Below, one piece after another: positions 1 through 64,000 of a stretch of 64,000 nucleotides of DNA (positions are counted from its first letter, which is position 1; every line of letters starts with the position of its first letter). Origin of the DNA: an uncultured Clostridia bacterium (GTDB taxonomy: Bacteria > Bacillota > Clostridia > Christensenellales > UBA1242); contig CALWPL010000005.1 in assembly GCA_944383405.1 (NCBI GenBank), forward strand, positions 7,482 to 71,481. Direction: 5' to 3'. The notes under the pieces were generated by a model, which saw nothing but the letters and a program-made list of their open reading frames with translations, did no database searches and was not told where the DNA came from. Position numbers and translations under genes: made by a program.

Positions 1-477
1 GTGGACATCGCCAAGAGTTTCATTTCCGACATACTGGCAAATTCTCTTTATGCTCTCGCCAATGTTTGCACTTCTAAGGTGTCCGACATGAAGTGGTTTT
101 GCGACATTTGCACCGCCATAGTCGACAATAATTTTTTGTTTTTGTATGCGAGACTTTGCGTGGTTATCAAGGTTATTTACATATTCTAGTAGATAGTTTG
201 ATAAAAAGTCATTATTCACAACAATATTTATGTATCCTGGTTTTGCAACAGAGATATTGGAAAGCATATTATTAGTATCGTCTACATTTTTGACGATTTC
301 TTCTGCAATGGCAAATGGGGATGTGTGGTAGGTTTTAGCAAGTCCAAGTGCAGCAGAGCATTGGTAGTCGACATTTTCTATTTTTGACAAGGTAACAGGA
401 AGAGAGACTTCCTTAAAGCCTGCTTTTTTACTTGCGTTTTCTAACAACTCTGATAAGATTTCTGTAATAAATTTCAT
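1..477 (-). CDS. argS: Arginyl-tRNA synthetase, N-terminal part (runs off window edge; not in supplied ORF track)
   Basis: Manual minus-strand translation from ATG at 477 (AGGAG SD upstream): MKFITEILSELL...DYQCSAALGLAK...KPGYINI...IIVDYGGANVAKPLHVGHLRSANIGESIKRI, the ArgRS HIGH-motif region. Confidence 0.95.
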   Translation of the reverse strand, partial: MKFITEILSELLENASKKAGFKEVSLPVTLSKIENVDYQCSAALGLAKTYHTSPFAIAEEIVKNVDDTNNMLSNISVAKPGYINIVVNNDFLSNYLLEYVNNLDNHAKSRIQKQKIIVDYGGANVAKPLHVGHLRSANIGESIKRICQYVGNETLGDVH

Positions 478-486
478 ATTTGTCTC

Positions 487-2043
487 CTATAATTTCCTAA
501 ATAATTTTACGCCTTTTGTGAATAAAAGCAAGGAAAAGATTACAAAAAGTACAAGATATAAGGAAAGAGATATAAAACAAATAGTTAAAATAGACAAATT
601 AGTGAGTATAAACAATAGGAGTGGAAGAAGGGACAAAACTAAGCCTAGTAACATTGTTAAGGTTACGGACAAACTTTGTTTAACTACTTTTGCTTCGTCG
701 GTATAGCTAAGTACTGGGAATTTTAGGTTAATGAAAAGCCCAATAATTGAAATATTTAGTGTCATTATAAATGGGATAAGTATAAGGAATATTGCTTGCA
801 AGAAGGGGATATGATTAAAAATTGAAAGAAAGATTGAAGACAAAATTACAACAGGCTGTACTACTATATTGTGCATAAAAAGTTTTGATAAAAGAATAGT
901 GCTTTCGTTTACAGGAGAAGACTTAATTAGCCATAAGTTTTTACCTTCAAGTGAAATGGAAGATGCTGTTATTGTTGAAGTGCAAGTCAAAAATGATAAT
1001 ACAAGAGCAGATAGCCCAAGGATGAGTTCGCTAGCCGAATTTTTTGTTGAGAGTTCACTTAAAGCAGGTCCTAGATTAAGACTAGCGATTAATATAGAAA
1101 ACACTATCATCATTACAGGCCCAATGGCAGTATTAATCATATAGGTAGGGGATGAGAAATAGTTAGTTAATTCTTTTTTCAAAAACAAGTTAAATGCGGG
1201 TTTAGGCTTTGAAAATTTAAGAGTTGTTTTATTTGACTTGTATCCTGCAAATGTTTTGCCGTAATTTAGAGTAAATAAAAGTGTGCCTAAAATAAATGGC
1301 AAAATTGTTATGAGAAGAGTTAAGAATATATTTAATAGATTTGGAGAAAAAAGGAAATTGAGAAGAGTATTTGTTATTAATTTTGAACTAAAATAGGAGT
1401 CAAGAGATGATGCGCCTAGGAAAGAGTAGTTCATAGAAGTAACCATTATAAAAACAAACACTATTCCAAATAGAAAGATAGAAAAAAGAGATTTTAATAT
1501 GCCAGCAAATTTTGTTTTATTAAACAGTCTAGTTACAATAAAGTCGACAATATAAGTAAGTCCTACGCTTAGTAATGGGAGTAAAAATATAAGTAATATG
1601 CTTAGTAAGATAAATAACAAATCTACACCATAAAAAATGGAGTACATTACTACATAAGGAAGGAAGATAACAAGAGTAAAGAACAAGTCATAAATATATT
1701 TATTAAGTGTTTTTGAAAGTATTATTGTATATTTTTTAATAGGTAGAGAAAGCAAGAAGTCAGAGTCGTTGTTTTGGCTAGTTGAACTTGCTCTTAGACA
1801 TCCTAGAACTAAAAGCGTTACGAGAATTGTAAAAAGTCCGTTAAATACTGGAAATGTTCCGCCTAGTTCACGAAATCCATCAAAGGTGTTATATGCGTTA
1901 TATGAAAAAACAAAGGCAATTAAAATGAAACTAAGAAGAAATAAAATTATTGCACTTTTTGTAGAGCGTTTATTATCTTTTCCTTTAAAAGTTCCAATCA
2001 TCATATAGAAACTGTTTTTAAGAAGTATTCCTAAATTACGCAT
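487..2043 (-). CDS. ABC-2 type exporter permease (multi-pass membrane protein)
   Basis: About 12-14 hydrophobic segments, DFLLSLPIK and SISLEGKNLWLIKSSPV motifs; likely start MRNLG at 2043 overlapping the ATPase stop. Confidence 0.85.
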   Translation of the reverse strand: MRNLGILLKNSFYMMIGTFKGKDNKRSTKSAIILFLLSFILIAFVFSYNAYNTFDGFRELGGTFPVFNGLFTILVTLLVLGCLRASSTSQNNDSDFLLSLPIKKYTIILSKTLNKYIYDLFFTLVIFLPYVVMYSIFYGVDLLFILLSILLIFLLPLLSVGLTYIVDFIVTRLFNKTKFAGILKSLFSIFLFGIVFVFIMVTSMNYSFLGASSLDSYFSSKLITNTLLNFLFSPNLLNIFLTLLITILPFILGTLLFTLNYGKTFAGYKSNKTTLKFSKPKPAFNLFLKKELTNYFSSPTYMINTAIGPVMMIVFSILIASLNLGPALSELSTKNSASELILGLSALVLSFLTCTSTITASSISLEGKNLWLIKSSPVNESTILLSKLFMHNIVVQPVVILSSIFLSIFNHIPFLQAIFLILIPFIMTLNISIIGLFINLKFPVLSYTDEAKVVKQSLSVTLTMLLGLVLSLLPLLLFILTNLSILTICFISLSLYLVLFVIFSLLLFTKGVKLFRKL

Positions 2044-2746
2044 TTTCACTCTCCAAAAAGACATCTTCAAGAGTGCTATCTTTTTTAATTTCATCCATTG
2101 TGCCGCTACTTATGATTTTTCCGTTTTTGATTATGGCGACTTTATTGCAGAGTTTTTCAGCAACTTCTAGGACATGAGTAGAAAAGAAAATTGCTCCGCC
2201 ATTTTCAACAAAGTTTTTCATTGCTTCTTTGACTACAAAACTTGCTTTTGGGTCAAGTCCAACAAAAGGTTCGTCAAGTACAAGTAGTTTTGGGCTGTGC
2301 ACAAAAGCAGAAATTATTACAAGTTTTTGTCTCATTCCATGTGAATATGTAGAAATTGGATTGTTTAATTCTTTATCAAGTTCAAGTGCTATTGCGTATT
2401 TTTTAGTAATAGTTTCTCTTTCTTCTTTACCAACCTTAAAAATGTCTGCTACGAGATTTATATATTGCAATCCTGTAAGCGATGTATATATGTCTGGATT
2501 ATCAGGTACATAGGCAATAAGTTTTTTACATTCTATTGGGTTTTTCTTAATAGAAATCCCGTCAATTTCGATGTCTCCTTTTGTAATATCGTTTATACCT
2601 ACAATGCTTTTTATAGTCGTTGTTTTTCCCGCTCCATTATGCCCAATAAAAGCAAAAATATCCCCGCTTGTAATTTCTAGGTTAATATTATTTGCTCCGA
2701 CTTTTCCATTAGGATAAATTTTTGTGAAATTTTTTAACTTTAACAT
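2036..2746 (-). CDS. ABC transporter ATP-binding protein
   Basis: Walker A GHNGAGKTT, signature YSHGMRQK, Walker B LLVLDEP, H-loop STH. Confidence 0.95.
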   Translation of the reverse strand: MLKLKNFTKIYPNGKVGANNINLEITSGDIFAFIGHNGAGKTTTIKSIVGINDITKGDIEIDGISIKKNPIECKKLIAYVPDNPDIYTSLTGLQYINLVADIFKVGKEERETITKKYAIALELDKELNNPISTYSHGMRQKLVIISAFVHSPKLLVLDEPFVGLDPKASFVVKEAMKNFVENGGAIFFSTHVLEVAEKLCNKVAIIKNGKIISSGTMDEIKKDSTLEDVFLESENA

Positions 2747-2772
2747 TTAAAACTCCTTAATTTTACATGGAA

Positions 2773-2802
2773 AGTATACTTAAATTTTATGCATTATGTC
2801 AA
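2773..2802 (-). promoter_or_regulatory. sigmaA-type promoter for ABC-argS operon
   Basis: Minus strand TTGACA-18 bp-TATACT upstream of the AGGAG SD. Confidence 0.6.
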
Positions 2803-2947
2803 TAAAAGAAAGCGTGAATTATAGTTACTATGTATATTTAGAAAAGTTTAAAGTGCAGTTTTTATTATAAGGATATGGTTTTTGCAGGGTAGTTATATTT
2901 TTGTCAAATTTGTACAAAAAAAGTGAGTATAAATTTACTTTTACCCC

Positions 2948-2975
2948 TTGAAAAATTTACTAGTTGTGATACAAT
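2948..2975 (+). promoter_or_regulatory. sigmaA-type promoter (extended -10)
   Basis: TTGAAA-16 bp-TACAAT with TG at the extended -10 position. Confidence 0.55.
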
Positions 2976-3005
2976 ATTTACATATTAAAAAAGGGGAATA
3001 GAGAA

Positions 3006-3377
3006 ATGTCAAAAAATATTAAAAGAGAATTTAGTTTGCCTGAATTTTTGGATAGAAGTATTAAAGCAAAATATCCTGGGGACACTGTTTATAGATCAAT
3101 GTTTGTTGGGGATAGTATGAAGGATTCTATTGTTTATTATCCTAGGTATACAAAGGATTTGGAAGGAGAGTCTTATACAGGAGTTCAACTTTTCTTTGTT
3201 GATGACAAATTAAAATTCAATGAACTTCATTCAATTTGGGGGTTTAACAAAAATGGCGACATAATTTATTATGAAGAAATTTTTGGAAAGTGTAGTATTG
3301 ATGAATTAAAGAAAAAAGTTAACGCTGCTGCTGAGACTAATCACAATAAAGAAGAAGATAGAGAACAAGTAAGTTAA
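3006..3377 (+). CDS. Hypothetical protein (paralogue of 3398-3727)
   Basis: 123-aa ORF with AGGGG SD and upstream promoter; no family recognised. Confidence 0.75.
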   Translation: MSKNIKREFSLPEFLDRSIKAKYPGDTVYRSMFVGDSMKDSIVYYPRYTKDLEGESYTGVQLFFVDDKLKFNELHSIWGFNKNGDIIYYEEIFGKCSIDELKKKVNAAAETNHNKEEDREQVS

Positions 3378-3397
3378 CTTAAAAGAAGGGATTAAAA

Positions 3398-3727
3398 ATG
3401 ACTAAATTAGTTTTAAAAAAATTAGTTCGTGATACATTAAATCAAAGATATTCAGGACTTAGTAGTTCGTCTTATGTGGATAGAAGAACCATGGCTACTT
3501 TTAGCATTGTTTATGCAAAAGAAAATAAGGATGAAATTTTTGTTGCAGTGAGAGTAAAAGAACCAGAAGAAAAAAAGGTATATAGTTCAATTTTTGGGTA
3601 TTCAAACGAAGGCGAAAATATTTTTTCTCAAGATATTTATGAACCAGTTAGCGATGATAATTTAATTGATTTAACAGACAATTTAGCAAAAGGGTTTAAA
3701 AAAGAAAAAGATATGGAAGCAGTTTAA
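3398..3727 (+). CDS. Hypothetical protein (paralogue of 3006-3377)
   Basis: 109-aa ORF with AAGGGA SD, followed by a terminator. Confidence 0.75.
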   Translation: MTKLVLKKLVRDTLNQRYSGLSSSSYVDRRTMATFSIVYAKENKDEIFVAVRVKEPEEKKVYSSIFGYSNEGENIFSQDIYEPVSDDNLIDLTDNLAKGFKKEKDMEAV

Positions 3728-3728
3728 T

Positions 3729-3757
3729 AAAAACACCACACTTTTGTGGTGTTTTTT
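3729..3757. terminator. Intrinsic terminator, bidirectional
   Basis: AAAAACACCACA-CTTT-TGTGGTGTTTTTT between convergent genes. Confidence 0.85.
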
Positions 3758-3876
3758 AAAGTTTTAAAAGGGATAATAATTTTTAAGTTATTGTAAAGTA
3801 TTTTTAATGTGTTTTATAAAAATTAACTTATTTTATTGTTAGTTTTTTTGTAACGATATTTTAACAAAGTGAAGCA

Positions 3877-4896
3877 TTATAATTGAGAAAATAGATAAAT
3901 TAGCCCACCTACAACAGCAAGTACTCCAAGGAAGGTAAAGAAGATTTTCCATTTTGATTTTGGGGTGCTTCCTGTTACTCGACCATTTTCTCCATTTACA
4001 TAGTATGTATAACTTTTTGAATTGTATTTATATGTCCCTTTATAAACAGGTAGATATACATAGGCGTATTTTATATCAGAAAAATTTGTGTTACAAGAGA
4101 AATTTTCAATTCTATCATAAGGAAGGGAATTTCTGATAGTTCTTGATAAATCATAGGAGACATCTCTTTGCATATTTTTTGAACTGTCATGCAAGTCAAC
4201 TTTTACGGCTTCTCCTATCCATCCATATAAGTATTCTGTTCTATAAACTAAAATGTCTGATGTAGTAAAATGCCCAAGTGCTCGCAATTTGTTTGATGAA
4301 ATTGATGGGCTGGCACTTTCTAGATAATCCACAAATTTATCAATTCTATTTTTTCTAAAAGGATGTCTTGAATATGAGACATGTCCGTTTCTTGTTCTAT
4401 GTGCTTTAAGTCCTATTCCTGAAAAGTTTGAATTTGTTGTAAAATCATAAATATATGCCGGGATATAAACTCCTGTTAAACTTTCATTTTTTGCTAATTT
4501 TTTTAAGTTATTTGGAGTAAATCTTTGACGCCCAAGCCAAGAAACAAGTTTATTTACTGCTGTTTGTTTGTTAATTTTGAAGGTTTCAATTCCATCAGGT
4601 ATAAAATCAACCTTTAAAGTTTTTACTAAATTTGCATCCCCGCATGATGGGCATCTTGTAAGGGGAGTATCTGTTGATGAAACATGTTGTCTGCCACAAG
4701 TATTGCAAGTATACTCTGTGTATTCTGTTTCACTTTCTTTTATTGAACTTTGACTTGTGAGTAATTCTTTTTCAAGTTTTTTTGTGCTTTCTTCAATTTG
4801 AAAAAGGGAAGAACAATGCGTGCATTGTAATTTTTGGCTATCTACATCAAATACAAGTTGACCACCGCAATTTTTACATTTTGTTGAAGTAATCAT
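3877..4896 (-). CDS. YdjG-like zinc-ribbon protein with C-terminal TM helix
   Basis: Four CxxC pairs, YYVNGENGRVTG motif before the C-terminal TM, next to a YdjI-like gene as in B. subtilis pspA-ydjGHI. Confidence 0.75.
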   Translation of the reverse strand: MITSTKCKNCGGQLVFDVDSQKLQCTHCSSLFQIEESTKKLEKELLTSQSSIKESETEYTEYTCNTCGRQHVSSTDTPLTRCPSCGDANLVKTLKVDFIPDGIETFKINKQTAVNKLVSWLGRQRFTPNNLKKLAKNESLTGVYIPAYIYDFTTNSNFSGIGLKAHRTRNGHVSYSRHPFRKNRIDKFVDYLESASPSISSNKLRALGHFTTSDILVYRTEYLYGWIGEAVKVDLHDSSKNMQRDVSYDLSRTIRNSLPYDRIENFSCNTNFSDIKYAYVYLPVYKGTYKYNSKSYTYYVNGENGRVTGSTPKSKWKIFFTFLGVLAVVGGLIYLFSQL

Positions 4897-4948
4897 ATTA
4901 TCTCCTTGCTATAAAGTTGTAAAAAATGATAGCAATTTGCTATCACAT

Positions 4949-6022
4949 TTATTTTATTTTTGTACCACATTCTGGGCAAAATTTGGCACGAGCATTTAAT
5001 TCTGCTCCACATTTAGGACAAGTTGGTTTGACATCTGAACCAAGTTTTGAACCACATTCTACGCAAAATTTAGCACTTTTGGTATTTTTTGCTCCACAAT
5101 TTGGGCAAAATTTTACTGCTTTTTGTGGAGATGAGTCGTTTTGTTTATTTGAATTTGTTGAATTAGTACTTGATAAGGTATTTCTTATCATGTCTCCTAT
5201 TGCCATGCCTGTACCTAGTTGTGCACCAAGTCCACCTATACCTTGATTTTTGGCAAAATCTCCAATGGCTTCTGCTGACTTATATTTTACATAGGTATCC
5301 ATATTATTTCTTAAAACACCCATTGAAGTTTGAGTGTCAATCGCTTTTTCAACTTGTTCAGGGAAGGATATGTTTTCTATAACAAGGTTTGTTAAGTCAA
5401 GTCCCATTGCATTAAATTGATTATTAATTTGTTCTTTTGCAAGTTTATTAAATTCCATTAAGTTGCAAGCAAGGTCTAGGGCACTAATTTTACTTTCTGC
5501 TATCGTGTCTGAAATACCAGAAACAAGAATACTTTTTAAGTAAGAAACAATACTTTCTGTTGTAAATAGTGAATTTGTACCAAATACTTCTTGCAAGAAT
5601 AATTTTGCGTCTTTTACTTTAAAGGCAAAACTACCATAGCCTTTAATTCTAATAGAGCCAAAATCTTTATCTCTCATAACAATTGGGTTTGTAGTACCCC
5701 ATTTTTGATTAGTAAATTGTTTTGTGTTTACAAAAAAGACATCTGCTGTGAAAGGAGATTTAAATCCCCTTGGCCAAGCAAGTAAAGAAGATAATATTGG
5801 CAAGTTATTTACAATAAGTGTATGTATGCCAGGCATGAAAACATCTGCAATTTTACCTTTTACCATAAAAATAGCAACTTGAGATTCTCTTACAGTAAGT
5901 TTTGACCCTATCATAATTTCCCGACCTTCCATAGGGAATTTATATACCATTGTGTTTTGACTTGGGTCAGTCCAGTCAATATTTTTTAAAAGTTGTGATT
6001 TAAACCAACTAAATAATCCCAT
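4949..6022 (-). CDS. YdjI-like SPFH (Band 7) protein with C-terminal double zinc ribbon
   Basis: GSKLTVRESQVAIF, KWGTTNPIVMRDKDFG, FCPNCG/FCVECG/CPKCG/FCPECG; start MGLF at 6022 after AAGGAG. Confidence 0.88.
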   Translation of the reverse strand: MGLFSWFKSQLLKNIDWTDPSQNTMVYKFPMEGREIMIGSKLTVRESQVAIFMVKGKIADVFMPGIHTLIVNNLPILSSLLAWPRGFKSPFTADVFFVNTKQFTNQKWGTTNPIVMRDKDFGSIRIKGYGSFAFKVKDAKLFLQEVFGTNSLFTTESIVSYLKSILVSGISDTIAESKISALDLACNLMEFNKLAKEQINNQFNAMGLDLTNLVIENISFPEQVEKAIDTQTSMGVLRNNMDTYVKYKSAEAIGDFAKNQGIGGLGAQLGTGMAIGDMIRNTLSSTNSTNSNKQNDSSPQKAVKFCPNCGAKNTKSAKFCVECGSKLGSDVKPTCPKCGAELNARAKFCPECGTKIK

Positions 6023-6044
6023 TTTATTTTTCTCCTTCAAAAAA

Positions 6045-6473
6045 TTATCTTAAAATTACACTGCAATTTATAGCAGTTATTTCTTGACTTTCTCCAAGAA
6101 CAATACTTTGGTTGTGAGAGTATTCTTTAACATAAGAGCCGATTCTTATGTTAAAACTTTCTTCATTTGGATTGGTGGCAAGTAGCGTGTATTTTCCTGG
6201 CTTTACTTTGTTTTTTATGCCAACAATTTGGGTGTCATTTGGAATTAATACGACATCTTTTTGAGATAAAGAAATATTTGTGTTTCCGTCCTCATCAACT
6301 ACTGTTTGGTCAATGGTATATCTGACACCATGCTTTGTTGAGACATCATCTACTTCTCTTTCTTTCATTCCACGAATAGTTTTTGAGTACTTATGATTGA
6401 TAAAAATTAAAACTAAGATTAGTAGCACACATACTATTCCAAGAATTATACAAACAATTTTAAAAATATCCAT
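6045..6473 (-). CDS. Hypothetical single-pass membrane protein
   Basis: 142 aa, N-terminal TM, AGGAG SD, first gene of the ydjI-like operon. Confidence 0.7.
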   Translation of the reverse strand: MDIFKIVCIILGIVCVLLILVLIFINHKYSKTIRGMKEREVDDVSTKHGVRYTIDQTVVDEDGNTNISLSQKDVVLIPNDTQIVGIKNKVKPGKYTLLATNPNEESFNIRIGSYVKEYSHNQSIVLGESQEITAINCSVILR

Positions 6474-6632
6474 CTTTTTACTCCTAAAATTCTGACTATT
6501 ATTTTATAGAAAAATTTATAAAAGTGCAAGTGAATTTTATTATATATATTTAGTTAAGTAAAAACATTTTGAAAATAGAACTAATAAAAGTATAATATGG
6601 TAAAATGGAACAAAAGGAGACTTACGCAGAAT

Positions 6633-8021
6633 ATGATGAAAATAGGAACTTCTGGGTTTAGGGGAATAATTGCTGATGAGTTCACTAAGGACAATGTCTG
6701 TAAAATAATTGAGTGTACTTGTAAAATTATAGAAAAGCAAAAATTTAAGCGAGAAGTTGTCATTGGATATGATAACAGGTTTATGTCTGAAATTTTTGCA
6801 AAGTGGGCAAGCCAAGTTTTTGCATGGCATAATATAAAAGTTAAGATTACAAAAACAAGCGTTTCATCTCCACTTATGAGTTTTGTTGGGAAATACACTG
6901 GAAACGATATTACTATTATGATTACAGCAAGCCACAATCCGTATATGTATAATGGGGTTAAGATTTTTTCAAAAAATGGTCAAGATTTAGAGTTGTATAT
7001 AGAAAATTTATATACAAAATACCTTCCAAAAATTAAAAAATATAATTTAATTGATTTTGACGAAGGGGTAAAAAATAATCTTATAGAATTTGTCGATTAC
7101 TCAAAAGAATATGTAGCAAATATTGTTTCCTTAATGAAATATAAAAAAGATATAAAACTTAAAACTTTATTTAATGTAATGAATGGTTCTAGTCTTTGTA
7201 GTATTGAAGAATTAAAAAGAAAGTTAAAGTTAGATGTTGAAATAGTTAATTCCAAGCGAGATGCATTATTTAACTTAACAGGACCAATTCCAAATGAAGA
7301 TAATTTAGAAGAATATAAAAAATATGCTTTAAAAAATAAAGTTGATTTTGCTTTTGCAACTGATGGAGATGGAGATAGGGTAGCGGTTTTTGATGAAAAA
7401 GGAAATTATTATGCAGGAAATGAACTTGCGTGTTTACTATATTATTTTGCAATAAAGGAAAAGGGGTTAAAAGGTGGCTTTGTTAAAAATTATTCTTTTT
7501 CTTTGCTCGCAGATAAAATATGTGAAAAGTTTAATGTTCAGTTATACGAGACTGAAATAGGGTTTAAATATATAAGTCAAAAAATGATTGATACAAACGC
7601 TTTAATAGGAGCGGAAAATAGTGGAGTTGAAATTCGTGGAGATGTTTATACAAAAGATGGTCTTGTCGTATATGCACTACTTCTTGAAATTGTAAATTAT
7701 TATAAAAAACCACTTTCAGAAATAATTAAGGACATGAAAAAAGAAGTTTCTTATAATATGTACTATAAAGAAGTGTCATTTAAAGTAAAAGATAAGAAAA
7801 AAATCATAAATGTGCTTCAAAAAATGACGCCTAATTTTAACAAGGAGATTGTAAAAACGGGAACACTTGACGGATTTAAATATTATTTTAAAGACGGGTC
7901 ATGGCTTCTCATTAGATTTAGTGGAACTGAAAATCTTTTAAGGCTTGTATGTGAACAATTTAGCACTTTAGAAGTTGATAAAATGATAGAATTGTCAAAG
8001 AGATTTGTAGATAGTTTATAA
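6633..8021 (+). CDS. Phosphoglucomutase/phosphomannomutase (alpha-D-phosphohexomutase family)
   Basis: GTSGFRG, catalytic TASHNP, metal-binding DGDGDR, IRFSGTE; start probably ATG 6633/6636 after AGGAG. Confidence 0.92.
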   Translation: MMKIGTSGFRGIIADEFTKDNVCKIIECTCKIIEKQKFKREVVIGYDNRFMSEIFAKWASQVFAWHNIKVKITKTSVSSPLMSFVGKYTGNDITIMITASHNPYMYNGVKIFSKNGQDLELYIENLYTKYLPKIKKYNLIDFDEGVKNNLIEFVDYSKEYVANIVSLMKYKKDIKLKTLFNVMNGSSLCSIEELKRKLKLDVEIVNSKRDALFNLTGPIPNEDNLEEYKKYALKNKVDFAFATDGDGDRVAVFDEKGNYYAGNELACLLYYFAIKEKGLKGGFVKNYSFSLLADKICEKFNVQLYETEIGFKYISQKMIDTNALIGAENSGVEIRGDVYTKDGLVVYALLLEIVNYYKKPLSEIIKDMKKEVSYNMYYKEVSFKVKDKKKIINVLQKMTPNFNKEIVKTGTLDGFKYYFKDGSWLLIRFSGTENLLRLVCEQFSTLEVDKMIELSKRFVDSL

Positions 8022-8048
8022 ATTTTGTATTACAATGGGAGAAGAAAT

Positions 8049-8495
8049 ATGCAAAATATAATAAAATTTAAGTTTGAAGATAATGATGCAATTATTCCAA
8101 ACTATGCTCATAAAGAAGATGCTGGGATGGATATATATAGTAACGAAGAAAAATTAATTCCAGCAAATAGTTGGGCACTTGTAAAAACAGGATTTAGTAT
8201 GGAACTTCCAAAGGGATATGAAGCCCAAATTAGAAGTAAAAGTGGACTTGCGTTAAACAAAGGAATTTTTTGTCTAAATAGTCCTGGTACAATAGACGAG
8301 AATTATAGGGGAGAAATTGGGGTTATATTAATGAATGTTGGGAAGCAGGATTATAAGGTTGAAAAACACCAAAAGATTGCTCAAATGGTTATAAATAAAG
8401 TAGAACATTTAAACTATGAAATTACAGATAGTTTAAGTCAAACTTTGCGTGGTGGCGGTGGATTTGGCTCGACAGGACTTGATGTAAATAAGTGA
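8049..8495 (+). CDS. dut: dUTP diphosphatase (trimeric)
   Basis: DAGMD, RSKSGLA, GTIDENYRGEI, KIAQMV, RGGGGFGSTG motifs. Confidence 0.96.
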   Translation: MQNIIKFKFEDNDAIIPNYAHKEDAGMDIYSNEEKLIPANSWALVKTGFSMELPKGYEAQIRSKSGLALNKGIFCLNSPGTIDENYRGEIGVILMNVGKQDYKVEKHQKIAQMVINKVEHLNYEITDSLSQTLRGGGGFGSTGLDVNK

Positions 8496-8598
8496 GATAT
8501 TTGGTGCTTAAAATTAATTGCTATAAAATTTAAAAATTTTGTTAAATCGTTTTAATAATTAAGTTTTTTGTGATATAATGCTAGCATTGGAGTGCTAA

Positions 8599-8724
8599 AT
8601 GAATTCCTTTGATACAACGATTTTTATGATAGAGAACAACAAAAATTTAATATTAACAAATGTTTTTGCTCATAGCAAAATTAGTTTTTTGTCGTTTGTA
8701 TTAAGGAAGATTTTAAGAAATTAA
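8599..8724 (+). CDS. Putative 41-aa leader peptide
   Basis: GGAG SD, ATG, MNSFDTTIFMIENNKNLILTNVFAHSKISFLSFVLRKILRN*, between TGnTATAAT (8571-8579) and a terminator. Confidence 0.3.
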   Translation: MNSFDTTIFMIENNKNLILTNVFAHSKISFLSFVLRKILRN

Positions 8725-8726
8725 CT

Positions 8727-8765
8727 AACGACTTATTGATAGATAATTATCAATAAGTTATTTTT
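8727..8765 (+). terminator. Intrinsic terminator / attenuator upstream of DUF1015 gene
   Basis: ACTTATTGATA-GATAAT-TATCAATAAGT followed by TATTTTT. Confidence 0.65.
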
Positions 8766-8800
8766 ATTTTAAAATTTTTTGCAGAATAAGGAGAAAGTAG

Positions 8801-10066
8801 ATGTCAGTAATTAAAAAGCAACATATTTATTTACCTAGGATACAACTTGATTTATCTAAGTGGTCAGTGATTGCTGCGGGACAGTTTTCACATGATAAAG
8901 AGTATTGGGAGACTGTTGAGAATTATGTTAGTGATAGTCCAACGACTTTTAAACTTATTTTGCCAGAAATTTATTTTAGTAGAGATAATACAGAGAGAAT
9001 AAAGGCTATAAATGAAACAATGCTTTCATATTTTAAAAATAGGCTTTTAGTAGATATTGGGGCAAGTATGATTTTAGTTAATAGGTCTACACAAAATCAT
9101 GAAAAGCGATTAGGGATTATGTTAAATGTAGACCTTGAAGAATACAATTTTCATTCAGATGCACATTCTTTAATTAAGGCAACAGAAGGTACAATAGTTG
9201 AAAAAATACCACCAAGACTTGAAGTTAGAAAAGATGCGATTTTTGAATTACCACACATTATTCTTTTGTATGATGATAGAGAACAATTAATAGCAGAAAA
9301 ATTATTTCAAAATAGAGATAGGTTAAATAAACTCTACGATTTTAATTTAAATATGGGTGGCGGTCATTTAACTGGTTGGCAAATTAAAGATGTCGATGAA
9401 GTAATTGCCGAATTTGATAGACTTCTTGCTCCTGATTACATTAAAAGGACTTTTGACAGCGACATACCAATACTTTTTGTTGTCGGAGATGGCAATCATA
9501 GTTTGGAGACGGCAAAAGAGCATTGGGATAAGATAAAGAAAAATTTAAGTGATGAAGTTAAAATGTCTCATCCAGCGAGATTTGCACTTGTCGAAGCGAT
9601 AAATATTCATGATGAAGGGATAGAATTTAAACCTATTCATAGACTTGTAAAAAATGTTAAGTGGAAAAAGTTTGTTAAAGGACTGATAAAACTTGCAAAG
9701 ATAAATAGAAGAAAGGCGAGCAGTGAAGAATATATAACTCAGCAAATTATAGTTGGAGATAAAACCTTTGAATACGATTTGCCATCAAATACTCCACTTG
9801 CCATACAAATGGTACAAGATTACATTGACAATTTTTTATCAAAAGAAATAGAAATGACAGTCGACTACATTCATGGCTTTGAAACGCTAAAAGAAATTTG
9901 CGCAAGAGATAAAAAGTCCATTGGAATTACTCTTCCAACGCTTGACAAGAATCAACTTTTTGAATATGTTTTAAAACATGGAATACTTCCAAGAAAAACA
10001 TTTTCAATAGGGGAAGCAAGGGAAAAGAGATATTATCTTGAAGCACATAAGATTAAGTTAATTTAA
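8801..10066 (+). CDS. DUF1015 family protein
   Basis: WSVIAAGQF, IKATEGTIVEKIPPR, FVVGDGNHSL, LPRKTFSIGEA motifs. Confidence 0.85.
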   Translation: MSVIKKQHIYLPRIQLDLSKWSVIAAGQFSHDKEYWETVENYVSDSPTTFKLILPEIYFSRDNTERIKAINETMLSYFKNRLLVDIGASMILVNRSTQNHEKRLGIMLNVDLEEYNFHSDAHSLIKATEGTIVEKIPPRLEVRKDAIFELPHIILLYDDREQLIAEKLFQNRDRLNKLYDFNLNMGGGHLTGWQIKDVDEVIAEFDRLLAPDYIKRTFDSDIPILFVVGDGNHSLETAKEHWDKIKKNLSDEVKMSHPARFALVEAINIHDEGIEFKPIHRLVKNVKWKKFVKGLIKLAKINRRKASSEEYITQQIIVGDKTFEYDLPSNTPLAIQMVQDYIDNFLSKEIEMTVDYIHGFETLKEICARDKKSIGITLPTLDKNQLFEYVLKHGILPRKTFSIGEAREKRYYLEAHKIKLI

Positions 10067-10078
10067 GGAGTTTTTAAG

Positions 10079-12262
10079 ATGGATATAGTAAAAGCATTAA
10101 GTTTAGAATTTAATATAAGACAAGATTATGCAAATAATATAATTACACTTTTAGATGAAGGATGTACTGTTCCTTTTATTGCAAGATACAGAAAGGAAAT
10201 GCATGGCAGTTGTGATGACCAAGTAATTAGAGATTTTGCTGACAGGCTTGAATATTTGAGAAACTTTGAAAAGAGAAAAGAAGAAATTGTCAAACTCATT
10301 ACTGAACAAGAAAAAATGACGCCAGAAATAATGGATAAATTAGATAAGGCGTTAACGCTTACAGAACTTGAAGATATTTATAGACCTTTTAGACCAAAGA
10401 GACAAACAAGGGCTACTATTGCAGAAGCAAAGGGCTTGAAGCCACTTGCAGAAATTATCTATGCTCAAAAAGATAAGCGTGAACTTGAAGAAATTGCAAA
10501 AGAATTTATAAATGAAGAAAAAGAAGTAACAAGTACTGAAATTGCACTTTCAGGGGCGTCTGATATAATTGCAGAAATGATATCTGACAATGCAGAAATA
10601 AGGAAGATTTTAAGGGAGTTTATTTTTAATTCTGCTCAAATTGTAACAACGCTAAAACCTGGCGAAAAGTATTTAGTTTATCAAACATATGAAAATTATA
10701 AGGAGCCAGTAAATAAAATTCCAAGTCATAGAATTCTTGCAATTAATAGGGGCGAGAGAGAAGAGTGCTTAAAGGTGGATGTTGAAACAAATAATGACAG
10801 GTGTATTGAAATAATTTGTGATGAAGTTTTAATAAAAAATGGAAGGTTTGAAGAATTTTTAACAAATACAATAAAGGATAGTTTTGAAAGGCTGATTTTA
10901 CCTTCTCTTATAAGAGAACTAAGAACGACTCTTACAGATACTGCAAATGAACAAGCAATTAAAATGTTTGAATTAAACCTTAAACCTTTACTTATGCAGC
11001 CACCTTTAAAAGACAAAATAATTCTTGGCCTTGACCCAGCGTATAGGACAGGATGTAAGGTGGCGGTTATTGATGAAAATGGTAATGTAATTGATAAAAC
11101 GGTTATTTATCCTACTCCACCACATAATCAGATTGAAAAATCCGAAGAAATATTAACAGATTTAATTTTAAAGGACAAGGTTGACGCTATTGCAATTGGT
11201 AATGGAACTGCTAGTAAAGAAAGTGAAATTTTTGTAAGTAACTTAATTAAAAAACTTTCTAGGAAAGTGCAATATATGGTTGTAAATGAAGCGGGGGCAA
11301 GTGTTTATAGCGCTTCAAAACTTGGGGCAGAAGAATTTCCTGATTATGATGTATCTTTAAGGAGTGCAGTAAGTATTGCAAGACGGCTTCAAGACCCACT
11401 TGCTGAACTCATTAAAATTGATGTAAAATCAATTGGAGTTGGTCAATATCAACATGATATGCCACAAAAAAGATTGACAACCGTACTTGATGGAGTTGTT
11501 GAAGATTGTGTTAACTCTGTTGGTGTAGATTTGAATACGGCGTCATATAAATTACTTGAACATGTTTCAGGGCTCAATTCAAGTATTGCAAAAAACATAG
11601 TTGATTATAGAAAGGAACATGGAAAGTTTACTAATAGAGATGAACTTTTAAAAGTAAAAAAATTAGGAGAAAAGGCTTACATTCAATGTGCTGGTTTCCT
11701 AAGAATTCCAAATGAGAAAAATATTCTTGATAATACAGGCGTTCATCCTGAGAGTTATCAAGCGACTGAAAAGTTGTTAAAAATGTTTAATATGACAGAT
11801 GTAGATGTAAAAGAGGGGAATGTGCAAAATCTTCCACGACTAATTGGTGCAAAAGGGGAAGAAGATGTTGCAAAACAATGCGGAATAGGTGTTCCAACTC
11901 TTGATGATATTGTAAAGGAACTACTAAAACCTGGCAGAGATATAAGAGACGAACTTCCAAAACCAGAACTTCGAAGTGATGTTTTAAGCATTGAAGACTT
12001 AAAAGTCGGAATGGTTTTGCGTGGGACAGTTAGGAATGTCATAGACTTTGGAGCATTTGTTGATATAGGCGTTCACCAAGATGGACTTGTTCATATATCT
12101 GAAATATGTGATAGATATATTAAACACCCAAGCGAAGAGTTATCGGTCGGCGATATTGTTAAGGTTAAAGTTATTAATATTGATTTAGAGAAACAGAGAA
12201 TAGGTTTATCTATTAGGAGAGTTGGGGAAGATGAAGATGTAACTCAACTTTCGGCAGAATAA
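10079..12262 (+). CDS. tex: Tex family RNA-binding transcriptional accessory protein
   Basis: TVPFIARYRKE, LGLDPAYRTGCK, SIARRLQDPLAEL, IGVGQYQHD, C-terminal S1 domain. Confidence 0.95.
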   Translation: MDIVKALSLEFNIRQDYANNIITLLDEGCTVPFIARYRKEMHGSCDDQVIRDFADRLEYLRNFEKRKEEIVKLITEQEKMTPEIMDKLDKALTLTELEDIYRPFRPKRQTRATIAEAKGLKPLAEIIYAQKDKRELEEIAKEFINEEKEVTSTEIALSGASDIIAEMISDNAEIRKILREFIFNSAQIVTTLKPGEKYLVYQTYENYKEPVNKIPSHRILAINRGEREECLKVDVETNNDRCIEIICDEVLIKNGRFEEFLTNTIKDSFERLILPSLIRELRTTLTDTANEQAIKMFELNLKPLLMQPPLKDKIILGLDPAYRTGCKVAVIDENGNVIDKTVIYPTPPHNQIEKSEEILTDLILKDKVDAIAIGNGTASKESEIFVSNLIKKLSRKVQYMVVNEAGASVYSASKLGAEEFPDYDVSLRSAVSIARRLQDPLAELIKIDVKSIGVGQYQHDMPQKRLTTVLDGVVEDCVNSVGVDLNTASYKLLEHVSGLNSSIAKNIVDYRKEHGKFTNRDELLKVKKLGEKAYIQCAGFLRIPNEKNILDNTGVHPESYQATEKLLKMFNMTDVDVKEGNVQNLPRLIGAKGEEDVAKQCGIGVPTLDDIVKELLKPGRDIRDELPKPELRSDVLSIEDLKVGMVLRGTVRNVIDFGAFVDIGVHQDGLVHISEICDRYIKHPSEELSVGDIVKVKVINIDLEKQRIGLSIRRVGEDEDVTQLSAE

Positions 12263-12287
12263 GATTATATTGTATTTAGTTTTTCAT

Positions 12288-12324
12288 AAAAAAATATCTC
12301 TTAGAAAAAAGAGATATTTTTTTT
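12288..12324. terminator. Intrinsic terminator, bidirectional
   Basis: AAAAAAATATCTCTT-AGAAAA-AAGAGATATTTTTTTT between tex and the convergent ABC gene. Confidence 0.85.
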
Positions 12325-12435
12325 GTGTAAATATAATTTGCGGATTATAAGTTTTATAATAAAAATCAATTTGTAATTTTGTAGAAAAAGATTAAAGTTT
12401 AAATTAATAAAACTAGATTATAAGTAATTAACATT

Positions 12436-14343
12436 TTATTCTAACTCAAATTTTCCTGTATATAATTGATAGTATTTTCCTTTTTGAGCAATCAAATCTT
12501 CATGTGTACCTTTTTCAATTATTCTTCCATTTTCAAGGGCCATTATAACATTTGAATTTTGAACGGTTGACAATCTGTGTGCAATGACAAACACTGTTCT
12601 TCCTTTCATTAGGGCGTCCATTCCATCTTGAATTAGTTTTTCAGTGTGGGTATCAATACTTGATGTTGCTTCATCAAGAATCATAACTGGAGCATTCGCT
12701 ACTGCTGCCCGTGCGATAGAAAGTAGTTGTCTTTGTCCTTGCGAAAGATTTGCACCATCACTTTCTAGCATTGTGTCATAACCTTGTGGCAATCTTTGAA
12801 TAAAGTCGTCAGCATTGGCAAGTTTTGCTGCTTCAAAAACTTGTTCATCAGTAGCGTCAAGGTTGCCATATCGTATATTTTCTTTGACTGTTCCTGTAAA
12901 AAGATTTGTGTCTTGAAGAACCATTCCTATTGAGCGTCTTAAATCGTCTTTTCTTATTCTATTGATATTTATTCCGTCGTATCTTATTTTGCCATTTGCT
13001 ATATCATAAAATCTATTTATGAGATTAGTGATGGTAGTTTTCCCAGCCCCAGTTGCTCCAACAAATGCTATTTTTTGTCCTGGTTTTGCATATAATGAAA
13101 TATTATGTAAAACAACTTTATCACTAGAATAACCAAAGTCAACATCAAAAAATCTAACATCACCACGAAGAAGTATAAGTTGTTCATCTTTTTTATTTCT
13201 TGGGTCTTTCCATGCCCACATATTTGTTTTTTCAGTAGTTTCAATTAATTTTCCGTCTTTATCTTTTATAACATTTACAAGAGTTACAATTCCCCTATCA
13301 ACTTCTGGGTTTTCATCCATAAGGTTAAATATTCTCTCAGCTCCGGCAAGTGCAACAATAATTGAGTTTACCTGTTGAGAAACTTGACTTATGGGTTGAG
13401 TAAATGCTCTACCGAGTTGAAGAAATGATGCTATGATCCCAACGCTAATAGCGCTTAATCCAAGTATTGTTAAATTTGGTGTATTTGTTACAAGAAGTAT
13501 TCCGCCAACGATTGCTAAAAATACATATTGAAGATTTGTTATGTTTGACATAACTGGCATAAAAATATTTGCATATTTATTTGCTTTATTTGCGTTATAG
13601 CAAAGTTCATCATTTAAAACATTAAAATTGTCAATTGTTTCTTTCTCATGATTAAATACTTTAATTACTTTTTGTCCATTTATCATTTCTTGAATAAAGC
13701 CAGTTGTCGTTCCTATTGCTTGTTGTTGAGCAATGAAATACATACTACTTTTTTTACCGAGTTTTTTAGTGATGATAAGTATAAGTAATAAGAAAAATAG
13801 GACAACAAGAGTGAGATATATGCTTAAATAAAACATAAAACAGAATACAGCAATTATAGTTATAATAGAAGATATAATTTGTGGGATACTTTGGCTAATC
13901 ATGGATTCAAGAGAGTCCGTATCATTTGTGTAGTGGCTCATTATATCTCCATGTGTGTGAGTGTCAAAGTATCTTATGGGTAATCGTTGCATTTTTGAAA
14001 ACATTTGATTTCGAATTTCTCTTAAAATATCTTCTGAAATTATAACCATTAAGAAATTATAGGTATAGGTTGAAATTATTCCAACGCCAAATATAATTGC
14101 CATAATTCCAATTGTAGAGAGTAGTCCTGAAAAGTTTTCAACACCTGTTGATAACATTGGGGTAATGTAGTCGTCAATTACAACTTTTATAAATAAGGAA
14201 GATACAACAGTTGTTAGGGAAGATATGAGAATACAAAATAAAACTATAACAAATTTAAATTTATGTTTTTTTGTTATATAAGAAAGGAGCCTTTTAAGTG
14301 TTGACATAGAAGTTCTTTTTTTATTTGTAATTTTTGTTTTCAT
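12436..14343 (-). CDS. Heterodimeric ABC exporter subunit (TMD+NBD, consensus site)
   Basis: N-terminal TMD, GATGAGKTT, LSQGQRQ, ILDEATS, IAHRLST. Confidence 0.93.
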   Translation of the reverse strand: MKTKITNKKRTSMSTLKRLLSYITKKHKFKFVIVLFCILISSLTTVVSSLFIKVVIDDYITPMLSTGVENFSGLLSTIGIMAIIFGVGIISTYTYNFLMVIISEDILREIRNQMFSKMQRLPIRYFDTHTHGDIMSHYTNDTDSLESMISQSIPQIISSIITIIAVFCFMFYLSIYLTLVVLFFLLLILIITKKLGKKSSMYFIAQQQAIGTTTGFIQEMINGQKVIKVFNHEKETIDNFNVLNDELCYNANKANKYANIFMPVMSNITNLQYVFLAIVGGILLVTNTPNLTILGLSAISVGIIASFLQLGRAFTQPISQVSQQVNSIIVALAGAERIFNLMDENPEVDRGIVTLVNVIKDKDGKLIETTEKTNMWAWKDPRNKKDEQLILLRGDVRFFDVDFGYSSDKVVLHNISLYAKPGQKIAFVGATGAGKTTITNLINRFYDIANGKIRYDGININRIRKDDLRRSIGMVLQDTNLFTGTVKENIRYGNLDATDEQVFEAAKLANADDFIQRLPQGYDTMLESDGANLSQGQRQLLSIARAAVANAPVMILDEATSSIDTHTEKLIQDGMDALMKGRTVFVIAHRLSTVQNSNVIMALENGRIIEKGTHEDLIAQKGKYYQLYTGKFELE

Positions 14344-16082
14344 TATTTGCTCCTCCTTTTGTTAGTTTGGCTTTCATATAGGTCTTTATATAATTCGCTT
14401 GATTTTAAAAGTTCACTATGAGTGCCCATATCTACTATTTTTCCTGATTCCATAATGAGTATTAAGTCCGCGTCTTGAATACTAGATACTCTTTGAGAAA
14501 TAATTATTTTAGTTGTTTTTGGGAGTTCTTCTCTAAAAGATTTTCTAATTAAAGTGTCTGTTTTTGTATCAACCGCACTTGTTGAATCGTCAAGAATTAA
14601 AATTTTTGGCTTTTTAAGTAGTGCTCTTGCAATACAAAGTCTTTGTTTTTGACCGCCGCTTACATTTGTACCCCCTTCTTCTATGTAGGTGTCATATTTG
14701 TCAGGCATCTTTTCAATAAATTCATCTGCGCATGCAACTTTACAAGCATGTTTTATCTCGTCCATTGTTGCATTTTTATTTCCCCATTTTAAATTCTCAG
14801 TAATTGTACCAGAAAAAAGAACATTTTTTTGAAGAACTACTGCAACACTATCTCTAAGGACTTCAAGGTCATACTCTTTGACATCTTTTCCGCCAACAAG
14901 TATTTTTCCACTTGTAGCGTCATAGAGCCTTGGAATAAGTGAAATAAGAGTTGTTTTTGAACTTCCTGTATTGCCAAGAATCCCTATAACTTGCCCAGAT
15001 TTGATATGTAAATTAATATCTTTTAAGCATAATTTTGAAATGTCTCCTGTATAACTAAATGACACATTTTCAAAGTCAACATCCCCATTTTTAACTTTCG
15101 TAATTGCGTTTTCAGGATTAGTAATTGAAGGTTTTTCTTCAAGTATTTCAATAATTCTTTCGGCTGATGGTCTAGCAATAGTTGTGCTTACTAAAATAAA
15201 AGATAGCATCATAAGAGACATTAATATTTGCATAATATATGAAAATAGGGTTGTTAATTCACCTGTTTCTAGTTGGCTACCTCCACTACTAACTATTATT
15301 TCAGCGCCAAACCAAGCAATAAAAATCATACAAGCATACATAACAAATTGCATAAGTGGGGAAGTGAGAGCGAGCATTTTTCTTGCCTTTGAATAATCTA
15401 CATAAATTTGATTACTGACCTTTTCAAATTTTTGAATTTCATAATCTTCTCTAACATAAGATTTGACAACTCGAGCGGCTCTTACATTTTCTTGAACTAC
15501 TTTATTTAAGTCGTCATATTCTTTTATTACTTTTTTAAATCTTGGATGAACATTTTTTAAAATAAAATATAAACCAATGGCAAGTATAGGGGCTGCAACT
15601 AAAAGAACTAAGGCAAGGGTAACATTGATTGTAAAAGTAAGCGACATTGCAAGTATTAGCATAATAGGTGCACGAATTGCTGTTCTAATAATCATTTGAT
15701 AAGCATTTTGAATAAAATTTACATCAGTTGTAAGTCTTGTTACAAGTCCAGCAGGCGAAAACTTATCTATATTAGAGAAAGAATAAGTCTGTATTTTGTC
15801 AAACATATCCTTTCTTAAATTTTTTGCAAATCCTGAACTTGCTTTTGCACAAAATGCCCCAGATAAAAAACCAAAAATTAGAGATAGAGAAGCCATTAAT
15901 GTAAGAATTAACCCAAGTTTTAAAATTGTTCCCATGCTTTCCCCATAAATACCTTTATCGATAAGGTCTGCCATAATGTATGGGATTAAGACTTCAAGCA
16001 CTACTTCAAGAAAAACAAAAAATGAAGTAAGTATGGAAGGAGTTTTGTATTCTCGTATTGATTTTGCTAATTTTTTTATCAT
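14343..16082 (-). CDS. Heterodimeric ABC exporter subunit (TMD+NBD, degenerate site)
   Basis: GNTGSSKTT, VSGGQKQR, ILDDSTS, ISQR (degenerate Walker B and H-loop as in TM287/EfrA type); TAATG coupling to partner. Confidence 0.93.
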   Translation of the reverse strand: MIKKLAKSIREYKTPSILTSFFVFLEVVLEVLIPYIMADLIDKGIYGESMGTILKLGLILTLMASLSLIFGFLSGAFCAKASSGFAKNLRKDMFDKIQTYSFSNIDKFSPAGLVTRLTTDVNFIQNAYQMIIRTAIRAPIMLILAMSLTFTINVTLALVLLVAAPILAIGLYFILKNVHPRFKKVIKEYDDLNKVVQENVRAARVVKSYVREDYEIQKFEKVSNQIYVDYSKARKMLALTSPLMQFVMYACMIFIAWFGAEIIVSSGGSQLETGELTTLFSYIMQILMSLMMLSFILVSTTIARPSAERIIEILEEKPSITNPENAITKVKNGDVDFENVSFSYTGDISKLCLKDINLHIKSGQVIGILGNTGSSKTTLISLIPRLYDATSGKILVGGKDVKEYDLEVLRDSVAVVLQKNVLFSGTITENLKWGNKNATMDEIKHACKVACADEFIEKMPDKYDTYIEEGGTNVSGGQKQRLCIARALLKKPKILILDDSTSAVDTKTDTLIRKSFREELPKTTKIIISQRVSSIQDADLILIMESGKIVDMGTHSELLKSSELYKDLYESQTNKRRSK

Positions 16083-16469
16083 TTCAATGTCCTTTTAATT
16101 TATATAACTTTTATTTTAATAAGTTATTTATAAAACTTTTTATAAAACATAAAATAAAAAGCCTTTATGAAATAAATGCAGTTAGGTATGTATTTATTAT
16201 GCAATAATTATTTTTTATTGATAAAATTACATAATTAAATTTTAATTATTATAGACTTTTTTCTTTGTTTTATAGAATCTAAAACTATAAGTAATTATAT
16301 GTAACAATTTTAAAATTTTGTCAAGCCGTTTTTGAATAAAAATTTACAAAATTTTATTAATGTTTTTTTATTTTTAAAGTTTAATTTTTATTTTTTTTTA
16401 TCAATTTATATTATTTTTATGTTTTTTTGTATAGGTTTAATATCTATTACATGATTATTAAGATTTTTT

Positions 16470-16670
16470 AACATTATTAATCTTTGAATAAAATAAATAC
16501 TGTTAAAAAAGAACGCTTAGTCGGAGTTTTATATATTTAGATAATACGCTATTTCCCTTTAAATATCTACATCTCAGGTTTTTTGTTAAGCAATTAAATT
16601 CCGACTGATTGGTCTATTTTATACTATAAAATTATTTTTTTAACAGTTTTTAATTGGGGATTTAATGTTA
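16470..16670 (+). ncRNA. Putative rod-shaped structured RNA (6S-like candidate)
   Basis: Nested inverted repeats TAACATTA/TAATGTTA, ACTGTTAAAAAA/TTTTTTAACAGT, TTAGTCGGAGTTT/AAATTCCGACTGA, ATATTTAGA/TTTAAATAT; mismatches are G-U compatible on the + strand. Confidence 0.4.
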
Positions 16671-16804
16671 GTAAAATACATAATCAAAAATAAAGTTATC
16701 AACAAAACTATGTAAATTGTTAACAACTTCTATTTGGTCAAATTTTAGTCAAAAAAATTATTTATTTTTATATATAAAAAACTTTAAAAAAGGGGTTATT
16801 TTGT

Positions 16805-16833
16805 TTGGAAATAAATATAAAATATGATATTAT
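16805..16833 (+). promoter_or_regulatory. Putative promoter of the giant gene
   Basis: TTGGAA-17 bp-TATTAT with extended -10 TG; AAGGAGG SD at 16948-16954. Confidence 0.45.
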
Positions 16834-16962
16834 TTTTATGTAAAATTTTGTACTGCCTTTGTAAAGAAAATCTTTTAATTTTTTTTAAAATTTTTTAGCA
16901 AAATTTCCTAGAATAAAAATATTTTTTTTGCAAAGAGCAATAATACTAAGGAGGAAACTCGT

Positions 16963-19900
16963 ATGGATAACAATAAGGAGAATAATAAGCCAGAGTCTAA
17001 TTTTAAAGAGACATCTAGTCTTAATACTACTTCGCAAAATACTTCGTCAACACCTGGCGGAGATTCTTTTGCCGATAAAAGTAGTCAAGACAACTTTACG
17101 CAAAAACCATCTGGTAGTTTTCGTGGAGTTCCTCCTATAAAAGGTGCTCCACCAATAAAAACGGATGCAACAAAAGGCTTCCAAGGAGTTCCTCCAATTA
17201 AAACCAACAATGTAAATCCAAGTAGTGTTGGCGGAAATTTGCAAAATATTTCAGAACAAAATATTGAAAAAGAAAAACAAGCGGATGAAAAACTTGCTCA
17301 TTATGAACTAGCAAAAGAAAAAAAGCCACAATCTAAAAAAAGAAAAAACATTGCATTACTTATAGTCATTTTAGTATTTCTTGCTTGCGGTGGAATAGTG
17401 CTTGGAATTTTTCTTGCGCCAGATAGAGAATATACTGTTACTTTTGTTGATTGGCCAGTTGAGATACCAGAGAAAACTGTAACAGAAGGGGCTATATTTA
17501 CAGCACCAGTTCCACAAGATATATACAGTAATGACGGGGTTTTATTATTGCATTTTGAAGGCTGGACTTATAAAGATGGGAGAGATTATGTTCCTTCTGC
17601 TTTAAGAAGTAATATTACATTATACGCTAAGTATACGGCAACTGAGATTACAACAACTTTTGTTATCCCAAATGTTTATAGCCCTAATCTATCTCAATAC
17701 ATATATCTGACAGATGTAACAACAGAGTATTATTCTGAAACAATAGACATTTCAAGTTTATTGGGTGAACTTGAGAATTTTACTTCAGATAAATATGACA
17801 ATATTTCAAATGCGCTTGGGTTTAACATATCTACATCAGAAATAGTTGGGCAAATAAATGATGTAACAACTGCGTCTTTTTCACAATTTATAAAAAATTA
17901 CTATAATTATGCAACATTTACTATTCTAGGAGATGACCAAGTTTATTCAACGCAGGATGAGATTCCTACTCCAAGTGGAGATAGTATTGTTGTTATTGGA
18001 GTAGAGCCAAAACAGGTTGAAATACTTTTTAATTCTAATTTATTAAGCATAAAAGACGAATATGATTTTGCAAGTGGCGAATTTAATGAAGGAGATTTTG
18101 TTAACCAAGAAATATCTCATAAAATAAATTATGGGGCAGATTATACTTTTCAGAATTATATTGAAGTGGGTAGTTGGTATGTTCCTAAGAATCATGAGTT
18201 TTTAGGCTGGTCATTAGTGCCACCAACACTTGATGAAGAAGGCACAATTAATCCTGCTTTTGGGACAACAAATACATATATATCTTATGGAGAAATAAGA
18301 AATATTAATAGAACTTTTTTAAGTAATAATACAAAAATTACTCTTTATGCCGTTTGGGACCAATACATGACAGACCTTAGAATATATACGGATTACAGTT
18401 CAACAGGGGGGCTAGTTGAAACTGAGGTGTCTGTAGGTGTTTCAAGACCAGTCGGAGAATGGGCTCAAAACTACATGGAACTTATAGAAAAAGATGGATA
18501 CGCTTTAATTGGATTTAATACAGAGCCTGATTTAAGTGGGCTTACGCTAAGTTTAGATACTCCACTTGAAGGAGGAGTAGATTCTCCATATTACAATGCA
18601 GAACAAGGCTGCATTGTGCTTTATGCTGTTTATAGAAAAGAAGTTAATGAAACTTATATCGATATTAATGATGACGATTTAGATGTCGCAGAAATAGATT
18701 CTTCTTTACTTGAAGAGTTACTCAGTATTGACCTTAATATTGACGAAGGATATGTTTACGATAATATTGACAATATTGAAATTCTTTTTGATGAGGCACT
18801 TAGAAGGATTACGATTACTAATCTTTTGGCGGGTGCAAGTATTTTCTTGCCAAGTTTTGATAGAAATCATTATACATTAATAAATTATACTCTTGGTTAT
18901 GGGAGTCATAATTCAGGAAGTGAATACATAATTAACGAAACAGATATATCTTTTGATGCAAATATAGAATTAGATGCTGTTTGGGAAGGGGAAGATGTAA
19001 ATTTTGTTATTCATGGGTATATGGAAGGAGAGAATGAAGTTATAGAGTCTATAACTGTGCCTTATGGTTCATCAGTTGGACTTTCTTATAACAATGAGTT
19101 CGTGAATAATGAAACTCTATTACATGGCGAATTTTATAATAGAGCAACTTCTCAAATGATAGCAAGTATAAACTTTAATAGAGTAGGATACTTGTTCTTA
19201 TCATGGGTTGATAGTGAAGGGGTGGAAATTGATGATTCGACTTTGCAAGTTTTTACTATAAATAGCCTATTTAATGAAATTTATGCAAATTGGACTGAGT
19301 GTTTATATGATATTACATATGTTTTAAATGGTGGTTCTTATGAGAATAGAGATGATGGGGCTTCGTCAATGGATTCGTATGTTGAAGAAGATGTCCCTTA
19401 TGGAAGTGAAATTTCTTTAATTTCAAGTGATATTGAAAGAGTGGGTTATTATCTTGAAGGATGGGCAACAGATGGAAATGTCGATGCACAGGTAATTTAC
19501 GATTATGAGACTGAAAAAATTGTAGTTGAAAACGAACTTACTCTTTATGCTGTTTGGACAAAGGCGTATAGCATAACTTTGTATCTTGACGGAGAAAGAA
19601 ATGATGAAAGGGTGGTTTATGTTGATAGGGATAATACTTTTGTTTTAACTGGTAAAGAATTTGGCGATGAGTACAACTTTTCAAGATATAACGCATCTGA
19701 AAGTGGAGATGCTTATGAAATTGTAACAGGGGATAGCCGTCAAGAATATGTTTTCTCAGTTGATGTTCAACTTTATGCAATGTGGTTTGAAGTTTGCTTT
19801 GAAGAAGGCGATACAGATGGTATTTATCAGGTAGGAGGAAGTGCTCCAAGTAGTTTTTATGTTACAAATAAAACAAACTTTGCTTTGCCAAAAAATACAT

Positions 19901-22900
19901 TTGAAGCGCACAAATATTATAAATTTAATGGTTGGGATAGAAATGGGGAAACTTATACAACTTCTTATAGAGTAGATGAAGAAAGCCAAATTTCACAACT
20001 TGTATTTGATGCTACTTGGGGATATAAAGATGTTAGGGTTGAACTTTATTTTGACGATGTGGTAACTGGTGCATATGCCAGTGGAATGGCTGTTAACAAT
20101 CAATTTGTTATAACTAAGGCAAATGGAAGATATCCGCAGCAAATTGGTAGAGAAATAGACTACATTTTTGATTATGATAGTGCAAGGTATATTAATGCTG
20201 AAACTGAAAATAATGAGATTATACTTGATATTCCAAATCCAAATGACAACATGATTGAAGTAGAAGGGCAAGATTACTATATTTATAGGTTATATACTAA
20301 GTGGAAGTTAAATGTTACCTTTATTTCTACCGAAGGCACAACGCCAGCAAGTGCGTCATGGCATTTAGGTTCAACTTATACGGGAGATAATTCTCTTGAT
20401 GTTCCACTTGAAGATATTAGTAGCGAATATTCTCTTGTCATGCCAAATGGAGAAGATGACTTAGGTTTTTATGTTGACAGAAGAACATTTAGCCACTGGA
20501 ATAATGAAGTTTTGGGAGATTCACAAGTTGGGGATACTGTAGTCTTAACTGACGACATAACCTTTAATGCTGTTTGGGAAGGAACAAAATACTCAATAAG
20601 AGTAATTGACGAAGAAAATGTAAATTCGACAAAAGTAGTTGAAAATATTGAATATGGAGAAACTTATTCTATTGCGGAATTAATAGGTTTAGACCAAGAG
20701 ACCTTTAGGTCAAAGTATGAAGACACAGTGGCAAATTATTATAAGCAAATAGCAAATATTTACTATTATTACAGAATTGGAGAACAAATTTATCAAAGAG
20801 AATTTGAACTTGATGATTCGCTTGTTTTTGCAACGGTTGAAGGGGGAGAAATAGGTGGATTTATAGCAGAAGACGATATTACCGATGATGACACAACTCA
20901 TAAGACTCCTGATGAGATTATTTTAAATATAAGATGGGAAGAAGTTGTTTATGATGTTAGAATTAATTTAAATGGTGGAAATTGGGATGCACTAAGTGGG
21001 GAAAATTATTTTGATTATGGGGCTGAACTTTATAGAGACGAAAATAATGAATATTATTTTGTATATAAGGTAAGATATAGTGTTATAAGAGATGGTGGAA
21101 ATGGTTTAAATATTGCGTATCTTGGTTTAAATAGAAGTGGATATAGACTTGATGGTTTTAGTGTAAATGAAGATGAAAATATTTCTATTGTTGATGGTAG
21201 GGGATATGTATATACATTTAGTGGAACTGCGGGGGAATATGATGAGTTATATGGGCAAGAAACAATTTCCCAAATTGATGCAAGTTGGCAGGAAATATTA
21301 ACCATTGGGTTTAATACTAATGGTGGTACTTCAACAGAAGAAATTAGTAATTTAATTGTTGATGTTGTATATGACGAAGTAGTAGGTGTAGATATAGCAA
21401 AATTTAATATTCCTGAAATAGACCTTAGAAGAGAAAATTGCACGCTCGTAGGTTTTTATTACACAAATAATAGCGATGAATTAAAAGCAAAAAGTACTTA
21501 TACATTTAGTGATAGGTACATATTAAATAATGACTTCTTATTTTCAGTGGGAGAAGAAGTTATAATAACAAGAGAAATTATTGATACTTATGGCAGTACA
21601 ACAAATAGTTCGCTTACTATGTATGCAATATGGAAGACAAATATAGTATTTAATAATACACTTGTCAATGAAGAGGTTGCTGGCTATTATACTCCAAATA
21701 GCCCTGAAATGATAGAAAGTTCGGAAAATACCTTTACAATAGAGTTTTATTGTGGAATAGAACTTAGTTTAACTGAACTTAATGGTTATTATTTTGATTT
21801 AAAGAATACTGATGTTTATAGCCCTAATGGGTGGAGATATGGTTCGCAAGATATTAATCAACTTGTTGTTGACGGGGGAATACAACTAGATTCAATTTGG
21901 CTTGAAAATTCAGTTAGAATTTATATGAAAAATTATAATGGTAGTGATTTTGGAAGTAATCCTATTTATTTTGAATCAAGCAATGGAGAGCAAGTTGATT
22001 TAAATAGTGAATATAAGACTTTAATGCAAAGCAGTATAATGCCAAGTCTTTATGGATATAACTTTATTGGTTGGTCAACAAGTGTTGACGGGAATTTAAT
22101 ATCAATAAATGATGAAAGCGTAATTGTTTATGATTCTGAAAATTTATATACAGTACCAAATGTTGTAAGCACGGTTTATGCAGTATACGAAAGGTGTGAA
22201 GTTAGGGTGGTATATGATAAGAATTCTAGCGATGCAGTGGGAGAAGAGGTTACTGTTTCGGGGCTTGAATTTGGCAATACTTATTTGCTTAGAACAGACA
22301 TTGATTACACCTTAACATATTTTAACTTAGATGGATTTGCAACAACAAGTGATGCTGTTGTTCCAATTAGTGATAGCAATATTATCTTTGATAATTCATT
22401 AACTTATGAAACGAGAAATGAAGAAGGTGTAATTGTTTATACTTTAAGGTTATATGCGGTTTGGTCAAGACAAACTAAGGAAGTAAGAATTAATCTTCAA
22501 GGGGGTTCATTCTACAATAGTGGTGTGGAAGAAAACTTAGAAGCGTTTTTTGACCCAACAAAAGATAATAGAATACAAAGTTATGTTCTAAATAGTACAA
22601 ACATTGTGCTAAGAGTTTTTATTGGGCTTGGAGATGAATTTGGCTTTAATTTGCCAAGTGAAGAATATTTAGCAAGAGAAGGATTTGTCTTTGATTATTA
22701 TACGCTTGGCGAAGGAACGCTTGAGTATGAAGGTGGGCAATTTATTAGATGTGATAATACCCAGCCTTATGTTTTTGATATACATTGGCTTGAAATTATA
22801 ACAATACAAATTTACTCGAACATGAGTGAAGATGATGAAAATTACATAAGTTTTGATGTCGTTTACGAAGATTTAATAACTTTTGACCCTGCAAATAAGA

Positions 22901-25900
22901 CAATATATAATTATTCTGCTGAAAATGAAGAAGATGCGGAAATAGTCCTTGATTTTTCTAGAAATCATTATTATATTGAAGCGTTTACTTCTAATGAATC
23001 CGGTGGTGCAGAGTATGTTTATGGTACAAATTACAATGTAAATGATGGTGCATTTATAATACTTGATAGTGCTATAAAAATATATTGTCAATGGAAAGGT
23101 GTTGACATATCCTTAACCTTTGATGCAAATGATAATGCACAAGACCCTGAAAATTCCACAATAACGCAGATAGAAAATGCTTTTTCTTATGGCGAAACTA
23201 TAAAACTTTCTGATTTCTTCTCAGTATCAGAAAGAGTTGATGGAGATATAGGCTATGAGTTTAGTCATTTAGTTGACGAGTTTGGAAATGAGTATCAACT
23301 TGATGCAAATGCAGACTTTAATCCAGAGACATCTAATTTAGAGTTTAGAACAAATTATACTTTTAATGCTGTATGGGCGCCAAGAGAATATAGTGTAATT
23401 TATAATTTTGGTAGTGGATATTACATTACAGAAGAAGGTTCAAGAGAAAAAACTGTTACTCTTATATATAAATATGGGGATAAAGTTGATTTGCTTGAAG
23501 TAACAAATGAGAATTCTATCCACGAAGAAGATAGTTACGAAGGAAGGACTTATCCTTTATACGAATTTGATAGTTTTACAAGCGAAGATGTTGAAGTCTT
23601 AGATGGAACATTTACGATGCCAAATTTCAACATTGAATTTATGGCAAGTTGGGTTAGCAAAGACATTAGCATTATTATTGACTCAACAGGTGGAATTATT
23701 GGAGATGTTGTAGGGGAGCCTTCATATTCAGGCGAGATTGGAGATAACCCAAATGGTTATAATTTAAGTTTTGAAGGGGTTAATAATACAAATCTTGTTG
23801 TGTCTAATTTGAAAGTCGGTGATGTAGTAGAACTTGAAACTTTACCTTCACCTTATAATTTAGGATTTTCTTATAGTTATAATTATTTAGTTAATTACAC
23901 AGGAGAGGGAGAATTTGATGCAACAGTCAATGGGTTCCAAACTTTTGGTGCTAGTGATGAATTTGAACTCAATACTGATAGAATAAATTCATCAACTCTT
24001 AATTTAAACGAATTATGGAACGAAGAAAGGCAAGCATTTGTTTTATATTTTACAGTCGTTTGGTCCACAAACTCATACATAGTTAGTTATTCAATGACAA
24101 AGCCTTTAATTGAAAATGGGTATAGTGTTAATGCAAGTAGTAATATTACAAATGTTGATTCTATTTCGCAGGCAATGGTTTATGGAGAGGAAAGTACACT
24201 TGCTGGACCTATGACATTAAACGGATGGACTCAAACTGGTTGGAGTCTTGAAGTTAATTTGAATAATCAGACAGATGAAAATACTTTCTTATTCAGTGAT
24301 GGGGTAGCAGAAACACCTCAAATATATAATTTTATAACAGAAGACTCTATTGTAACCCTATATCCTATTTGGGAGCAAAATGAGTATGATATTATAATTA
24401 GTGATAATTTGAATACGGACAATATAATAGGACCTAGTGGTGCGAGTTCTTCAATAACTGTTAAGTTTACATACGATGAGAGTAGTACAATTCAAGAATT
24501 GCTTGATAGAAATCAAATAACAATAAATAGTTATACTTTTAAAGATGTTTATTTAAGGTATGCTGGATTTAAGTATGAAGGTCAGACGCTTGGTGTAATG
24601 GAGTTCAATACAGACGACGAACTTGTTTTCTGTCTTGCACCACAAGGATTTATAGATGGAGAAGATTTTAGTGCAAACTCAATAGAACTACAAATAGTAT
24701 GGGAAGAAGTGGCTTTTGGAATTCATTTTAATCTTCTTGGTGGAAAGTCAGAATATAATAGTTCAGGATTACTTAGTAATTTTGATAATGAAACAGGATA
24801 TTATACTCTTGAAGGAGAAGTGTTATATTCTGATTTAAAACAAGGATTTTATATTGACGAGTACTTTGATGCACAGGAAGACGCTATAAGTTTTGACGAT
24901 GAAGACATATCATATACGCTTGCTGGTTGGTCGTTAAATAATTATGATATGTATTGTCTTAAAGGAGAATTATTTAGTCTTGACCTTGGCACTAATGAAC
25001 AAATAGAGAGTATTTTAGCACCAAATGAAGACGGAGAATTTGATTATATTTTTGAGTTTTATGCAATTTATAATGATAGGCTTGTAATAATTGATGCAAA
25101 TGGTGGAAGTGTTAACTTAAATATCGGGAGTGAGATTACAGCAAGCGATGGGCAGGTTTGGATAGCAGATGAATATGAAATTTATACATATTCATATTCA
25201 GATGCAGAAATTGTTATATCAACAAATCTTTATGACCCATTTGTTCTCTCAAATTATCACATAGACTTAGACATTGAAGATGAAACTCATACGGTTAATA
25301 GGACAAGTGATGAAAGCAATATTTTATATGCTCCATGGGTTGGGAATAGAAGGTATGTTGTTGTTGATAGTAGAATGAATAATACGCTTCAAGTTGGCAG
25401 TGGCTTTAAGTCTACAATTATAACAGACAACAATGTTTATTATGGCTATGTTGAAATTTCAAGTGAAGAAGCCTCAACACAAAGTGATGTTTATGTTTAT
25501 TCATACAATAGTTCTACTGATGTAGGCGAATTTATTCCTTATGATGCTGGGGGGACATATAGCGAAGATACGCATTTTTACCAAAAGGTCAATAATAGAG
25601 CATTACTCATTGAAACGAGATTTGGAGAAGAAATAGATGATTTATCTTTAATAACTATTGATGGAATAACAAGTAATTTTAGTGGCTGGGGAGATGATTT
25701 TGGTGTTTATTCAGATGAAGGAACTCTCCTTTTAGTTCAAGGGCAAAATGATGAGATAATTTATCTTTATGCTCATATAGATGAAGTTATTGTTACTTAT
25801 AATTTAAATGGTGGGTTGTATAATAATTTAGACAATATTGAAATAACAGATGGCAATGATGCAGATGGGGATGATATCCTAGACCCTTACGGGATAGCAA

Positions 25901-28900
25901 GACCAAAAAATGATGATGGTAGGTATTATGTATATTTACCTGGAAAGAGAGTCAATGGTTATGATAGGGGACCTTTAAAATGGGGTTATACTTTCCTTGG
26001 CTGGTCTAATACATATATAGATTATAATGCTTATATTGAAGCGGTTGAGAAGGGGGAGACGACTGCTGAGAGTTTGATTGTCCCATCAGACGAAAACAAT
26101 GTTAGAAATATTTACTATTTACAAGGTGTTCAAAACGAAACGCTATATGCTATTTGGGAGCCTATTACAACAACATTTACTTTTATCAGTAAATCATCTG
26201 CAAACGACCCTGATGCAGAGAGTGGTCCAAATTCAATAAATGTAGTTGTTACGGCTCAATATGGGGACACAATTTTATTCCCAGTCAAAGGAGATGGGAG
26301 TGAAAATGGGACTATTATAGACAACTGGACTAATAGTGATCAAAATATGGTATTTACTGGATGGAGAATAGATTTTCCTAATGGAGAAAGTCAAAGTCGT
26401 ACTTTATCACAAGGTCAAGAATATGTTTTGACACAGGAGAGAGATTTTAGTCCTTATGGAAGTGCACCAACAGAAATAACTGTTTATTCAATATGGAAGA
26501 GAGCAAATGTTACGGTCAAACTATATGTTGGACAGGGTTCTACAAGAGATTATGCATATTTTGGGCCAGAAAGTCAGGAAGGATTTGAAACAGATAACTA
26601 TGGTGTATACATGAAAACAATTTCTACTCTTGGTGGAACTTATGTTATACCAGAGTTAGACGATTTCTATTTAAAAAATATGTATGCAAGTGGAGTTTAT
26701 TTTGATAATACTTATGGGTATCCTGTTGTTGCAGATTATATAGTTATTAGGCAAGATGATGTTGTAGATGGAGTTTTATCCTTATATATTAAATGGGATA
26801 ATGCTCAAAGTTTTATTAGGAATTTCTATGGTAATTATAATAAATACTTTGGTTCACTTGAAACTGCTCTCCTTGCGGCAGCAAGAATTAGTACAAGTGA
26901 AGATTTAGATAGATACGAACAAAGAATAAAAGATAAGGGCTCTGTTGAAGTAGTTATTATTAATACAGCAAATAGATTTAATTTGTCGCAAGAAGTTGTT
27001 ATTGGAGAGAACTTTAATTTTGCAGTAAGTCTTGATGAAGAAAGTGTAAGTGTGTCAAAGACAATTCAAAGGTCTTCTAGTTATCAAGGCGTTATATTTA
27101 GCGTGGGACTTGGGTCATCACTATCTTTCAACGCTCTGAATTCATATAAATTATATCTTGATGGCGGAAATATAAGTGCTCAAAGTTTTATTAAGGCTAA
27201 TGGGGCGACAATTAATATCAACTCAGGCGTTGATATTTCAAATATGTTTAATAATGGCAGTTTAATTGAAGAAAATAAAACTGCTGGAGCAATTTGGGTC
27301 CAAAATGGTAGAGTAAATGTTACTGGTAGCATAATTTCAGATAATAGGATTGTTACTAATGGGACACATAATGTTTATGGGGCTTTCTTATATGCAAATA
27401 ATTCAAATGTATATATTAACGCTTGTCAATTTGAAAATAATACTATTCAAGGGGCAGGAAGCCTTTTTGGCGGTGCAGTTGCAGTTGAAAATGGTGGAGA
27501 AATTGTAATAACAAATACTAATTTCTTAAATAATAAAGCACAAAGCACAGGTGTAAATGGAACAACTGGTGGTTATGGTGGTGCTGTTTATGTTGGTGGC
27601 GGGCAAAACTTAACATTAAACTCTACTTTTGATTATACTTTCTCTACTAACTGGGCTGATTTTGGTGGAGCAATAGCAGTAGTTGGTAGTCAAAGTAAGC
27701 AAAGTCAAGTTTCACTTGTTTATCCTTATGCGAACTATAATTATGCAATTAAAGGAGGTGCTTTCTATTTTGAATATGCAGATATAATAGTAGAAACAAT
27801 TTCTTTACTTGGGAATGGTAGTACTGCTCCAACTGAAAGTATAACTTCATCAAATCAAGAGATATCAGAATATGGTGGGGGTATATATGCTGGTCAAAAG
27901 ACAAATTTAGTCCTTACAATAGAACTAGATGATATAACTGAAGATAATGAAATTTCTGACTCATTTGGTTTTTCAGATATTATGAACAATCGTGGAAGAT
28001 TAGGGGGCGTAATATACACAGAAGGATTATCATTAATAGTCCACGCATATTCGTTTACTGGAAATGGAACTAATATTGCAGATATAGAAGAAATGGGTGG
28101 TGTAATTTATGCAAAAGGTTTTGCAGACAGTGAAGGCAATATAAATGATATTAATAAAGTTGAAATTTATGTAAGTGATTTCTCTCTCAATAATGCAGAC
28201 TATGGTGGGGTAATGTATGTTGGAGATGGTGCAAGTATTAAACTTACGACATTAGAATCATTAATTGAAGAAATAGAAAAGAAAATTGCTGAAGGAGAAA
28301 CTATTTCGACTGATGTTTATGATTCAGTAAGTGGTAATATGGAGTACAATAGTGCCTTAAAAGGTGGTGCTATCTATTTTGACTCTACAACTACAGATTC
28401 ATTAATAGAATATACGGCGATTGACTTTAATATGAAAAACACGGATGGAGAATCAAGTGATTATGGTGGCGGAATTTATATTGCAAATGGGCAAGTTACT
28501 CTTGGAGAAAGAGGTATTATTTATAAAAACAGCGCTATCTATGGGGCTGGTGCTTATGTAGGAGCAGAAGAAGTAAGCGGTTTAGAAGAAGGACAGGAAA
28601 ATCCTGTTGCAAAATTAATTGTCGATGGTGGTGCTTTTGTTTATGAACTTATTCAATATCCTTCTTCTCTTGTTACAGAATATAATAATTATGTCGCTAA
28701 GATAGAAGAACTTGAAAAACAGTTAGAAGAAGACCCAGATAATGCAGAATTGCAGAAAGAACTTGAAGATGCAATTGCACATAGAGAAGATGTTATGCAG
28801 CAAATTTTAGACTTTGAAATTGTCTCTCAAGATGGAAATTATGGCTATAATGGTGGGGCAGTTTATGTTGGGAAATACGGCTATGTTGATTTTGCATCAG

Positions 28901-31900
28901 GGAGAATTGCAGGGACGCAAATGTTTGGAGAGCAACTTGGAGAGTTTGTTTATAATGAAGGTACAGTTAGATATGGATATGTAAACTCTGAGCAAAATGT
29001 TGTAAATGGAGTAGGTTATCAAATTTATAACACAGGTAGTTTTGATATTTATGGTACTGGAGAAATGGTTTCAAGACCAAGAGTTTATATTGATAAAACA
29101 GAAGATGGCGAAGCCTATGATTATTTGCTTGTGTCTAATTTAAATTATAACATTTCTAATACAATTGAAATTGTTCTTCCAACTGATTCATATATTCATG
29201 ATATTCCTATTGTTAAATTTGCTAGTCAAGAAGCGTATGATAATTATTTAACACTAATGGAAACAAGGGAAGCTCCTTTATTCGAGCTTAGTGATTCGAC
29301 AATTACACTAGATACTGATGATGACCAATTAGCACTTGTATTACATTTTAAGAGTTATGAAATTCGATTTAGAGATATATCTAATGATAATATTACTGTT
29401 CCAAATCCACTTACCTTTACATATAAAGAGATTAATAAAGATACTATAATAGATGAAATAAATGCTTATACGGTTATCCGAGATGGTTATAGGTTTGCTG
29501 GTTGGGCATTTTATGTAGAAACAACGCCAGAAGGACCTTCAACAAGTAGGAATTCAATTGCTATTGAATATAAAGGTACAGATAATTTTGAAATTAGTAC
29601 GGTAATTAACCAAGAGGTAGCGGGGCAAACATTCTATTCTATTGATAAATTACCGGAGTTAATTCCAGAAGTTTTACCAGCACATAATGTTTATTTATAT
29701 GCGGTGTGGGAACCAAAGCCATACACTATTAAATATAAATATGACACAAACTATGGTGGGTATACAAATGTTGAAGAGTATACTATTAATGGACATCCAG
29801 TAACTGATGAAAACTTACTAGGTCTTTCGCAACTTGCTTATTATACAAATTCAGTAATATTAAGAAATGTTGCAGACATAAATAAAGTAGAGTTGGTTGC
29901 ATATGAGCCATTAACGACAGTTGTAAGAGATTCCAGTGGAGTGCCAACAAGTGTTACAACAGAAAGGTTGAATACTACTTATACAAATATTGCTTATGAA
30001 GAAGGTACTGGTAGATATTACTACACTGCAAATGACACTTATAAGTACTATATAGAAAGTGATACATCATCATTTAGAGTTTTGAATGTTGATGAAAATG
30101 GGTTTATTTATGAAAGCAATGAGCCTAGTGAACAAATTTATCCAAAACAAGTTATTGTGGGTGGAGTAACTTATGATGTTGAGAATAATAATGGGCAAAG
30201 GATTGTACTGATAAATGGTACAACTTATAGTTTAAGGTCGGCATACAGACCAGATAATTATGAAGTTAGTCATATTGAGATTAATGGTAGTAATTATTAT
30301 GACTTGGGGGATGCTTTCCAAATTTTAAATAGTAATCCTTTTGCTATTTGCTTTGAAGAACCTTATGAAATTTATTTTACAATATATTTCAAGAGAATGA
30401 GTGTTGATATTAACTTTGTAGTGGACTCAGAAGATGAGACAGGTGAAAATAACTTTACTATTGAAAGGTATGTCGGAGCAGAGATTACGCTTCCTACTGG
30501 TAGTATTGTAAGATATGACGATATTGAGCACTTGATTTACAAGGAAGGCTCTGTGTTAAAGGGTTTTGTAGATGAAACTGGAAAAGAGTATTCTCTTGGA
30601 GAAAGGTATATAGTTTCAGAAACAACAACAGGAGCACATACTTTAACTGCCGTTTGGGAAAGTGCTGTGTGCTATGTTGAAGGTGTTGTAAGAACTGATA
30701 CTGGGGTTGTAAATAAATATTATTCATCTCTTGAAGATGCAATAAATGATATTAATCTTGATAATTTTGATGTAGGTAAGAGTGAATATAGTTTATGGAT
30801 TATTGATACTAATGGCACACCTAATACTGAAGAAATTATTATAACACTTAATGAAACTCTTGTAATTAATTCAAATATTACTATTTCAACTCAGGGGGAT
30901 AGTGCTGTAAGATTTGTTTATTCAGAAGAATTTAACTCGTCAAACCCTATGATTAGAGTTGAAAGTAAAATTTTGACTATTGGTTCAAATAATGGGCCAC
31001 AAATAATTTTCGATGGTACAAGAAATGCTAGTTTATCAAGTATTTTCATTGTTGATGTAAGTGGGCAAATTAATATTGGGAATAGAGCAGTTATAACACA
31101 GGGGAAAATTAGTACAACTTCTTCTGCATCAACACTTGGTGGAGCAATGACAATTTATGGAATAGTTAATATCAATGGTTGCTCAGAAGATACTATTATG
31201 TTTACTAACAATCAATCAGTTAATGGAGGGGCAATTTATATTGCAAATGGTGGATTACTTACAGTTAAGGCACAAAAAGAATCGGGTTCACTATTTGCAA
31301 AGAATAATGCCATTTTAGGTGGAGCAATTTATGTTGCAAAAGGCGGAAATTTAGATATTGTTTCAAATGCACAATCTTCACTTATAATTTCTGATAATAG
31401 TGCAAAAGATGGAGGTGCTATTTATCTTGAACTTGGAGTAGGCAGTGTAATTTTAGAGAATGTTACATTTAGTGGTAATATTGCAACAAATGGTGGTGCG
31501 ATTTATGCTGTTGGCGATTTTATGATAAAGAGTGGGTTAACCTTCATATCAAATAGTGCAGAGACTTCTGGTGGAGCAATTTACACTGACGCTAACCTAT
31601 CAGTAAGTGGTGGTACTTTTAGTAGTAATAGTGCAAATATGGGTGGTGCTATTTATAGCGGAAGTTATATTTATGTATCAGGAGGGACTTTTGATGCGAA
31701 TGATGTTAGTGCTGGTTATGGCGGTGCTATTTATGCAGTAGGAGAACTTAGTATTGACGGAGAAGTTGTAATTAGCAATAACAAAGGTAACTTTGGTGGT
31801 GCAATTTGTGTTGATAGTTGCGTTGCAGTTATCAGTGGAAGTGTAATAATATCAAATAACATTGCATTAAGGGGTGGTGCAATTTATGTTAGAAATGAAT

Positions 31901-34900
31901 CAAGTTTATCTATTACGGATAATGCAGAGATTTCAAATAATACAGCAAATAGCCAAGGCTCAAGTGCGGAAAGTGGGACTACTATAATTACTGGCGGCGG
32001 AGCAGTATACCTTGATAGTAGTAGGCTATACTTAAATGGTTATCTCACAAACAACACTTCTGTTAATGGTGGAGCAATTTATGCAGCGGGGGCGTCAAGT
32101 ATTATTCTTGATGGAGTATCTGAAATTACAAACAATACTGCAAGAGAAAATGGTGGTGCTATTTTCATAACTGGTTCAAGCAGTCTACAAATACAAGCAG
32201 AAGATGTTTTAATTTCAGAAAATAGTGCTGGTGTTTTTGGTGGTGGGATTTATTATTCATCAAGCGTAAATAGTGTGCTTGAATATGGTTTAGTAGCAGA
32301 CAATTCTATTAATTCAAATTCTAATATGACATCATATAATGGAACAGAAATTTATCTTGCAAATTCTGCAACTGACACTTCAACAAATTCACTATCTATT
32401 ACTCTTAGTGGGGTAATAATAGGGAATTATGATTCTAGTTTAGTTGAAAACACTTATGCTGTATATGTCGGAACAAGAAGTATATTATATGTTACTGATA
32501 CTTCCGAAATCAACGGGGAAGTTTACACAAAGGGCTTAGATAAAAATAGGGCAAGCATGGGTATAGTTTTATCAGGCAGTGCGTTTGTTAGAGATATTTT
32601 CTTAAATCAATATGCCTATGCAGTAGTTGAAGGAACATTAACATCAACTAGACTCACAACAAACGGAAAAAAGATTAATTTACATTTTAGTTATTATAAT
32701 GAAGATGACCCTAATAAGACGCCTAATGACACCAAAATGGTAAGATTTAACAATATTGATAGTTTAAATCTAAATAAAGATTACTTTAATTTGGTAAAAG
32801 ATATTGCAGAGTTAACAGATTATTGTTTACAAATTACAACAGAGTCTAGTTTTGCATGGCTTGTAATAATGGAGATTGCACAAGTAATCTACATTAATCC
32901 AAATGGTGGAACTATTGAATTTGAAGGGGTAACTGTAAGTGGGGATACTTCTCTTGAAATTGTCAACCTTCCACAGCGTGGTTCACTTGCATTCCTAGAC
33001 GAAATTGTGGGGCATAAGATAGGGTATGCAATGCTAGATACATTTGTTGATAGGGATAGTAATGTTATTTACACTTCAGATAGTGAATTACCGATTTATG
33101 TTTTGACTCTGCTTGTACAATGGACTTCAAAAGACTATGATGTTAAATTTATAAGAAATGGAGACAATGGTACAACGACAGAACAGACATCACTAAAATA
33201 TGAAGCATATACAAGGCTTGGTACTGCAAGTTTAACATATAACACATTCGCAGGGTGGGAATTAGCGTATATGGAAAACGATGAACTTGTCTATACGGGA
33301 ATTATATTTAATGCGAATACTAATTTTAGTTTAATGTCTATTAACGATGAAAATTTAGTGTCTAGTGTAACGGGTGAGACGGGAAGTCAAATATTTGAAA
33401 AAATAGATGGTGGAGATAATACTGTTTATTTAGTAAGTAGTTTTACACCTATTGAAGTGGAAATTCTAGTGCATGGAAATGGTGGGGTTGCCATTGATTC
33501 AACAGTTGATTCAAGATATGAAAAGATACAGATTGATGAAGATACCTGGATGTATACTTGTGCACAAAGTGAACTATATGTTGATTATAACGATTTTGTT
33601 GAAGATTTTGAATATCAAGACCATGCAGTTGATGGACTTTTTACAGGGACAGATGGTGTTTATGATGAAGGCTTTGATGTAATGTATGATGAGATTAATT
33701 CGTCTATTAATATATCAAATGTAACTCGCCTTGAATTATATTGTCATTGGAAAAATGTTGTTGCTTATATTAGAAAAGACGCAACAAACGAAGATAATGA
33801 AAGAAGGATTTATTTTGATGACCTTGTTGAAGCAGTAAATGCTCTTGTAACAGGAGATGACCTTGTTATTGTTGCAAGTAATATTTATCTTACAAATACA
33901 CTTAATTTTGATGTTGATGTAGATGTTTATGTTAGAGGAAATGTAACAATTCATAGACAAAATGGCTTCTATGATTTTCTAATTACTATTTCATCTGATG
34001 TAAATATCTTACCTGAAAATGATGAGAGCAGTTTAACTATTGATGGTAATGGCAGTGCAGGTGTTGCAACTAATGGCTCAATAAGAGTTGCTTCAAGTGG
34101 AAATTTGGTTCTTGAATCAGGGATAACAATTCAAAATGCTTTCTCTAAGGAAAATGGTGCTGGTATTTTTGCAGATGGTAGTTTAGTAATTAATGGTGCT
34201 GTTATTCAAAACAATAGAACCATGTCAAATGGGGGTGGTATTTATGCTACAGGTGGTTTACAAATAAATGAAGGCACTATAATTTCTAATAATACAGCAG
34301 ATGGCTTTGGTGGCGGTATTTATATTGGAAGTGGGTTATTTAATATTGTAAAAAGCACAATAAGCGAAAATAATGCTAAATATGGTGGTGGTGTTTATTA
34401 TGCAAGCAATCTCGCAGGTGAAATAAGTGGTGGACAAATTATTAACAACTCAACTTCAAATGGAGAGCAGTATTTTGGTGGTGGAATTTACATTGCTTTA
34501 AATAGTGGGGCATTAGTACTTTCAGAAGGAGTTGCTATTACTGGAAATACATCAGGATATGGTGGCGGTGTGTTTATAGTTGGTAATAACGATGGGAACT
34601 CAGATTATAACTTGTTAATTGAAAATGCTGTAATTAGTGGGAACACTGCTGTTTATGGTGGTGGTATAGGAATTGGGGATACGGCGTATAATTACAACAA
34701 ACATGTTATTAGAATGCTTGATGGTATGATTACAAATAACACTGCAACTTATGGTGGTGGGGTAAGCATATTTAGAGGAACATTTGAACTTAGAGGTGGT
34801 TCAATTTCATCGAATATTGCGACAAGTGGTAGTAATATGTTTATATCTTCTGTAAGTTCAAATTTTTATGGAGTGGCAAGTATTATAGGTGGAGTAATTG

Positions 34901-37900
34901 GAAATGCGACAGAAGATAGTGGGGATATTTATGTAAATGCTAAGAATTCAACTATTGGTGGCAAACTTCAACTTAGTGGATTTTATGAAATATATTCTCA
35001 TGTAAAAGTTGCAAATGGTGCAAAAATTAATGTTGTAGGAGTAATAAGTAGCGATACTCCAAGCATTATAATAGAGCCGGTTGCTACAAGTTCTATGGGA
35101 GAAATATCTAATTATCCAACAGGGAATAACTTGCTTGTTGTGGTTAATTTTGAAAACTTGATAGCGGTTCAACAAGATAAATTTGATTTGATTGAAGATG
35201 TAAAAAATCAAGGAGTTAATAGTTATAGGCTTAAAACAATTGAACAAGATATTGTTATAACTAGTGCTTTGTTTACCTTAACAATTGACCCTATGGATGG
35301 TGTGCTTTCAAGTGATGGCGAAATTGAGTATACAACAGATAATGATTTATGGTTGACAGAAGTTTATTATACAAGTTCTGTTTATGAGGCATTAAGTCAT
35401 GTTACGGCAAGCATTGAAAATAGATACTTTATGGGCTTCTATACTTATGTAGATGAAGAAAAAGTTTATATTGATGAAGATTTTACAATGCCTTATGATG
35501 ACCTTACTGTTTATGTTGAATGGTCAAATGATTATTATGTTTTGACAATTAACTTTAATGATACGAGAAGTTTGAGTGGGACGCAGGCTAGATTTAATAT
35601 TGCGGGTGCAGATTTGACAGCAGGTGAAATTTACGATGAAGAAAATAGGCAAATAAGCCTTGAAGTTTTTGTCGATGGTGATGGGACAAGTTATGGTGCA
35701 CAAGCAATAAATAGAATTGCAGGACTACTTACAAGAAACAATTACACAATCTTAGGATTTAGTCCATCGCAGTTGGTTGATGGAAACAATGAAATATATG
35801 GTCAAGATGGAAACGAATTTTTGATGCCAGAAGGAGACATAACTTTATATGTGTTATGGCTTGGTAACCCATATACTGTTACTTATAATTCAAATAGACC
35901 TAGTAGACAAAATGCTGAACAAATTCAAATTGAATACACATTTGATGAACTTATAAATGTTGGGGATGAAGATACATTTGACACCCCAGGATACAACCTA
36001 ATTGGTTGGAGTTTAAGTTCAAATAGTCAAGAAGTAGAGTATGAAGTTGGAGAAAGCACATACAATCTAATAGATGACAACAATCAAGGAATTTCACTTT
36101 ATGCAGTTTGGGAAGCAATAGAATATGTAGTACATTATGATAGTAATATGCAAGGTAGAGTTGTTGAAGGCGAAATTGAAGACGATATCTTTGTTTATGG
36201 TGTAGAGAAATCTCTTTCAAGCAAGTCATTTACGACAATTGGATATACGCAAGTGGGATGGAGTCTTGATCCTAATTGTGATAGTGATAGTACAGATAAT
36301 TATTATAGTTTTGAAGATAATCTTATTGCTATTAATTTGACGACCGAAGATGAAGTTACAATTTATGCAGTGTGGGCTCAAAACACTTATTATGTAAATC
36401 TTCATGAAAGTGGGGTTGAAGGTTCTTTAATTGTAAGTACAGTTTCAGTTCTTTACGATAGTCAAGACACATCTTTACCTCTTGCTACCCAAGTATTTGG
36501 GAATTCAAATTCATATTATTTTGCTGGATGGTCTCTTACCCCTTATGCTGATAGTGATGACGCTCAAATTGATTTTGAAGATGGGCAAGTATTGTATAAC
36601 CTTGTAGAGAGCGGAGAAATAGATTTATATCCTGTTTGGATAGCAAGAAAGGTTATTATTTATGCAAATAATAATACAGAAGATGCTGTAACAATAAACG
36701 CTCAGACTAATGGGAATATTGTTATAAGTAAAGAAGAACTAAGTTCATTAGTTACTTATCCAGGTTTTGAGATTGGGGATTTAAGTACAAATGCACAAGT
36801 GGCTCTTGGTACGAGGTACAATTTTGATAATTATGGAGTTATTACAATTAGTGCTGAGGCAAATCAAGAAAATGAAATAATACTATATATTGCTTGGAGA
36901 GCAAGACAATATACTTTTAACTTTGTCGTTGATAATGAGCAATATGACGCTCTTTCAAGTCAAATAAAGAGTGCAAAAGTAAGTGGTGGGAATGCATATA
37001 CAAATTTCACTGATGATAATAGAATTTATGCTTATGATGACATACTTGAAGGTGTAGAATTTTATGGTTGGTCAGTTGACAGTGAGTGCAGTACACTAGA
37101 TTTTGAACTTGGAAGTTACAACGAACTAACTAGTGATGTTTTTGAAAAGTTTATGATGTATCAGGATGTTACTTCAAGTACATTAACCTTGTATGCAGTG
37201 CTTAGTCAAACATATCAGATAACTTATAACTTAAATAACAACTCTCATAATGTTATTTTTGGTAGTACAACAAATATTACAGGAGAAAACAGTGTAACAA
37301 CAGATGTAATAGATATTAATACACCTGTTCAACTTGCTTTTAGTGATTATCAAGGGAATGTATGGGAGATAGCGGATATTGATAGTTCAAATCCTTCATC
37401 TCTTTATGCTTACTTCCTTGGCTGGGCTTTTGATAGTAATGCAGAAATTCCAGATTTTGTCGAAGGACAAGAAGTTGGGTTGCAATTTAGTGGAAATATT
37501 ACCTTATATGCTGTTTGGGGTTATTATACAAATCCATTCTATTTTGAGTATGTAAGTCAGGGAGAAGGGGTTGCAATCAGTGGATTAAGTCAACTTGGAT
37601 TAACAAATCTTTCAGAATCTGCTCATGTTGTTTTCCCAAGGCATACACTAAAAGTTTCAAATAATACTTACTCGATGGGCGAACAAATTGTTGGAATTAT
37701 GTCTAGTACGCAGGAGATTAATAATATAACTAGTGTTGACCTAGCGTATATGGATAATTTACAAACTATTTCTGAGTTTGCATTTGCAAATTATTCAAAT
37801 TTAACAAGTATTTCTTCTGTTCCACAACAGGCTGAAATTGGTGGTGGTGCATTTAGTGGAGTAAGTATTGAAAGTGTTGAATTTGAAAGTGGCGAACAAG

Positions 37901-40900
37901 ATAGATATTTACTTGATGAAAAAGGAAATATTTATTTAGTTTCAGGAATGAGTGCTAGTTTGCATACAATTCTTGTAAAAAATAGTAGTGAAAGTATTGT
38001 AATTGGAGAAAATGTTCAACTTGGAAGTGCTAGTTATGCAGTGAGTGAAATATTAAGTTATGCATTATATAATACAACCTTTAATAATGTAGAAGTTACA
38101 GAAGATGTAAGTAAAATTTCAGAAAATGCTTTAGGTGGTGTGAATGGGCTTAGTAATTTAGTTGTTCCATTTATAGGAACACAAAACGATGTAACTTCTT
38201 CTCAAACACTTGCTACAATGATTGGGGACGATTTAATTCAAAGTTTAAGAGTTGTTACGGTTACAAATCAAACGGTTGTTTTAGTGGGTGCTTTTAGTGG
38301 GCAAGAATATATTGAAGAAGTTTATTATACTTCTGGTATAACGCTTATTAATAATGACGCATTTAATGGGTGCGTAAGTTTATCTATGCTAAAAGGTGTA
38401 GGAGAAGAAGATTTTGATATGTCTCTTTGCACTCAAATAGGTAGTAGGGCGTTCTATGGATGTACAAGTTTGCCAACAAGTATTAACTTTACAGTTACAA
38501 CTAGTATTGGGAACGAGGCTTTCTCAAATACAAACATAACAAAAGTTAGTTTGTCAAGAGAGATAGAATCACTTGGTACTTCAGAAAATAGGGAAATGTA
38601 TACGGCATTTAAGAATGCAACAAATCTTACTGAGGCTTATGTGTATTCTACCTATGCTTTTGAAGCAGTTATAAATAATACTAATATTAAGGGCGGAGAT
38701 GAAGTAAATGGAACAATTTATACTGATGTTAATTTCTATTTAGTTCTTAATAACTTAACTGATAACTTACTTAAAGAAAAATATTTCTCATACAACATTG
38801 TTGTGTATGATAGGGTTGAAGTTTTTGAAGGAAATCAAAGTGTTGGAGTCTATAACACACTTGAAGAAGCAGTGATAAATGCGCAAGCAGGGCAAAGAAT
38901 TTTAATAAAAGCAGACACTCAGATTACTCAACAAATTGCTATTGATAAAGACATTAGTATTTATGCAGGATTTAGTGTTGTTGATGAAGATGATGATGCT
39001 TATGAATACGCACAAAATAGAGAAGATGTTTATGTTTCGGTTTCAGATGCTCTTAAAAACACACCAGTATTTATAATCAGCAGTAGTAATGTCAATTTTG
39101 GTGGTAGTTTTATAGGTGATATGTATAGTGAAAATTATCTTGACGGAAACTTGAATATCTTTGCAAATAATTCTAGAAGCGCAAGCATGATAGTGTCTAC
39201 AAATTCAAATATTACATTTGGCGAAAAGATGAGAATTTATGATTTCAAGACAAGTAGTGATGCACAGGTTAATGGCTCGGTTGCTCAACTTTTGGGGAAC
39301 ACAACTCTAACATCTATTGGTGCAAACATTCGTGATAATAGTGCGACAAATGGTGGGGTTTTCTATGTCGACGACTCAGAACTTATAATTAATTCAGGTA
39401 TTATAAATAACAATAGTGCAGTAAATGGTGGTGTTGCTTATGTAACAAAGCAAGGAAGAGTTTATATTGAACAAACAAATCAAGTTAGCATAACAGATAA
39501 TAGTGCAAGTATGTATGGTGGTGTTTTGTATGTTGATACAACAATACTTGATGAAAATTATGCTGTTCACATTGGAAGTTCTACAATTTCAAATAATAGC
39601 GCAAATCAAGGCGGAGCAATTTACATTTTAGATGGTATTGTTAGTGTAAATAGCGAAGACGCAAATATTATTTCCAATTCTGCTGCAACTCATGGTGGTG
39701 GCGTATATGTAAGAGGCGGAATACTTTCAGTACGCAGTGGAAATATTGGAAGTGTTGACGGCGCAAATAAGGCTGTAAGCGGTGGTGGCGTTTATGTTGG
39801 TTTGCAAGGTATAATAAGATTACTTGGGCAAAATGCAAGCATTTCATATAACACGGCGACTAATGGTGCAAATATTTATTTTGCTTCTCAAATTGATACG
39901 AATGGATTAATTTCTGAACTTTCAGCAGGTATAATTAGTTACGGAAATAATGGTCAAGATGTCCAAAATAAATTTGGTGGCGGAATTTATCAAGAGAGTG
40001 GTATTTTATATTTGAAAGATAGCATAATAATTTCAAATAATAGTGCAGAATATGGTGGTGGTATATATTTGGCAAATGGAGTATTATCCATTAAAAATAC
40101 TGCGTCTAATAGCGAAGAAGCATCAGGCTTTGGTGTGCTTCAAAACCAGGCAAGCGTTGGCGGTGGTTTGTATTTGGCAAACGGAGAAGCAACAATTAGC
40201 GGTTCAGATATAAGGCAGAATACAGCAAGTGAAAATGGTGGTGGCATTTATATTAATGGTGGTAATTTAAGGATAGAAAATACTAGGACATGTTTGTCTA
40301 ATGTGTCTGAAAATACTTCGCAAAATGGTGCTGGTATATATATTGATAAAAAGGGTGCTGTTACAATTTCAAGTTCTAACATCTCGTCAAATACAGCGAG
40401 CATGAGTCAAGAAGGAAATGATGGAAATGGTGGTGGAATTTATCTACAAAGTGGGTCATTAACTTTAAGAACTGCACAAATTACAAATAATGTAGCAGGT
40501 CAAAATGGTGGTGGTTTATATATTCCAAATGCACAAACAAATATATCATTTACAATGTATGAAGATACAACAATTTCTCAAAATAGTGCAGTAAATGGTG
40601 GCGGAATTTATGTAGATAGAGCACTTGACATTAGTCAAGGTTTAATAAGTGCAAATACGGCAACTCTTGGTGGGCAGATATTTGTTGGGAAGAATGCAGT
40701 TTTAACTCTTGATAAAGTTGAGATAACAACTCAAAATAATGATATTGAAAACTATACCTTAGGTGTATATCTTGAACAAGGTGGAGTGGCTAATGCATTT
40801 AGTATTACAAACTACACGAATATTCATAGAGCGGACACTTATGTCTATTTGAGTCAGGGTTCAATTGTTTATGTAATAGATAGATTTACCGCTGATTATC

Positions 40901-43900
40901 AAGTAAAATTATATATTGAAGAAGCTGTTGCGGGCAAGAAAGTTAAGGTGGCACAATTTGCAAGAAATGATTATGCTAGTGCAGGTAAATTCTATGCTAG
41001 GTACACAGCATTTACAAAAGAAACAAATTCAATTTATGCAGTTGAAGCAACTGTTATTGCAAGTTTAAACAAGGAAATAACTGGCAATGACGAAAGTGAA
41101 GTCAATTACGCAACTTTAAAAGAAGCGGTTGAATTGTGTCAAAATAATAGTTATTTAAGGCTTATTGGCAATCAAGAAATAACAAGTACTCTTGCAGTTT
41201 CTGTACCAGAAGGGAAAACAGTTACAATTATAACAGATGGCGAGCAAATTATAACAAGGGGAACAGAAGTAAATGGAAGCGTTTATAATGGTTATTTAAT
41301 TACTGTTTTTGGGACATTGTTACTTAATGATGAAGAATCTGATAATAATTTACTTGTGATAGATGGGAAAAAGGCTCAGAATAGTTCTTCGTTAATTTAT
41401 GTTGGTGATTCAGGCAGGCTTAATATTTATAATAATGTTGAGATTAAGAACAATGATGCTTCTCTTAGAATTTATGACCTAACAAGGCCTAACACCAATA
41501 AAAAAATCAGTATTAGTGATGCTTATAATGGCGGAGCGATATATCTTGGTGGCGGAAGCATTGTAATGCATGGCGGTAGCATTTATAATAATAGTGCAAG
41601 AAATGGCGGGGCAATTTATGTTTCAAGTGGTAGTCTTGATATTCGTGGTGGAAGCATAGGATTTGAAACAGAAAGTGGAATTCTTGGGAATACTGCTTTG
41701 CAAAATGGTGGTGGAATTTTTGTTGAAAGTGGGGCTGTAATTCTTGGAGAATCTCAAATTATTGGTAATAGTGCAGTAAATGGTGGTGGAGTTTATGTTT
41801 ATAGACAAGGGACACTTGAAATAGAAAGAACGACAATTTCATCAAATACAGCAACTAATTCTGGTGGTGGACTTTATCTTGCTTCAACAAGAAGTGGGGA
41901 AAGTTACTTTATGACTGGTGGTGAAATTTCAAGAAATAGTGCAGTGAATGGTGGTGGTTTATATATTAGTGGTGGCACGATTATAATGGAGACTGATGCA
42001 AGTCAGATAAGCAACCTATTTGACTTGAACTCAGCAAGTAAGAATGGTGGCGCAATTTATGTTGCAGATACTGGACTTATTAATATGAGTGGTGGCGTTT
42101 TAACTAATAATACGGCAAGTGAAAATGGTGGTGGAATTTATTATAGTAGCAACAATGTAAATCTTTCAAGTGGGATTACCGATTCAAGTATAGGTCTTCA
42201 AAACCATGGTAATAGTGCAGTAAATGGTGGTGGAATATATATTACAAGTGGAAATATTGTTATTACAGGACTTGATTTTTCATCAAATGAATTTAGTAGC
42301 GTTATTTCAGGAAATACTGCTTCTCAAAATGGTGGTGGGGTTTATGTTGGTGGAACAGGTGCTGTTAGCCTTATAAGAACGGGTATTTCAAATAATAATG
42401 CGGTTAATGGGGCTGGTATATATATAACATCAACTAGAAATATAGAGTTAGAAGGTAGTTTAGTTTCAGCAAATTCATCAAGCGGGAATGGTGGCGGAAT
42501 TTATCAAGAAAATGGTAATTTAATTATAACCACTACGGCGGATGAACAACTAGATGGTATAGAAGGAAACACTTCGCAAACAAATGGTGCTGGTTTATAC
42601 ATTGTTGGTGGATTTACTAGAATTGATTCTACACTTATTCAAAATAATAATAGTATTACTGGAACTGGTGCGGGGATATATGTTGGTGGTGGAGAAGTTG
42701 AAATAACTACAAGTAACATCAGCAACAATACTATATCTGGCGAACAAAAGGATGGGCAAGGAATTTATTACAATGCTGGTAATCTTACTTTACTTGGCGA
42801 GAACATAATTCAAAATCCAACAAGTCAAGAAGCAAGGTCAGGTAGTATTTTAATTCAAGGAGAAACTTCTCTTGAAGAATCCTTTACGATTTCTGGTTCA
42901 ATTTCGTACATTTATGATGCAATATATTTGAAAGATAAAGGGTCATGGATTAATTCTTATGAAGGCGATGAGAGTGAAGTTGCAAGCAACATGGCATTTA
43001 GTCAGGGTTCAAATCCAGATGCAACTATTTTGATAAAAGTTGACTCTGCAAAAGATGTTGGAGATAAAGTCGCAAAATTCAGTGCAAGTAGTATCTTAAG
43101 AAATGATTTAATTAGCATGTTTGAACTGGATATGAATAGTCAGAGAATGTTAGTACAAGGGACAGGAGACAATGCAGACTTTATTATTCTTCAATCGCAA
43201 TTCTTCCAGTTAGTTGTTGGAAAGGAAGGAGAAGTTGGAGAAATTGTTGGTGTATTTACTTCTCTTACAGAACTTGTTGAAAATTTACATCTTTATAGTG
43301 ATAGAGTTAGTGAGAGAGGTTATTTGGTTTTTGTAAACTTTAATAGCAGTGAAGATTCTTATGTTGTTAACTCGACTGTAAATAGTAATGTGTATGAAGA
43401 ATACCTTAGTGGATTTTCAAAGAAGATAACGATTACTCCTAGGGCGGAAAATCAAATATTTACAAGAGAAGATGGGGCTAGTGATATTGCTATTTTCAAT
43501 GTCTTTGAAGGAGATGAAGTTTATTTAGGCTTTAATAGTCAATTTAATGATTTTTATGAACAATTTAAAGTAAACAAAGATACTTCAAAGTTAATATTTG
43601 AAGGTAGTGAAAATAGCGCTTCATCTATTATTACAAACTTTGGGAAGTTAACTCTTGGAAAGGGCGTTGAAGTTAGAAACGAATTTATAACTAGCGAAGA
43701 AGGTGCTGTAAATAGTTATGGAGAACTAGTTGTTGATGGTGCAGTTTTGCACAATAATGAAGGTATAAATGGTGGAGCAATTTATGTTGCAGATGGAACA
43801 TTTAATATGTTGAGTGGGGAAATCTATGCAAACTATGCAATAAATGGTGGAGCAATATATATTTCGACAAATGTTGAAGCAACAATAAGCGGCGGAACTA

Positions 43901-46900
43901 TTGGTAGACAAAATGAAGAAGGAAGTAGAGACGAACTTAGAAATATTGCAATCAATGGTGGAGCAATTTATGTTGCAGGTGGACTTCTTAACATTACTGG
44001 TGGCGACATATCCTTTAACTACGCAAGTGAAATGGGTGGAGCAATTTATATTACTCCAAGCATGACTGTTACGGGAAGTGTCAGTGGCAGGGTTGTCATT
44101 TCAAGTAGTACTCTTCCACAAGAAATGACATATATTTCAAATAACGAAGCAGGCGAAAATGGTGGTGCTATATATGTCGAAGATAATTTTATTGACCAAA
44201 ATGTTTCTTTTGCAGATAGGTTAAAGACCCTAACTATTAATGGTGGAATAATAGACAATAACACAGCAATGTTTGGTGGTGGAATTTACGCAACAAATGT
44301 TAGGATAGAGGATAATGAAAAGTTCTACACAGGAGCAACTGAATTTGTTGATAGCGGAGTTTCAAGTTATGTTTATGGTGTTAGTATTGAGATAAATGGT
44401 GGTACTATTGACCGTAACTTTGTAGAATTTGACGCACAGATGCAAGACATAGGTCTTGGTGGCGGGATATTTATATATGGTGGCGAAATGCAGATGAATG
44501 GTGGAATAATTTCAGGCTCTGCAAATAGTTATATAGCGCTTAATGGTGGTGGAATTTACTTAAAAGATTCTGTTGTTACAATAAATGATGGTATTATTAG
44601 GAATAACGAAGTTGGGAACAATGGCGGTGGAATTTATGTTGATAAGACTTCAACATTTACACTAAATGGAACTAGTTCAACTTTAATTTCAAATAACTAC
44701 GCTTATGCAAATGGTGGTGGAATTTATCAAGAAAAAGGTAAGACCAATTTAGCAACTGGTGTTGATACCTATGAAGAAGTAACTGTTAGTGGAAAAGTTA
44801 TACTCATTGGTGGGACAATTACTGGCAATATAGTAGAGACTGGTGGAAAAGGACCTGGGGCTTATGTAAATACAGAAGCACATGATTTTGTACTTGGAGC
44901 GGGGATAGTAAATGGAGAAGTTTCGTTACTATCAGAAAATTTGGTTATTAATGATATTTTATATCTTGCAAATGATAGTTTAATTTATGTAAATGCAAAA
45001 TATAATCCAGCGTATAATACTCTTGATAGAAAGATACCTGTTGCTTGTGATTATACATCAGATACTTATACAAAACTAGATGGAGAAAGGGTTATAATTG
45101 CAAGATATACAAGTGCGATTGATGAAGCAGATTCTGTTAGTATTGAAGCAAAACTCTTTACTGGTAAGGACAATGCACAACAAGATTACTGTTTTATAAT
45201 TTATAATGGATATGATGTAGTTATAGGGAGAATGAATGTTGCAAAATACATTGAGGGTCAATCGGTTAGTTTCTTTGAAACTCTTGAAGATGCTCTTGAA
45301 AGTGTGAAGAACAACTTAAATACTACAATATACATTTTAGTTGATGAACAGCAACAAGCATTTAGACTTACCATGGAGAAAAAGGTTACGCTTACAGGAG
45401 AAAAACACATTAGGGTAACTTCTGGTAAATATGATAAAGAAACTGATACTTTAACTGAATATGGTGTTAATGAAAGATATCTAAGCGTATATATTGGTAA
45501 TTATGGTGGCGGAGACATTATAACGCTTCAAATGGATACTGGTTCACAATTAATGTTTGATAATATCAGAATTGTTGGAAATGATGATGCTGAAAATAAA
45601 GCAATAAATCTATTTAGAGTAAATAGTGGTAATTTAACACTTAAAAATGTAATTGTTGAAAAGAATGTAAGTAAATCAGATGGAACTCTTATAAATGTTT
45701 CAGGTGGTTCGGCTCACTTAATTGGTGATATTGTTTCAAGGGATGGAACCCAAGTTGAAGGAATGCTTGTAAGTCAAGGGGCTGCTCAACTTGGTATAAT
45801 AAATGTAAGCAAAGGAGAGTTGCTTCTTAGTGGAGAGGGTGTTTTAATTACTCAAAATACGGTTGAAGCAGGTACTATTTATGTAACAGATGGAACAATA
45901 ACAATAGAAAATGGTGCAAATATAATGGGAAATATTGCAAGGTCAAATGGCGGAGGGGTTTATCTTACAGGTAAAAACAGCAATTTAATTGTTGACGGTG
46001 CAAATATTTCATCAAATAGTGCTCTAAATGGTGGCGGCTTATATATTGAAGATGGTGCTATTGAATTTTCAGGGGCAAACATTACTGATAACGAGGCTAC
46101 AAATGGTGGTGGTATATATATTGATATTGAATTTGAAATGGATTTAGGTTATGATTCTAATTCATACATTTCAAGAAATATAGCAGAGTCTTATGGTGGC
46201 GGTATTTATGCAACGGCAGATTTAACTATTGGAAGGGGCGTTATTGTTAGCGAAAACGAGGCATATTATGGTGGTGGTGTATCAGTAAGAGACGGAGATT
46301 TATTAGTAACAGGTGGGGCTCAAATTTCAAGCAATATTGCTATAAGTTCTGGTGCTGGGGTATATTCTACTAGTGGTAATATTACAATTGAAGAAGCAAC
46401 AATTTCAAACAACTCAATGCCTGTTGATAGTACGGAAATGCTAGGTGGTGGTATTTATATTGCAGGCACTGATTCAAAACTTACTATTTTAGGGTTAGCA
46501 AATATTATAGGTAACTCGGCAATTTATGGTGGTGGAATTTATGTTGGACCTGGTGTAATATTTGAGATGAGTCAAGGAAATATTGGAGGGAACTCTGCGC
46601 TTGAAAATGGTGGTGGTATTTACTTTATAGGAAAATCATTTACTATGACAGGCGGAAGTATTGCTGGTATGGCTCAGTCTGACTCAGAAGCAATTTCTGG
46701 GAATAGCGCTCTAAATGGTGGTGGTATTTATCTTGCTGGTGGGGTATTTGATATGTCTAATGGAAACATTGGAGCGCAAGGATATGGAAACACTGCAACA
46801 AATGGTGCTGGAATTTATGTAAATGGGGCACAGATAACTCTTGAAGGCAATGGTGTAATAGAAGGAAATATTGCAGATGGTGGTAATGGTGGTGGTGTGT

Positions 46901-49900
46901 TTATTGACAAAACAGATTCTGGAGTTAATCAAATAATTGGCAACTTCCAAATTGTTTCAAATGAGGCAACAAATGGTGGTGGTTTATATATAACAAACGG
47001 AGCGTTTACTATTTCTGGTGGAAATATTGGTGTTAAGGGCAAACCTAACAAAGCAGTAAATGGTGGTGGAATATACGCAAATGGTGGAAGACTTGAAATT
47101 GAAAATGGAAATATTTCATATAACGAAGCGACAAGCGCTGGTGGTGGAATGTATATTAATATGTGTGGTGTTATTAGCAAAGACGCTAATAATGAAGTCA
47201 GTGCATTGGTAGACTTTATTAGCGGGGATATTGCTTATAACAGAGCGGATTCTGGAACGGCGCCTGATTCTGTTGAGGCAAAGGCAAATGGTGGTGGTAT
47301 TTATCTTGCAGGAAATGAGTATACGAGTTCTGCCAGCGGTGTGTTAAATATTAATTCGCAGGCTGTAATATATGGAAATTATGCAGATGGCAATGGTGGT
47401 GGTATTTATAACAGTGGAAGAATTATTATGGAAGGTGGAAAAATTGGTAAGACTTCTAACAATGATAATGATAAGAACATAGCGATTGGAAGCGGTGGTG
47501 GGCTCTATGTTAATAATGGTTACCTTTATTTAGTTGGAACTGGAAAATCAAATGGAACTTCAATTATAAACAATCAAGCAACAAATGGCGGCGGTATTTA
47601 TATTGAAAATGTTGCAGATAGAGATGAAGGTGTCGCAGGCGAACCATCGGTAATTGCTAATGTTGTATTTACAGATAATAGTGCTGTAAATGGTGGTGCT
47701 TTATATTATGTAAGTGGAAATTTACTTTTCTATAATAATATTGTTCAAAAAAATACAGCCACTTCAACAAAAGTAACAACACCTGAAGGAGAACAAATAA
47801 CAGGTGGTGGTGGCGGTGGACTTTACTTATCTTCTCCAACTGGCAAAAATGTTTCAGAAGAAGTAAAAAATGCTAAGTTTACAATTGAAGGCGGAACATT
47901 TGGCGGAAGTGAAAGTAAATATGCAAATACTGCTCAAAATGGTGGAGCAATTTATGCAGAGACAGGAAACTTCACTATTAAAGGTGGAGAGATATCAGAG
48001 ATTCTTGACATTAATGAAGAGAAATTAACATTTGAAAGAACTGCTGCTAATTTACTAATTTCGTATAATGAAGCAACAAATGGTGGCGGAATTTATGTTG
48101 AAGGTGTAATTGACACAAATGCTTGTATTGTAGAAATAACTGGAACTTTGAGTGATTCTGGTAAGTATGGAGTTGTAATAACGAAGAATACGGCAAAGGA
48201 AAATGGTGGCGGAATTTATAATTTAAGTGGTATTGTTAATTTAGAAAAGGCACAAATTATAACTAATTCTGCTGGTGGAGATGGTGGTGGAATATATTCC
48301 GTATCAGGTGGAGACTCATCAAATTCTGAAAGTTTAGGTTTTAAACTCATTAGCGGTGAAATTTATAAAAATAAAGCGGCAAATGGTGGCGGTATAGCAA
48401 CTGGCGGAGTAAATCTTGATGGGGTTATTTATGCTGGAAGAACTCAGATACAAGCAAATATTTATGAAAATGAAGCACTACTTAAAAGTTCAACTTCATT
48501 AAATGATAGTACAGGTAATGGTGGTGGAGTATATGTTATGGGATCTCCTGATATATCTGGCAGTATGGTTACAATTACACCAAATGATGGAAGTATATCA
48601 GAAACTGGTACAAAGATTGAAGAAACTTCTATTCATGATAATAGTGCAACACGAGGTGGTGGTCTTTACATGGCGGGTGGTTATGTAACGCTTAATATGA
48701 ATATTTTAAATAATACTGCTGATCAAGGAAATGAAAGAGGCGGTGGAGGTGGAGCGTATATTATTGGTGGGACACTCAATCATGAAAGCAGTTCAATAAT
48801 GAATAATAAGGCAAGAAATGGTGGTGGAATTTATGTTAATGGTGGTACATATGCTTCTTCTACTCCAAATGGTTGTGTTCAATATAATGAAGCGTCAAAT
48901 AATGGTGGTGGTATTTACTTTGGTAGTGGCGAATTAGCATTTAATGGAACTGTTACTAGAAATGTGGCAAAAAATGGTGGTGGACTTTATATAGCAAGTT
49001 CTCAAAATGAATCAAATTTAAGAATTGGTGGAATGATAGGTGAAATTGCACCACTTACAAGAGATCCTTATCAAAATGGCAAAGAAGGATTTACTGGTAA
49101 TCGTGCACAAGAAAATGGTGGTGGTGTTTATATTGAAGGTGGAAATTATACGCTATCTGTTGATATAGTTGGGAATTCAGCATATAATGGTGGTGGACTT
49201 TATATAGAAGGTGGACAAATAACCTTTGGCAAGGAAGACAATACAAGTTTCACACCAGTTATTGCTAGAAATGCGGCTACCTTAAATGGTGGTGGAATAT
49301 ATGTGGGTGGTGGTGCATCTTTAGATATTATTAATGGAACAATTGTTGGAAGCGATAAACCAAGTAATGAATTTAATGAGTTTATTGTAAGTCTTGGATT
49401 AGCAAGTGAAAGCGGTTCTAGTGATGATGAAAGTTCTTCAACTGAAAATTCTGATGACTCAGAAAAACTAGGCTCTAATATTGCGACATTTGGTGGTGGA
49501 ATATATGTTGCTGGAATGGGAAAACTTGAAGATGATAATGATACTAGAACACAAGTTCAGATAATAGCAGCAAGTATTGGTTTTAACATTGCAACAAAGC
49601 AAGGAAGTAGTAAAGGCGGTTTAGGCGGTGGCTTGTATTCTGATAGTAAGAGTGGAGAAAGCGTTATTGGACTTAGTTTAAACACTACAGTTAATCGTAA
49701 CATTGCTGGGTCAATGGGTGGTGGCGCATATCTTGATGGAACATGGTTATATCTTTCAGATACTGCTAGTATTGTTGAAAATACATGTTGTGAAACTAAG
49801 AGTGGGGGAGGTCTAACTTATGTTCAAGGCTTGGCAGGATCACCTGATATTTCTGGTGTTAAACCTTATATTCATGAAGTTTACATGATAGATGGTGGTT

Positions 49901-50991
49901 TGGAATTACTTGATAGTTCTCAACTTGGTGTAAATCATAATATTATTGATAGAAATGTAGAAGGAAGTGTTGGAGAAAATAATGTTTATGCATTAAGCCT
50001 TTATTGGGATCTTGGAAGTGCAGATGTAGACTTTGACGCAGTTTTAGGAAATAAAATAATAACTAGTGAAGACGGAGGGCAAAGTGAAACAAGAGCGTCA
50101 TCAGGTATTGAAGGAGATGTTTTTGTTGATACATCAGGGACGGTTAAATTAAATACTCAAAAATTTTTAAATTCAAAACAGTTAACTATGGATTGGTTTA
50201 ATGGTTTACCTTATGAGTTCTTTAGTTTTTGGCAGAAATACCATGGGCGTCAAAATTTAGATGTTACATTTTTACCAATTCCTAATGCTAGTGGAAAACT
50301 TGAAAATGACGATACTATTTATTTAAATAACTCGTCAAATAGATTTAGTGCAGAAGATAATTTTTCTTATAATGTTACTAATTTACATTATGATTATGAA
50401 GTATTTGTAGGCAATAGTGTTACTTATACGCCTTATGGCTCAGATATGGCAAGTATGATGGAGCAAATTAATCAAGGTATAGCAGGAATTGCGGAATCTT
50501 TGGGGATGGATCCACAACAGATGATGGCTTTATTTGAAACTATTGTTGAAAGTAGTTCAGGAGCAGATATTGAAATAGGTAGTGGTTATTTAGATTCAGT
50601 AGTATCTGGCTTGGGTCTTGTGAAAGATGTTGTAGCAATAATACTTTATTTCTGTACTGGTAAAGTAGATATTGTAATGCTTAGTTATGTACTAGATATT
50701 GTTGATTTTATTAAAAGAGTTCCAGTAGTTGGTGGCTTAATTGGTGGTATCTTAGGCTTATTCATGGATTTACAATTTGCAATTCCTTTCCAAGGAGTTT
50801 CACTTTCAACATGGAAATCATGGAGAGATATTCATCATCTTAATAGTAAAGAAATTTTAACTACATTTACTAGTGCTTTAAGAAATGCTACTTCGTTTAT
50901 TACAAGTTTCTTTGGACCTCTTGTAGGACTAATTGCAAACTGGGGAATGGATATCATTTTGTCAGGATTTGAATATACTCTTCCAAGTTAA
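16963..50991 (+). CDS. Giant (11,342 aa) membrane-anchored surface protein: InlB-B/Listeria-Bacteroides repeats, Pmp-like beta-helix modules, BspA-type LRR, hydrophobic helical C-terminus
   Basis: Uninterrupted ORF with strong SD; TM at ~17350-17418 after KKPQSKKRK; recurring F.GW...LYA.W repeats; many N.A..GG(A/G)IY repeats; IG..AF..C LRRs at ~37540-38800; terminator downstream. Confidence 0.92.
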   Translation: MDNNKENNKPESNFKETSSLNTTSQNTSSTPGGDSFADKSSQDNFTQKPSGSFRGVPPIKGAPPIKTDATKGFQGVPPIKTNNVNPSSVGGNLQNISEQNIEKEKQADEKLAHYELAKEKKPQSKKRKNIALLIVILVFLACGGIVLGIFLAPDREYTVTFVDWPVEIPEKTVTEGAIFTAPVPQDIYSNDGVLLLHFEGWTYKDGRDYVPSALRSNITLYAKYTATEITTTFVIPNVYSPNLSQYIYLTDVTTEYYSETIDISSLLGELENFTSDKYDNISNALGFNISTSEIVGQINDVTTASFSQFIKNYYNYATFTILGDDQVYSTQDEIPTPSGDSIVVIGVEPKQVEILFNSNLLSIKDEYDFASGEFNEGDFVNQEISHKINYGADYTFQNYIEVGSWYVPKNHEFLGWSLVPPTLDEEGTINPAFGTTNTYISYGEIRNINRTFLSNNTKITLYAVWDQYMTDLRIYTDYSSTGGLVETEVSVGVSRPVGEWAQNYMELIEKDGYALIGFNTEPDLSGLTLSLDTPLEGGVDSPYYNAEQGCIVLYAVYRKEVNETYIDINDDDLDVAEIDSSLLEELLSIDLNIDEGYVYDNIDNIEILFDEALRRITITNLLAGASIFLPSFDRNHYTLINYTLGYGSHNSGSEYIINETDISFDANIELDAVWEGEDVNFVIHGYMEGENEVIESITVPYGSSVGLSYNNEFVNNETLLHGEFYNRATSQMIASINFNRVGYLFLSWVDSEGVEIDDSTLQVFTINSLFNEIYANWTECLYDITYVLNGGSYENRDDGASSMDSYVEEDVPYGSEISLISSDIERVGYYLEGWATDGNVDAQVIYDYETEKIVVENELTLYAVWTKAYSITLYLDGERNDERVVYVDRDNTFVLTGKEFGDEYNFSRYNASESGDAYEIVTGDSRQEYVFSVDVQLYAMWFEVCFEEGDTDGIYQVGGSAPSSFYVTNKTNFALPKNTFEAHKYYKFNGWDRNGETYTTSYRVDEESQISQLVFDATWGYKDVRVELYFDDVVTGAYASGMAVNNQFVITKANGRYPQQIGREIDYIFDYDSARYINAETENNEIILDIPNPNDNMIEVEGQDYYIYRLYTKWKLNVTFISTEGTTPASASWHLGSTYTGDNSLDVPLEDISSEYSLVMPNGEDDLGFYVDRRTFSHWNNEVLGDSQVGDTVVLTDDITFNAVWEGTKYSIRVIDEENVNSTKVVENIEYGETYSIAELIGLDQETFRSKYEDTVANYYKQIANIYYYYRIGEQIYQREFELDDSLVFATVEGGEIGGFIAEDDITDDDTTHKTPDEIILNIRWEEVVYDVRINLNGGNWDALSGENYFDYGAELYRDENNEYYFVYKVRYSVIRDGGNGLNIAYLGLNRSGYRLDGFSVNEDENISIVDGRGYVYTFSGTAGEYDELYGQETISQIDASWQEILTIGFNTNGGTSTEEISNLIVDVVYDEVVGVDIAKFNIPEIDLRRENCTLVGFYYTNNSDELKAKSTYTFSDRYILNNDFLFSVGEEVIITREIIDTYGSTTNSSLTMYAIWKTNIVFNNTLVNEEVAGYYTPNSPEMIESSENTFTIEFYCGIELSLTELNGYYFDLKNTDVYSPNGWRYGSQDINQLVVDGGIQLDSIWLENSVRIYMKNYNGSDFGSNPIYFESSNGEQVDLNSEYKTLMQSSIMPSLYGYNFIGWSTSVDGNLISINDESVIVYDSENLYTVPNVVSTVYAVYERCEVRVVYDKNSSDAVGEEVTVSGLEFGNTYLLRTDIDYTLTYFNLDGFATTSDAVVPISDSNIIFDNSLTYETRNEEGVIVYTLRLYAVWSRQTKEVRINLQGGSFYNSGVEENLEAFFDPTKDNRIQSYVLNSTNIVLRVFIGLGDEFGFNLPSEEYLAREGFVFDYYTLGEGTLEYEGGQFIRCDNTQPYVFDIHWLEIITIQIYSNMSEDDENYISFDVVYEDLITFDPANKTIYNYSAENEEDAEIVLDFSRNHYYIEAFTSNESGGAEYVYGTNYNVNDGAFIILDSAIKIYCQWKGVDISLTFDANDNAQDPENSTITQIENAFSYGETIKLSDFFSVSERVDGDIGYEFSHLVDEFGNEYQLDANADFNPETSNLEFRTNYTFNAVWAPREYSVIYNFGSGYYITEEGSREKTVTLIYKYGDKVDLLEVTNENSIHEEDSYEGRTYPLYEFDSFTSEDVEVLDGTFTMPNFNIEFMASWVSKDISIIIDSTGGIIGDVVGEPSYSGEIGDNPNGYNLSFEGVNNTNLVVSNLKVGDVVELETLPSPYNLGFSYSYNYLVNYTGEGEFDATVNGFQTFGASDEFELNTDRINSSTLNLNELWNEERQAFVLYFTVVWSTNSYIVSYSMTKPLIENGYSVNASSNITNVDSISQAMVYGEESTLAGPMTLNGWTQTGWSLEVNLNNQTDENTFLFSDGVAETPQIYNFITEDSIVTLYPIWEQNEYDIIISDNLNTDNIIGPSGASSSITVKFTYDESSTIQELLDRNQITINSYTFKDVYLRYAGFKYEGQTLGVMEFNTDDELVFCLAPQGFIDGEDFSANSIELQIVWEEVAFGIHFNLLGGKSEYNSSGLLSNFDNETGYYTLEGEVLYSDLKQGFYIDEYFDAQEDAISFDDEDISYTLAGWSLNNYDMYCLKGELFSLDLGTNEQIESILAPNEDGEFDYIFEFYAIYNDRLVIIDANGGSVNLNIGSEITASDGQVWIADEYEIYTYSYSDAEIVISTNLYDPFVLSNYHIDLDIEDETHTVNRTSDESNILYAPWVGNRRYVVVDSRMNNTLQVGSGFKSTIITDNNVYYGYVEISSEEASTQSDVYVYSYNSSTDVGEFIPYDAGGTYSEDTHFYQKVNNRALLIETRFGEEIDDLSLITIDGITSNFSGWGDDFGVYSDEGTLLLVQGQNDEIIYLYAHIDEVIVTYNLNGGLYNNLDNIEITDGNDADGDDILDPYGIARPKNDDGRYYVYLPGKRVNGYDRGPLKWGYTFLGWSNTYIDYNAYIEAVEKGETTAESLIVPSDENNVRNIYYLQGVQNETLYAIWEPITTTFTFISKSSANDPDAESGPNSINVVVTAQYGDTILFPVKGDGSENGTIIDNWTNSDQNMVFTGWRIDFPNGESQSRTLSQGQEYVLTQERDFSPYGSAPTEITVYSIWKRANVTVKLYVGQGSTRDYAYFGPESQEGFETDNYGVYMKTISTLGGTYVIPELDDFYLKNMYASGVYFDNTYGYPVVADYIVIRQDDVVDGVLSLYIKWDNAQSFIRNFYGNYNKYFGSLETALLAAARISTSEDLDRYEQRIKDKGSVEVVIINTANRFNLSQEVVIGENFNFAVSLDEESVSVSKTIQRSSSYQGVIFSVGLGSSLSFNALNSYKLYLDGGNISAQSFIKANGATININSGVDISNMFNNGSLIEENKTAGAIWVQNGRVNVTGSIISDNRIVTNGTHNVYGAFLYANNSNVYINACQFENNTIQGAGSLFGGAVAVENGGEIVITNTNFLNNKAQSTGVNGTTGGYGGAVYVGGGQNLTLNSTFDYTFSTNWADFGGAIAVVGSQSKQSQVSLVYPYANYNYAIKGGAFYFEYADIIVETISLLGNGSTAPTESITSSNQEISEYGGGIYAGQKTNLVLTIELDDITEDNEISDSFGFSDIMNNRGRLGGVIYTEGLSLIVHAYSFTGNGTNIADIEEMGGVIYAKGFADSEGNINDINKVEIYVSDFSLNNADYGGVMYVGDGASIKLTTLESLIEEIEKKIAEGETISTDVYDSVSGNMEYNSALKGGAIYFDSTTTDSLIEYTAIDFNMKNTDGESSDYGGGIYIANGQVTLGERGIIYKNSAIYGAGAYVGAEEVSGLEEGQENPVAKLIVDGGAFVYELIQYPSSLVTEYNNYVAKIEELEKQLEEDPDNAELQKELEDAIAHREDVMQQILDFEIVSQDGNYGYNGGAVYVGKYGYVDFASGRIAGTQMFGEQLGEFVYNEGTVRYGYVNSEQNVVNGVGYQIYNTGSFDIYGTGEMVSRPRVYIDKTEDGEAYDYLLVSNLNYNISNTIEIVLPTDSYIHDIPIVKFASQEAYDNYLTLMETREAPLFELSDSTITLDTDDDQLALVLHFKSYEIRFRDISNDNITVPNPLTFTYKEINKDTIIDEINAYTVIRDGYRFAGWAFYVETTPEGPSTSRNSIAIEYKGTDNFEISTVINQEVAGQTFYSIDKLPELIPEVLPAHNVYLYAVWEPKPYTIKYKYDTNYGGYTNVEEYTINGHPVTDENLLGLSQLAYYTNSVILRNVADINKVELVAYEPLTTVVRDSSGVPTSVTTERLNTTYTNIAYEEGTGRYYYTANDTYKYYIESDTSSFRVLNVDENGFIYESNEPSEQIYPKQVIVGGVTYDVENNNGQRIVLINGTTYSLRSAYRPDNYEVSHIEINGSNYYDLGDAFQILNSNPFAICFEEPYEIYFTIYFKRMSVDINFVVDSEDETGENNFTIERYVGAEITLPTGSIVRYDDIEHLIYKEGSVLKGFVDETGKEYSLGERYIVSETTTGAHTLTAVWESAVCYVEGVVRTDTGVVNKYYSSLEDAINDINLDNFDVGKSEYSLWIIDTNGTPNTEEIIITLNETLVINSNITISTQGDSAVRFVYSEEFNSSNPMIRVESKILTIGSNNGPQIIFDGTRNASLSSIFIVDVSGQINIGNRAVITQGKISTTSSASTLGGAMTIYGIVNINGCSEDTIMFTNNQSVNGGAIYIANGGLLTVKAQKESGSLFAKNNAILGGAIYVAKGGNLDIVSNAQSSLIISDNSAKDGGAIYLELGVGSVILENVTFSGNIATNGGAIYAVGDFMIKSGLTFISNSAETSGGAIYTDANLSVSGGTFSSNSANMGGAIYSGSYIYVSGGTFDANDVSAGYGGAIYAVGELSIDGEVVISNNKGNFGGAICVDSCVAVISGSVIISNNIALRGGAIYVRNESSLSITDNAEISNNTANSQGSSAESGTTIITGGGAVYLDSSRLYLNGYLTNNTSVNGGAIYAAGASSIILDGVSEITNNTARENGGAIFITGSSSLQIQAEDVLISENSAGVFGGGIYYSSSVNSVLEYGLVADNSINSNSNMTSYNGTEIYLANSATDTSTNSLSITLSGVIIGNYDSSLVENTYAVYVGTRSILYVTDTSEINGEVYTKGLDKNRASMGIVLSGSAFVRDIFLNQYAYAVVEGTLTSTRLTTNGKKINLHFSYYNEDDPNKTPNDTKMVRFNNIDSLNLNKDYFNLVKDIAELTDYCLQITTESSFAWLVIMEIAQVIYINPNGGTIEFEGVTVSGDTSLEIVNLPQRGSLAFLDEIVGHKIGYAMLDTFVDRDSNVIYTSDSELPIYVLTLLVQWTSKDYDVKFIRNGDNGTTTEQTSLKYEAYTRLGTASLTYNTFAGWELAYMENDELVYTGIIFNANTNFSLMSINDENLVSSVTGETGSQIFEKIDGGDNTVYLVSSFTPIEVEILVHGNGGVAIDSTVDSRYEKIQIDEDTWMYTCAQSELYVDYNDFVEDFEYQDHAVDGLFTGTDGVYDEGFDVMYDEINSSINISNVTRLELYCHWKNVVAYIRKDATNEDNERRIYFDDLVEAVNALVTGDDLVIVASNIYLTNTLNFDVDVDVYVRGNVTIHRQNGFYDFLITISSDVNILPENDESSLTIDGNGSAGVATNGSIRVASSGNLVLESGITIQNAFSKENGAGIFADGSLVINGAVIQNNRTMSNGGGIYATGGLQINEGTIISNNTADGFGGGIYIGSGLFNIVKSTISENNAKYGGGVYYASNLAGEISGGQIINNSTSNGEQYFGGGIYIALNSGALVLSEGVAITGNTSGYGGGVFIVGNNDGNSDYNLLIENAVISGNTAVYGGGIGIGDTAYNYNKHVIRMLDGMITNNTATYGGGVSIFRGTFELRGGSISSNIATSGSNMFISSVSSNFYGVASIIGGVIGNATEDSGDIYVNAKNSTIGGKLQLSGFYEIYSHVKVANGAKINVVGVISSDTPSIIIEPVATSSMGEISNYPTGNNLLVVVNFENLIAVQQDKFDLIEDVKNQGVNSYRLKTIEQDIVITSALFTLTIDPMDGVLSSDGEIEYTTDNDLWLTEVYYTSSVYEALSHVTASIENRYFMGFYTYVDEEKVYIDEDFTMPYDDLTVYVEWSNDYYVLTINFNDTRSLSGTQARFNIAGADLTAGEIYDEENRQISLEVFVDGDGTSYGAQAINRIAGLLTRNNYTILGFSPSQLVDGNNEIYGQDGNEFLMPEGDITLYVLWLGNPYTVTYNSNRPSRQNAEQIQIEYTFDELINVGDEDTFDTPGYNLIGWSLSSNSQEVEYEVGESTYNLIDDNNQGISLYAVWEAIEYVVHYDSNMQGRVVEGEIEDDIFVYGVEKSLSSKSFTTIGYTQVGWSLDPNCDSDSTDNYYSFEDNLIAINLTTEDEVTIYAVWAQNTYYVNLHESGVEGSLIVSTVSVLYDSQDTSLPLATQVFGNSNSYYFAGWSLTPYADSDDAQIDFEDGQVLYNLVESGEIDLYPVWIARKVIIYANNNTEDAVTINAQTNGNIVISKEELSSLVTYPGFEIGDLSTNAQVALGTRYNFDNYGVITISAEANQENEIILYIAWRARQYTFNFVVDNEQYDALSSQIKSAKVSGGNAYTNFTDDNRIYAYDDILEGVEFYGWSVDSECSTLDFELGSYNELTSDVFEKFMMYQDVTSSTLTLYAVLSQTYQITYNLNNNSHNVIFGSTTNITGENSVTTDVIDINTPVQLAFSDYQGNVWEIADIDSSNPSSLYAYFLGWAFDSNAEIPDFVEGQEVGLQFSGNITLYAVWGYYTNPFYFEYVSQGEGVAISGLSQLGLTNLSESAHVVFPRHTLKVSNNTYSMGEQIVGIMSSTQEINNITSVDLAYMDNLQTISEFAFANYSNLTSISSVPQQAEIGGGAFSGVSIESVEFESGEQDRYLLDEKGNIYLVSGMSASLHTILVKNSSESIVIGENVQLGSASYAVSEILSYALYNTTFNNVEVTEDVSKISENALGGVNGLSNLVVPFIGTQNDVTSSQTLATMIGDDLIQSLRVVTVTNQTVVLVGAFSGQEYIEEVYYTSGITLINNDAFNGCVSLSMLKGVGEEDFDMSLCTQIGSRAFYGCTSLPTSINFTVTTSIGNEAFSNTNITKVSLSREIESLGTSENREMYTAFKNATNLTEAYVYSTYAFEAVINNTNIKGGDEVNGTIYTDVNFYLVLNNLTDNLLKEKYFSYNIVVYDRVEVFEGNQSVGVYNTLEEAVINAQAGQRILIKADTQITQQIAIDKDISIYAGFSVVDEDDDAYEYAQNREDVYVSVSDALKNTPVFIISSSNVNFGGSFIGDMYSENYLDGNLNIFANNSRSASMIVSTNSNITFGEKMRIYDFKTSSDAQVNGSVAQLLGNTTLTSIGANIRDNSATNGGVFYVDDSELIINSGIINNNSAVNGGVAYVTKQGRVYIEQTNQVSITDNSASMYGGVLYVDTTILDENYAVHIGSSTISNNSANQGGAIYILDGIVSVNSEDANIISNSAATHGGGVYVRGGILSVRSGNIGSVDGANKAVSGGGVYVGLQGIIRLLGQNASISYNTATNGANIYFASQIDTNGLISELSAGIISYGNNGQDVQNKFGGGIYQESGILYLKDSIIISNNSAEYGGGIYLANGVLSIKNTASNSEEASGFGVLQNQASVGGGLYLANGEATISGSDIRQNTASENGGGIYINGGNLRIENTRTCLSNVSENTSQNGAGIYIDKKGAVTISSSNISSNTASMSQEGNDGNGGGIYLQSGSLTLRTAQITNNVAGQNGGGLYIPNAQTNISFTMYEDTTISQNSAVNGGGIYVDRALDISQGLISANTATLGGQIFVGKNAVLTLDKVEITTQNNDIENYTLGVYLEQGGVANAFSITNYTNIHRADTYVYLSQGSIVYVIDRFTADYQVKLYIEEAVAGKKVKVAQFARNDYASAGKFYARYTAFTKETNSIYAVEATVIASLNKEITGNDESEVNYATLKEAVELCQNNSYLRLIGNQEITSTLAVSVPEGKTVTIITDGEQIITRGTEVNGSVYNGYLITVFGTLLLNDEESDNNLLVIDGKKAQNSSSLIYVGDSGRLNIYNNVEIKNNDASLRIYDLTRPNTNKKISISDAYNGGAIYLGGGSIVMHGGSIYNNSARNGGAIYVSSGSLDIRGGSIGFETESGILGNTALQNGGGIFVESGAVILGESQIIGNSAVNGGGVYVYRQGTLEIERTTISSNTATNSGGGLYLASTRSGESYFMTGGEISRNSAVNGGGLYISGGTIIMETDASQISNLFDLNSASKNGGAIYVADTGLINMSGGVLTNNTASENGGGIYYSSNNVNLSSGITDSSIGLQNHGNSAVNGGGIYITSGNIVITGLDFSSNEFSSVISGNTASQNGGGVYVGGTGAVSLIRTGISNNNAVNGAGIYITSTRNIELEGSLVSANSSSGNGGGIYQENGNLIITTTADEQLDGIEGNTSQTNGAGLYIVGGFTRIDSTLIQNNNSITGTGAGIYVGGGEVEITTSNISNNTISGEQKDGQGIYYNAGNLTLLGENIIQNPTSQEARSGSILIQGETSLEESFTISGSISYIYDAIYLKDKGSWINSYEGDESEVASNMAFSQGSNPDATILIKVDSAKDVGDKVAKFSASSILRNDLISMFELDMNSQRMLVQGTGDNADFIILQSQFFQLVVGKEGEVGEIVGVFTSLTELVENLHLYSDRVSERGYLVFVNFNSSEDSYVVNSTVNSNVYEEYLSGFSKKITITPRAENQIFTREDGASDIAIFNVFEGDEVYLGFNSQFNDFYEQFKVNKDTSKLIFEGSENSASSIITNFGKLTLGKGVEVRNEFITSEEGAVNSYGELVVDGAVLHNNEGINGGAIYVADGTFNMLSGEIYANYAINGGAIYISTNVEATISGGTIGRQNEEGSRDELRNIAINGGAIYVAGGLLNITGGDISFNYASEMGGAIYITPSMTVTGSVSGRVVISSSTLPQEMTYISNNEAGENGGAIYVEDNFIDQNVSFADRLKTLTINGGIIDNNTAMFGGGIYATNVRIEDNEKFYTGATEFVDSGVSSYVYGVSIEINGGTIDRNFVEFDAQMQDIGLGGGIFIYGGEMQMNGGIISGSANSYIALNGGGIYLKDSVVTINDGIIRNNEVGNNGGGIYVDKTSTFTLNGTSSTLISNNYAYANGGGIYQEKGKTNLATGVDTYEEVTVSGKVILIGGTITGNIVETGGKGPGAYVNTEAHDFVLGAGIVNGEVSLLSENLVINDILYLANDSLIYVNAKYNPAYNTLDRKIPVACDYTSDTYTKLDGERVIIARYTSAIDEADSVSIEAKLFTGKDNAQQDYCFIIYNGYDVVIGRMNVAKYIEGQSVSFFETLEDALESVKNNLNTTIYILVDEQQQAFRLTMEKKVTLTGEKHIRVTSGKYDKETDTLTEYGVNERYLSVYIGNYGGGDIITLQMDTGSQLMFDNIRIVGNDDAENKAINLFRVNSGNLTLKNVIVEKNVSKSDGTLINVSGGSAHLIGDIVSRDGTQVEGMLVSQGAAQLGIINVSKGELLLSGEGVLITQNTVEAGTIYVTDGTITIENGANIMGNIARSNGGGVYLTGKNSNLIVDGANISSNSALNGGGLYIEDGAIEFSGANITDNEATNGGGIYIDIEFEMDLGYDSNSYISRNIAESYGGGIYATADLTIGRGVIVSENEAYYGGGVSVRDGDLLVTGGAQISSNIAISSGAGVYSTSGNITIEEATISNNSMPVDSTEMLGGGIYIAGTDSKLTILGLANIIGNSAIYGGGIYVGPGVIFEMSQGNIGGNSALENGGGIYFIGKSFTMTGGSIAGMAQSDSEAISGNSALNGGGIYLAGGVFDMSNGNIGAQGYGNTATNGAGIYVNGAQITLEGNGVIEGNIADGGNGGGVFIDKTDSGVNQIIGNFQIVSNEATNGGGLYITNGAFTISGGNIGVKGKPNKAVNGGGIYANGGRLEIENGNISYNEATSAGGGMYINMCGVISKDANNEVSALVDFISGDIAYNRADSGTAPDSVEAKANGGGIYLAGNEYTSSASGVLNINSQAVIYGNYADGNGGGIYNSGRIIMEGGKIGKTSNNDNDKNIAIGSGGGLYVNNGYLYLVGTGKSNGTSIINNQATNGGGIYIENVADRDEGVAGEPSVIANVVFTDNSAVNGGALYYVSGNLLFYNNIVQKNTATSTKVTTPEGEQITGGGGGGLYLSSPTGKNVSEEVKNAKFTIEGGTFGGSESKYANTAQNGGAIYAETGNFTIKGGEISEILDINEEKLTFERTAANLLISYNEATNGGGIYVEGVIDTNACIVEITGTLSDSGKYGVVITKNTAKENGGGIYNLSGIVNLEKAQIITNSAGGDGGGIYSVSGGDSSNSESLGFKLISGEIYKNKAANGGGIATGGVNLDGVIYAGRTQIQANIYENEALLKSSTSLNDSTGNGGGVYVMGSPDISGSMVTITPNDGSISETGTKIEETSIHDNSATRGGGLYMAGGYVTLNMNILNNTADQGNERGGGGGAYIIGGTLNHESSSIMNNKARNGGGIYVNGGTYASSTPNGCVQYNEASNNGGGIYFGSGELAFNGTVTRNVAKNGGGLYIASSQNESNLRIGGMIGEIAPLTRDPYQNGKEGFTGNRAQENGGGVYIEGGNYTLSVDIVGNSAYNGGGLYIEGGQITFGKEDNTSFTPVIARNAATLNGGGIYVGGGASLDIINGTIVGSDKPSNEFNEFIVSLGLASESGSSDDESSSTENSDDSEKLGSNIATFGGGIYVAGMGKLEDDNDTRTQVQIIAASIGFNIATKQGSSKGGLGGGLYSDSKSGESVIGLSLNTTVNRNIAGSMGGGAYLDGTWLYLSDTASIVENTCCETKSGGGLTYVQGLAGSPDISGVKPYIHEVYMIDGGLELLDSSQLGVNHNIIDRNVEGSVGENNVYALSLYWDLGSADVDFDAVLGNKIITSEDGGQSETRASSGIEGDVFVDTSGTVKLNTQKFLNSKQLTMDWFNGLPYEFFSFWQKYHGRQNLDVTFLPIPNASGKLENDDTIYLNNSSNRFSAEDNFSYNVTNLHYDYEVFVGNSVTYTPYGSDMASMMEQINQGIAGIAESLGMDPQQMMALFETIVESSSGADIEIGSGYLDSVVSGLGLVKDVVAIILYFCTGKVDIVMLSYVLDIVDFIKRVPVVGGLIGGILGLFMDLQFAIPFQGVSLSTWKSWRDIHHLNSKEILTTFTSALRNATSFITSFFGPLVGLIANWGMDIILSGFEYTLPS
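39412..42230 (+). repeat. Dispersed identical coding repeat AATAGTGCAGTAAATGGTGG (NSAVNGG)
   Basis: Identical 20-mers at 39412, 40582, 41767 and 42211 within beta-helix modules. Confidence 0.8.
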
Positions 50992-51033
50992 ACAGATTTA
51001 TATAAATTTACAAATCTAGTTAATAATTCAATT

Positions 51034-51072
51034 AAAAAAGGATGGTGTGTAAATTATACATTATCCTTTTTT
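51034..51072 (+). terminator. Intrinsic terminator after giant gene
   Basis: AAAAAAGGATGGTGTGTA-AAT-TATACATTATCCTTTTTT with G-U pairs. Confidence 0.8.
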
Positions 51073-51112
51073 ATTTATAATAAAATTATCATTTTTAGAA
51101 TTTGCAATTTTA

Positions 51113-51142
51113 TTGACAAAAATTTAATATAAATGATATTAT
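51113..51142 (+). promoter_or_regulatory. sigmaA-type promoter of Fe-ADH gene
   Basis: TTGACA-18 bp-TATTAT with extended -10 TG. Confidence 0.55.
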
Positions 51143-51178
51143 TTATTTGTTTGTTAAATGGGAGTTAGGAAAAATATA

Positions 51179-52378
51179 ATGAATATATTTAAAAAACTTT
51201 ATTGTAGAATTTATCAGGGGATATTTAGATTAATTCTACCTATTTTACCATATAGAGAGCCAAAAATTCTTAAAAGTAATAATGATATTTCGACCTTACT
51301 TAAAGAAAAGAAAATAGATAATGTTATGCTTGTTACAGATAAAACTTTGAAGTCAATAGGTCTTACAAAAAGTTTAGAAGAGAATTTAACTCTTTCTAAT
51401 ATCAAAGTGGTAGTTTTTAGTGATGTAGTTGCAAATCCTACAACTCAGAATGTAGAAGATGGGTTAAAATTATATAAAAAGCAATTATGTAATGGGCTTA
51501 TTGCTTTTGGTGGTGGCTCTAGCATGGATTGTGCAAAAGCAATAGGGGCAAGAATTGTCAAGCCAAAAAAGTCGTTAAGTAAAATGAAAGGACTTCTTAA
51601 AATTTGCAAAAAGTTACCTTTACTTATTGCTATTCCAACGACTGCTGGTACTGGCAGCGAAACTACTCTTGCGGCAGTTATTACTGATAGTGTAACAAGA
51701 CATAAATATGCTATTAATGATTTTTCATTAATACCACATTTTGCTATGCTTGATGCAACTTTAACAATTAATCTTCCTAAATTTGTTACTGCGACAACAG
51801 GAATGGATGCTTTAACACACGCTATTGAATCTTACATTGGGAGAAGCACTACGAAAGATACAAGGAAAAACGCACTTGAAGCAACAAAATTAATATTTGA
51901 AAATTTGTATGAAGCATATTTGCATGGAGAAAACTTAAAGGCTAGGCAAAATATGTTACTTGCATCATACAAAGCGGGGCTTGCTTTTACAAAATCTTAT
52001 GTGGGGTATGTGCATGCTATTGCTCATTCACTTGGTGGGAAGTATAATGTTGCCCACGGGCTAGCAAATGCAGTTATTTTACCGATAATGTTAAAAAAAT
52101 ATAATAAAGCAGTTTATAAAAAACTATATAAAATGGCATTATATGTAGGGCTTATTGATGAAAAAGTGGGAGTTGAAGAAGGCGCCCTTTTATTTATAGA
52201 AAAAATCGAAGAATTAAACAAAAAAATGAATATAGGAAATACTATAAAAGAATTAAAAAAAGAGGATATTGAGAACTTGGCTAGAACGGCAGAAAAAGAG
52301 GGAAACCCATTATATCCTGTGCCGGTATTATATACAGCAAAGGAGTTAGAAGATGTTTATTATAAATTGTTAGTATAA
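51179..52378 (+). CDS. Iron-containing alcohol dehydrogenase
   Basis: AFGGGSSMDCAK, IPTTAGTGSE, GMDALTHAIE, VHAIAHSLGG, HGLANA; start 51158 or 51179. Confidence 0.93.
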   Translation: MNIFKKLYCRIYQGIFRLILPILPYREPKILKSNNDISTLLKEKKIDNVMLVTDKTLKSIGLTKSLEENLTLSNIKVVVFSDVVANPTTQNVEDGLKLYKKQLCNGLIAFGGGSSMDCAKAIGARIVKPKKSLSKMKGLLKICKKLPLLIAIPTTAGTGSETTLAAVITDSVTRHKYAINDFSLIPHFAMLDATLTINLPKFVTATTGMDALTHAIESYIGRSTTKDTRKNALEATKLIFENLYEAYLHGENLKARQNMLLASYKAGLAFTKSYVGYVHAIAHSLGGKYNVAHGLANAVILPIMLKKYNKAVYKKLYKMALYVGLIDEKVGVEEGALLFIEKIEELNKKMNIGNTIKELKKEDIENLARTAEKEGNPLYPVPVLYTAKELEDVYYKLLV

Positions 52379-52681
52379 AATTTTAAACTATTATTAATAA
52401 TAACTTAGATTAATATTAAAAATATAAATGTTTTAGAGTTATAAAAATTAAATTTAAGGAGGATAAATAAAGGTCTTCCTTTTATTTTGTTAGGAACAAT
52501 TCAATTTGACAAAGCAATACAAGGAAAATAAAAAAAAATAGCGTTTTAGATAAAATAAGAATTGCTTTATTTAAACTATAAAATAATTATATTAAAAAGT
52601 TTAAAAAATCTTTAATTTGTTAAAAGAAATTGACAGTAAACACAAACTGGATTAAACTAAAATAAACAAAGGAGAAGTACT

Positions 52682-53686
52682 ATGGATTGGCAAGGTGTTT
52701 GGAATGATATTGTTAATTTTTTTAGTAATAATATTTGGAATATAGTAATATTTTTTGCGACCTTATTTTTAGGAATTATAATTATAAAAATAATAATTAA
52801 TATTACAAAAAGAATTTTAAGAAGGACTAAAATTGAAAAAATAGCACAGCAATTTTTAATTGGTATAATTAAAGTTGCTTTATATTTAGTACTTGTTTTA
52901 TTGCTATTAAGTCAAATAGGAGTTCAGATTACTGGGATTTTAACAACTGTTAGTGCACTTGTTCTTGCTGTTGGAGTGGCCCTTGAAGGTAACATAGCAA
53001 ATCTTGCAAATGGCATTGTGATTATATCAACTCATATGTTTAAAAAAGGCGATTATATTATGGTAGATGGAGTTGAAGGAAGTATTACAAATATTAATTT
53101 TTTATTTACAACTCTTATAACTTCTGATAACAAAAAAATAACACTTCCTAATTCAACTATTGTAAATAACAATGTTACAAATCTTGGAGCAAATCCTAGA
53201 AGAAGGGTTGACTTTATCTTTTCTTGTGCTTATGAGAGTGATGTTGAAAAGGTAAAATCCATTATTATAGATGTAATGAAAAGTGATGGTAGAGTATACC
53301 TTGATCCAGAACCTTTTTGTAGGTTAAAGGTATTAAATGTAAGTAGTCTTGATTTTAGTGCTAATTGCTGGTGCGATAGTGATGATTATTGGGATGTTTA
53401 TTATTATGTAGTGGAAAATGTCTATAATGAATTTAAACGAAACAATATTTCAATTCCATATAATCAACTAGAAATTAGGGAAAGAAAAGATGAAGTCATA
53501 ATGCCTGTTATAGGAACAAAGTTGCCTGAAAGAGTTGAAAAAGTAAGAATTAAAGAGCATGAAAAATTTGACCTTGAGGATGCTGATTTTACAAAAATTT
53601 TTAAACATAAAAAAAATGATAAGGAACAAGATAAAAAGAATATACTTTCAAGGAAAAAGAAACGCAAAAAAGAACAAGAAGTTTAG
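52682..53686 (+). CDS. mscS: Small-conductance mechanosensitive channel (MscS family)
   Basis: Three N-terminal TMs, FKKGDYIMVDGVEGSI, ITLPNS, ISIPYNQ; TTGACA-17-TAAACT promoter at 52630. Confidence 0.9.
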   Translation: MDWQGVWNDIVNFFSNNIWNIVIFFATLFLGIIIIKIIINITKRILRRTKIEKIAQQFLIGIIKVALYLVLVLLLLSQIGVQITGILTTVSALVLAVGVALEGNIANLANGIVIISTHMFKKGDYIMVDGVEGSITNINFLFTTLITSDNKKITLPNSTIVNNNVTNLGANPRRRVDFIFSCAYESDVEKVKSIIIDVMKSDGRVYLDPEPFCRLKVLNVSSLDFSANCWCDSDDYWDVYYYVVENVYNEFKRNNISIPYNQLEIRERKDEVIMPVIGTKLPERVEKVRIKEHEKFDLEDADFTKIFKHKKNDKEQDKKNILSRKKKRKKEQEV

Positions 53687-53796
53687 TTCTTAAAAATTTT
53701 AAAGCCTACAAGTAAAAAATTTTAACAAAAAGTGGGTGATAAGAATAAATTAAAGATAGTTTGTTTCTGTTTTTCAATAATTTTTAAAAGGAGAAA

Positions 53797-54447
53797 ATGA
53801 TGAAGAACTTTTTGCAAAAGAAATCAATTATGACTACTTTAATTGTTTTATCTGTTTTGTTGCTTGCTTTTTATATTTTTATGTTAGTGCGTCCAATAAG
53901 TTATGGAATGAATTATATTTATGTTCCGTCTGCACAGGAAATCGAAGAAAGTGGTGAAAGTGGAAATGTTATTGTCAAAGTTTTAAATGATAAAGAAGTA
54001 TTATTTTCAACTAAAACGGCAGATAGTAAAGCCGAAACGGAAATTTCCATTACTTTTACTTTGTGGTATATAAGAAATGGTAATAAAATTTATACAAACA
54101 CTACTGATTTTAACAAAACTTCTCTTGATTCAGAAGAAGCGTTTAATAATTTTGTAAATGAATTAAAACAAGATGAGACTACTTGGGAAAGTATTTGGGA
54201 TAGTAATACGACAAGTGGGTATTTAATTGAATTGAATGCGTTTAAGGCAAAACTAACAATTAGTGGAGAATCCCATGATATGAATAACAACGGAATTATT
54301 TGGTTTGTAGTATTAGTTGGAATTATTGAAATTGCATTAATAACTTTTACTATTTTATCAATAATTTGGTGTTATAAATCAAAAAAAGGAAATGATAATA
54401 AAAGCGAAGAAAATATATTAAATAAAGGCGAAAATGAAGTGATGTAA
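53797..54447 (+). CDS. Hypothetical membrane protein (two TMs flanking an extracellular domain)
   Basis: 216 aa, AGGAG SD, N- and C-terminal hydrophobic segments. Confidence 0.7.
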   Translation: MMKNFLQKKSIMTTLIVLSVLLLAFYIFMLVRPISYGMNYIYVPSAQEIEESGESGNVIVKVLNDKEVLFSTKTADSKAETEISITFTLWYIRNGNKIYTNTTDFNKTSLDSEEAFNNFVNELKQDETTWESIWDSNTTSGYLIELNAFKAKLTISGESHDMNNNGIIWFVVLVGIIEIALITFTILSIIWCYKSKKGNDNKSEENILNKGENEVM

Positions 54448-54508
54448 GAAAAAAAGGAACAAACTATCAAATATAAGCAATATACAAAAACCATCGTATG
54501 CTTTAAAG

Positions 54509-54543
54509 AAAAACAACATTCAAGTAAATGAATGTTGTTTTTT
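54509..54543. terminator. Intrinsic terminator, bidirectional
   Basis: AAAAACAACATTCA-AGTAAA-TGAATGTTGTTTTTT. Confidence 0.85.
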
Positions 54544-54666
54544 AATAATTATTAAATAAATCTATTAAAAAATATTAAGTTATATGTAGTTTATTTTTTA
54601 TATAATTTTGTGTTAATTACAAATAAAAAATTTAATTCAAAAGTAAAAATTTATAATAATTCAAAT

Positions 54667-55152
54667 TTAAATTTCAATATCTATTTTTCTATGTTTTTTA
54701 AATTGGGTATAGGTTACGCCACATAAGTCAAACATTTTTTTAGAAGCAATAACAGCGTCGGTACTTGCGTACTTATCACATAAGTAAATTATATGCTTTA
54801 TACCCGATTGAATAATTAATTTAGAACATTCGTTGCAAGGGAATAGGTCAACATAAATGGTTGCGCCTTGTAAGTCTTTTCTATTTCCTCTATAATTTAG
54901 TATTGCATTCATTTCAGCGTGGCATACAAAAAAGTATTTTGTATTAAGGTTGTCTCCTTCTCTTTGCCATGGGAAATCCTTATCGTTAAATCCGTTTGGA
55001 GCACCATTATAGCCTATGCTTAAAATTCTTTTATCTTCACTAACGATACATGCCCCTACTTGTGTTGAAGGGTCTTTACTTCTATAAGACGAAAGTTTAG
55101 CGATTGCCATGAAATATTCGTCCCAATTTAAATGGTCAGTTCTTTCATTCAT
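54667..55152 (-). CDS. dCMP deaminase (ComEB family)
   Basis: RSKDPSTQVGAC, GYNG, HAEMNAI, PCNEC zinc motifs. Confidence 0.93.
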   Translation of the reverse strand: MNERTDHLNWDEYFMAIAKLSSYRSKDPSTQVGACIVSEDKRILSIGYNGAPNGFNDKDFPWQREGDNLNTKYFFVCHAEMNAILNYRGNRKDLQGATIYVDLFPCNECSKLIIQSGIKHIIYLCDKYASTDAVIASKKMFDLCGVTYTQFKKHRKIDIEI

Positions 55153-55158
55153 ATTTTT

Positions 55159-55187
55159 TTTATAATATATAAATAATATTTTGTCAA
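55159..55187 (-). promoter_or_regulatory. Promoter giving a leaderless dCMP deaminase mRNA
   Basis: TTGACA-17 bp-TATAAA, 6 nt before the ATG, no SD. Confidence 0.6.
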
Positions 55188-55251
55188 TTAATTAAAATAT
55201 ATTTGATAATATGGGTAAAAAGTGGTACGCTTTTATTCATAGGAGATAGAG

Positions 55252-55953
55252 ATGAAAGAGAAGAAAGTTGCTTTTTACGGAAACTTAATATTTGGGGTTT
55301 TAATTGTTATGGCCACCATTTTATATATGCTAGATATTATGAACCCTTACTTTATTAAAAGTTTAGATAGTATTTTATTTGTTTTATGCGGTGTTTTTAA
55401 TCTTATACTTTTATATAAATACAGAAAAATAAACCATGCATGGAAATCTTTTTTCATGTTATTAGGTCTTATTTTTGCTTGTATAGGGGATATAGTTTTA
55501 ATAGGGAACTTTGTTCTAGGTGCAATTTTTTTTGCTATTGGACACATTTGGTTTTTGGTGTATTTTTATGTTTTACAGAAGTTTAATTATAAGGATGTTT
55601 TGATCGGCGGAATAATATTTTTGATTTCGTTACTTTTGATACTATTTTTACCTGTTTTTGATTTTGGTAATTTTTTAGCAATAGTCATTATTTATGCTCT
55701 TATTATTTCAATGATGCTTGGGAAAGCGTTTAGCAATTATTTATGTAAGATGACCATCCCAAATTTAGTAGTATTTATTGGGGCACTTTTGTTTTTCTTT
55801 TCAGATTTAATGCTTGTTTTTGACAATTTTTCAACTCTTTCTGGTATTTTTGGATATTTATGTTTATCTACTTATTATCCAGCGGAATTTCTACTTGCAA
55901 TATCTATTTTTATTCAAATCTATTCATTAAATAAGGAAGAAGAAACTAAATAA
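55252..55953 (+). CDS. YhhN/lysoplasmalogenase family membrane protein
   Basis: FACIGDIVL, FFAIGHI, GALLFFFSDLML, TYY motifs; about 8 TMs. Confidence 0.85.
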   Translation: MKEKKVAFYGNLIFGVLIVMATILYMLDIMNPYFIKSLDSILFVLCGVFNLILLYKYRKINHAWKSFFMLLGLIFACIGDIVLIGNFVLGAIFFAIGHIWFLVYFYVLQKFNYKDVLIGGIIFLISLLLILFLPVFDFGNFLAIVIIYALIISMMLGKAFSNYLCKMTIPNLVVFIGALLFFFSDLMLVFDNFSTLSGIFGYLCLSTYYPAEFLLAISIFIQIYSLNKEEETK

Positions 55954-56166
55954 TAACATAAAATTTTTAGTTTTTCATTAGTATTTATTAGTTTAATTTT
56001 TTAGTAATATTTTTTATAGAAATATTAGAAATTTGTTTGTAAGTTTTCAACCTAATTTAATTTGTCATAATTAAGTTATAGTGGGTTTTAATTTTAGATG
56101 GCAATATTTTAAAATAGGCATATTTAAGTTAAATAATTTTGTGAAAATTTCATTTTAATAATGATT

Positions 56167-57492
56167 TTATTTTTCTGTTTTTATATTTGCCTTCAAATAT
56201 GCTATGATTGCATTCTTATCATTTCTTATCTTATTATTTATGACTGACTCTAATGCAAAATTTAGAGCAGTTTTAATCTGTTGTCCCCTATATCCTAGAG
56301 CCATCATATCATGTCCGTTGACAGCCAGTTGTTTTAAAGAAAAACACTCTTTTTGTGCGACTATTTTATCTATTTTTTTACGAATATTCTTTAATTTAAT
56401 CTGTCTATCCCAAAGTGTTGGATTTTGGCCATAGTTGTCTCCAAGTTGGACTTCGATTAGTTTTTTAAATAGATCTTCGCCTAATCTATTTAGCCAACGC
56501 TTTATAGATTTAGTATCTTCTGACAAAACTGCATCATGGTATTCAATTAGTCTTAATACTTGATTTTTTGTGTTATTATCGTATTTCAATCTATTAAAAA
56601 TGCTGCGTGTTATTTTTACACTCTCAGCCGCATGTTGATAAAAATGTCTATTATTATTTTCATCTAGTGAAAATACCTCTGGTTTGCCAATATCATGAAA
56701 TAGTAGCGTTAGTCTTACTACTAGATTGTATTTTGACTTTGCTAGGCTTATTATAGAGTGTTTATATACATCATAGATATGATATTTGCTATGTTGTTCA
56801 AAACCTACAATTTTCAAAATTTCAGGGATACATACGGCTATGATATCATAATATTTGAGTAATACATTTTTGGCATTTTTGCCAAGTAAAATTTGATTTA
56901 ATTCTTTTTGTATCCGTTCTGAAGAGATGTCTTTTAATAGTTCTTTATTGTTTTGCATTGCAATTTCGGTTTGTTTTTCTATTTTAAAGTTTAGTTGACT
57001 GGCAAACCTAAGAGCACGCATAATACGCAAGGCATCTTCTTTAAATCTTATATCGGGCTCGCCAACTGCTCGAATAAGTTTATTTTTTAGGTCATCTATT
57101 CCGCCAAAAAGGTCTATCAATTTTTCGTCGTACGCCATTGCGTTGATAGTGAAATCTCGTCTTAAAAGATCTTCTTCAAGATTTTGTACAAAGGACACTT
57201 GATTTGGCCTGCGGTGGTCTAGGTATTTTCCATCCGCTCTAAAGGTGGTAATTTCTATAGGCAAATTTTCATACAAGATAGTTATAGTGCCATGCTGAAT
57301 GCCTGTATCAATAGTCTTAAAATTAGTAAATACCTGTTTAATCTCATCTGGATAGGCACTGGTGGTAATGTCAATGTCATGAGAATCTTGTCCTAGCAAA
57401 CAATCACGCACTGACCCGCCGACTAAATAGGCTTCATAGCCTGCATGCTTTAATATATCTATTACTGACTTTGCTCTAGAATTTATTTTCAT
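56167..57492 (-). CDS. cca: CCA tRNA nucleotidyltransferase with HD domain
   Basis: LVGGSVRD, DIDITT, EITTFR, DLLRRDFTINAMA, EDALRIMRALRF, LFHDIGK. Confidence 0.93.
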   Translation of the reverse strand: MKINSRAKSVIDILKHAGYEAYLVGGSVRDCLLGQDSHDIDITTSAYPDEIKQVFTNFKTIDTGIQHGTITILYENLPIEITTFRADGKYLDHRRPNQVSFVQNLEEDLLRRDFTINAMAYDEKLIDLFGGIDDLKNKLIRAVGEPDIRFKEDALRIMRALRFASQLNFKIEKQTEIAMQNNKELLKDISSERIQKELNQILLGKNAKNVLLKYYDIIAVCIPEILKIVGFEQHSKYHIYDVYKHSIISLAKSKYNLVVRLTLLFHDIGKPEVFSLDENNNRHFYQHAAESVKITRSIFNRLKYDNNTKNQVLRLIEYHDAVLSEDTKSIKRWLNRLGEDLFKKLIEVQLGDNYGQNPTLWDRQIKLKNIRKKIDKIVAQKECFSLKQLAVNGHDMMALGYRGQQIKTALNFALESVINNKIRNDKNAIIAYLKANIKTEK

Positions 57493-57639
57493 AAATATAT
57501 TTTAGCACAAACAAAAAATAATTTATATAAAATAAATAAGATTTTATTATATTTTTGATTTATATTAAATCATATATATAGGCATTTTTTGTAAACAAAA
57601 TTTAAAATTTTGAATATTATACTCAAAGTTAGGTGTGAT

Positions 57640-58578
57640 ATGCAAAATTATATTGATAAAATGTTTTTTGATTTAATCAGTGAGTTTAAAGAAAAAAGTT
57701 ATGAACAAATTTATCAAAATATGGTTGATAAATTTAATAATATTTCAAATGAAACTAAATTATCAATTACAGAATTTTTGAATAAATTTGGTTATTGGGG
57801 CAGGATTGATTTAGAAAAACAAAACTATGAAATGTTTAGGCTTAAGGCAAGAGTTTTTAAAAATCATTTTAAAGATTTTGTATGGCTTTATAATAAATTA
57901 GAAGATAAATTTTCTAAGTATGTTTTATTTGCCGTGATTAACAATTATTATAACTTTGATTTTTTACATTTATTTAATGCTCAAAATAGAGTTTTTAAAC
58001 AGTATTTTGATTTAGATGTTTTGCCAGATTGTAAAAACAAAGTTTTTGTTGATGTCGGCTCTTATACTGGAGATAGTGTTTTTGATTATATTTTTTCATT
58101 TGGCAATTATAAAAAAATATATTGTTATGAAATAACAAAAAGCATTATTAATATTTCAAAGAGTAGACTCATTGACTATCAAGATATAATTTTTAGGCAT
58201 AAAGCAGTAGGGGATAAATACAAAAAAGTATTTGTTCAAGAAAGCACTGAGGACTTTTCAGCAAATAGGATTGGAAGAAGTGGCAAGGAAAGTGTAGATT
58301 GTGTAACTCTTGATTTAGACATTAAAGAAAAAGTTGATATTATAAAAATGGACATTGAAGGCGAAGAAAAGAAGGCTTTACTTGGTGCAAAAAAGCATAT
58401 TAGGGAAGATATACCTATATTATTAATTGCGGTTTATCATGGAAATACAGATTTATATAAAATACCAAGATTAATAAGCAAATTAAATAAAAATTATAAG
58501 TTCTATTTAAGGTATTCAGGTGGAAATATTTTTGCAACTGAGATAGATTTACTTTGCGTGCCAAAGAGTATTGTATAA
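57640..58578 (+). CDS. FkbM family SAM-dependent methyltransferase
   Basis: FVDVGSYTGD, IIKMDIEGEE, LLIAVYH motifs; start ATG 57640 after AGGTG. Confidence 0.88.
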   Translation: MQNYIDKMFFDLISEFKEKSYEQIYQNMVDKFNNISNETKLSITEFLNKFGYWGRIDLEKQNYEMFRLKARVFKNHFKDFVWLYNKLEDKFSKYVLFAVINNYYNFDFLHLFNAQNRVFKQYFDLDVLPDCKNKVFVDVGSYTGDSVFDYIFSFGNYKKIYCYEITKSIINISKSRLIDYQDIIFRHKAVGDKYKKVFVQESTEDFSANRIGRSGKESVDCVTLDLDIKEKVDIIKMDIEGEEKKALLGAKKHIREDIPILLIAVYHGNTDLYKIPRLISKLNKNYKFYLRYSGGNIFATEIDLLCVPKSIV

Positions 58579-58593
58579 TTATTGATAAGGGAA

Positions 58594-58628
58594 GAAAAAA
58601 ATATACTCAACATATATTGAGTATATTT
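58594..58628 (-). terminator. Intrinsic terminator
   Basis: AAATATACTCAA-CATATA-TTGAGTATATTT with an A-run on the left (U-tract on minus strand). Confidence 0.65.
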
Positions 58629-58816
58629 ATAATCAACAAAATTTTAGATAAAAATATTTTTATATTCATTTTAAATTTTTTAACCATACAATAAAGTTTT
58701 ATTTGTTTAAATTTTAGTAAATTAGGTTTATTTTATTTTTTAAGTTTTAGTCCATCTTTAAAAGCATCTCCTACTTTATATCTAATTACAAACTAATTTG
58801 AAAATAAAGCGAGAGT

Positions 58817-59704
58817 TTAAGGAACTAAAATGCGTACTCCTTTTTTTATTACCTCGAAAATGAAACTGCCGTTTGAGATTTTTTCTCCGTCAAGATTTAT
58901 TATGGTGTTATCTAATGTCGTTAGGGAAAAATTACTAGTCCTAAAAACTTGTATTTGATTTGTTGAATTTTTTGGTATGCCACTTAAAAATACTTTTGCT
59001 AAACTAAATATAGAAGAAAGCGGGATTGTATTTTTTTTAGATTTAATTAAAACAACATCTACTAAACCATCATTTAATTGGGCTTTTTTATTTATTATAA
59101 AACCCCCAATACTTCTTGAATTTACGACTAAAAGCATGGCATATTTACCAGATACGACACTTCCGTTAAAGGTAATGGAAAGGGGGAAAGCAGGGGTTGA
59201 AAATATCTTTTTTATTCCATGAAAGAAATATGCAAGTTTTCCTAGTCTTTTTTTTGATGCTTGACTTGTTGCATAACTTGTTTCAGTAAATAAACCAGCA
59301 CAACAAACATACATACCATATTTATCATTTACTTTAAAGATGTCGTGCTCGTAAATTTTTCCGTTTAGAATTATATTTAATGCTTTTCTAATATTTGTAG
59401 GAATTCTTAGAGAATGAGCAATGTCGTTTACAGTACCAGATGGAATGTAACCAAGAACTGGTTTATTTTTAATCTTATAAAGAGCATTTATAACTTCGTT
59501 TAATGTACCATCTCCACCAGCGATGACAATTAGGCCAGCATTTTCTCCTTTATCTAAAATGAGTTTTGTTATATTTCCTTTATACATAGATTGGCAAACT
59601 TCAACTTGATATTTTGTTGATAAAGTATCATTTATCAACTTCTCGTTTTTTTTGATTCTTCCTTTTCCGCTAATAGGGTTATAAATAAATAGACACTTTT
59701 TCAT
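58817..59704 (-). CDS. Diacylglycerol kinase family lipid kinase (YegS/BmrU type)
   Basis: YNPISGKG, AGGDGTLNEV, IPSGTVND, LDGE motifs. Confidence 0.9.
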   Translation of the reverse strand: MKKCLFIYNPISGKGRIKKNEKLINDTLSTKYQVEVCQSMYKGNITKLILDKGENAGLIVIAGGDGTLNEVINALYKIKNKPVLGYIPSGTVNDIAHSLRIPTNIRKALNIILNGKIYEHDIFKVNDKYGMYVCCAGLFTETSYATSQASKKRLGKLAYFFHGIKKIFSTPAFPLSITFNGSVVSGKYAMLLVVNSRSIGGFIINKKAQLNDGLVDVVLIKSKKNTIPLSSIFSLAKVFLSGIPKNSTNQIQVFRTSNFSLTTLDNTIINLDGEKISNGSFIFEVIKKGVRILVP

Positions 59705-59755
59705 TTTATTTATTATATAAGGTTTTTAAAAAAGTTAAAACTAAAATTTGTTTAT

Positions 59756-60073
59756 TTATTTTAATCTTTTCATTAATTCAATTATCATTTGTCTGTTTTC
59801 AAGGGATAAATTATTAAAAAGTTCAAGAACATTTTTATCTTCTTTATTATAACTATCTCCTAAATAGAAAAAGTCTTGTGGTGTAATATCAACAATTTCA
59901 CAAAAATCAAGGAGTGTTTTTACTTTTAATTCAACACTCTTATTTTCTATTCTTTTTATGAATTGTTCACTATATCCAAGCCTTAAACTAGTTTCTCTAG
60001 CGGATAAGTTTGCTTTATTTCTAAAAAACCCAATTCTATTTATTATGTCATTATAAGTTATTTTATTATTCAT
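59756..60073 (-). CDS. XRE-family helix-turn-helix regulator
   Basis: RNKANLSARETSLRLGYSEQFIKRIE HTH pattern. Confidence 0.85.
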   Translation of the reverse strand: MNNKITYNDIINRIGFFRNKANLSARETSLRLGYSEQFIKRIENKSVELKVKTLLDFCEIVDITPQDFFYLGDSYNKEDKNVLELFNNLSLENRQMIIELMKRLK

Positions 60074-60184
60074 TGTAAACCCCTAGTAATTATGTACATA
60101 TAGTTTACAAAATATTTAAAATAATTACCGTGCATACAATGACCTATTTTTACATATCTTATTTAACTATTTGACACTATATGA

Positions 60185-60213
60185 TTGACATACGAACTCT
60201 TAATACATATAAT
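60185..60213 (+). promoter_or_regulatory. Perfect consensus sigmaA promoter
   Basis: TTGACA-TACGAACTCTTAATACA (17 bp)-TATAAT, then AGGAG SD. Confidence 0.85.
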
Positions 60214-60236
60214 GATTGATGTTTAGGAGTTGATTT

Positions 60237-60704
60237 ATGTGCGAGATATACATACCTAAAAAGTCTTGTTTTATTTATGGATATATTTGTTTGACTATAA
60301 ATGATAAGGTTGTTGAAAAAGCAAGGGATGTAATAAATTATTTAATATATAATGGGGTAACTACTTTTCGGTTTTGCAGGTATACTGCCTTTGAAAAATG
60401 TTGTATTGATATTTTGTACGAACTAAAAAAGACAAATGAAAATATTATAACTTGTTTTCACATTCTTGAACCAAAAGACTTTTCAAATTGTATGTATAGA
60501 AACAAAAAAATTGATACGGTGTATTATGTAAGGGGAGTCAAATTTGATTTTTTTGATAAAATTGAGGTTTTATATAAGGTAACAATAGAATATAGTGATT
60601 ATTTTATGTTTTTTATTCCTGATTTAAATATAGATGAAATAAGAGATCTGATAGACTATGCAATGATTAAGAATAAAAGGGTTATAAGAATTTCAGATAA
60701 ATAA
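60237..60704 (+). CDS. Hypothetical protein, degenerate SLOG/YpsA(DUF1273)-like
   Basis: LIYNGVTTF...ILYELKK...IEYSDYFMFF...IDYAMIKNKRVIRI resembles the YpsA-like SLOG layout; family call tentative. Confidence 0.55.
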   Translation: MCEIYIPKKSCFIYGYICLTINDKVVEKARDVINYLIYNGVTTFRFCRYTAFEKCCIDILYELKKTNENIITCFHILEPKDFSNCMYRNKKIDTVYYVRGVKFDFFDKIEVLYKVTIEYSDYFMFFIPDLNIDEIRDLIDYAMIKNKRVIRISDK

Positions 60705-60727
60705 AATTATCAATTTAATGAGTTTAT

Positions 60728-60760
60728 AAAAATAAGACTCCGAAAGATTTCAGAGTCTAA
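60728..60760 (-). terminator. Probable intrinsic terminator
   Basis: AGACTC(C)GAAA / TTTC(A)GAGTCT hairpin with A-run on the left. Confidence 0.45.
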
Positions 60761-60921
60761 AAGTTGGTGTTTATAGTATAAAGGAATAGAATGTTTTACA
60801 TTTAAGAATGATTTAGAAAATATAGTTTTTATTTTTTTATAATCAAAATTGAATGAAAACAAGCATAGAAAATAAAAATGACATTATTTAAAAGAATAAA
60901 ATACTATTTCAAATAGATTAA

Positions 60922-61317
60922 TTAAATAATTAAATAGTAATGCAGTAGATCAAATATGCTAAGAACAAACAAAAATAAACTTATAAAGAACAAAATAATA
61001 GTCAATGCTAAAATTTTTTTATTTTTTTCAAAGTAGGCTACTAAACAGTAAAAAATAAAATTTGAAATAGTAAGCAAGAGAGAAACTATGAAGTATGTAA
61101 TGATATTAAAGTTAATAATTAAAAAAATAGTTCTATAAATTAGTAAAGCAAGTAATAGTGTTATTGCAAGAGCAAAGAAGATAATGCCCACTTTTAGTTC
61201 TATTTTTTTTGTTGGAACTAAGTTTTTATAATCGACTAAATCGGTTACATAACAACCGCAGTTTAAACAAATATGTGTTTTTTCATCAACTTTATTTCCG
61301 CATTGTGTACAAAACAT
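60922..61317 (-). CDS. Zinc-ribbon membrane protein
   Basis: MFCTQCG...ICLNCG followed by three TM segments. Confidence 0.8.
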   Translation of the reverse strand: MFCTQCGNKVDEKTHICLNCGCYVTDLVDYKNLVPTKKIELKVGIIFFALAITLLLALLIYRTIFLIINFNIITYFIVSLLLTISNFIFYCLVAYFEKNKKILALTIILFFISLFLFVLSIFDLLHYYLII

Positions 61318-61326
61318 TTATTCTCC

Positions 61327-61713
61327 TTAAAAATCTTTATCTGAAATACAAAGCATTAATATTCCAGCAATTATATTGCAAAATACAAGAGTTAAAATTG
61401 AAATGATAAAAATTTCTTGTCTTGACTTTGCTTTATTTAGTTTTTTAAAGGCAAAGTATCCTATAATTATAGGAATACAGAGTGCAATAATTGCAAGAAT
61501 TAGTAAAAAATAGCCCATACATAAAAAGACTATACTTGTTAATATTCCTATTGACGCGGCTACTATTGATAAAATTATAAATATTTTAGATGCTGTTATT
61601 AATTCTGTATTATTTTTAGCATTTATTTTATTGTAGTTGTCAGTAGGGTAGCCACAACTTGGGCATATAACTGCTTCATTTAAAATTTCTTTTCCACAAT
61701 TTTTACAATACAT
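61327..61713 (-). CDS. Zinc-ribbon membrane protein
   Basis: MYCKNCG...ICPSCG followed by three TM segments; AGGAG SD. Confidence 0.8.
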   Translation of the reverse strand: MYCKNCGKEILNEAVICPSCGYPTDNYNKINAKNNTELITASKIFIILSIVAASIGILTSIVFLCMGYFLLILAIIALCIPIIIGYFAFKKLNKAKSRQEIFIISILTLVFCNIIAGILMLCISDKDF

Positions 61714-61748
61714 TATTTTCTCCTAATCAAAGGTATAAAAGTATTATA

Positions 61749-61794
61749 TACGAATGTTTTTCGTAAAGCAACTAAATAACGAAAATTCTTCGTA
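61749..61794. promoter_or_regulatory. Two palindromic operators WACGAA-N5-TTCGTA in divergent promoter region
   Basis: TACGAATGTTTTTCGTA (61749-61765) and AACGAAAATTCTTCGTA (61778-61794). Confidence 0.7.
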
Positions 61795-61804
61795 TAATTT
61801 TTAT

Positions 61805-62005
61805 ATGAGCATTGGGGAAAATATAAGGGAATTGAGAAAGGAAAGAAATCTAACGCAAGAAGCCCTTGCAAAACTTTTATTTGTTAGCCAAGATACAATT
61901 TCATTATGGGAACTTAATAAAAGTTTACCAGATATAAAATCTATTATTAAACTAACTCAAATATTTGGAGTTTCAAGTGATTATATTTTAGGTATTGAAA
62001 AATAG
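61805..62005 (+). CDS. XRE/Cro-C1 helix-turn-helix repressor (66 aa, leaderless)
   Basis: IRELRKERNLTQEALAKLLFVSQDTISLWELNKSLPD; TATAAT 6 nt before ATG 61805. Confidence 0.9.
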   Translation: MSIGENIRELRKERNLTQEALAKLLFVSQDTISLWELNKSLPDIKSIIKLTQIFGVSSDYILGIEK

Positions 62006-62010
62006 ATATT

Positions 62011-62042
62011 AAAAAAGCACTCTTGGCAATGAGTGCTTTTTA
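62011..62042. terminator. Intrinsic terminator, bidirectional
   Basis: AAAAAAGCACTC-TTGGCAAT-GAGTGCTTTTT. Confidence 0.8.
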
Positions 62043-62191
62043 TATTTTTAGGATGCAATAGATAGTAAAATAGACTGGAATATCATTGTAATGCAAAAAT
62101 GTATTTATTTTAGAACACAATAGACTATGAGTAAAATAGACTTTTTAGATATTAAGCATAAAATAAGTATAGAGGTTTATTTAATTTAGTA

Positions 62192-64000
62192 TTATTCGTC
62201 TTTAACTTTTACCCAAAGAGGTTTTAATAACTCAACTATAAAGAAGAAAACAATGTTTATTGCAATAACAAGAATAAATTGAAGAGGAGTAATAGGGACT
62301 AAACCGAAGACACTGCCAATACTTGTAAAGAACACAGGGATTTGTATTAATAGAATAATTAAGGTTGAAATATTTAAGAATTTATTATCAAATAGTCCTT
62401 TTTTAAAACTAGTTTCTTTAAGTTCTTTACAGTTGAAAGCAAATACAAGTTCATTGATAACAACAGATAATAATGCAAGGGTAGAAGCAACTTCATATCC
62501 ATACCAATTTTCTGCGACAAAGAAAACAATTAAAGATAAGCCTGCTTCAAGTATGGCGGAGCCAACTATGCCAGATACCATAAAAGGAGTAAAGACTCTT
62601 TTGTTTAGTCCATAAGGTTTTTGTTTCATAACATTTTTGCCATTTTTTTCATAGGCGAGTGCTATTGAAGGAATGGTATCAGCAATAATATCAATGTACA
62701 ATATGTGAAGTGGGGAAATAATGTCTCTGAGGAGTATCATGCCGGCAATTATTAAGAATATTTCTGCAAAGTTTGATGAAAGGTTATACAAAATTGTCTT
62801 TATGACATTATTATAAATTCTTCTGCCTTCTTCAACGGCTGTTACAATGGTAGCAAAACTATCGTCCATTAAAATTATGTCTGCAACATTTTTAGTAACA
62901 TCTGTTCCAGCCTTGCCCATGCCGACACCGACATGTGCTAGTTTTAATGCTGGTGCATCATTTACACCATCTCCTGTCATGGCGACCACTTTTCCGCCGC
63001 TTTGAAGGGCACGAACTATTCTAACTTTGTGTTCGGGAGTAACTCTTGCAAATACTGTATACTTTTTAACGAAACTTACCAGTTGGTCGTCTGTTAGGGC
63101 GTCTAGTTTTTTTCCTTCAATACCTTGGGTGTTATTTGTTGCAATCCCTACATCTATAGCAACAGCCATAGCGGTTGTTAGGCTATCTCCGGTTATCATT
63201 ACTGCTTTTAGTTTTGCTTCCTTACATTTTTTGACTGCTTCTTTCACACTGTCTTTTGGCGGGTCTATCATGCCTACAAGCCCGACAAAAATAAAATCAT
63301 TTTCATCATTTATTGAATATTCTTTTTTCTCATCTATTTCTTTATAGCAACAGGCAAGAACTTTATACGCCTTTTTACTCATTTGTTTTTCTTTTGCTAA
63401 AAACTTCTTTGCAATGTGTGGAGTAAGGGGATAAGTTTTCCCGTTTTTATAATATTTTGTGCATTTTGTTAAAAGTTCGCTAAGGCTACCTTTTGTTAAC
63501 ATTAAGATTTTATCGTTTACTTTATTTATAGAACTCATTATTTTTCTTGTTGAGTCAAAAGGGAGTTCGGATATTCTCTTGTAATTTTTTCTAAGGGTAT
63601 CAAGTTTGATATTTAGGTTATCAAGGTATTTGCTAAATGCTACTTCAACTGGGTCTCCTATAAACTCTCCTTCTTTTTCTATATTTACTTGGTTATCATT
63701 GCAAAGACCAATTATTTTTTGCAACATATCCAAACTTTTATCATTAGTTTTTACATCAATATAAGTTTTTTCATTTGTGTAAATTTCAACAAGTGTCATC
63801 TGATTTGTTGTAATTGTACCTGTTTTATCCGAGCAAATTATTTGGGTTGCGCCAAGCGTTTCAATCGCTGCAAGTTGTTTTACAATTGTTTTTTTCTTTG
63901 ACATTTGTTGTACGCCAATAGTTAATGTTGCAGTTATTGATACTGGAAGTACTTCTGGTACTGACGCAAGGACCATTGAAATGCATAACATTATTATAGA
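62192..64000 (-). CDS. P-type cation-transporting ATPase (type IIA, Ca2+-like), N-terminus outside window
   Basis: VPEVL, DKTGT phosphorylation site, FDSTRK, DPPK, MITGD, TGDGVNDAPAL; frame open to window end. Confidence 0.93.
   Translation of the reverse strand, partial: SIIMLCISMVLASVPEVLPVSITATLTIGVQQMSKKKTIVKQLAAIETLGATQIICSDKTGTITTNQMTLVEIYTNEKTYIDVKTNDKSLDMLQKIIGLCNDNQVNIEKEGEFIGDPVEVAFSKYLDNLNIKLDTLRKNYKRISELPFDSTRKIMSSINKVNDKILMLTKGSLSELLTKCTKYYKNGKTYPLTPHIAKKFLAKEKQMSKKAYKVLACCYKEIDEKKEYSINDENDFIFVGLVGMIDPPKDSVKEAVKKCKEAKLKAVMITGDSLTTAMAVAIDVGIATNNTQGIEGKKLDALTDDQLVSFVKKYTVFARVTPEHKVRIVRALQSGGKVVAMTGDGVNDAPALKLAHVGVGMGKAGTDVTKNVADIILMDDSFATIVTAVEEGRRIYNNVIKTILYNLSSNFAEIFLIIAGMILLRDIISPLHILYIDIIADTIPSIALAYEKNGKNVMKQKPYGLNKRVFTPFMVSGIVGSAILEAGLSLIVFFVAENWYGYEVASTLALLSVVINELVFAFNCKELKETSFKKGLFDNKFLNISTLIILLIQIPVFFTSIGSVFGLVPITPLQFILVIAINIVFFFIVELLKPLWVKVKDE

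What the first reader, a model, noticed from the sequence alone, without database searches (positions are those of the whole stretch)
48541..50991. GATC avoidance stops in the last 2.45 kb of the giant gene, suggesting a swapped-in C-terminal cassette
Seen (manual scan): only two GATC sites in 16963-48540 (26338, 36268). In that stretch Asp before a C-starting codon is repeatedly written GAC (GACCCT, GACCTT, GACCAA) although GAT is preferred elsewhere. Six sites then occur in 48541-50991 (48542, 48721, 49063, 49838, 50008, 50509), with GATCAA, GATCCT, GATCTT and GATCCA used freely. Known: long-term palindrome avoidance reflects restriction-modification history. Inference: the final ~820 aa (end of the last beta-helix plus the hydrophobic tip) were acquired recently from a donor without this avoidance and joined in frame, probably through the repetitive NxAxNGGG-coding DNA. 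The tip would then be polymorphic, like CdiA/Rhs tips but in a monoderm giant adhesin.
Basis: partly seen in the sequence, partly recalled or inferred. Interest (0 to 1): 0.82.

Follow-up and report, generated by a model that had tools for sequence, protein, structure and literature searches.

The report
GATC-rich distal end of giant fibre
The far end of an 11,342-residue bacterial surface fibre gene really does stop avoiding the restriction site GATC, most likely because that end has a separate recombination history, but it is the gene's own orthologous tail and not a foreign toxin-like cassette.

Summary
The giant ORF (16963-50991) has 2 GATC against 49.7 expected up to 48540, and 6 against 5.9 after it. 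Only 6 of 20,000 simulations reach this change-point. Asp before a C-starting codon is GAC in 25 of 27 head cases and GAT in 4 of 4 tail cases.

Contigs from independent studies bridge the junction, so it is not an assembly chimera. A second signal, GC3, changes at 47521. Strain contigs are most divergent in the tail.

However, the tail is collinear with the tails of syntenic orthologues in three species. It gives the same tree as the head. It also keeps this genome's own ACGT (0/4.5) and AGCT (0/6.5) avoidance. It has no immunity gene, no toxin motif and no hit in phages or plasmids. The protein is anchored by an N-terminal transmembrane helix, so the tail is the exposed distal end.

The GATC switch also coincides with a boundary between large GATC-poor (O/E 0.027) and moderately depleted (0.26) genome domains.

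Best reading (about 0.45): allelic homologous recombination in the 3' repeats with a close lineage of different GATC history. Main rival (about 0.25): fast codon turnover in place.

The parts
16963..50991 (+). Giant ORF of 11342 aa, a composite surface fibre with Flg_new, Chlamydia-PMP/right-handed beta-helix and BspA-type LRR repeats
   Evidence: ORF; Pfam: PF09479, PF13229, PF02415, PF13306
17341..17427 (+). N-terminal transmembrane anchor (aa 127-155), preceded by a ~125-aa low-complexity region. A comparable N-terminal segment is present in all four orthologues.
   Evidence: Kyte-Doolittle 19-residue mean up to 3.07; comparable N-terminal segments in G005, G041 and G013
16963..47520 (+). 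Head: GATC super-depleted (2 observed / 49.3 expected), GC3 0.180
45940..48538 (+). 95% support interval for the GATC change-point. It lies inside divergent NGGGIY-type beta-helix repeats.
   Evidence: interval; repeat copies 60-80% alike
47521..50991 (+). Compositionally distinct 3' segment: GC3 0.137, GATC 6 observed / 6.4 expected, ACGT 0/6.0, AGCT 0/10.1
   Evidence: GC3 change-point at codon 10186, LLR 7.4, reached by 2 of 300 block shuffles
48542..50512 (+). Span of the six GATC sites. Four are GAT|C (Asp-Gln, Asp-Pro, Asp-Leu, Asp-Pro) and two are GGA|TC (Gly-Ser, both in a GSPDISG motif).
49840..50988 (+). Distal tip domain (383 aa) of no known family. It has moderately hydrophobic helical segments near the end. 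It is homologous to the tips of G005 and G041 and to one database fragment.
   Evidence: alignment A1, 21 invariant columns; (no family)
51158..52378 (+). First downstream gene, an iron-containing alcohol dehydrogenase. It is syntenic in G005 and G041 and is not an immunity gene.

Best explanation
The gene encodes a giant surface fibre held in the membrane by an N-terminal transmembrane helix. Its last ~1,150 codons (about 47.5-51.0 kb) form the exposed distal end. That end is the gene's own orthologous tail, but its recent history differs from that of the other 30 kb.

I think the most likely cause is homologous (allelic) recombination. The breakpoint would lie in the last beta-helix repeats. 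The partner would be a closely related lineage of the same species complex in which GATC is little or not counter-selected. The imported or retained tail therefore writes Asp-Pro/Gln/Leu as GAT-C. The head, like the ~56 kb block of contig 5 upstream of the switch, carries a long record of GATC purging.

Shown: the discontinuity in GATC and in GC3; the physical linkage of head and tail in other samples; the orthology of the tail.

Inferred: that recombination made the discontinuity, the direction of transfer, and the nature of the partner lineage.
For: 1. There is a sharp contrast within one gene: 2/49.7 against 6/5.9. Only 6 of 20,000 simulations reach it. Only 3 of the 27 head Asp+C dipeptides are conserved in G005, yet 25 of the 27 are GAC. 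Avoidance therefore kept working on newly arisen contexts in the head.
2. GC3 gives an independent change-point at 47521 (0.180 to 0.137). The 11 lowest-GC3 400-codon windows of the whole gene all start at 47413-48913.
3. Logan contigs from other studies bridge the junction: X4 record 7 covers 47111-49716 and X7 record 23 covers 48194-48822. These are also the most divergent pieces in their runs. X4 is 1.57% divergent there against 0.33-1.1% elsewhere. X7 is 5.9% there against 0.5-3.4% elsewhere, and 0.87% at 46741-47541.
4. A 3-state HMM puts a switch on contig 5 at window ~48462. Long GATC-poor blocks total 386 kb at O/E 0.027 and moderately depleted blocks total 921 kb at 0.26. The two classes also differ in GC3 (0.243 against 0.198) and in GCGC, GGCC and AGCT avoidance.
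5. AGCT is absent from the tail (0/6.5, or 0/10.1 from 47521), although its genome-wide depletion is of the same order as that of GATC. Fast codon turnover alone would have relaxed both words.
6. The tail of the second ~11,000-aa paralogue (contig 13) shows the same pattern: 6/5.7 against 2/13.5, with ACGT 0/3.5 and AGCT 1/6.6.
7. Species of this genus differ widely in which palindromes they avoid (GATC O/E 0.04-0.39), so partner lineages with another GATC history exist.
Against: - No donor or alternative tail allele was recovered. There was nothing in 1.84 billion representatives beyond one 29%-identical fragment. There was nothing in JGI metagenome contigs and no strain-level protein in two searches.
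- The tail has the same tree position as the head and only a slightly longer branch. Any partner must therefore be closer to this genome than any sampled species, so it is hypothetical.
- The tail is free of ACGT, an avoidance specific to this lineage. This needs either a near-conspecific partner or purging after import.
- All 6 listed strain differences at or beyond 47.6 kb are non-synonymous, against 6 of 25 in the head (Fisher p = 0.0013). This looks like protein-level selection in place rather than neutral divergence of an imported allele. Only 31 of about 680 differences were printed.
- Genes flanking the giant gene do not show the GC3 shift. Codon usage and tetranucleotides of the tail are unremarkable: 3 of 49 and 12 of 49 head windows are at least as deviant.
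- With a fixed split (last 800 codons), only 4 of 8 large genes show a GATC-richer 3' end.
Confidence: 0.45

Rival explanations
1. Turnover in place, with no transfer. The distal end is under diversifying selection, so its codons are young. New Asp and Ser codons arise in the mutationally favoured form (GAT, GGA-TCN). Present-day selection against GATC in this part of the genome is too weak to rewrite them. Selection against ACGT and AGCT is currently strong and still purges those words.
For: - All 6 printed strain differences in the tail are non-synonymous, against 6 of 25 in the head.
- GC3 is lowest in the tail, as expected if AT-biased mutation dominates.
- The last ~1800 aa evolve fastest in every species pair.
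- Orthologous tails in relatives are also less depleted than their heads: pooled 3/13.9 against 6/150.8.
- tuf kept four ancestral GATC sites while losing all ACGT. This shows weak recent GATC selection in some regions.
- Downstream genes stand at O/E 0.42.
- The second paralogue's tail behaves alike.
Against: - Gap-free protein tree length of the tail is only ~1.1-1.35 times that of the head partitions, while GATC O/E differs 25-fold.
- 24 of 27 head Asp+C contexts are also lineage-specific, yet they avoid GATC.
- AGCT, whose depletion is of similar strength, shows no relaxation in the tail (0/6.5 to 0/10.1).
- The G005 tail evolves as fast and has 0 GATC of 3.5 expected.
Confidence: 0.25
2. 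One reading: a recently swapped-in C-terminal cassette from an unrelated donor without GATC avoidance, forming a polymorphic tip in the manner of CdiA or Rhs.
For: - GATC is at expectation only in the tail.
- The tip has no detectable homologue in 24 of the 27 other genus genomes.
- The paralogue on contig 13 ends in an unrelated sequence.
- Repeats could offer microhomology for joining.
Against: - The tail is collinear and homologous with the tails of syntenic orthologues and has the same topology.
- It keeps the ACGT, AGCT and GGCC avoidance.
- There is no immunity-like gene, no VENN or DPxGL motif near the tail, and no toxin family.
- There is no match in phages or plasmids.
Confidence: 0.05
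3. The contrast reflects regional heterogeneity of mutation or selection efficiency along the chromosome (the L and M domains), not ancestry. The gene simply straddles a domain border.
For: - There are large blocks with a 10-fold different GATC O/E that also differ in GC3 and in GCGC, GGCC and AGCT avoidance.
- The border on contig 5 falls at window ~48462.
Against: - Orthologue identity to G018 and G003 does not differ between L and M genes: 75.8 against 76.4, and 73.4 against 73.6.
- The local flanking genes show no GC3 step.
- The tail exceeds even the M level: P = 0.005 alone and 7e-5 together with the contig 13 tail.
- No known mechanism gives such sharp borders.
Confidence: 0.1
4. Chance clustering or an assembly chimera.
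For:
- GATC is clumped genome-wide, with 14 windows holding 6 or more sites.
- The genome is a 20-contig assembly.
Against: - The change-point is reached by 6 of 20,000 simulations.
- GC3 and strain-divergence signals fall at the same place.
- Contigs from two other studies span 47111-49716 and 48194-48822.
Confidence: 0.05

Closest known systems
Mosaic surface-protein genes shaped by homologous recombination between strains. That such mosaics are common in bacteria is my own knowledge; no paper on them was read here.
   Same: There is an intragenic switch in sequence signature. Strain divergence is raised at the exposed end. The exchanged part is homologous to what it replaces.
   Different: The tracer here is restriction-site avoidance rather than sequence identity. 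No second allele has been recovered. The gene is far larger (34 kb).
Restriction-site avoidance as a record of how long an R-M system has resided in a genome (Rusinov et al. 2015, PMC4687349; abstract read)
   Same: The genome avoids several 4-bp palindromes. Avoidance without the cognate enzyme occurs in relatives. A recently acquired enzyme (Sau3AI family) is present.
   Different: That paper treats whole genomes. Here the avoidance changes inside one gene and between blocks of 30-120 kb within one genome.
CdiA / Rhs polymorphic toxins
   Same: A very long repeat-rich exoprotein whose C-terminal end is its most variable part.
   Different: There is no demarcation motif at the tail, no immunity gene and no toxin family. 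The tips of the orthologues are homologous to each other. The protein is anchored by an N-terminal helix.
Chlamydial polymorphic membrane proteins and right-handed beta-helix adhesins
   Same: PMP repeats (PF02415, 67.4 bits in the middle third) and Beta_helix (PF13229) build the shaft.
   Different: No autotransporter barrel was detected by Pfam. The protein also has an N-terminal anchor and additional Flg_new and BspA-LRR modules, and it is about ten times longer.

Membership tests
CdiA/Rhs-type polymorphic toxin | Conserved demarcation motif (VENN, or PxxxxDPxGL) directly before the variable C-terminal domain | tested here: not met
   one VENN at residue 4406, about 6100 residues upstream of the switch; no DPxGL anywhere. 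The motif definitions are recalled, not taken from a call.
CdiA/Rhs-type polymorphic toxin | Small cognate immunity gene immediately downstream | tested here: not met
   the next ORF starts 166 bp after the stop and is a 406-aa Fe-alcohol dehydrogenase. It is syntenic in G005 and G041.
CdiA/Rhs-type polymorphic toxin | Unrelated alternative C-terminal domains on a conserved body among close relatives | tested here: not met
   the tips of G005 and G041 and fragment P0002 align with this tip (21 invariant columns). The G013 tip matched the tip query (30% identity, partial) and aligned in the four-orthologue alignment. Strain contigs carry the same tail at 94-99.9% identity. The tails of the closest species, G018 and G003, are not assembled, so the test is incomplete.
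CdiA/Rhs-type polymorphic toxin | Recognisable toxin domain in the tip | tested here: not met
   Pfam to E = 1: only a PMP repeat; Atlas best score 0.75; AlphaFold2 pLDDT 35, unusable
PMP / beta-helix repeat adhesin | PMP (GGA-type) repeats and right-handed beta-helix region above the curated cut-offs | tested here: met
   PF02415 at 67.4 bits (cut-off 20.6) and 23.7 bits in the tail; PF13229 at 27.9 bits (cut-off 25.9)
PMP / beta-helix repeat adhesin | C-terminal autotransporter beta-barrel | tested here: not met
   no autotransporter family in any third of the protein. The only strong hydrophobic helix is N-terminal.
Recombinant (mosaic) gene | Phylogenetic incongruence or a divergence step between the two sides of a breakpoint in a population sample | tested here: inconclusive
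   Species trees are congruent. Among strains there is a step in two runs: X7 goes from 0.87% to 5.9% and X4 from 0.3-1.1% to 1.57%. This rests on short contigs, and only 31 of about 680 differences were printed.
Sortase-anchored Gram-positive surface protein | C-terminal LPxTG sorting signal | tested here: not met
   no LPxTG or NPxTG in the protein

The most novel reading that the evidence does not exclude
This small gut genome is a large-scale mosaic of two ancestries with different GATC-restriction histories. Blocks of 30-120 kb stand at O/E 0.027 or 0.26 and also differ in GC3. Chromosome-scale exchange between related lineages would produce such a pattern. The exposed distal ends of its two ~11,000-residue fibres would be recurrent hot spots where alleles cross between lineages. 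Restriction-site avoidance would then serve as a built-in tracer of who exchanged what.
Probability: 0.2. Interest if true: 0.55.

Novelty: new member of a known kind. Interest (0 to 1): 0.33.

Why it matters
The finding shows that a 4-bp restriction-site count, corrected for amino-acid content, can locate a change of history inside a single gene when no second allele is in hand. It points to the distal end of an N-terminally anchored giant fibre as the part that diversifies. It also uncovers a block-wise mosaic of GATC depletion in a 1.3-Mb gut genome, and species-specific palindrome avoidance across a genus. These are useful handles on gene flow in uncultured gut bacteria. It is not a new molecular system, and the toxin-delivery analogy does not hold.

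Tried and rejected
- Donor search. The tip (383 aa) against 1.84 billion representatives gave 1 hit, a 255-aa fragment at 29% identity. The JGI metagenome contig scan gave 100 pattern matches, none confirmed. The search for homologous proteins at 'near' lengths gave 138 hits, all generic PMP or beta-helix proteins at 37% identity or less. The 'shorter' search gave none. Phages and plasmids gave no match.
- Structure. AlphaFold2 on a 4-sequence alignment gave mean pLDDT 35.3, so I ran no fold search. The ESM Atlas gave best scores of 0.75, which is not informative.
- GATC enzymes. The DpnII family is absent from this genome and from all 28 genus genomes. The only 'Dam-like' hit is the rRNA methyltransferase RsmD.
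- Fast evolution alone as the cause. I judge it insufficient because of AGCT and the head's lineage-specific contexts.
- A general rule that all giant genes have GATC-rich 3' ends. This held in 5 of 5 with post-hoc splits. It held in only 4 of 8 large genes with a fixed 800-codon split, and strongly only in the two ~11,000-aa paralogues.
- A 13-kb imported block (47.5-61 kb). Downstream GATC O/E is 0.42, but the flanking genes show no GC3 step. This is left open.
- L and M ancestry by orthologue identity. L genes are closer to G005 (79.6% against 73.6%, n = 11 and 61), but there is no difference to G018 or G003. The samples are too small.
- Read laying. Parts without cover and the loose ends at 51084-51088 were not interpreted.
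Full report
THE OBSERVATION

The window holds one ORF of 11,342 codons at 16963-50991 on the + strand.

I computed an expectation that takes the amino-acid sequence as given and draws codons independently from genome usage. On that basis the first 10,526 codons have 2 sites against 49.7 expected and the last 816 have 6 against 5.9. The best split has a log-likelihood ratio of 9.19. Only 6 of 20,000 simulations that scatter 8 sites in proportion to exposure reach that value.

The codon-level claim also holds:
- Asp before a C-starting codon is GAC in 25 of 27 head cases and GAT in 4 of 4 tail cases. In other contexts Asp is GAT 509 times and GAC 110 times. Fisher p = 4.8e-4.
- Only 3 of the 27 head dipeptides are the same in the closest complete orthologue. 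The head's GAC codons are therefore not copies of one ancestral repeat. They are contexts that arose separately and were each written to avoid GATC.
- The switch is poorly localised by GATC alone. There are few informative dipeptides between 44.2 and 48.5 kb, and the 95% support interval is 45940-48538.

GENOMIC CONTEXT

The window lies in a 1.325-Mb assembly of 20 contigs with 30% G+C. Public runs that hold this DNA are chicken-gut and bird metagenomes from eight studies.

GATC is depleted genome-wide, with a CDS O/E of 0.20. It is not the most avoided word. O/E is 0.03 for ACGT, 0.10 for CGCG, 0.12 for AGCT and 0.06 for GTSAC, while TGCA and AATT are near 1.

GATC is also clumped. Fourteen separate 2451-bp windows hold six or more sites. 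The 17 GATC-rich genes encode two BspA-type LRR proteins, a transglutaminase-like protein, glycosyltransferases, a UDP-glucose dehydrogenase, a GmrSD nuclease, EF-Tu and several proteins without a family. As a group they still avoid ACGT (2/44.2).

A three-state HMM over coding DNA splits the genome into two kinds of long block. Blocks at O/E 0.027 total 386 kb (15/556). Blocks at O/E 0.26 total 921 kb (390/1502). On contig 5 the switch falls at window ~48462, right at the tail. The two classes differ in GC3 (0.243 against 0.198) and in GCGC, GGCC and AGCT avoidance. Even so, the tail exceeds the richer class (P = 0.005). Together with the tail of the second giant paralogue the excess reaches P = 7e-5.

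WHAT THE PROTEIN IS

Pfam finds a Listeria-Bacteroides repeat, PMP repeats, a right-handed beta-helix region and BspA-type LRRs along the shaft.

The only strong hydrophobic helix is at residues 127-155, after a low-complexity N-terminal stretch. A comparable N-terminal hydrophobic segment is present in all four orthologues. I infer that the protein is anchored by its N-terminus and that the C-terminus is the far, exposed end.

The last 383 residues belong to no known family. Their hydrophobic segments are moderate (19-residue means of 1.75-2.0) and are not conserved at that level in G005 or G041. An AlphaFold2 model was unusable, with pLDDT 35.

IS THE TAIL FOREIGN?

No. The evidence is as follows:
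- The gene sits between the same ABC-transporter genes and the same Fe-alcohol dehydrogenase and MscS genes in G005 and G041. The upstream side is also the same in G018 and G003.
- The gene is collinear from end to end with the 11,475-, 11,532- and 11,788-residue orthologues of G005, G041 and G013.
- Identity to G005 is 43-51% over the first 9,500 residues, 40% over 10526-10959 and 35% over the tip. The same decline is seen in G005-G041, G005-G013 and G041-G013.
- Maximum-likelihood trees of two head partitions, the pre-tail, the tail and the tip all give ((G000,G005),(G041,G013)). The G000 terminal branch takes 17-18% of tree length in the head and 21-22% in the tail.
- The tips of G005 and G041 and the single database fragment align with this tip, with 21 invariant columns.
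- The tail contains no ACGT (4.5 expected), no AGCT (6.5) and no GGCC (2.2). ACGT avoidance is peculiar to this lineage among the near relatives: O/E is 0.93 in G005, 0.92 in G003, 0.85 in G013 and 0.64 in G018.
- Codon usage and tetranucleotides of the tail are within the range of head windows.
- No VENN or DPxGL motif lies near the tail and there is no LPxTG. The next gene is housekeeping. Neither phages nor plasmids carry anything similar.

IS THE TAIL NEVERTHELESS DIFFERENT IN HISTORY?

Yes, on three counts besides GATC:
- GC3 has its best change-point at codon 10186 (window 47521), from 0.180 to 0.137. Two of 300 block shuffles reach that score. The eleven lowest 400-codon windows of the gene all start between 47413 and 48913.
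- Logan contigs of four runs from four studies cover the region. X4 record 7 spans 47111-49716 and X7 record 23 spans 48194-48822, so the junction is not an artefact of this assembly.
- Those two pieces are the most divergent of their runs. X4 is 1.57% divergent there against 0.33-1.1% elsewhere. X7 is 5.9% there against 0.5-3.4% elsewhere, and 0.87% in the piece just upstream. X5 is nearly identical throughout.

Of the 31 differences that the tool printed within the gene (about 650 more were not shown), 19 of 25 in the head are synonymous. All 6 at or beyond 47.6 kb are non-synonymous.

RESTRICTION SYSTEMS

The assembly encodes a Sau3AI-family endonuclease (563 bits against a cut-off of 300) next to a C5 methyltransferase on contig 15. 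It is the only one among the 28 genus genomes. Its own gene still carries ACGT and AGCT at expectation, so it looks recently acquired. No DpnII-family enzyme occurs in any of the 28 genomes.

GATC depletion without a recognisable enzyme fits the 'trace of lost systems' described by Rusinov et al. (PMC4687349, abstract read). In that picture, avoidance follows how long a system has resided in the genome.

tuf shows how uneven the record is. This genome keeps six GATC sites in tuf, four of them at the same positions as in G018 and G003. G005 has none. In the same gene all of the 7-9 ACGT sites seen in relatives are gone from this genome.

WEIGHING THE EXPLANATIONS

A change of oligonucleotide record inside one ORF, at the same place as a GC3 step and a step in strain divergence, is what a recombination junction looks like. 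It also lies at a border between genome blocks of different record. Because the tail is orthologous, the exchange would be allelic and with a very close lineage. That lineage is unsampled, and this is the weak point.

The alternative is that the exposed tip turns over so fast under selection that its codons are always young. This explains the non-synonymous differences, the low GC3 and the milder tail excess in relatives (3/13.9 against 6/150.8). It has three difficulties:
- AGCT is still fully avoided in the tail.
- The head avoids GATC in contexts that are just as lineage-specific.
- The tail's gap-free tree length is only ~1.1-1.35 times that of the head partitions.

The two leading readings may both be true.

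LIMITS

- The strain evidence rests on short contigs and on a truncated table.
- Supplementary files of papers were closed and none was needed.
- The taxon and cell-envelope type were not determined.
- The tails of the closest species, G018 and G003, are not assembled.

Noticed in passing
whole genome (G000); relatives G003, G005, G013, G018, G041: Each species of the genus avoids its own set of 4-bp palindromes. G000 avoids ACGT (0.05), CGCG (0.09), AGCT (0.17) and GATC (0.20). G005 avoids GATC (0.06), AGCT (0.09) and CATG (0.09) but not ACGT (0.93). G041 has CCGG at 0.00. G003 avoids almost only GATC, GGCC and GCGC.
   Followed up: partly
G000 contigs C2, C4, C5, C10, C12 and others: There is a block-wise mosaic of GATC depletion: 386 kb at O/E 0.027 and 921 kb at 0.26, in blocks of up to 121 kb. 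The two classes differ in GC3 (0.243 against 0.198). The cause is unknown.
   Followed up: partly
G000:C15:144-2462: A Sau3AI-family restriction endonuclease sits beside a C5 methyltransferase. It is the only one among 28 genus genomes. Its own gene is not depleted of ACGT (4/2.4) or AGCT (10/4.5), which suggests recent arrival.
   Followed up: partly
G000:C1:121315-136931, C17, C20, C15:1083-2462, C10:30151-30831: These genes have ACGT at expectation in a genome where 97% of genes have none. They are probably recent foreign DNA or mis-binned contigs. The contig 1 island also holds a GmrSD-type nuclease gene that itself has no ACGT. The 1641-aa gene on contig 17 has ACGT 9/5.5 but GATC 0/11.1.
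   Followed up: no
G000:C3:105084-106286 (tuf): EF-Tu keeps 6 GATC sites. Four are at the same positions as in G018 and G003. G005 has none, G041 two and G013 one. A second 401-codon ORF at C3:185235-186437 also has GATC at expectation (3/3.3); I did not check its family.
   Followed up: partly
G000:C9:19095-42554 (+) and C13:7982-17779 (-): Two open frames run into contig ends (7,820 and 3,266 codons). They probably form one second ~11,000-residue paralogue. Its N-terminus is 43% identical to this gene's. Its tip is unrelated and Tyr/Trp-rich, and its tail also has GATC at expectation.
   Followed up: partly
window 36813-36838: Seven differences within 26 bp, six of them synonymous, are shared by X4, X7 and X9. 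This looks like a short gene-conversion tract inside the repeats.
   Followed up: no
window 51084-51088 and 51795-51840: Contigs of X4, X5 and X9 leave the reference here, just after the giant gene's stop and inside the alcohol dehydrogenase gene. Depth also rises at 51341-52007 in X5 and X9. This may be structural variation or sequence shared with other organisms.
   Followed up: no
window 48538-48558 and 49835-49855: The peptide GSPDISG occurs twice in the tail. Each time it is written GGATC, so it accounts for two of the six GATC sites.
   Followed up: no
window 16963-17340: The stretch before the membrane helix (inferred to be cytoplasmic) is low-complexity, with repeated GVPPIK/GAPPIK units.
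   Followed up: no

Follow-up and report, generated by a model that had tools for sequence, protein, structure and literature searches.

What lies at the far end of a giant surface protein encoded by an uncultured, small-genome gut Clostridium? In the window (the whole 64,000-nucleotide stretch that was analysed), the gene is a forward-strand ORF at 16963–50991 that encodes 11,342 amino acids uninterrupted by a stop. The first-pass annotation had pictured the hydrophobic end of this protein as a pore, a translocon or another membrane-inserting device. Contigs from four other metagenome runs match the region 49500–51200, mostly at 95% identity or above, and carry no indels within its coding part.

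A giant surface protein with a hydrophobic tail

The predicted layout of the protein comprises a basic N-terminal cytoplasmic part, a single strong membrane helix, an acidic β-helix/LRR body and a hydrophobic tail predicted to be helical. The N-terminal anchor proposed earlier is genuine: it spans aa 132–150 with a Kyte–Doolittle value of 3.07, and the basic sequence KKPQSKKRK just before it indicates, by the positive-inside rule, that the bulk of the protein would lie outside the cell. The body (aa 151–11080) is acidic, with a pI of 4.10, 13.1% D+E, 4.9% K+R and a GRAVY of −0.19; the tail (aa 11160–11342, the last 183 aa) has a GRAVY of +0.63. When all 19-residue windows of the protein are ranked by hydrophobicity, three of the top ten fall in its last 130 aa, indicating that the change of character from body to tail is not a product of chance. 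The first-pass annotation had recognized this change as a helical, hydrophobic end following the acidic body, and all four peptides that it quoted lie within the tail. The helix assignment itself derives entirely from two low-confidence AlphaFold2 models (pLDDT 45 and 46). Of the composition described as Met/Gly/Leu-rich, L and G are indeed among the commonest residues, but so are I, S and V, and Met is prominent only in helices 1 and 2.

The far end is neither a sortase signal nor a stop-transfer anchor, consistent with the earlier reading. LPxTG is absent from the entire protein, a Pfam search of the last 799 aa detects no SLH domain, and no run of at least four K/R residues occurs within the last 400 aa. 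Downstream of the ORF, a terminator-like hairpin (51033–51073) and a promoter-like site (51113–51142, 11 of 12 matches) precede the next gene, an Fe-ADH gene at 51158–52378, so that the terminator and ADH gene noted previously are both in place.

Distribution of the tail

A profile built from 14 tails located the domain in half of the genomes of one genus (14 of 28), as a single copy in each, and in 13 of these 14 carriers it terminates frames of 10.9–11.8k aa. The same profile did not find it in any of the 57 further genera sampled from the same family, or of the 172 further genera sampled from the same order. Nine genomes, including the source genome, additionally encode a second paralogue of ~11k aa, which shares the pre-tip motif but ends in a polar, aromatic-rich tail. 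Searches of Pfam, NCBIfam, PHROGs, PDB and the ESM Atlas returned no significant match to the tail, and its sole match among 1.84 billion representatives was one fragment. As judged from these searches, the tail is an orphan domain outside every described family, as had been suspected.

Comparison with relatives favours an exposed tip

The pore reading drew on hydrophobic stretches that are gapped or charged in many homologues. The segment at aa 11234–11250 is entirely gap in 5 of the 13 homologous tails and cut to four residues in two more; the GxxxG segment at aa 11253–11270 is entirely gap in three, shrunk to three residues in two and to nine polar residues in five; and the counterparts of the segment at aa 11213–11233 in the homologues carry one to six charges. 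The sole residue invariant over all 14 tails is a Trp within the charged motif S-x-W-K-x-x-R-D. Hydrophobic as the tail is, none of its windows comes near the true membrane helices of the genome, and no pore-former family matched it. Action as a pore, translocon or membrane-inserting hairpin is therefore not supported.

The missing immunity gene had been taken to suggest a non-kin target; with no sign of a toxin, its absence carries no weight. The tail matched neither an ordinary transmembrane anchor nor a known soluble domain, and we accordingly grade membrane contact as unsupported but not refuted. Set beside its relatives, the tail looks more like an exposed tip domain than like a pore or a second membrane anchor. 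On our best reading, with its function inferred, the tail would be a secreted helical head at the distal end of a giant, adhesin-like fibre that is specific to the genus.

A giant protein tethered at one end and predicted to be helical at the other

The giant gene runs from 16963 to 50991 on the forward strand (11,342 codons plus stop). Its product opens with a basic, Pro/Lys-rich cytoplasmic segment (amino acids 1–131; 16963..17355, +; pI 9.43) ending in KKPQSKKRK, which leads into a signal-anchor membrane helix (amino acids 132–150; 17356..17412, +) with a Kyte–Doolittle 19-residue mean of 3.07, a delta-G of about −4.5 kcal/mol on the Hessa scale and an Eisenberg <H> of 0.99. Beyond the helix lies an acidic extracellular body of ~10,900 residues (amino acids 151–11079; 17413..50199, +; pI 4.10), in which Pfam recognizes Flg_new (Listeria–Bacteroides repeats), Chlam_PMP repeats, BspA-type LRR_5 and right-handed Beta_helix domains; these scans covered amino acids 1–10000 (E ≤ 0.001) and 10544–11342 (E ≤ 0.1). 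The strong helix with its basic N-terminal flank shows that the giant protein is N-terminally tethered, and the domains of its body are of adhesin type. The cytoplasmic part also contains three GVPPIK/GAPPIK repeats (amino acids ~50–80; window 17110–17200), and the giant protein of G005, a genome of the same genus, has four GVPPI[KH] copies at the equivalent position; the repeats could serve to dock a partner in the cytoplasm.

A pre-tip module (amino acids 11080–11159; 50200..50439, +) that begins NGLPYEFFSFWQKYH and finishes VFVGNSVTYTP separates the body from the helical tail, or H tip (amino acids 11160–11342; 50440..50988, +), which has ~eight predicted helices and a net charge of −10. 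The first-pass annotation had reported a change of character at this end of the protein, with a terminator and an alcohol dehydrogenase gene beyond it. That observation is confirmed: all four sequence strings it quoted lie within the 183-residue tail, GRAVY is +0.63 in the tail against −0.19 in the body, and downstream stand a terminator-like hairpin with a T-rich tail (51033..51083, +; hairpin 51033–51073; 1 found against 0.0 expected from shuffles) and a Fe-dependent alcohol dehydrogenase (Fe-ADH) gene (51158..52378, +) with its own promoter-like site at 51113–51142. When the protein's windows are ranked by hydrophobicity, three of the top ten fall in the tail. Its most hydrophobic stretch (50599..50772, +; Kyte–Doolittle 19-residue means up to 2.01) comprises amino acids 11213–11233, 11234–11250 and a GxxxG segment at 11253–11270. 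The tail has two uncharged runs of 16–17 residues, one with GxxxG spacing, and at most 17 consecutive amino acids lack any charged residue, His, Asn or Gln.

The Fe-ADH gene adjoins the giant gene in the window genome (G000) and in G005 and G026, two others of the genus. A tail lies upstream of ADH at only 2 (L036 and L042) of the best 80 ADH loci elsewhere, and those two tails appear to duplicate two already in our set; the Fe-ADH gene is not part of the giant-protein system. The nearest ADH-bearing public records come from uncultured Clostridia and Christensenellales, including Candidatus Onthoplasma and Candidatus Caccovivens. At other loci, with names assigned by eye, the helical-tail gene is followed by a leucyl-tRNA-synthetase-like frame (G013), by a small helix-turn-helix-like ORF and then a DegV-like ORF (G014) or by a DegV-like ORF (G022), and a RecR-like ORF lies 3′ of G000's own second paralogue. 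No small immunity-like gene was found 3′ of the tail gene at the loci checked; the genes beside the homologues look like housekeeping genes. Two adjacent genes upstream of the giant gene and on the strand opposite to it encode ABC exporter half-transporters (12436–16082, −). We rejected them as a dedicated exporter of the giant protein: the pair is of the usual half-transporter sort and lies on the other strand. Downstream of the ADH gene there is a gene for an MscS-type mechanosensitive channel (52682–53686, +).

Database and structure searches with the tail

Pfam, NCBIfam and PHROGs searches with the tail and its family members gave nothing significant; single members produced chance-level matches, for example to Delta_lysin (E 0.0098) and to tape-measure families (E ≥ 0.055). 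Against the PDB, the best match was at E 0.028 by sequence and E 0.073 by profile, and the sub-threshold profile matches were soluble helical bundles and coiled coils, with no pore-former among the 29 listed. The best ESM Atlas score was 0.84, at a level of recognition below usefulness. A single-sequence search of 1.84 billion representatives returned one match, a 255-residue fragment. Three word-index searches, over longer proteins, over proteins near the tail in length and with the tail region inside a 10,000-residue query, gave no match and are weak negatives, and the single tail found no relative in the collection of genome contigs. A limited literature search found no description of the giant protein or its tail, and no RNA sequencing runs holding the stretch were listed. 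Among the resources searched, the tail is an orphan domain.

AlphaFold2 models made with 8 and then 14 sequences reached pLDDT values of 45 and 46, and both placed ~eight helices after a small β module; with confidence this low, the helices of the tail are predicted only. The first-pass annotation had looked to structural comparison with pore-forming proteins as a check on its idea of a pore-like tip. Foldseek with the second model gave 0 PDB matches at E ≤ 0.001 and a best TM-score of 0.19, an outcome that is meaningless for an unreliable model of pLDDT 46.

Distribution of the giant protein and its tail

Over 92–96% of its length the giant protein is colinear with frames of 11.5–11.8k amino acids in G005, G026 and G013, at 46, 37 and 35% identity, respectively, and these frames are, judged from the alignments, colinear orthologues and not shuffled repeats. 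The last 240 residues are the least conserved block in each comparison (30, 27 and 21%). The region of amino acids 151–1000 has homologues in 25 of the genus's 28 genomes, most often with two frames of 10.7–11.8k amino acids in each. Six of 151 sampled family genomes were positive for this region, five of them from the same genus; the sixth, a weak partial match in another genus, is the only match among 146 genomes outside the genus (57 other genera sampled).

We counted tails with stepwise profiles (A1, A2 and A3) built from alignments of the helical tails. The tail is present once in its own genome and in 14 of the 28 genomes of the genus, always as one match per genome. A profile search for the tip on other giant proteins was a check that the first-pass annotation had proposed: in 13 of the 14 genomes the tail is the end of a frame of 10.9–11.8k amino acids, and the fourteenth (in G012) is a fragment at the start of a contig. 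A scan of the family found the tail in 14 of 401 genomes and 1 of 58 genera, with no match in 373 genomes of the 57 other genera; a scan of the order found it in 3 of 401 genomes and 1 of 173 genera, with no match in 398 genomes of the 172 other genera. Among the genomes searched, the H tip is confined to one genus of small-genome gut Clostridia.

One subgroup of helical-tail proteins (L116, L117, L118, L125 and L126; G021:C6, G006:C7, G010:C2, G019:C24 and G008:C12) has several CxxCxGxG repeats, resembling the DnaJ zinc finger, ahead of the pre-tip motif. They match Pfam PF00684 at E 0.0027 and 18.4 bits, under the cut-off, and are odd for an extracellular region.

Conservation and selection of the helical tail

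Only one column is invariant across the alignment of 14 tails, Trp 11284, which lies within the family signature VSLSTWKSWRDIHH (amino acids 11279–11292; 50797..50838, +). It sits in the pattern [ST]-x-x-x-W-[KR]-x-x-x-[RD], and in the window tail its context is the charged motif S-T-W-K-S-W-R-D. The last two helices (amino acids 11309–11333; 50887..50961, +) are the one moderately hydrophobic part retained in all 14 tails, with mean Kyte–Doolittle values of 0.53–1.58 and 0–10 charged residues. This charged Trp motif and the two terminal amphipathic helices form the conserved core of the H tip.

The middle helices are far less constant. Amino acids 11213–11233 correspond to segments with 1–6 charges in the homologues; at amino acids 11234–11250, 5 of the 13 homologues have nothing but gap and 2 more are cut to 4 residues; and for the GxxxG segment the 13 homologues include 3 that are all gap, 2 with 3 residues left and 5 with 9 polar residues. 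Tails range from 150 to 226 residues in length and from −0.02 to +0.63 in GRAVY, the window tail being the highest; GRAVY exceeds 0 in 11 of the 14, a Kyte–Doolittle 19-residue window reaches at least 1.60 in 9 of the 14, and charged residues make up 13–25% of the homologous tails. The family is hydrophobic for a secreted protein and the window version is its extreme, with very hydrophobic middle helices that are specific to its lineage.

Contigs from four other metagenome runs span 49500–51200 and carry no insertion or deletion in the coding part. Between runs the tail varies at 12 codons, nine synonymously and three conservatively (T>S, I>F and I>V), with simultaneous changes in a codon counted as one; since depth is low, single differences may be errors. 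In natural populations the reading frame of the tail is intact and purifying selection acts on it. In close species pairs it is less conserved than the preceding 450–900 amino acids in 7 of 9 comparisons and more conserved in 2 of 9, so that it is constrained and evolves mildly faster than the stalk. Its divergence only slightly exceeds that of the neighbouring body, so the case for rapid 'recognition-type' evolution is weak.

A sister fibre with an aromatic tail

We fetched 17 places holding homologues of amino acids 151–1000, of which 16 ran to a stop codon. Seven of these 16 complete tails are helical and nine are of a quite different type, which is also carried by the second paralogue of G000, bringing the paralogue tails examined to ten. 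These aromatic tails are polar (GRAVY −0.54 to −1.04), rich in aromatic residues (Trp + Tyr + Phe 11–21%) and contain 2–6 Cys. Nine genomes, G000 included, encode one fibre of each tail type. The G000 copy (L128), ~11k amino acids long and with a polar end that abounds in Trp, Tyr and Cys, is split by an assembly break into pieces of 7,828 and 3,266 codons (C9:19071–42554, +, and C13:2–9799, −).

Both tail types are preceded by the pre-tip motif N-x-[LY]-P-x-x-[FY]-[LF]-x-x-[YW], common to the 13 helical-tail homologues that extend that far upstream and to the 10 aromatic-tail paralogues examined; the G012 fragment lacks the upstream region. The motif was taken from alignments, and the regular expression used was loose, with two rows mis-anchored. 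The organism encodes a sister fibre with an alternative tip behind a shared motif, and among the genomes searched both kinds of fibre are restricted to one genus.

Several aromatic tails (in the alignment A4 and at L111, L115, L123, L124 and L128) contain an [ST]-[ILM]-[AS]-x-W element, such as TIAKW or SISNW, that is similar to the motif around the invariant Trp of the helical tails, and a small core of common ancestry may underlie both types. In the residues matching amino acids 151–1000, the second paralogue of G000 is 44% identical to the window protein, against 40% for the syntenic orthologue of G026; a paralogue closer than a syntenic orthologue is a hint of gene conversion or of paralogy with a more complicated past.

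Membrane, anchor and pore tests

On the Hessa scale the best windows of the window tail score +4.4, +4.6 and +5.4 kcal/mol, against −4.5 for the N-terminal helix, and are no better than ordinary β-strand windows of the body (+4.55 to +5.6). Twelve of 13 tails scored +4.4 or worse, the exception being G013:C3 at −0.04. The window tail passes the classical thresholds: its best 21-residue Eisenberg <H> is 0.72, just above the membrane-helix cut-off of 0.68, and its Kyte–Doolittle 19-residue maximum of 2.01 exceeds the threshold of 1.60.

True C-terminal anchors in the same genome served as positive controls. Proteins of 9,198, 2,856 and 2,188 amino acids end in at least 20 uncharged residues followed by an R/K cluster, with Eisenberg <H> values of 0.84–1.17; an anchor of this kind (~20 uncharged hydrophobic residues and a basic cluster) is absent from the C terminus of the giant protein. 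There is no LPxTG in its 11,342 residues, and a search of the 98%-complete genome for sortase (PF04203) found nothing, with the control positive in 3 genomes. The earlier statement that the tail is neither sortase-anchored nor held by a basic stop-transfer segment therefore stands. Pfam gave no match to a WxL-type or SLH wall-binding domain, which we rejected as a means of attachment.

Pore-forming and translocating families were sought by name. For colicins, Pfam assigned the tail to 0 families, whether at E ≤ 0.1 or at E ≤ 10, none of the 7 Pfam families matched by any of the 8 members scanned was a colicin, and no pore-former appeared in the PDB lists, by sequence or by profile; the conserved buried hydrophobic hairpin of colicins is missing, with gaps or charges at the hydrophobic segments of the homologues. 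For the YopB/IpaB class of type III translocators there was no Pfam or NCBIfam match, and no stretch of the window protein's tail has a delta-G ≤ 0. No Pfam family for RTX Ca-binding nonapeptide repeats or a type I secretion signal was found in amino acids 1–10000 and 10544–11342, and Pfam scans of the tails matched no toxin domain. Tests for membership of the colicin, translocator, RTX, LPxTG and stop-transfer-anchor classes placed the protein in none of them. Collectively, these results show that the C-terminal helical domain is not an anchor and lacks a conserved hydrophobic hairpin. The proposal in the first-pass annotation of a membrane-inserting pore or translocon at the tip is left without support by the poor conservation of the hydrophobic segments, the polar invariant core and the lack of a match to any pore-former family; as a new cell-tethered device of that kind, it is the claim that would have mattered most.

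A reduced genome rich in giant genes

G000 comprises 1.33 Mb on 20 contigs and is 98% complete; the runs in which the stretch occurs carry the label of chicken or bird gut metagenomes. Its frames longer than 5,000 codons measure 11,359, 9,198, 7,828 + 3,266, 7,698 and 5,647 codons, the third being one gene over C9 and C13, and together these five take up ~45,000 codons, ~135 kb or ~10% of the DNA. A signal peptide and, at the C terminus, a membrane anchor of the classic type are encoded by the 9,198-codon frame, and by eye the 7,698- and 5,647-codon frames open with lipoprotein-like signal peptides.

Ketoacyl synthase (PF00109) gave 0 matches in G000, with the control positive in 14 of 14 genomes, and the genome encodes ATPase A/B-type subunits and four Mur ligases. 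The cell appears to be walled yet unable to make fatty acids. Lacking ketoacyl synthase, it would have to obtain fatty acids or lipids from outside, a need that would supply a motive for lipid contact. In the available portion of PMC12306168, related reduced-genome Christensenellales (family UBA1242, including Onthoplasma) are described as missing biosynthetic pathways, and a symbiont or parasite lifestyle is proposed for them.

Possible roles of the tip

We favour the reading that the H tip is an exposed distal binding head on an N-terminally tethered giant fibre, and hold it with belief and doubt in equal measure. A single N-terminal signal-anchor helix would keep the fibre in the producer's membrane, and the H tip would form a secreted, acidic, amphipathic α-helical end-domain at its far end, serving as a binding or recognition module for a partner cell, a host surface or a particle. 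It would be neither a translocon-inserted anchor nor a conserved pore-forming hairpin, and the helical- and aromatic-tail fibres would present two distal heads of different specificity. The tethered topology, the lack of anchor-like scores, the charged conserved core, the single-genus distribution, the alternative tip, the constraint on the tail, the adhesin-type body and the soluble nature of the weak PDB profile matches speak for this reading. The hydrophobicity of the tails, unusual in a soluble domain that is secreted, the classical thresholds passed by the window tail and by 9 of 14 tails on the Kyte–Doolittle scale, the score of G013:C3, the motive for lipid contact and the modest excess divergence of the tail speak against it.

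The tail might instead be a structural end-piece that caps the β-helix or bundles fibre ends and has no foreign ligand. It directly follows the conserved pre-tip β module and the β-helix repeats, a bundle could bury its hydrophobic helices, the weak PDB profile matches are bundles and coiled coils, and its divergence is near that of the body. The similar β-helix of the sister paralogue, however, is closed by a polar aromatic tail wholly unlike the helical one, which means that the fold can do without a helical cap; 150–226 residues are also large for a cap, and the conserved charged Trp motif suggests an interaction site sooner than a core. We consider this reading unlikely, though a real contender. 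A second anchor, with the tail re-entering the producer's own membrane and the fibre held at both ends, would fit the narrow passing of classical hydropathy thresholds by the window protein, but the gulf in delta-G between tail and true anchor (+4.4 against −4.5), the lack of a basic stop-transfer tail, the quite different look of the genome's true C-terminal anchors and the 13–25% of charged residues in homologous tails make it scarcely credible. Less credible still is a cassette resembling polymorphic toxins, in which the pre-tip motif would mark an exchangeable toxic tip delivered to neighbours. Toxin tips of CdiA and Rhs proteins are preceded by conserved motifs, and here one motif stands ahead of two unrelated tail types. 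Against this, no small gene lies 3′ (the neighbours are Fe-ADH, leucyl-tRNA-synthetase-like, DegV-like and RecR-like), no toxin family matches, each tail-bearing genome has exactly one H tail, with one of each type in nine genomes, and each tail type stays with its own paralogue, diverging roughly in step with the body and not shuffled between bodies.

A membrane-active tip, whose amphipathic, hydrophobic helices would attach to or enter another cell's membrane (as a pore or for fusion, docking or lipid harvest), finds support in the window tail: its GRAVY of +0.63, the uncharged runs of 16–17 residues, one of them GxxxG-spaced, and values (Kyte–Doolittle up to 2.01, Eisenberg 0.72) that pass classical thresholds, as do 9 of 14 tails at 1.60 or above on the former scale. 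The position at the distal end of a tethered fibre, a genome without ketoacyl synthase and the partner-dependent life that PMC12306168, in its available portion, proposes for related Christensenellales point the same way. Set against these are a hairpin region gapped or charged in most homologues, the polar invariant core, a delta-G of +4.4 or worse in 12 of 13 tails, the absence of matches to pore-former or translocator families and the single tail per fibre, with no pointer to oligomers, and we judge such a tip rather improbable. A long shot beyond it is a two-handed contact device by which lipids or metabolites would be drawn out of another cell, with the H tip as a membrane-docking lipid head and the Trp/Tyr/Cys-rich sister tip gripping the wall or glycans of the partner. 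The amphipathic end of a fibre of perhaps 0.2 µm would then rest on a partner bacterium's or host cell's membrane, the producer would be a fatty-acid auxotroph, and the window lineage's head would have been pushed furthest towards membrane affinity. A lipid-contact role for the H tip would be of high interest if shown.

Comparison with known systems

Colicin-type pore domains and YopB/IpaB translocators have hydrophobic Gly-rich helices with a conserved uncharged hairpin of ~35–40 residues. The tail resembles them as a helical domain with hydrophobic Gly-rich helices that is able to exist outside a membrane; it differs in giving no match, in having a charged Trp core and no conserved uncharged hairpin, and in lacking an immunity gene.

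The type I-secreted giant adhesins of diderms are exported across an outer membrane and have Ca-binding repeats, a C-terminal secretion signal and recognizable binding domains. Pfam detected none of these repeats, signals or known binding domains in the window protein, and its organism has a peptidoglycan wall (four Mur ligases). SiiE, the 1.5-MDa Marinomonas adhesin and FrhA, as far as the available portions of their sources describe them, nevertheless share its 'reach and stick' plan of a long stalk tethered near one end with distal ligand-binding modules. The protein has the export/anchor signal, long adhesin-type repeats and distinct terminal domain of a giant adhesin-like kind, which is not a homologous family.

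Staphylococcal Ebh is a C-terminally anchored giant surface protein with an N-terminal signal peptide. The 9,198-, 2,856- and 2,188-aa frames of the window genome are likewise very long surface proteins with an N-terminal signal peptide and a C-terminal anchor and basic cluster. With such C-terminally anchored giants the window protein shares display on a walled cell that is sortase-less or sortase-independent, but its anchor is N-terminal and it has no such C-terminal segment. The likeness to chlamydial PMPs (PF02415) is in the stalk, not the tip: the body has GGxI[YF]-type β-helix repeats scoring 24 and 35.9 bits against a cut-off of 20.6, but PMPs are autotransporters with a C-terminal β-barrel in an outer membrane and the window protein has no barrel.

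The nearest parallel, from the available portion of the source, is the set of Giant1–5 surface proteins of Apilactobacillus kunkeei, which measure 3,000–8,000 residues and take up 6% of a 1.5-Mb genome (PMC12863079); the extended length of Giant3 is estimated there at ~0.2 µm. They share with the window protein a small genome, giant surface proteins and a plan of β-solenoid, rod and terminal domains of no assigned function. As described in that portion, they have a cleaved signal peptide, an N-terminal β-solenoid and no membrane helix, and their SH3b-like, positively charged C-terminal domains are thought to hold the wall, a polarity reversed with respect to the window protein, which has an N-terminal membrane anchor, an acidic β-helix/LRR body and a free acidic helical C terminus. 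DUF5776 is absent from the Pfam scans of the window protein.

Implications

The tail of the giant protein is a real and unusual sequence feature, and the protein falls in with the giant adhesin-like proteins, to which it and its paralogues add two new orphan domains at the tip. The helical and aromatic tails constitute two new domain families, for which a profile is now in hand. With fatty-acid synthesis apparently lacking here and partner dependence proposed for relatives (PMC12306168, in the portion available), the fibre tips are obvious candidates for the contact surface, and their ligands, once identified, would say how reduced gut bacteria of this kind live.
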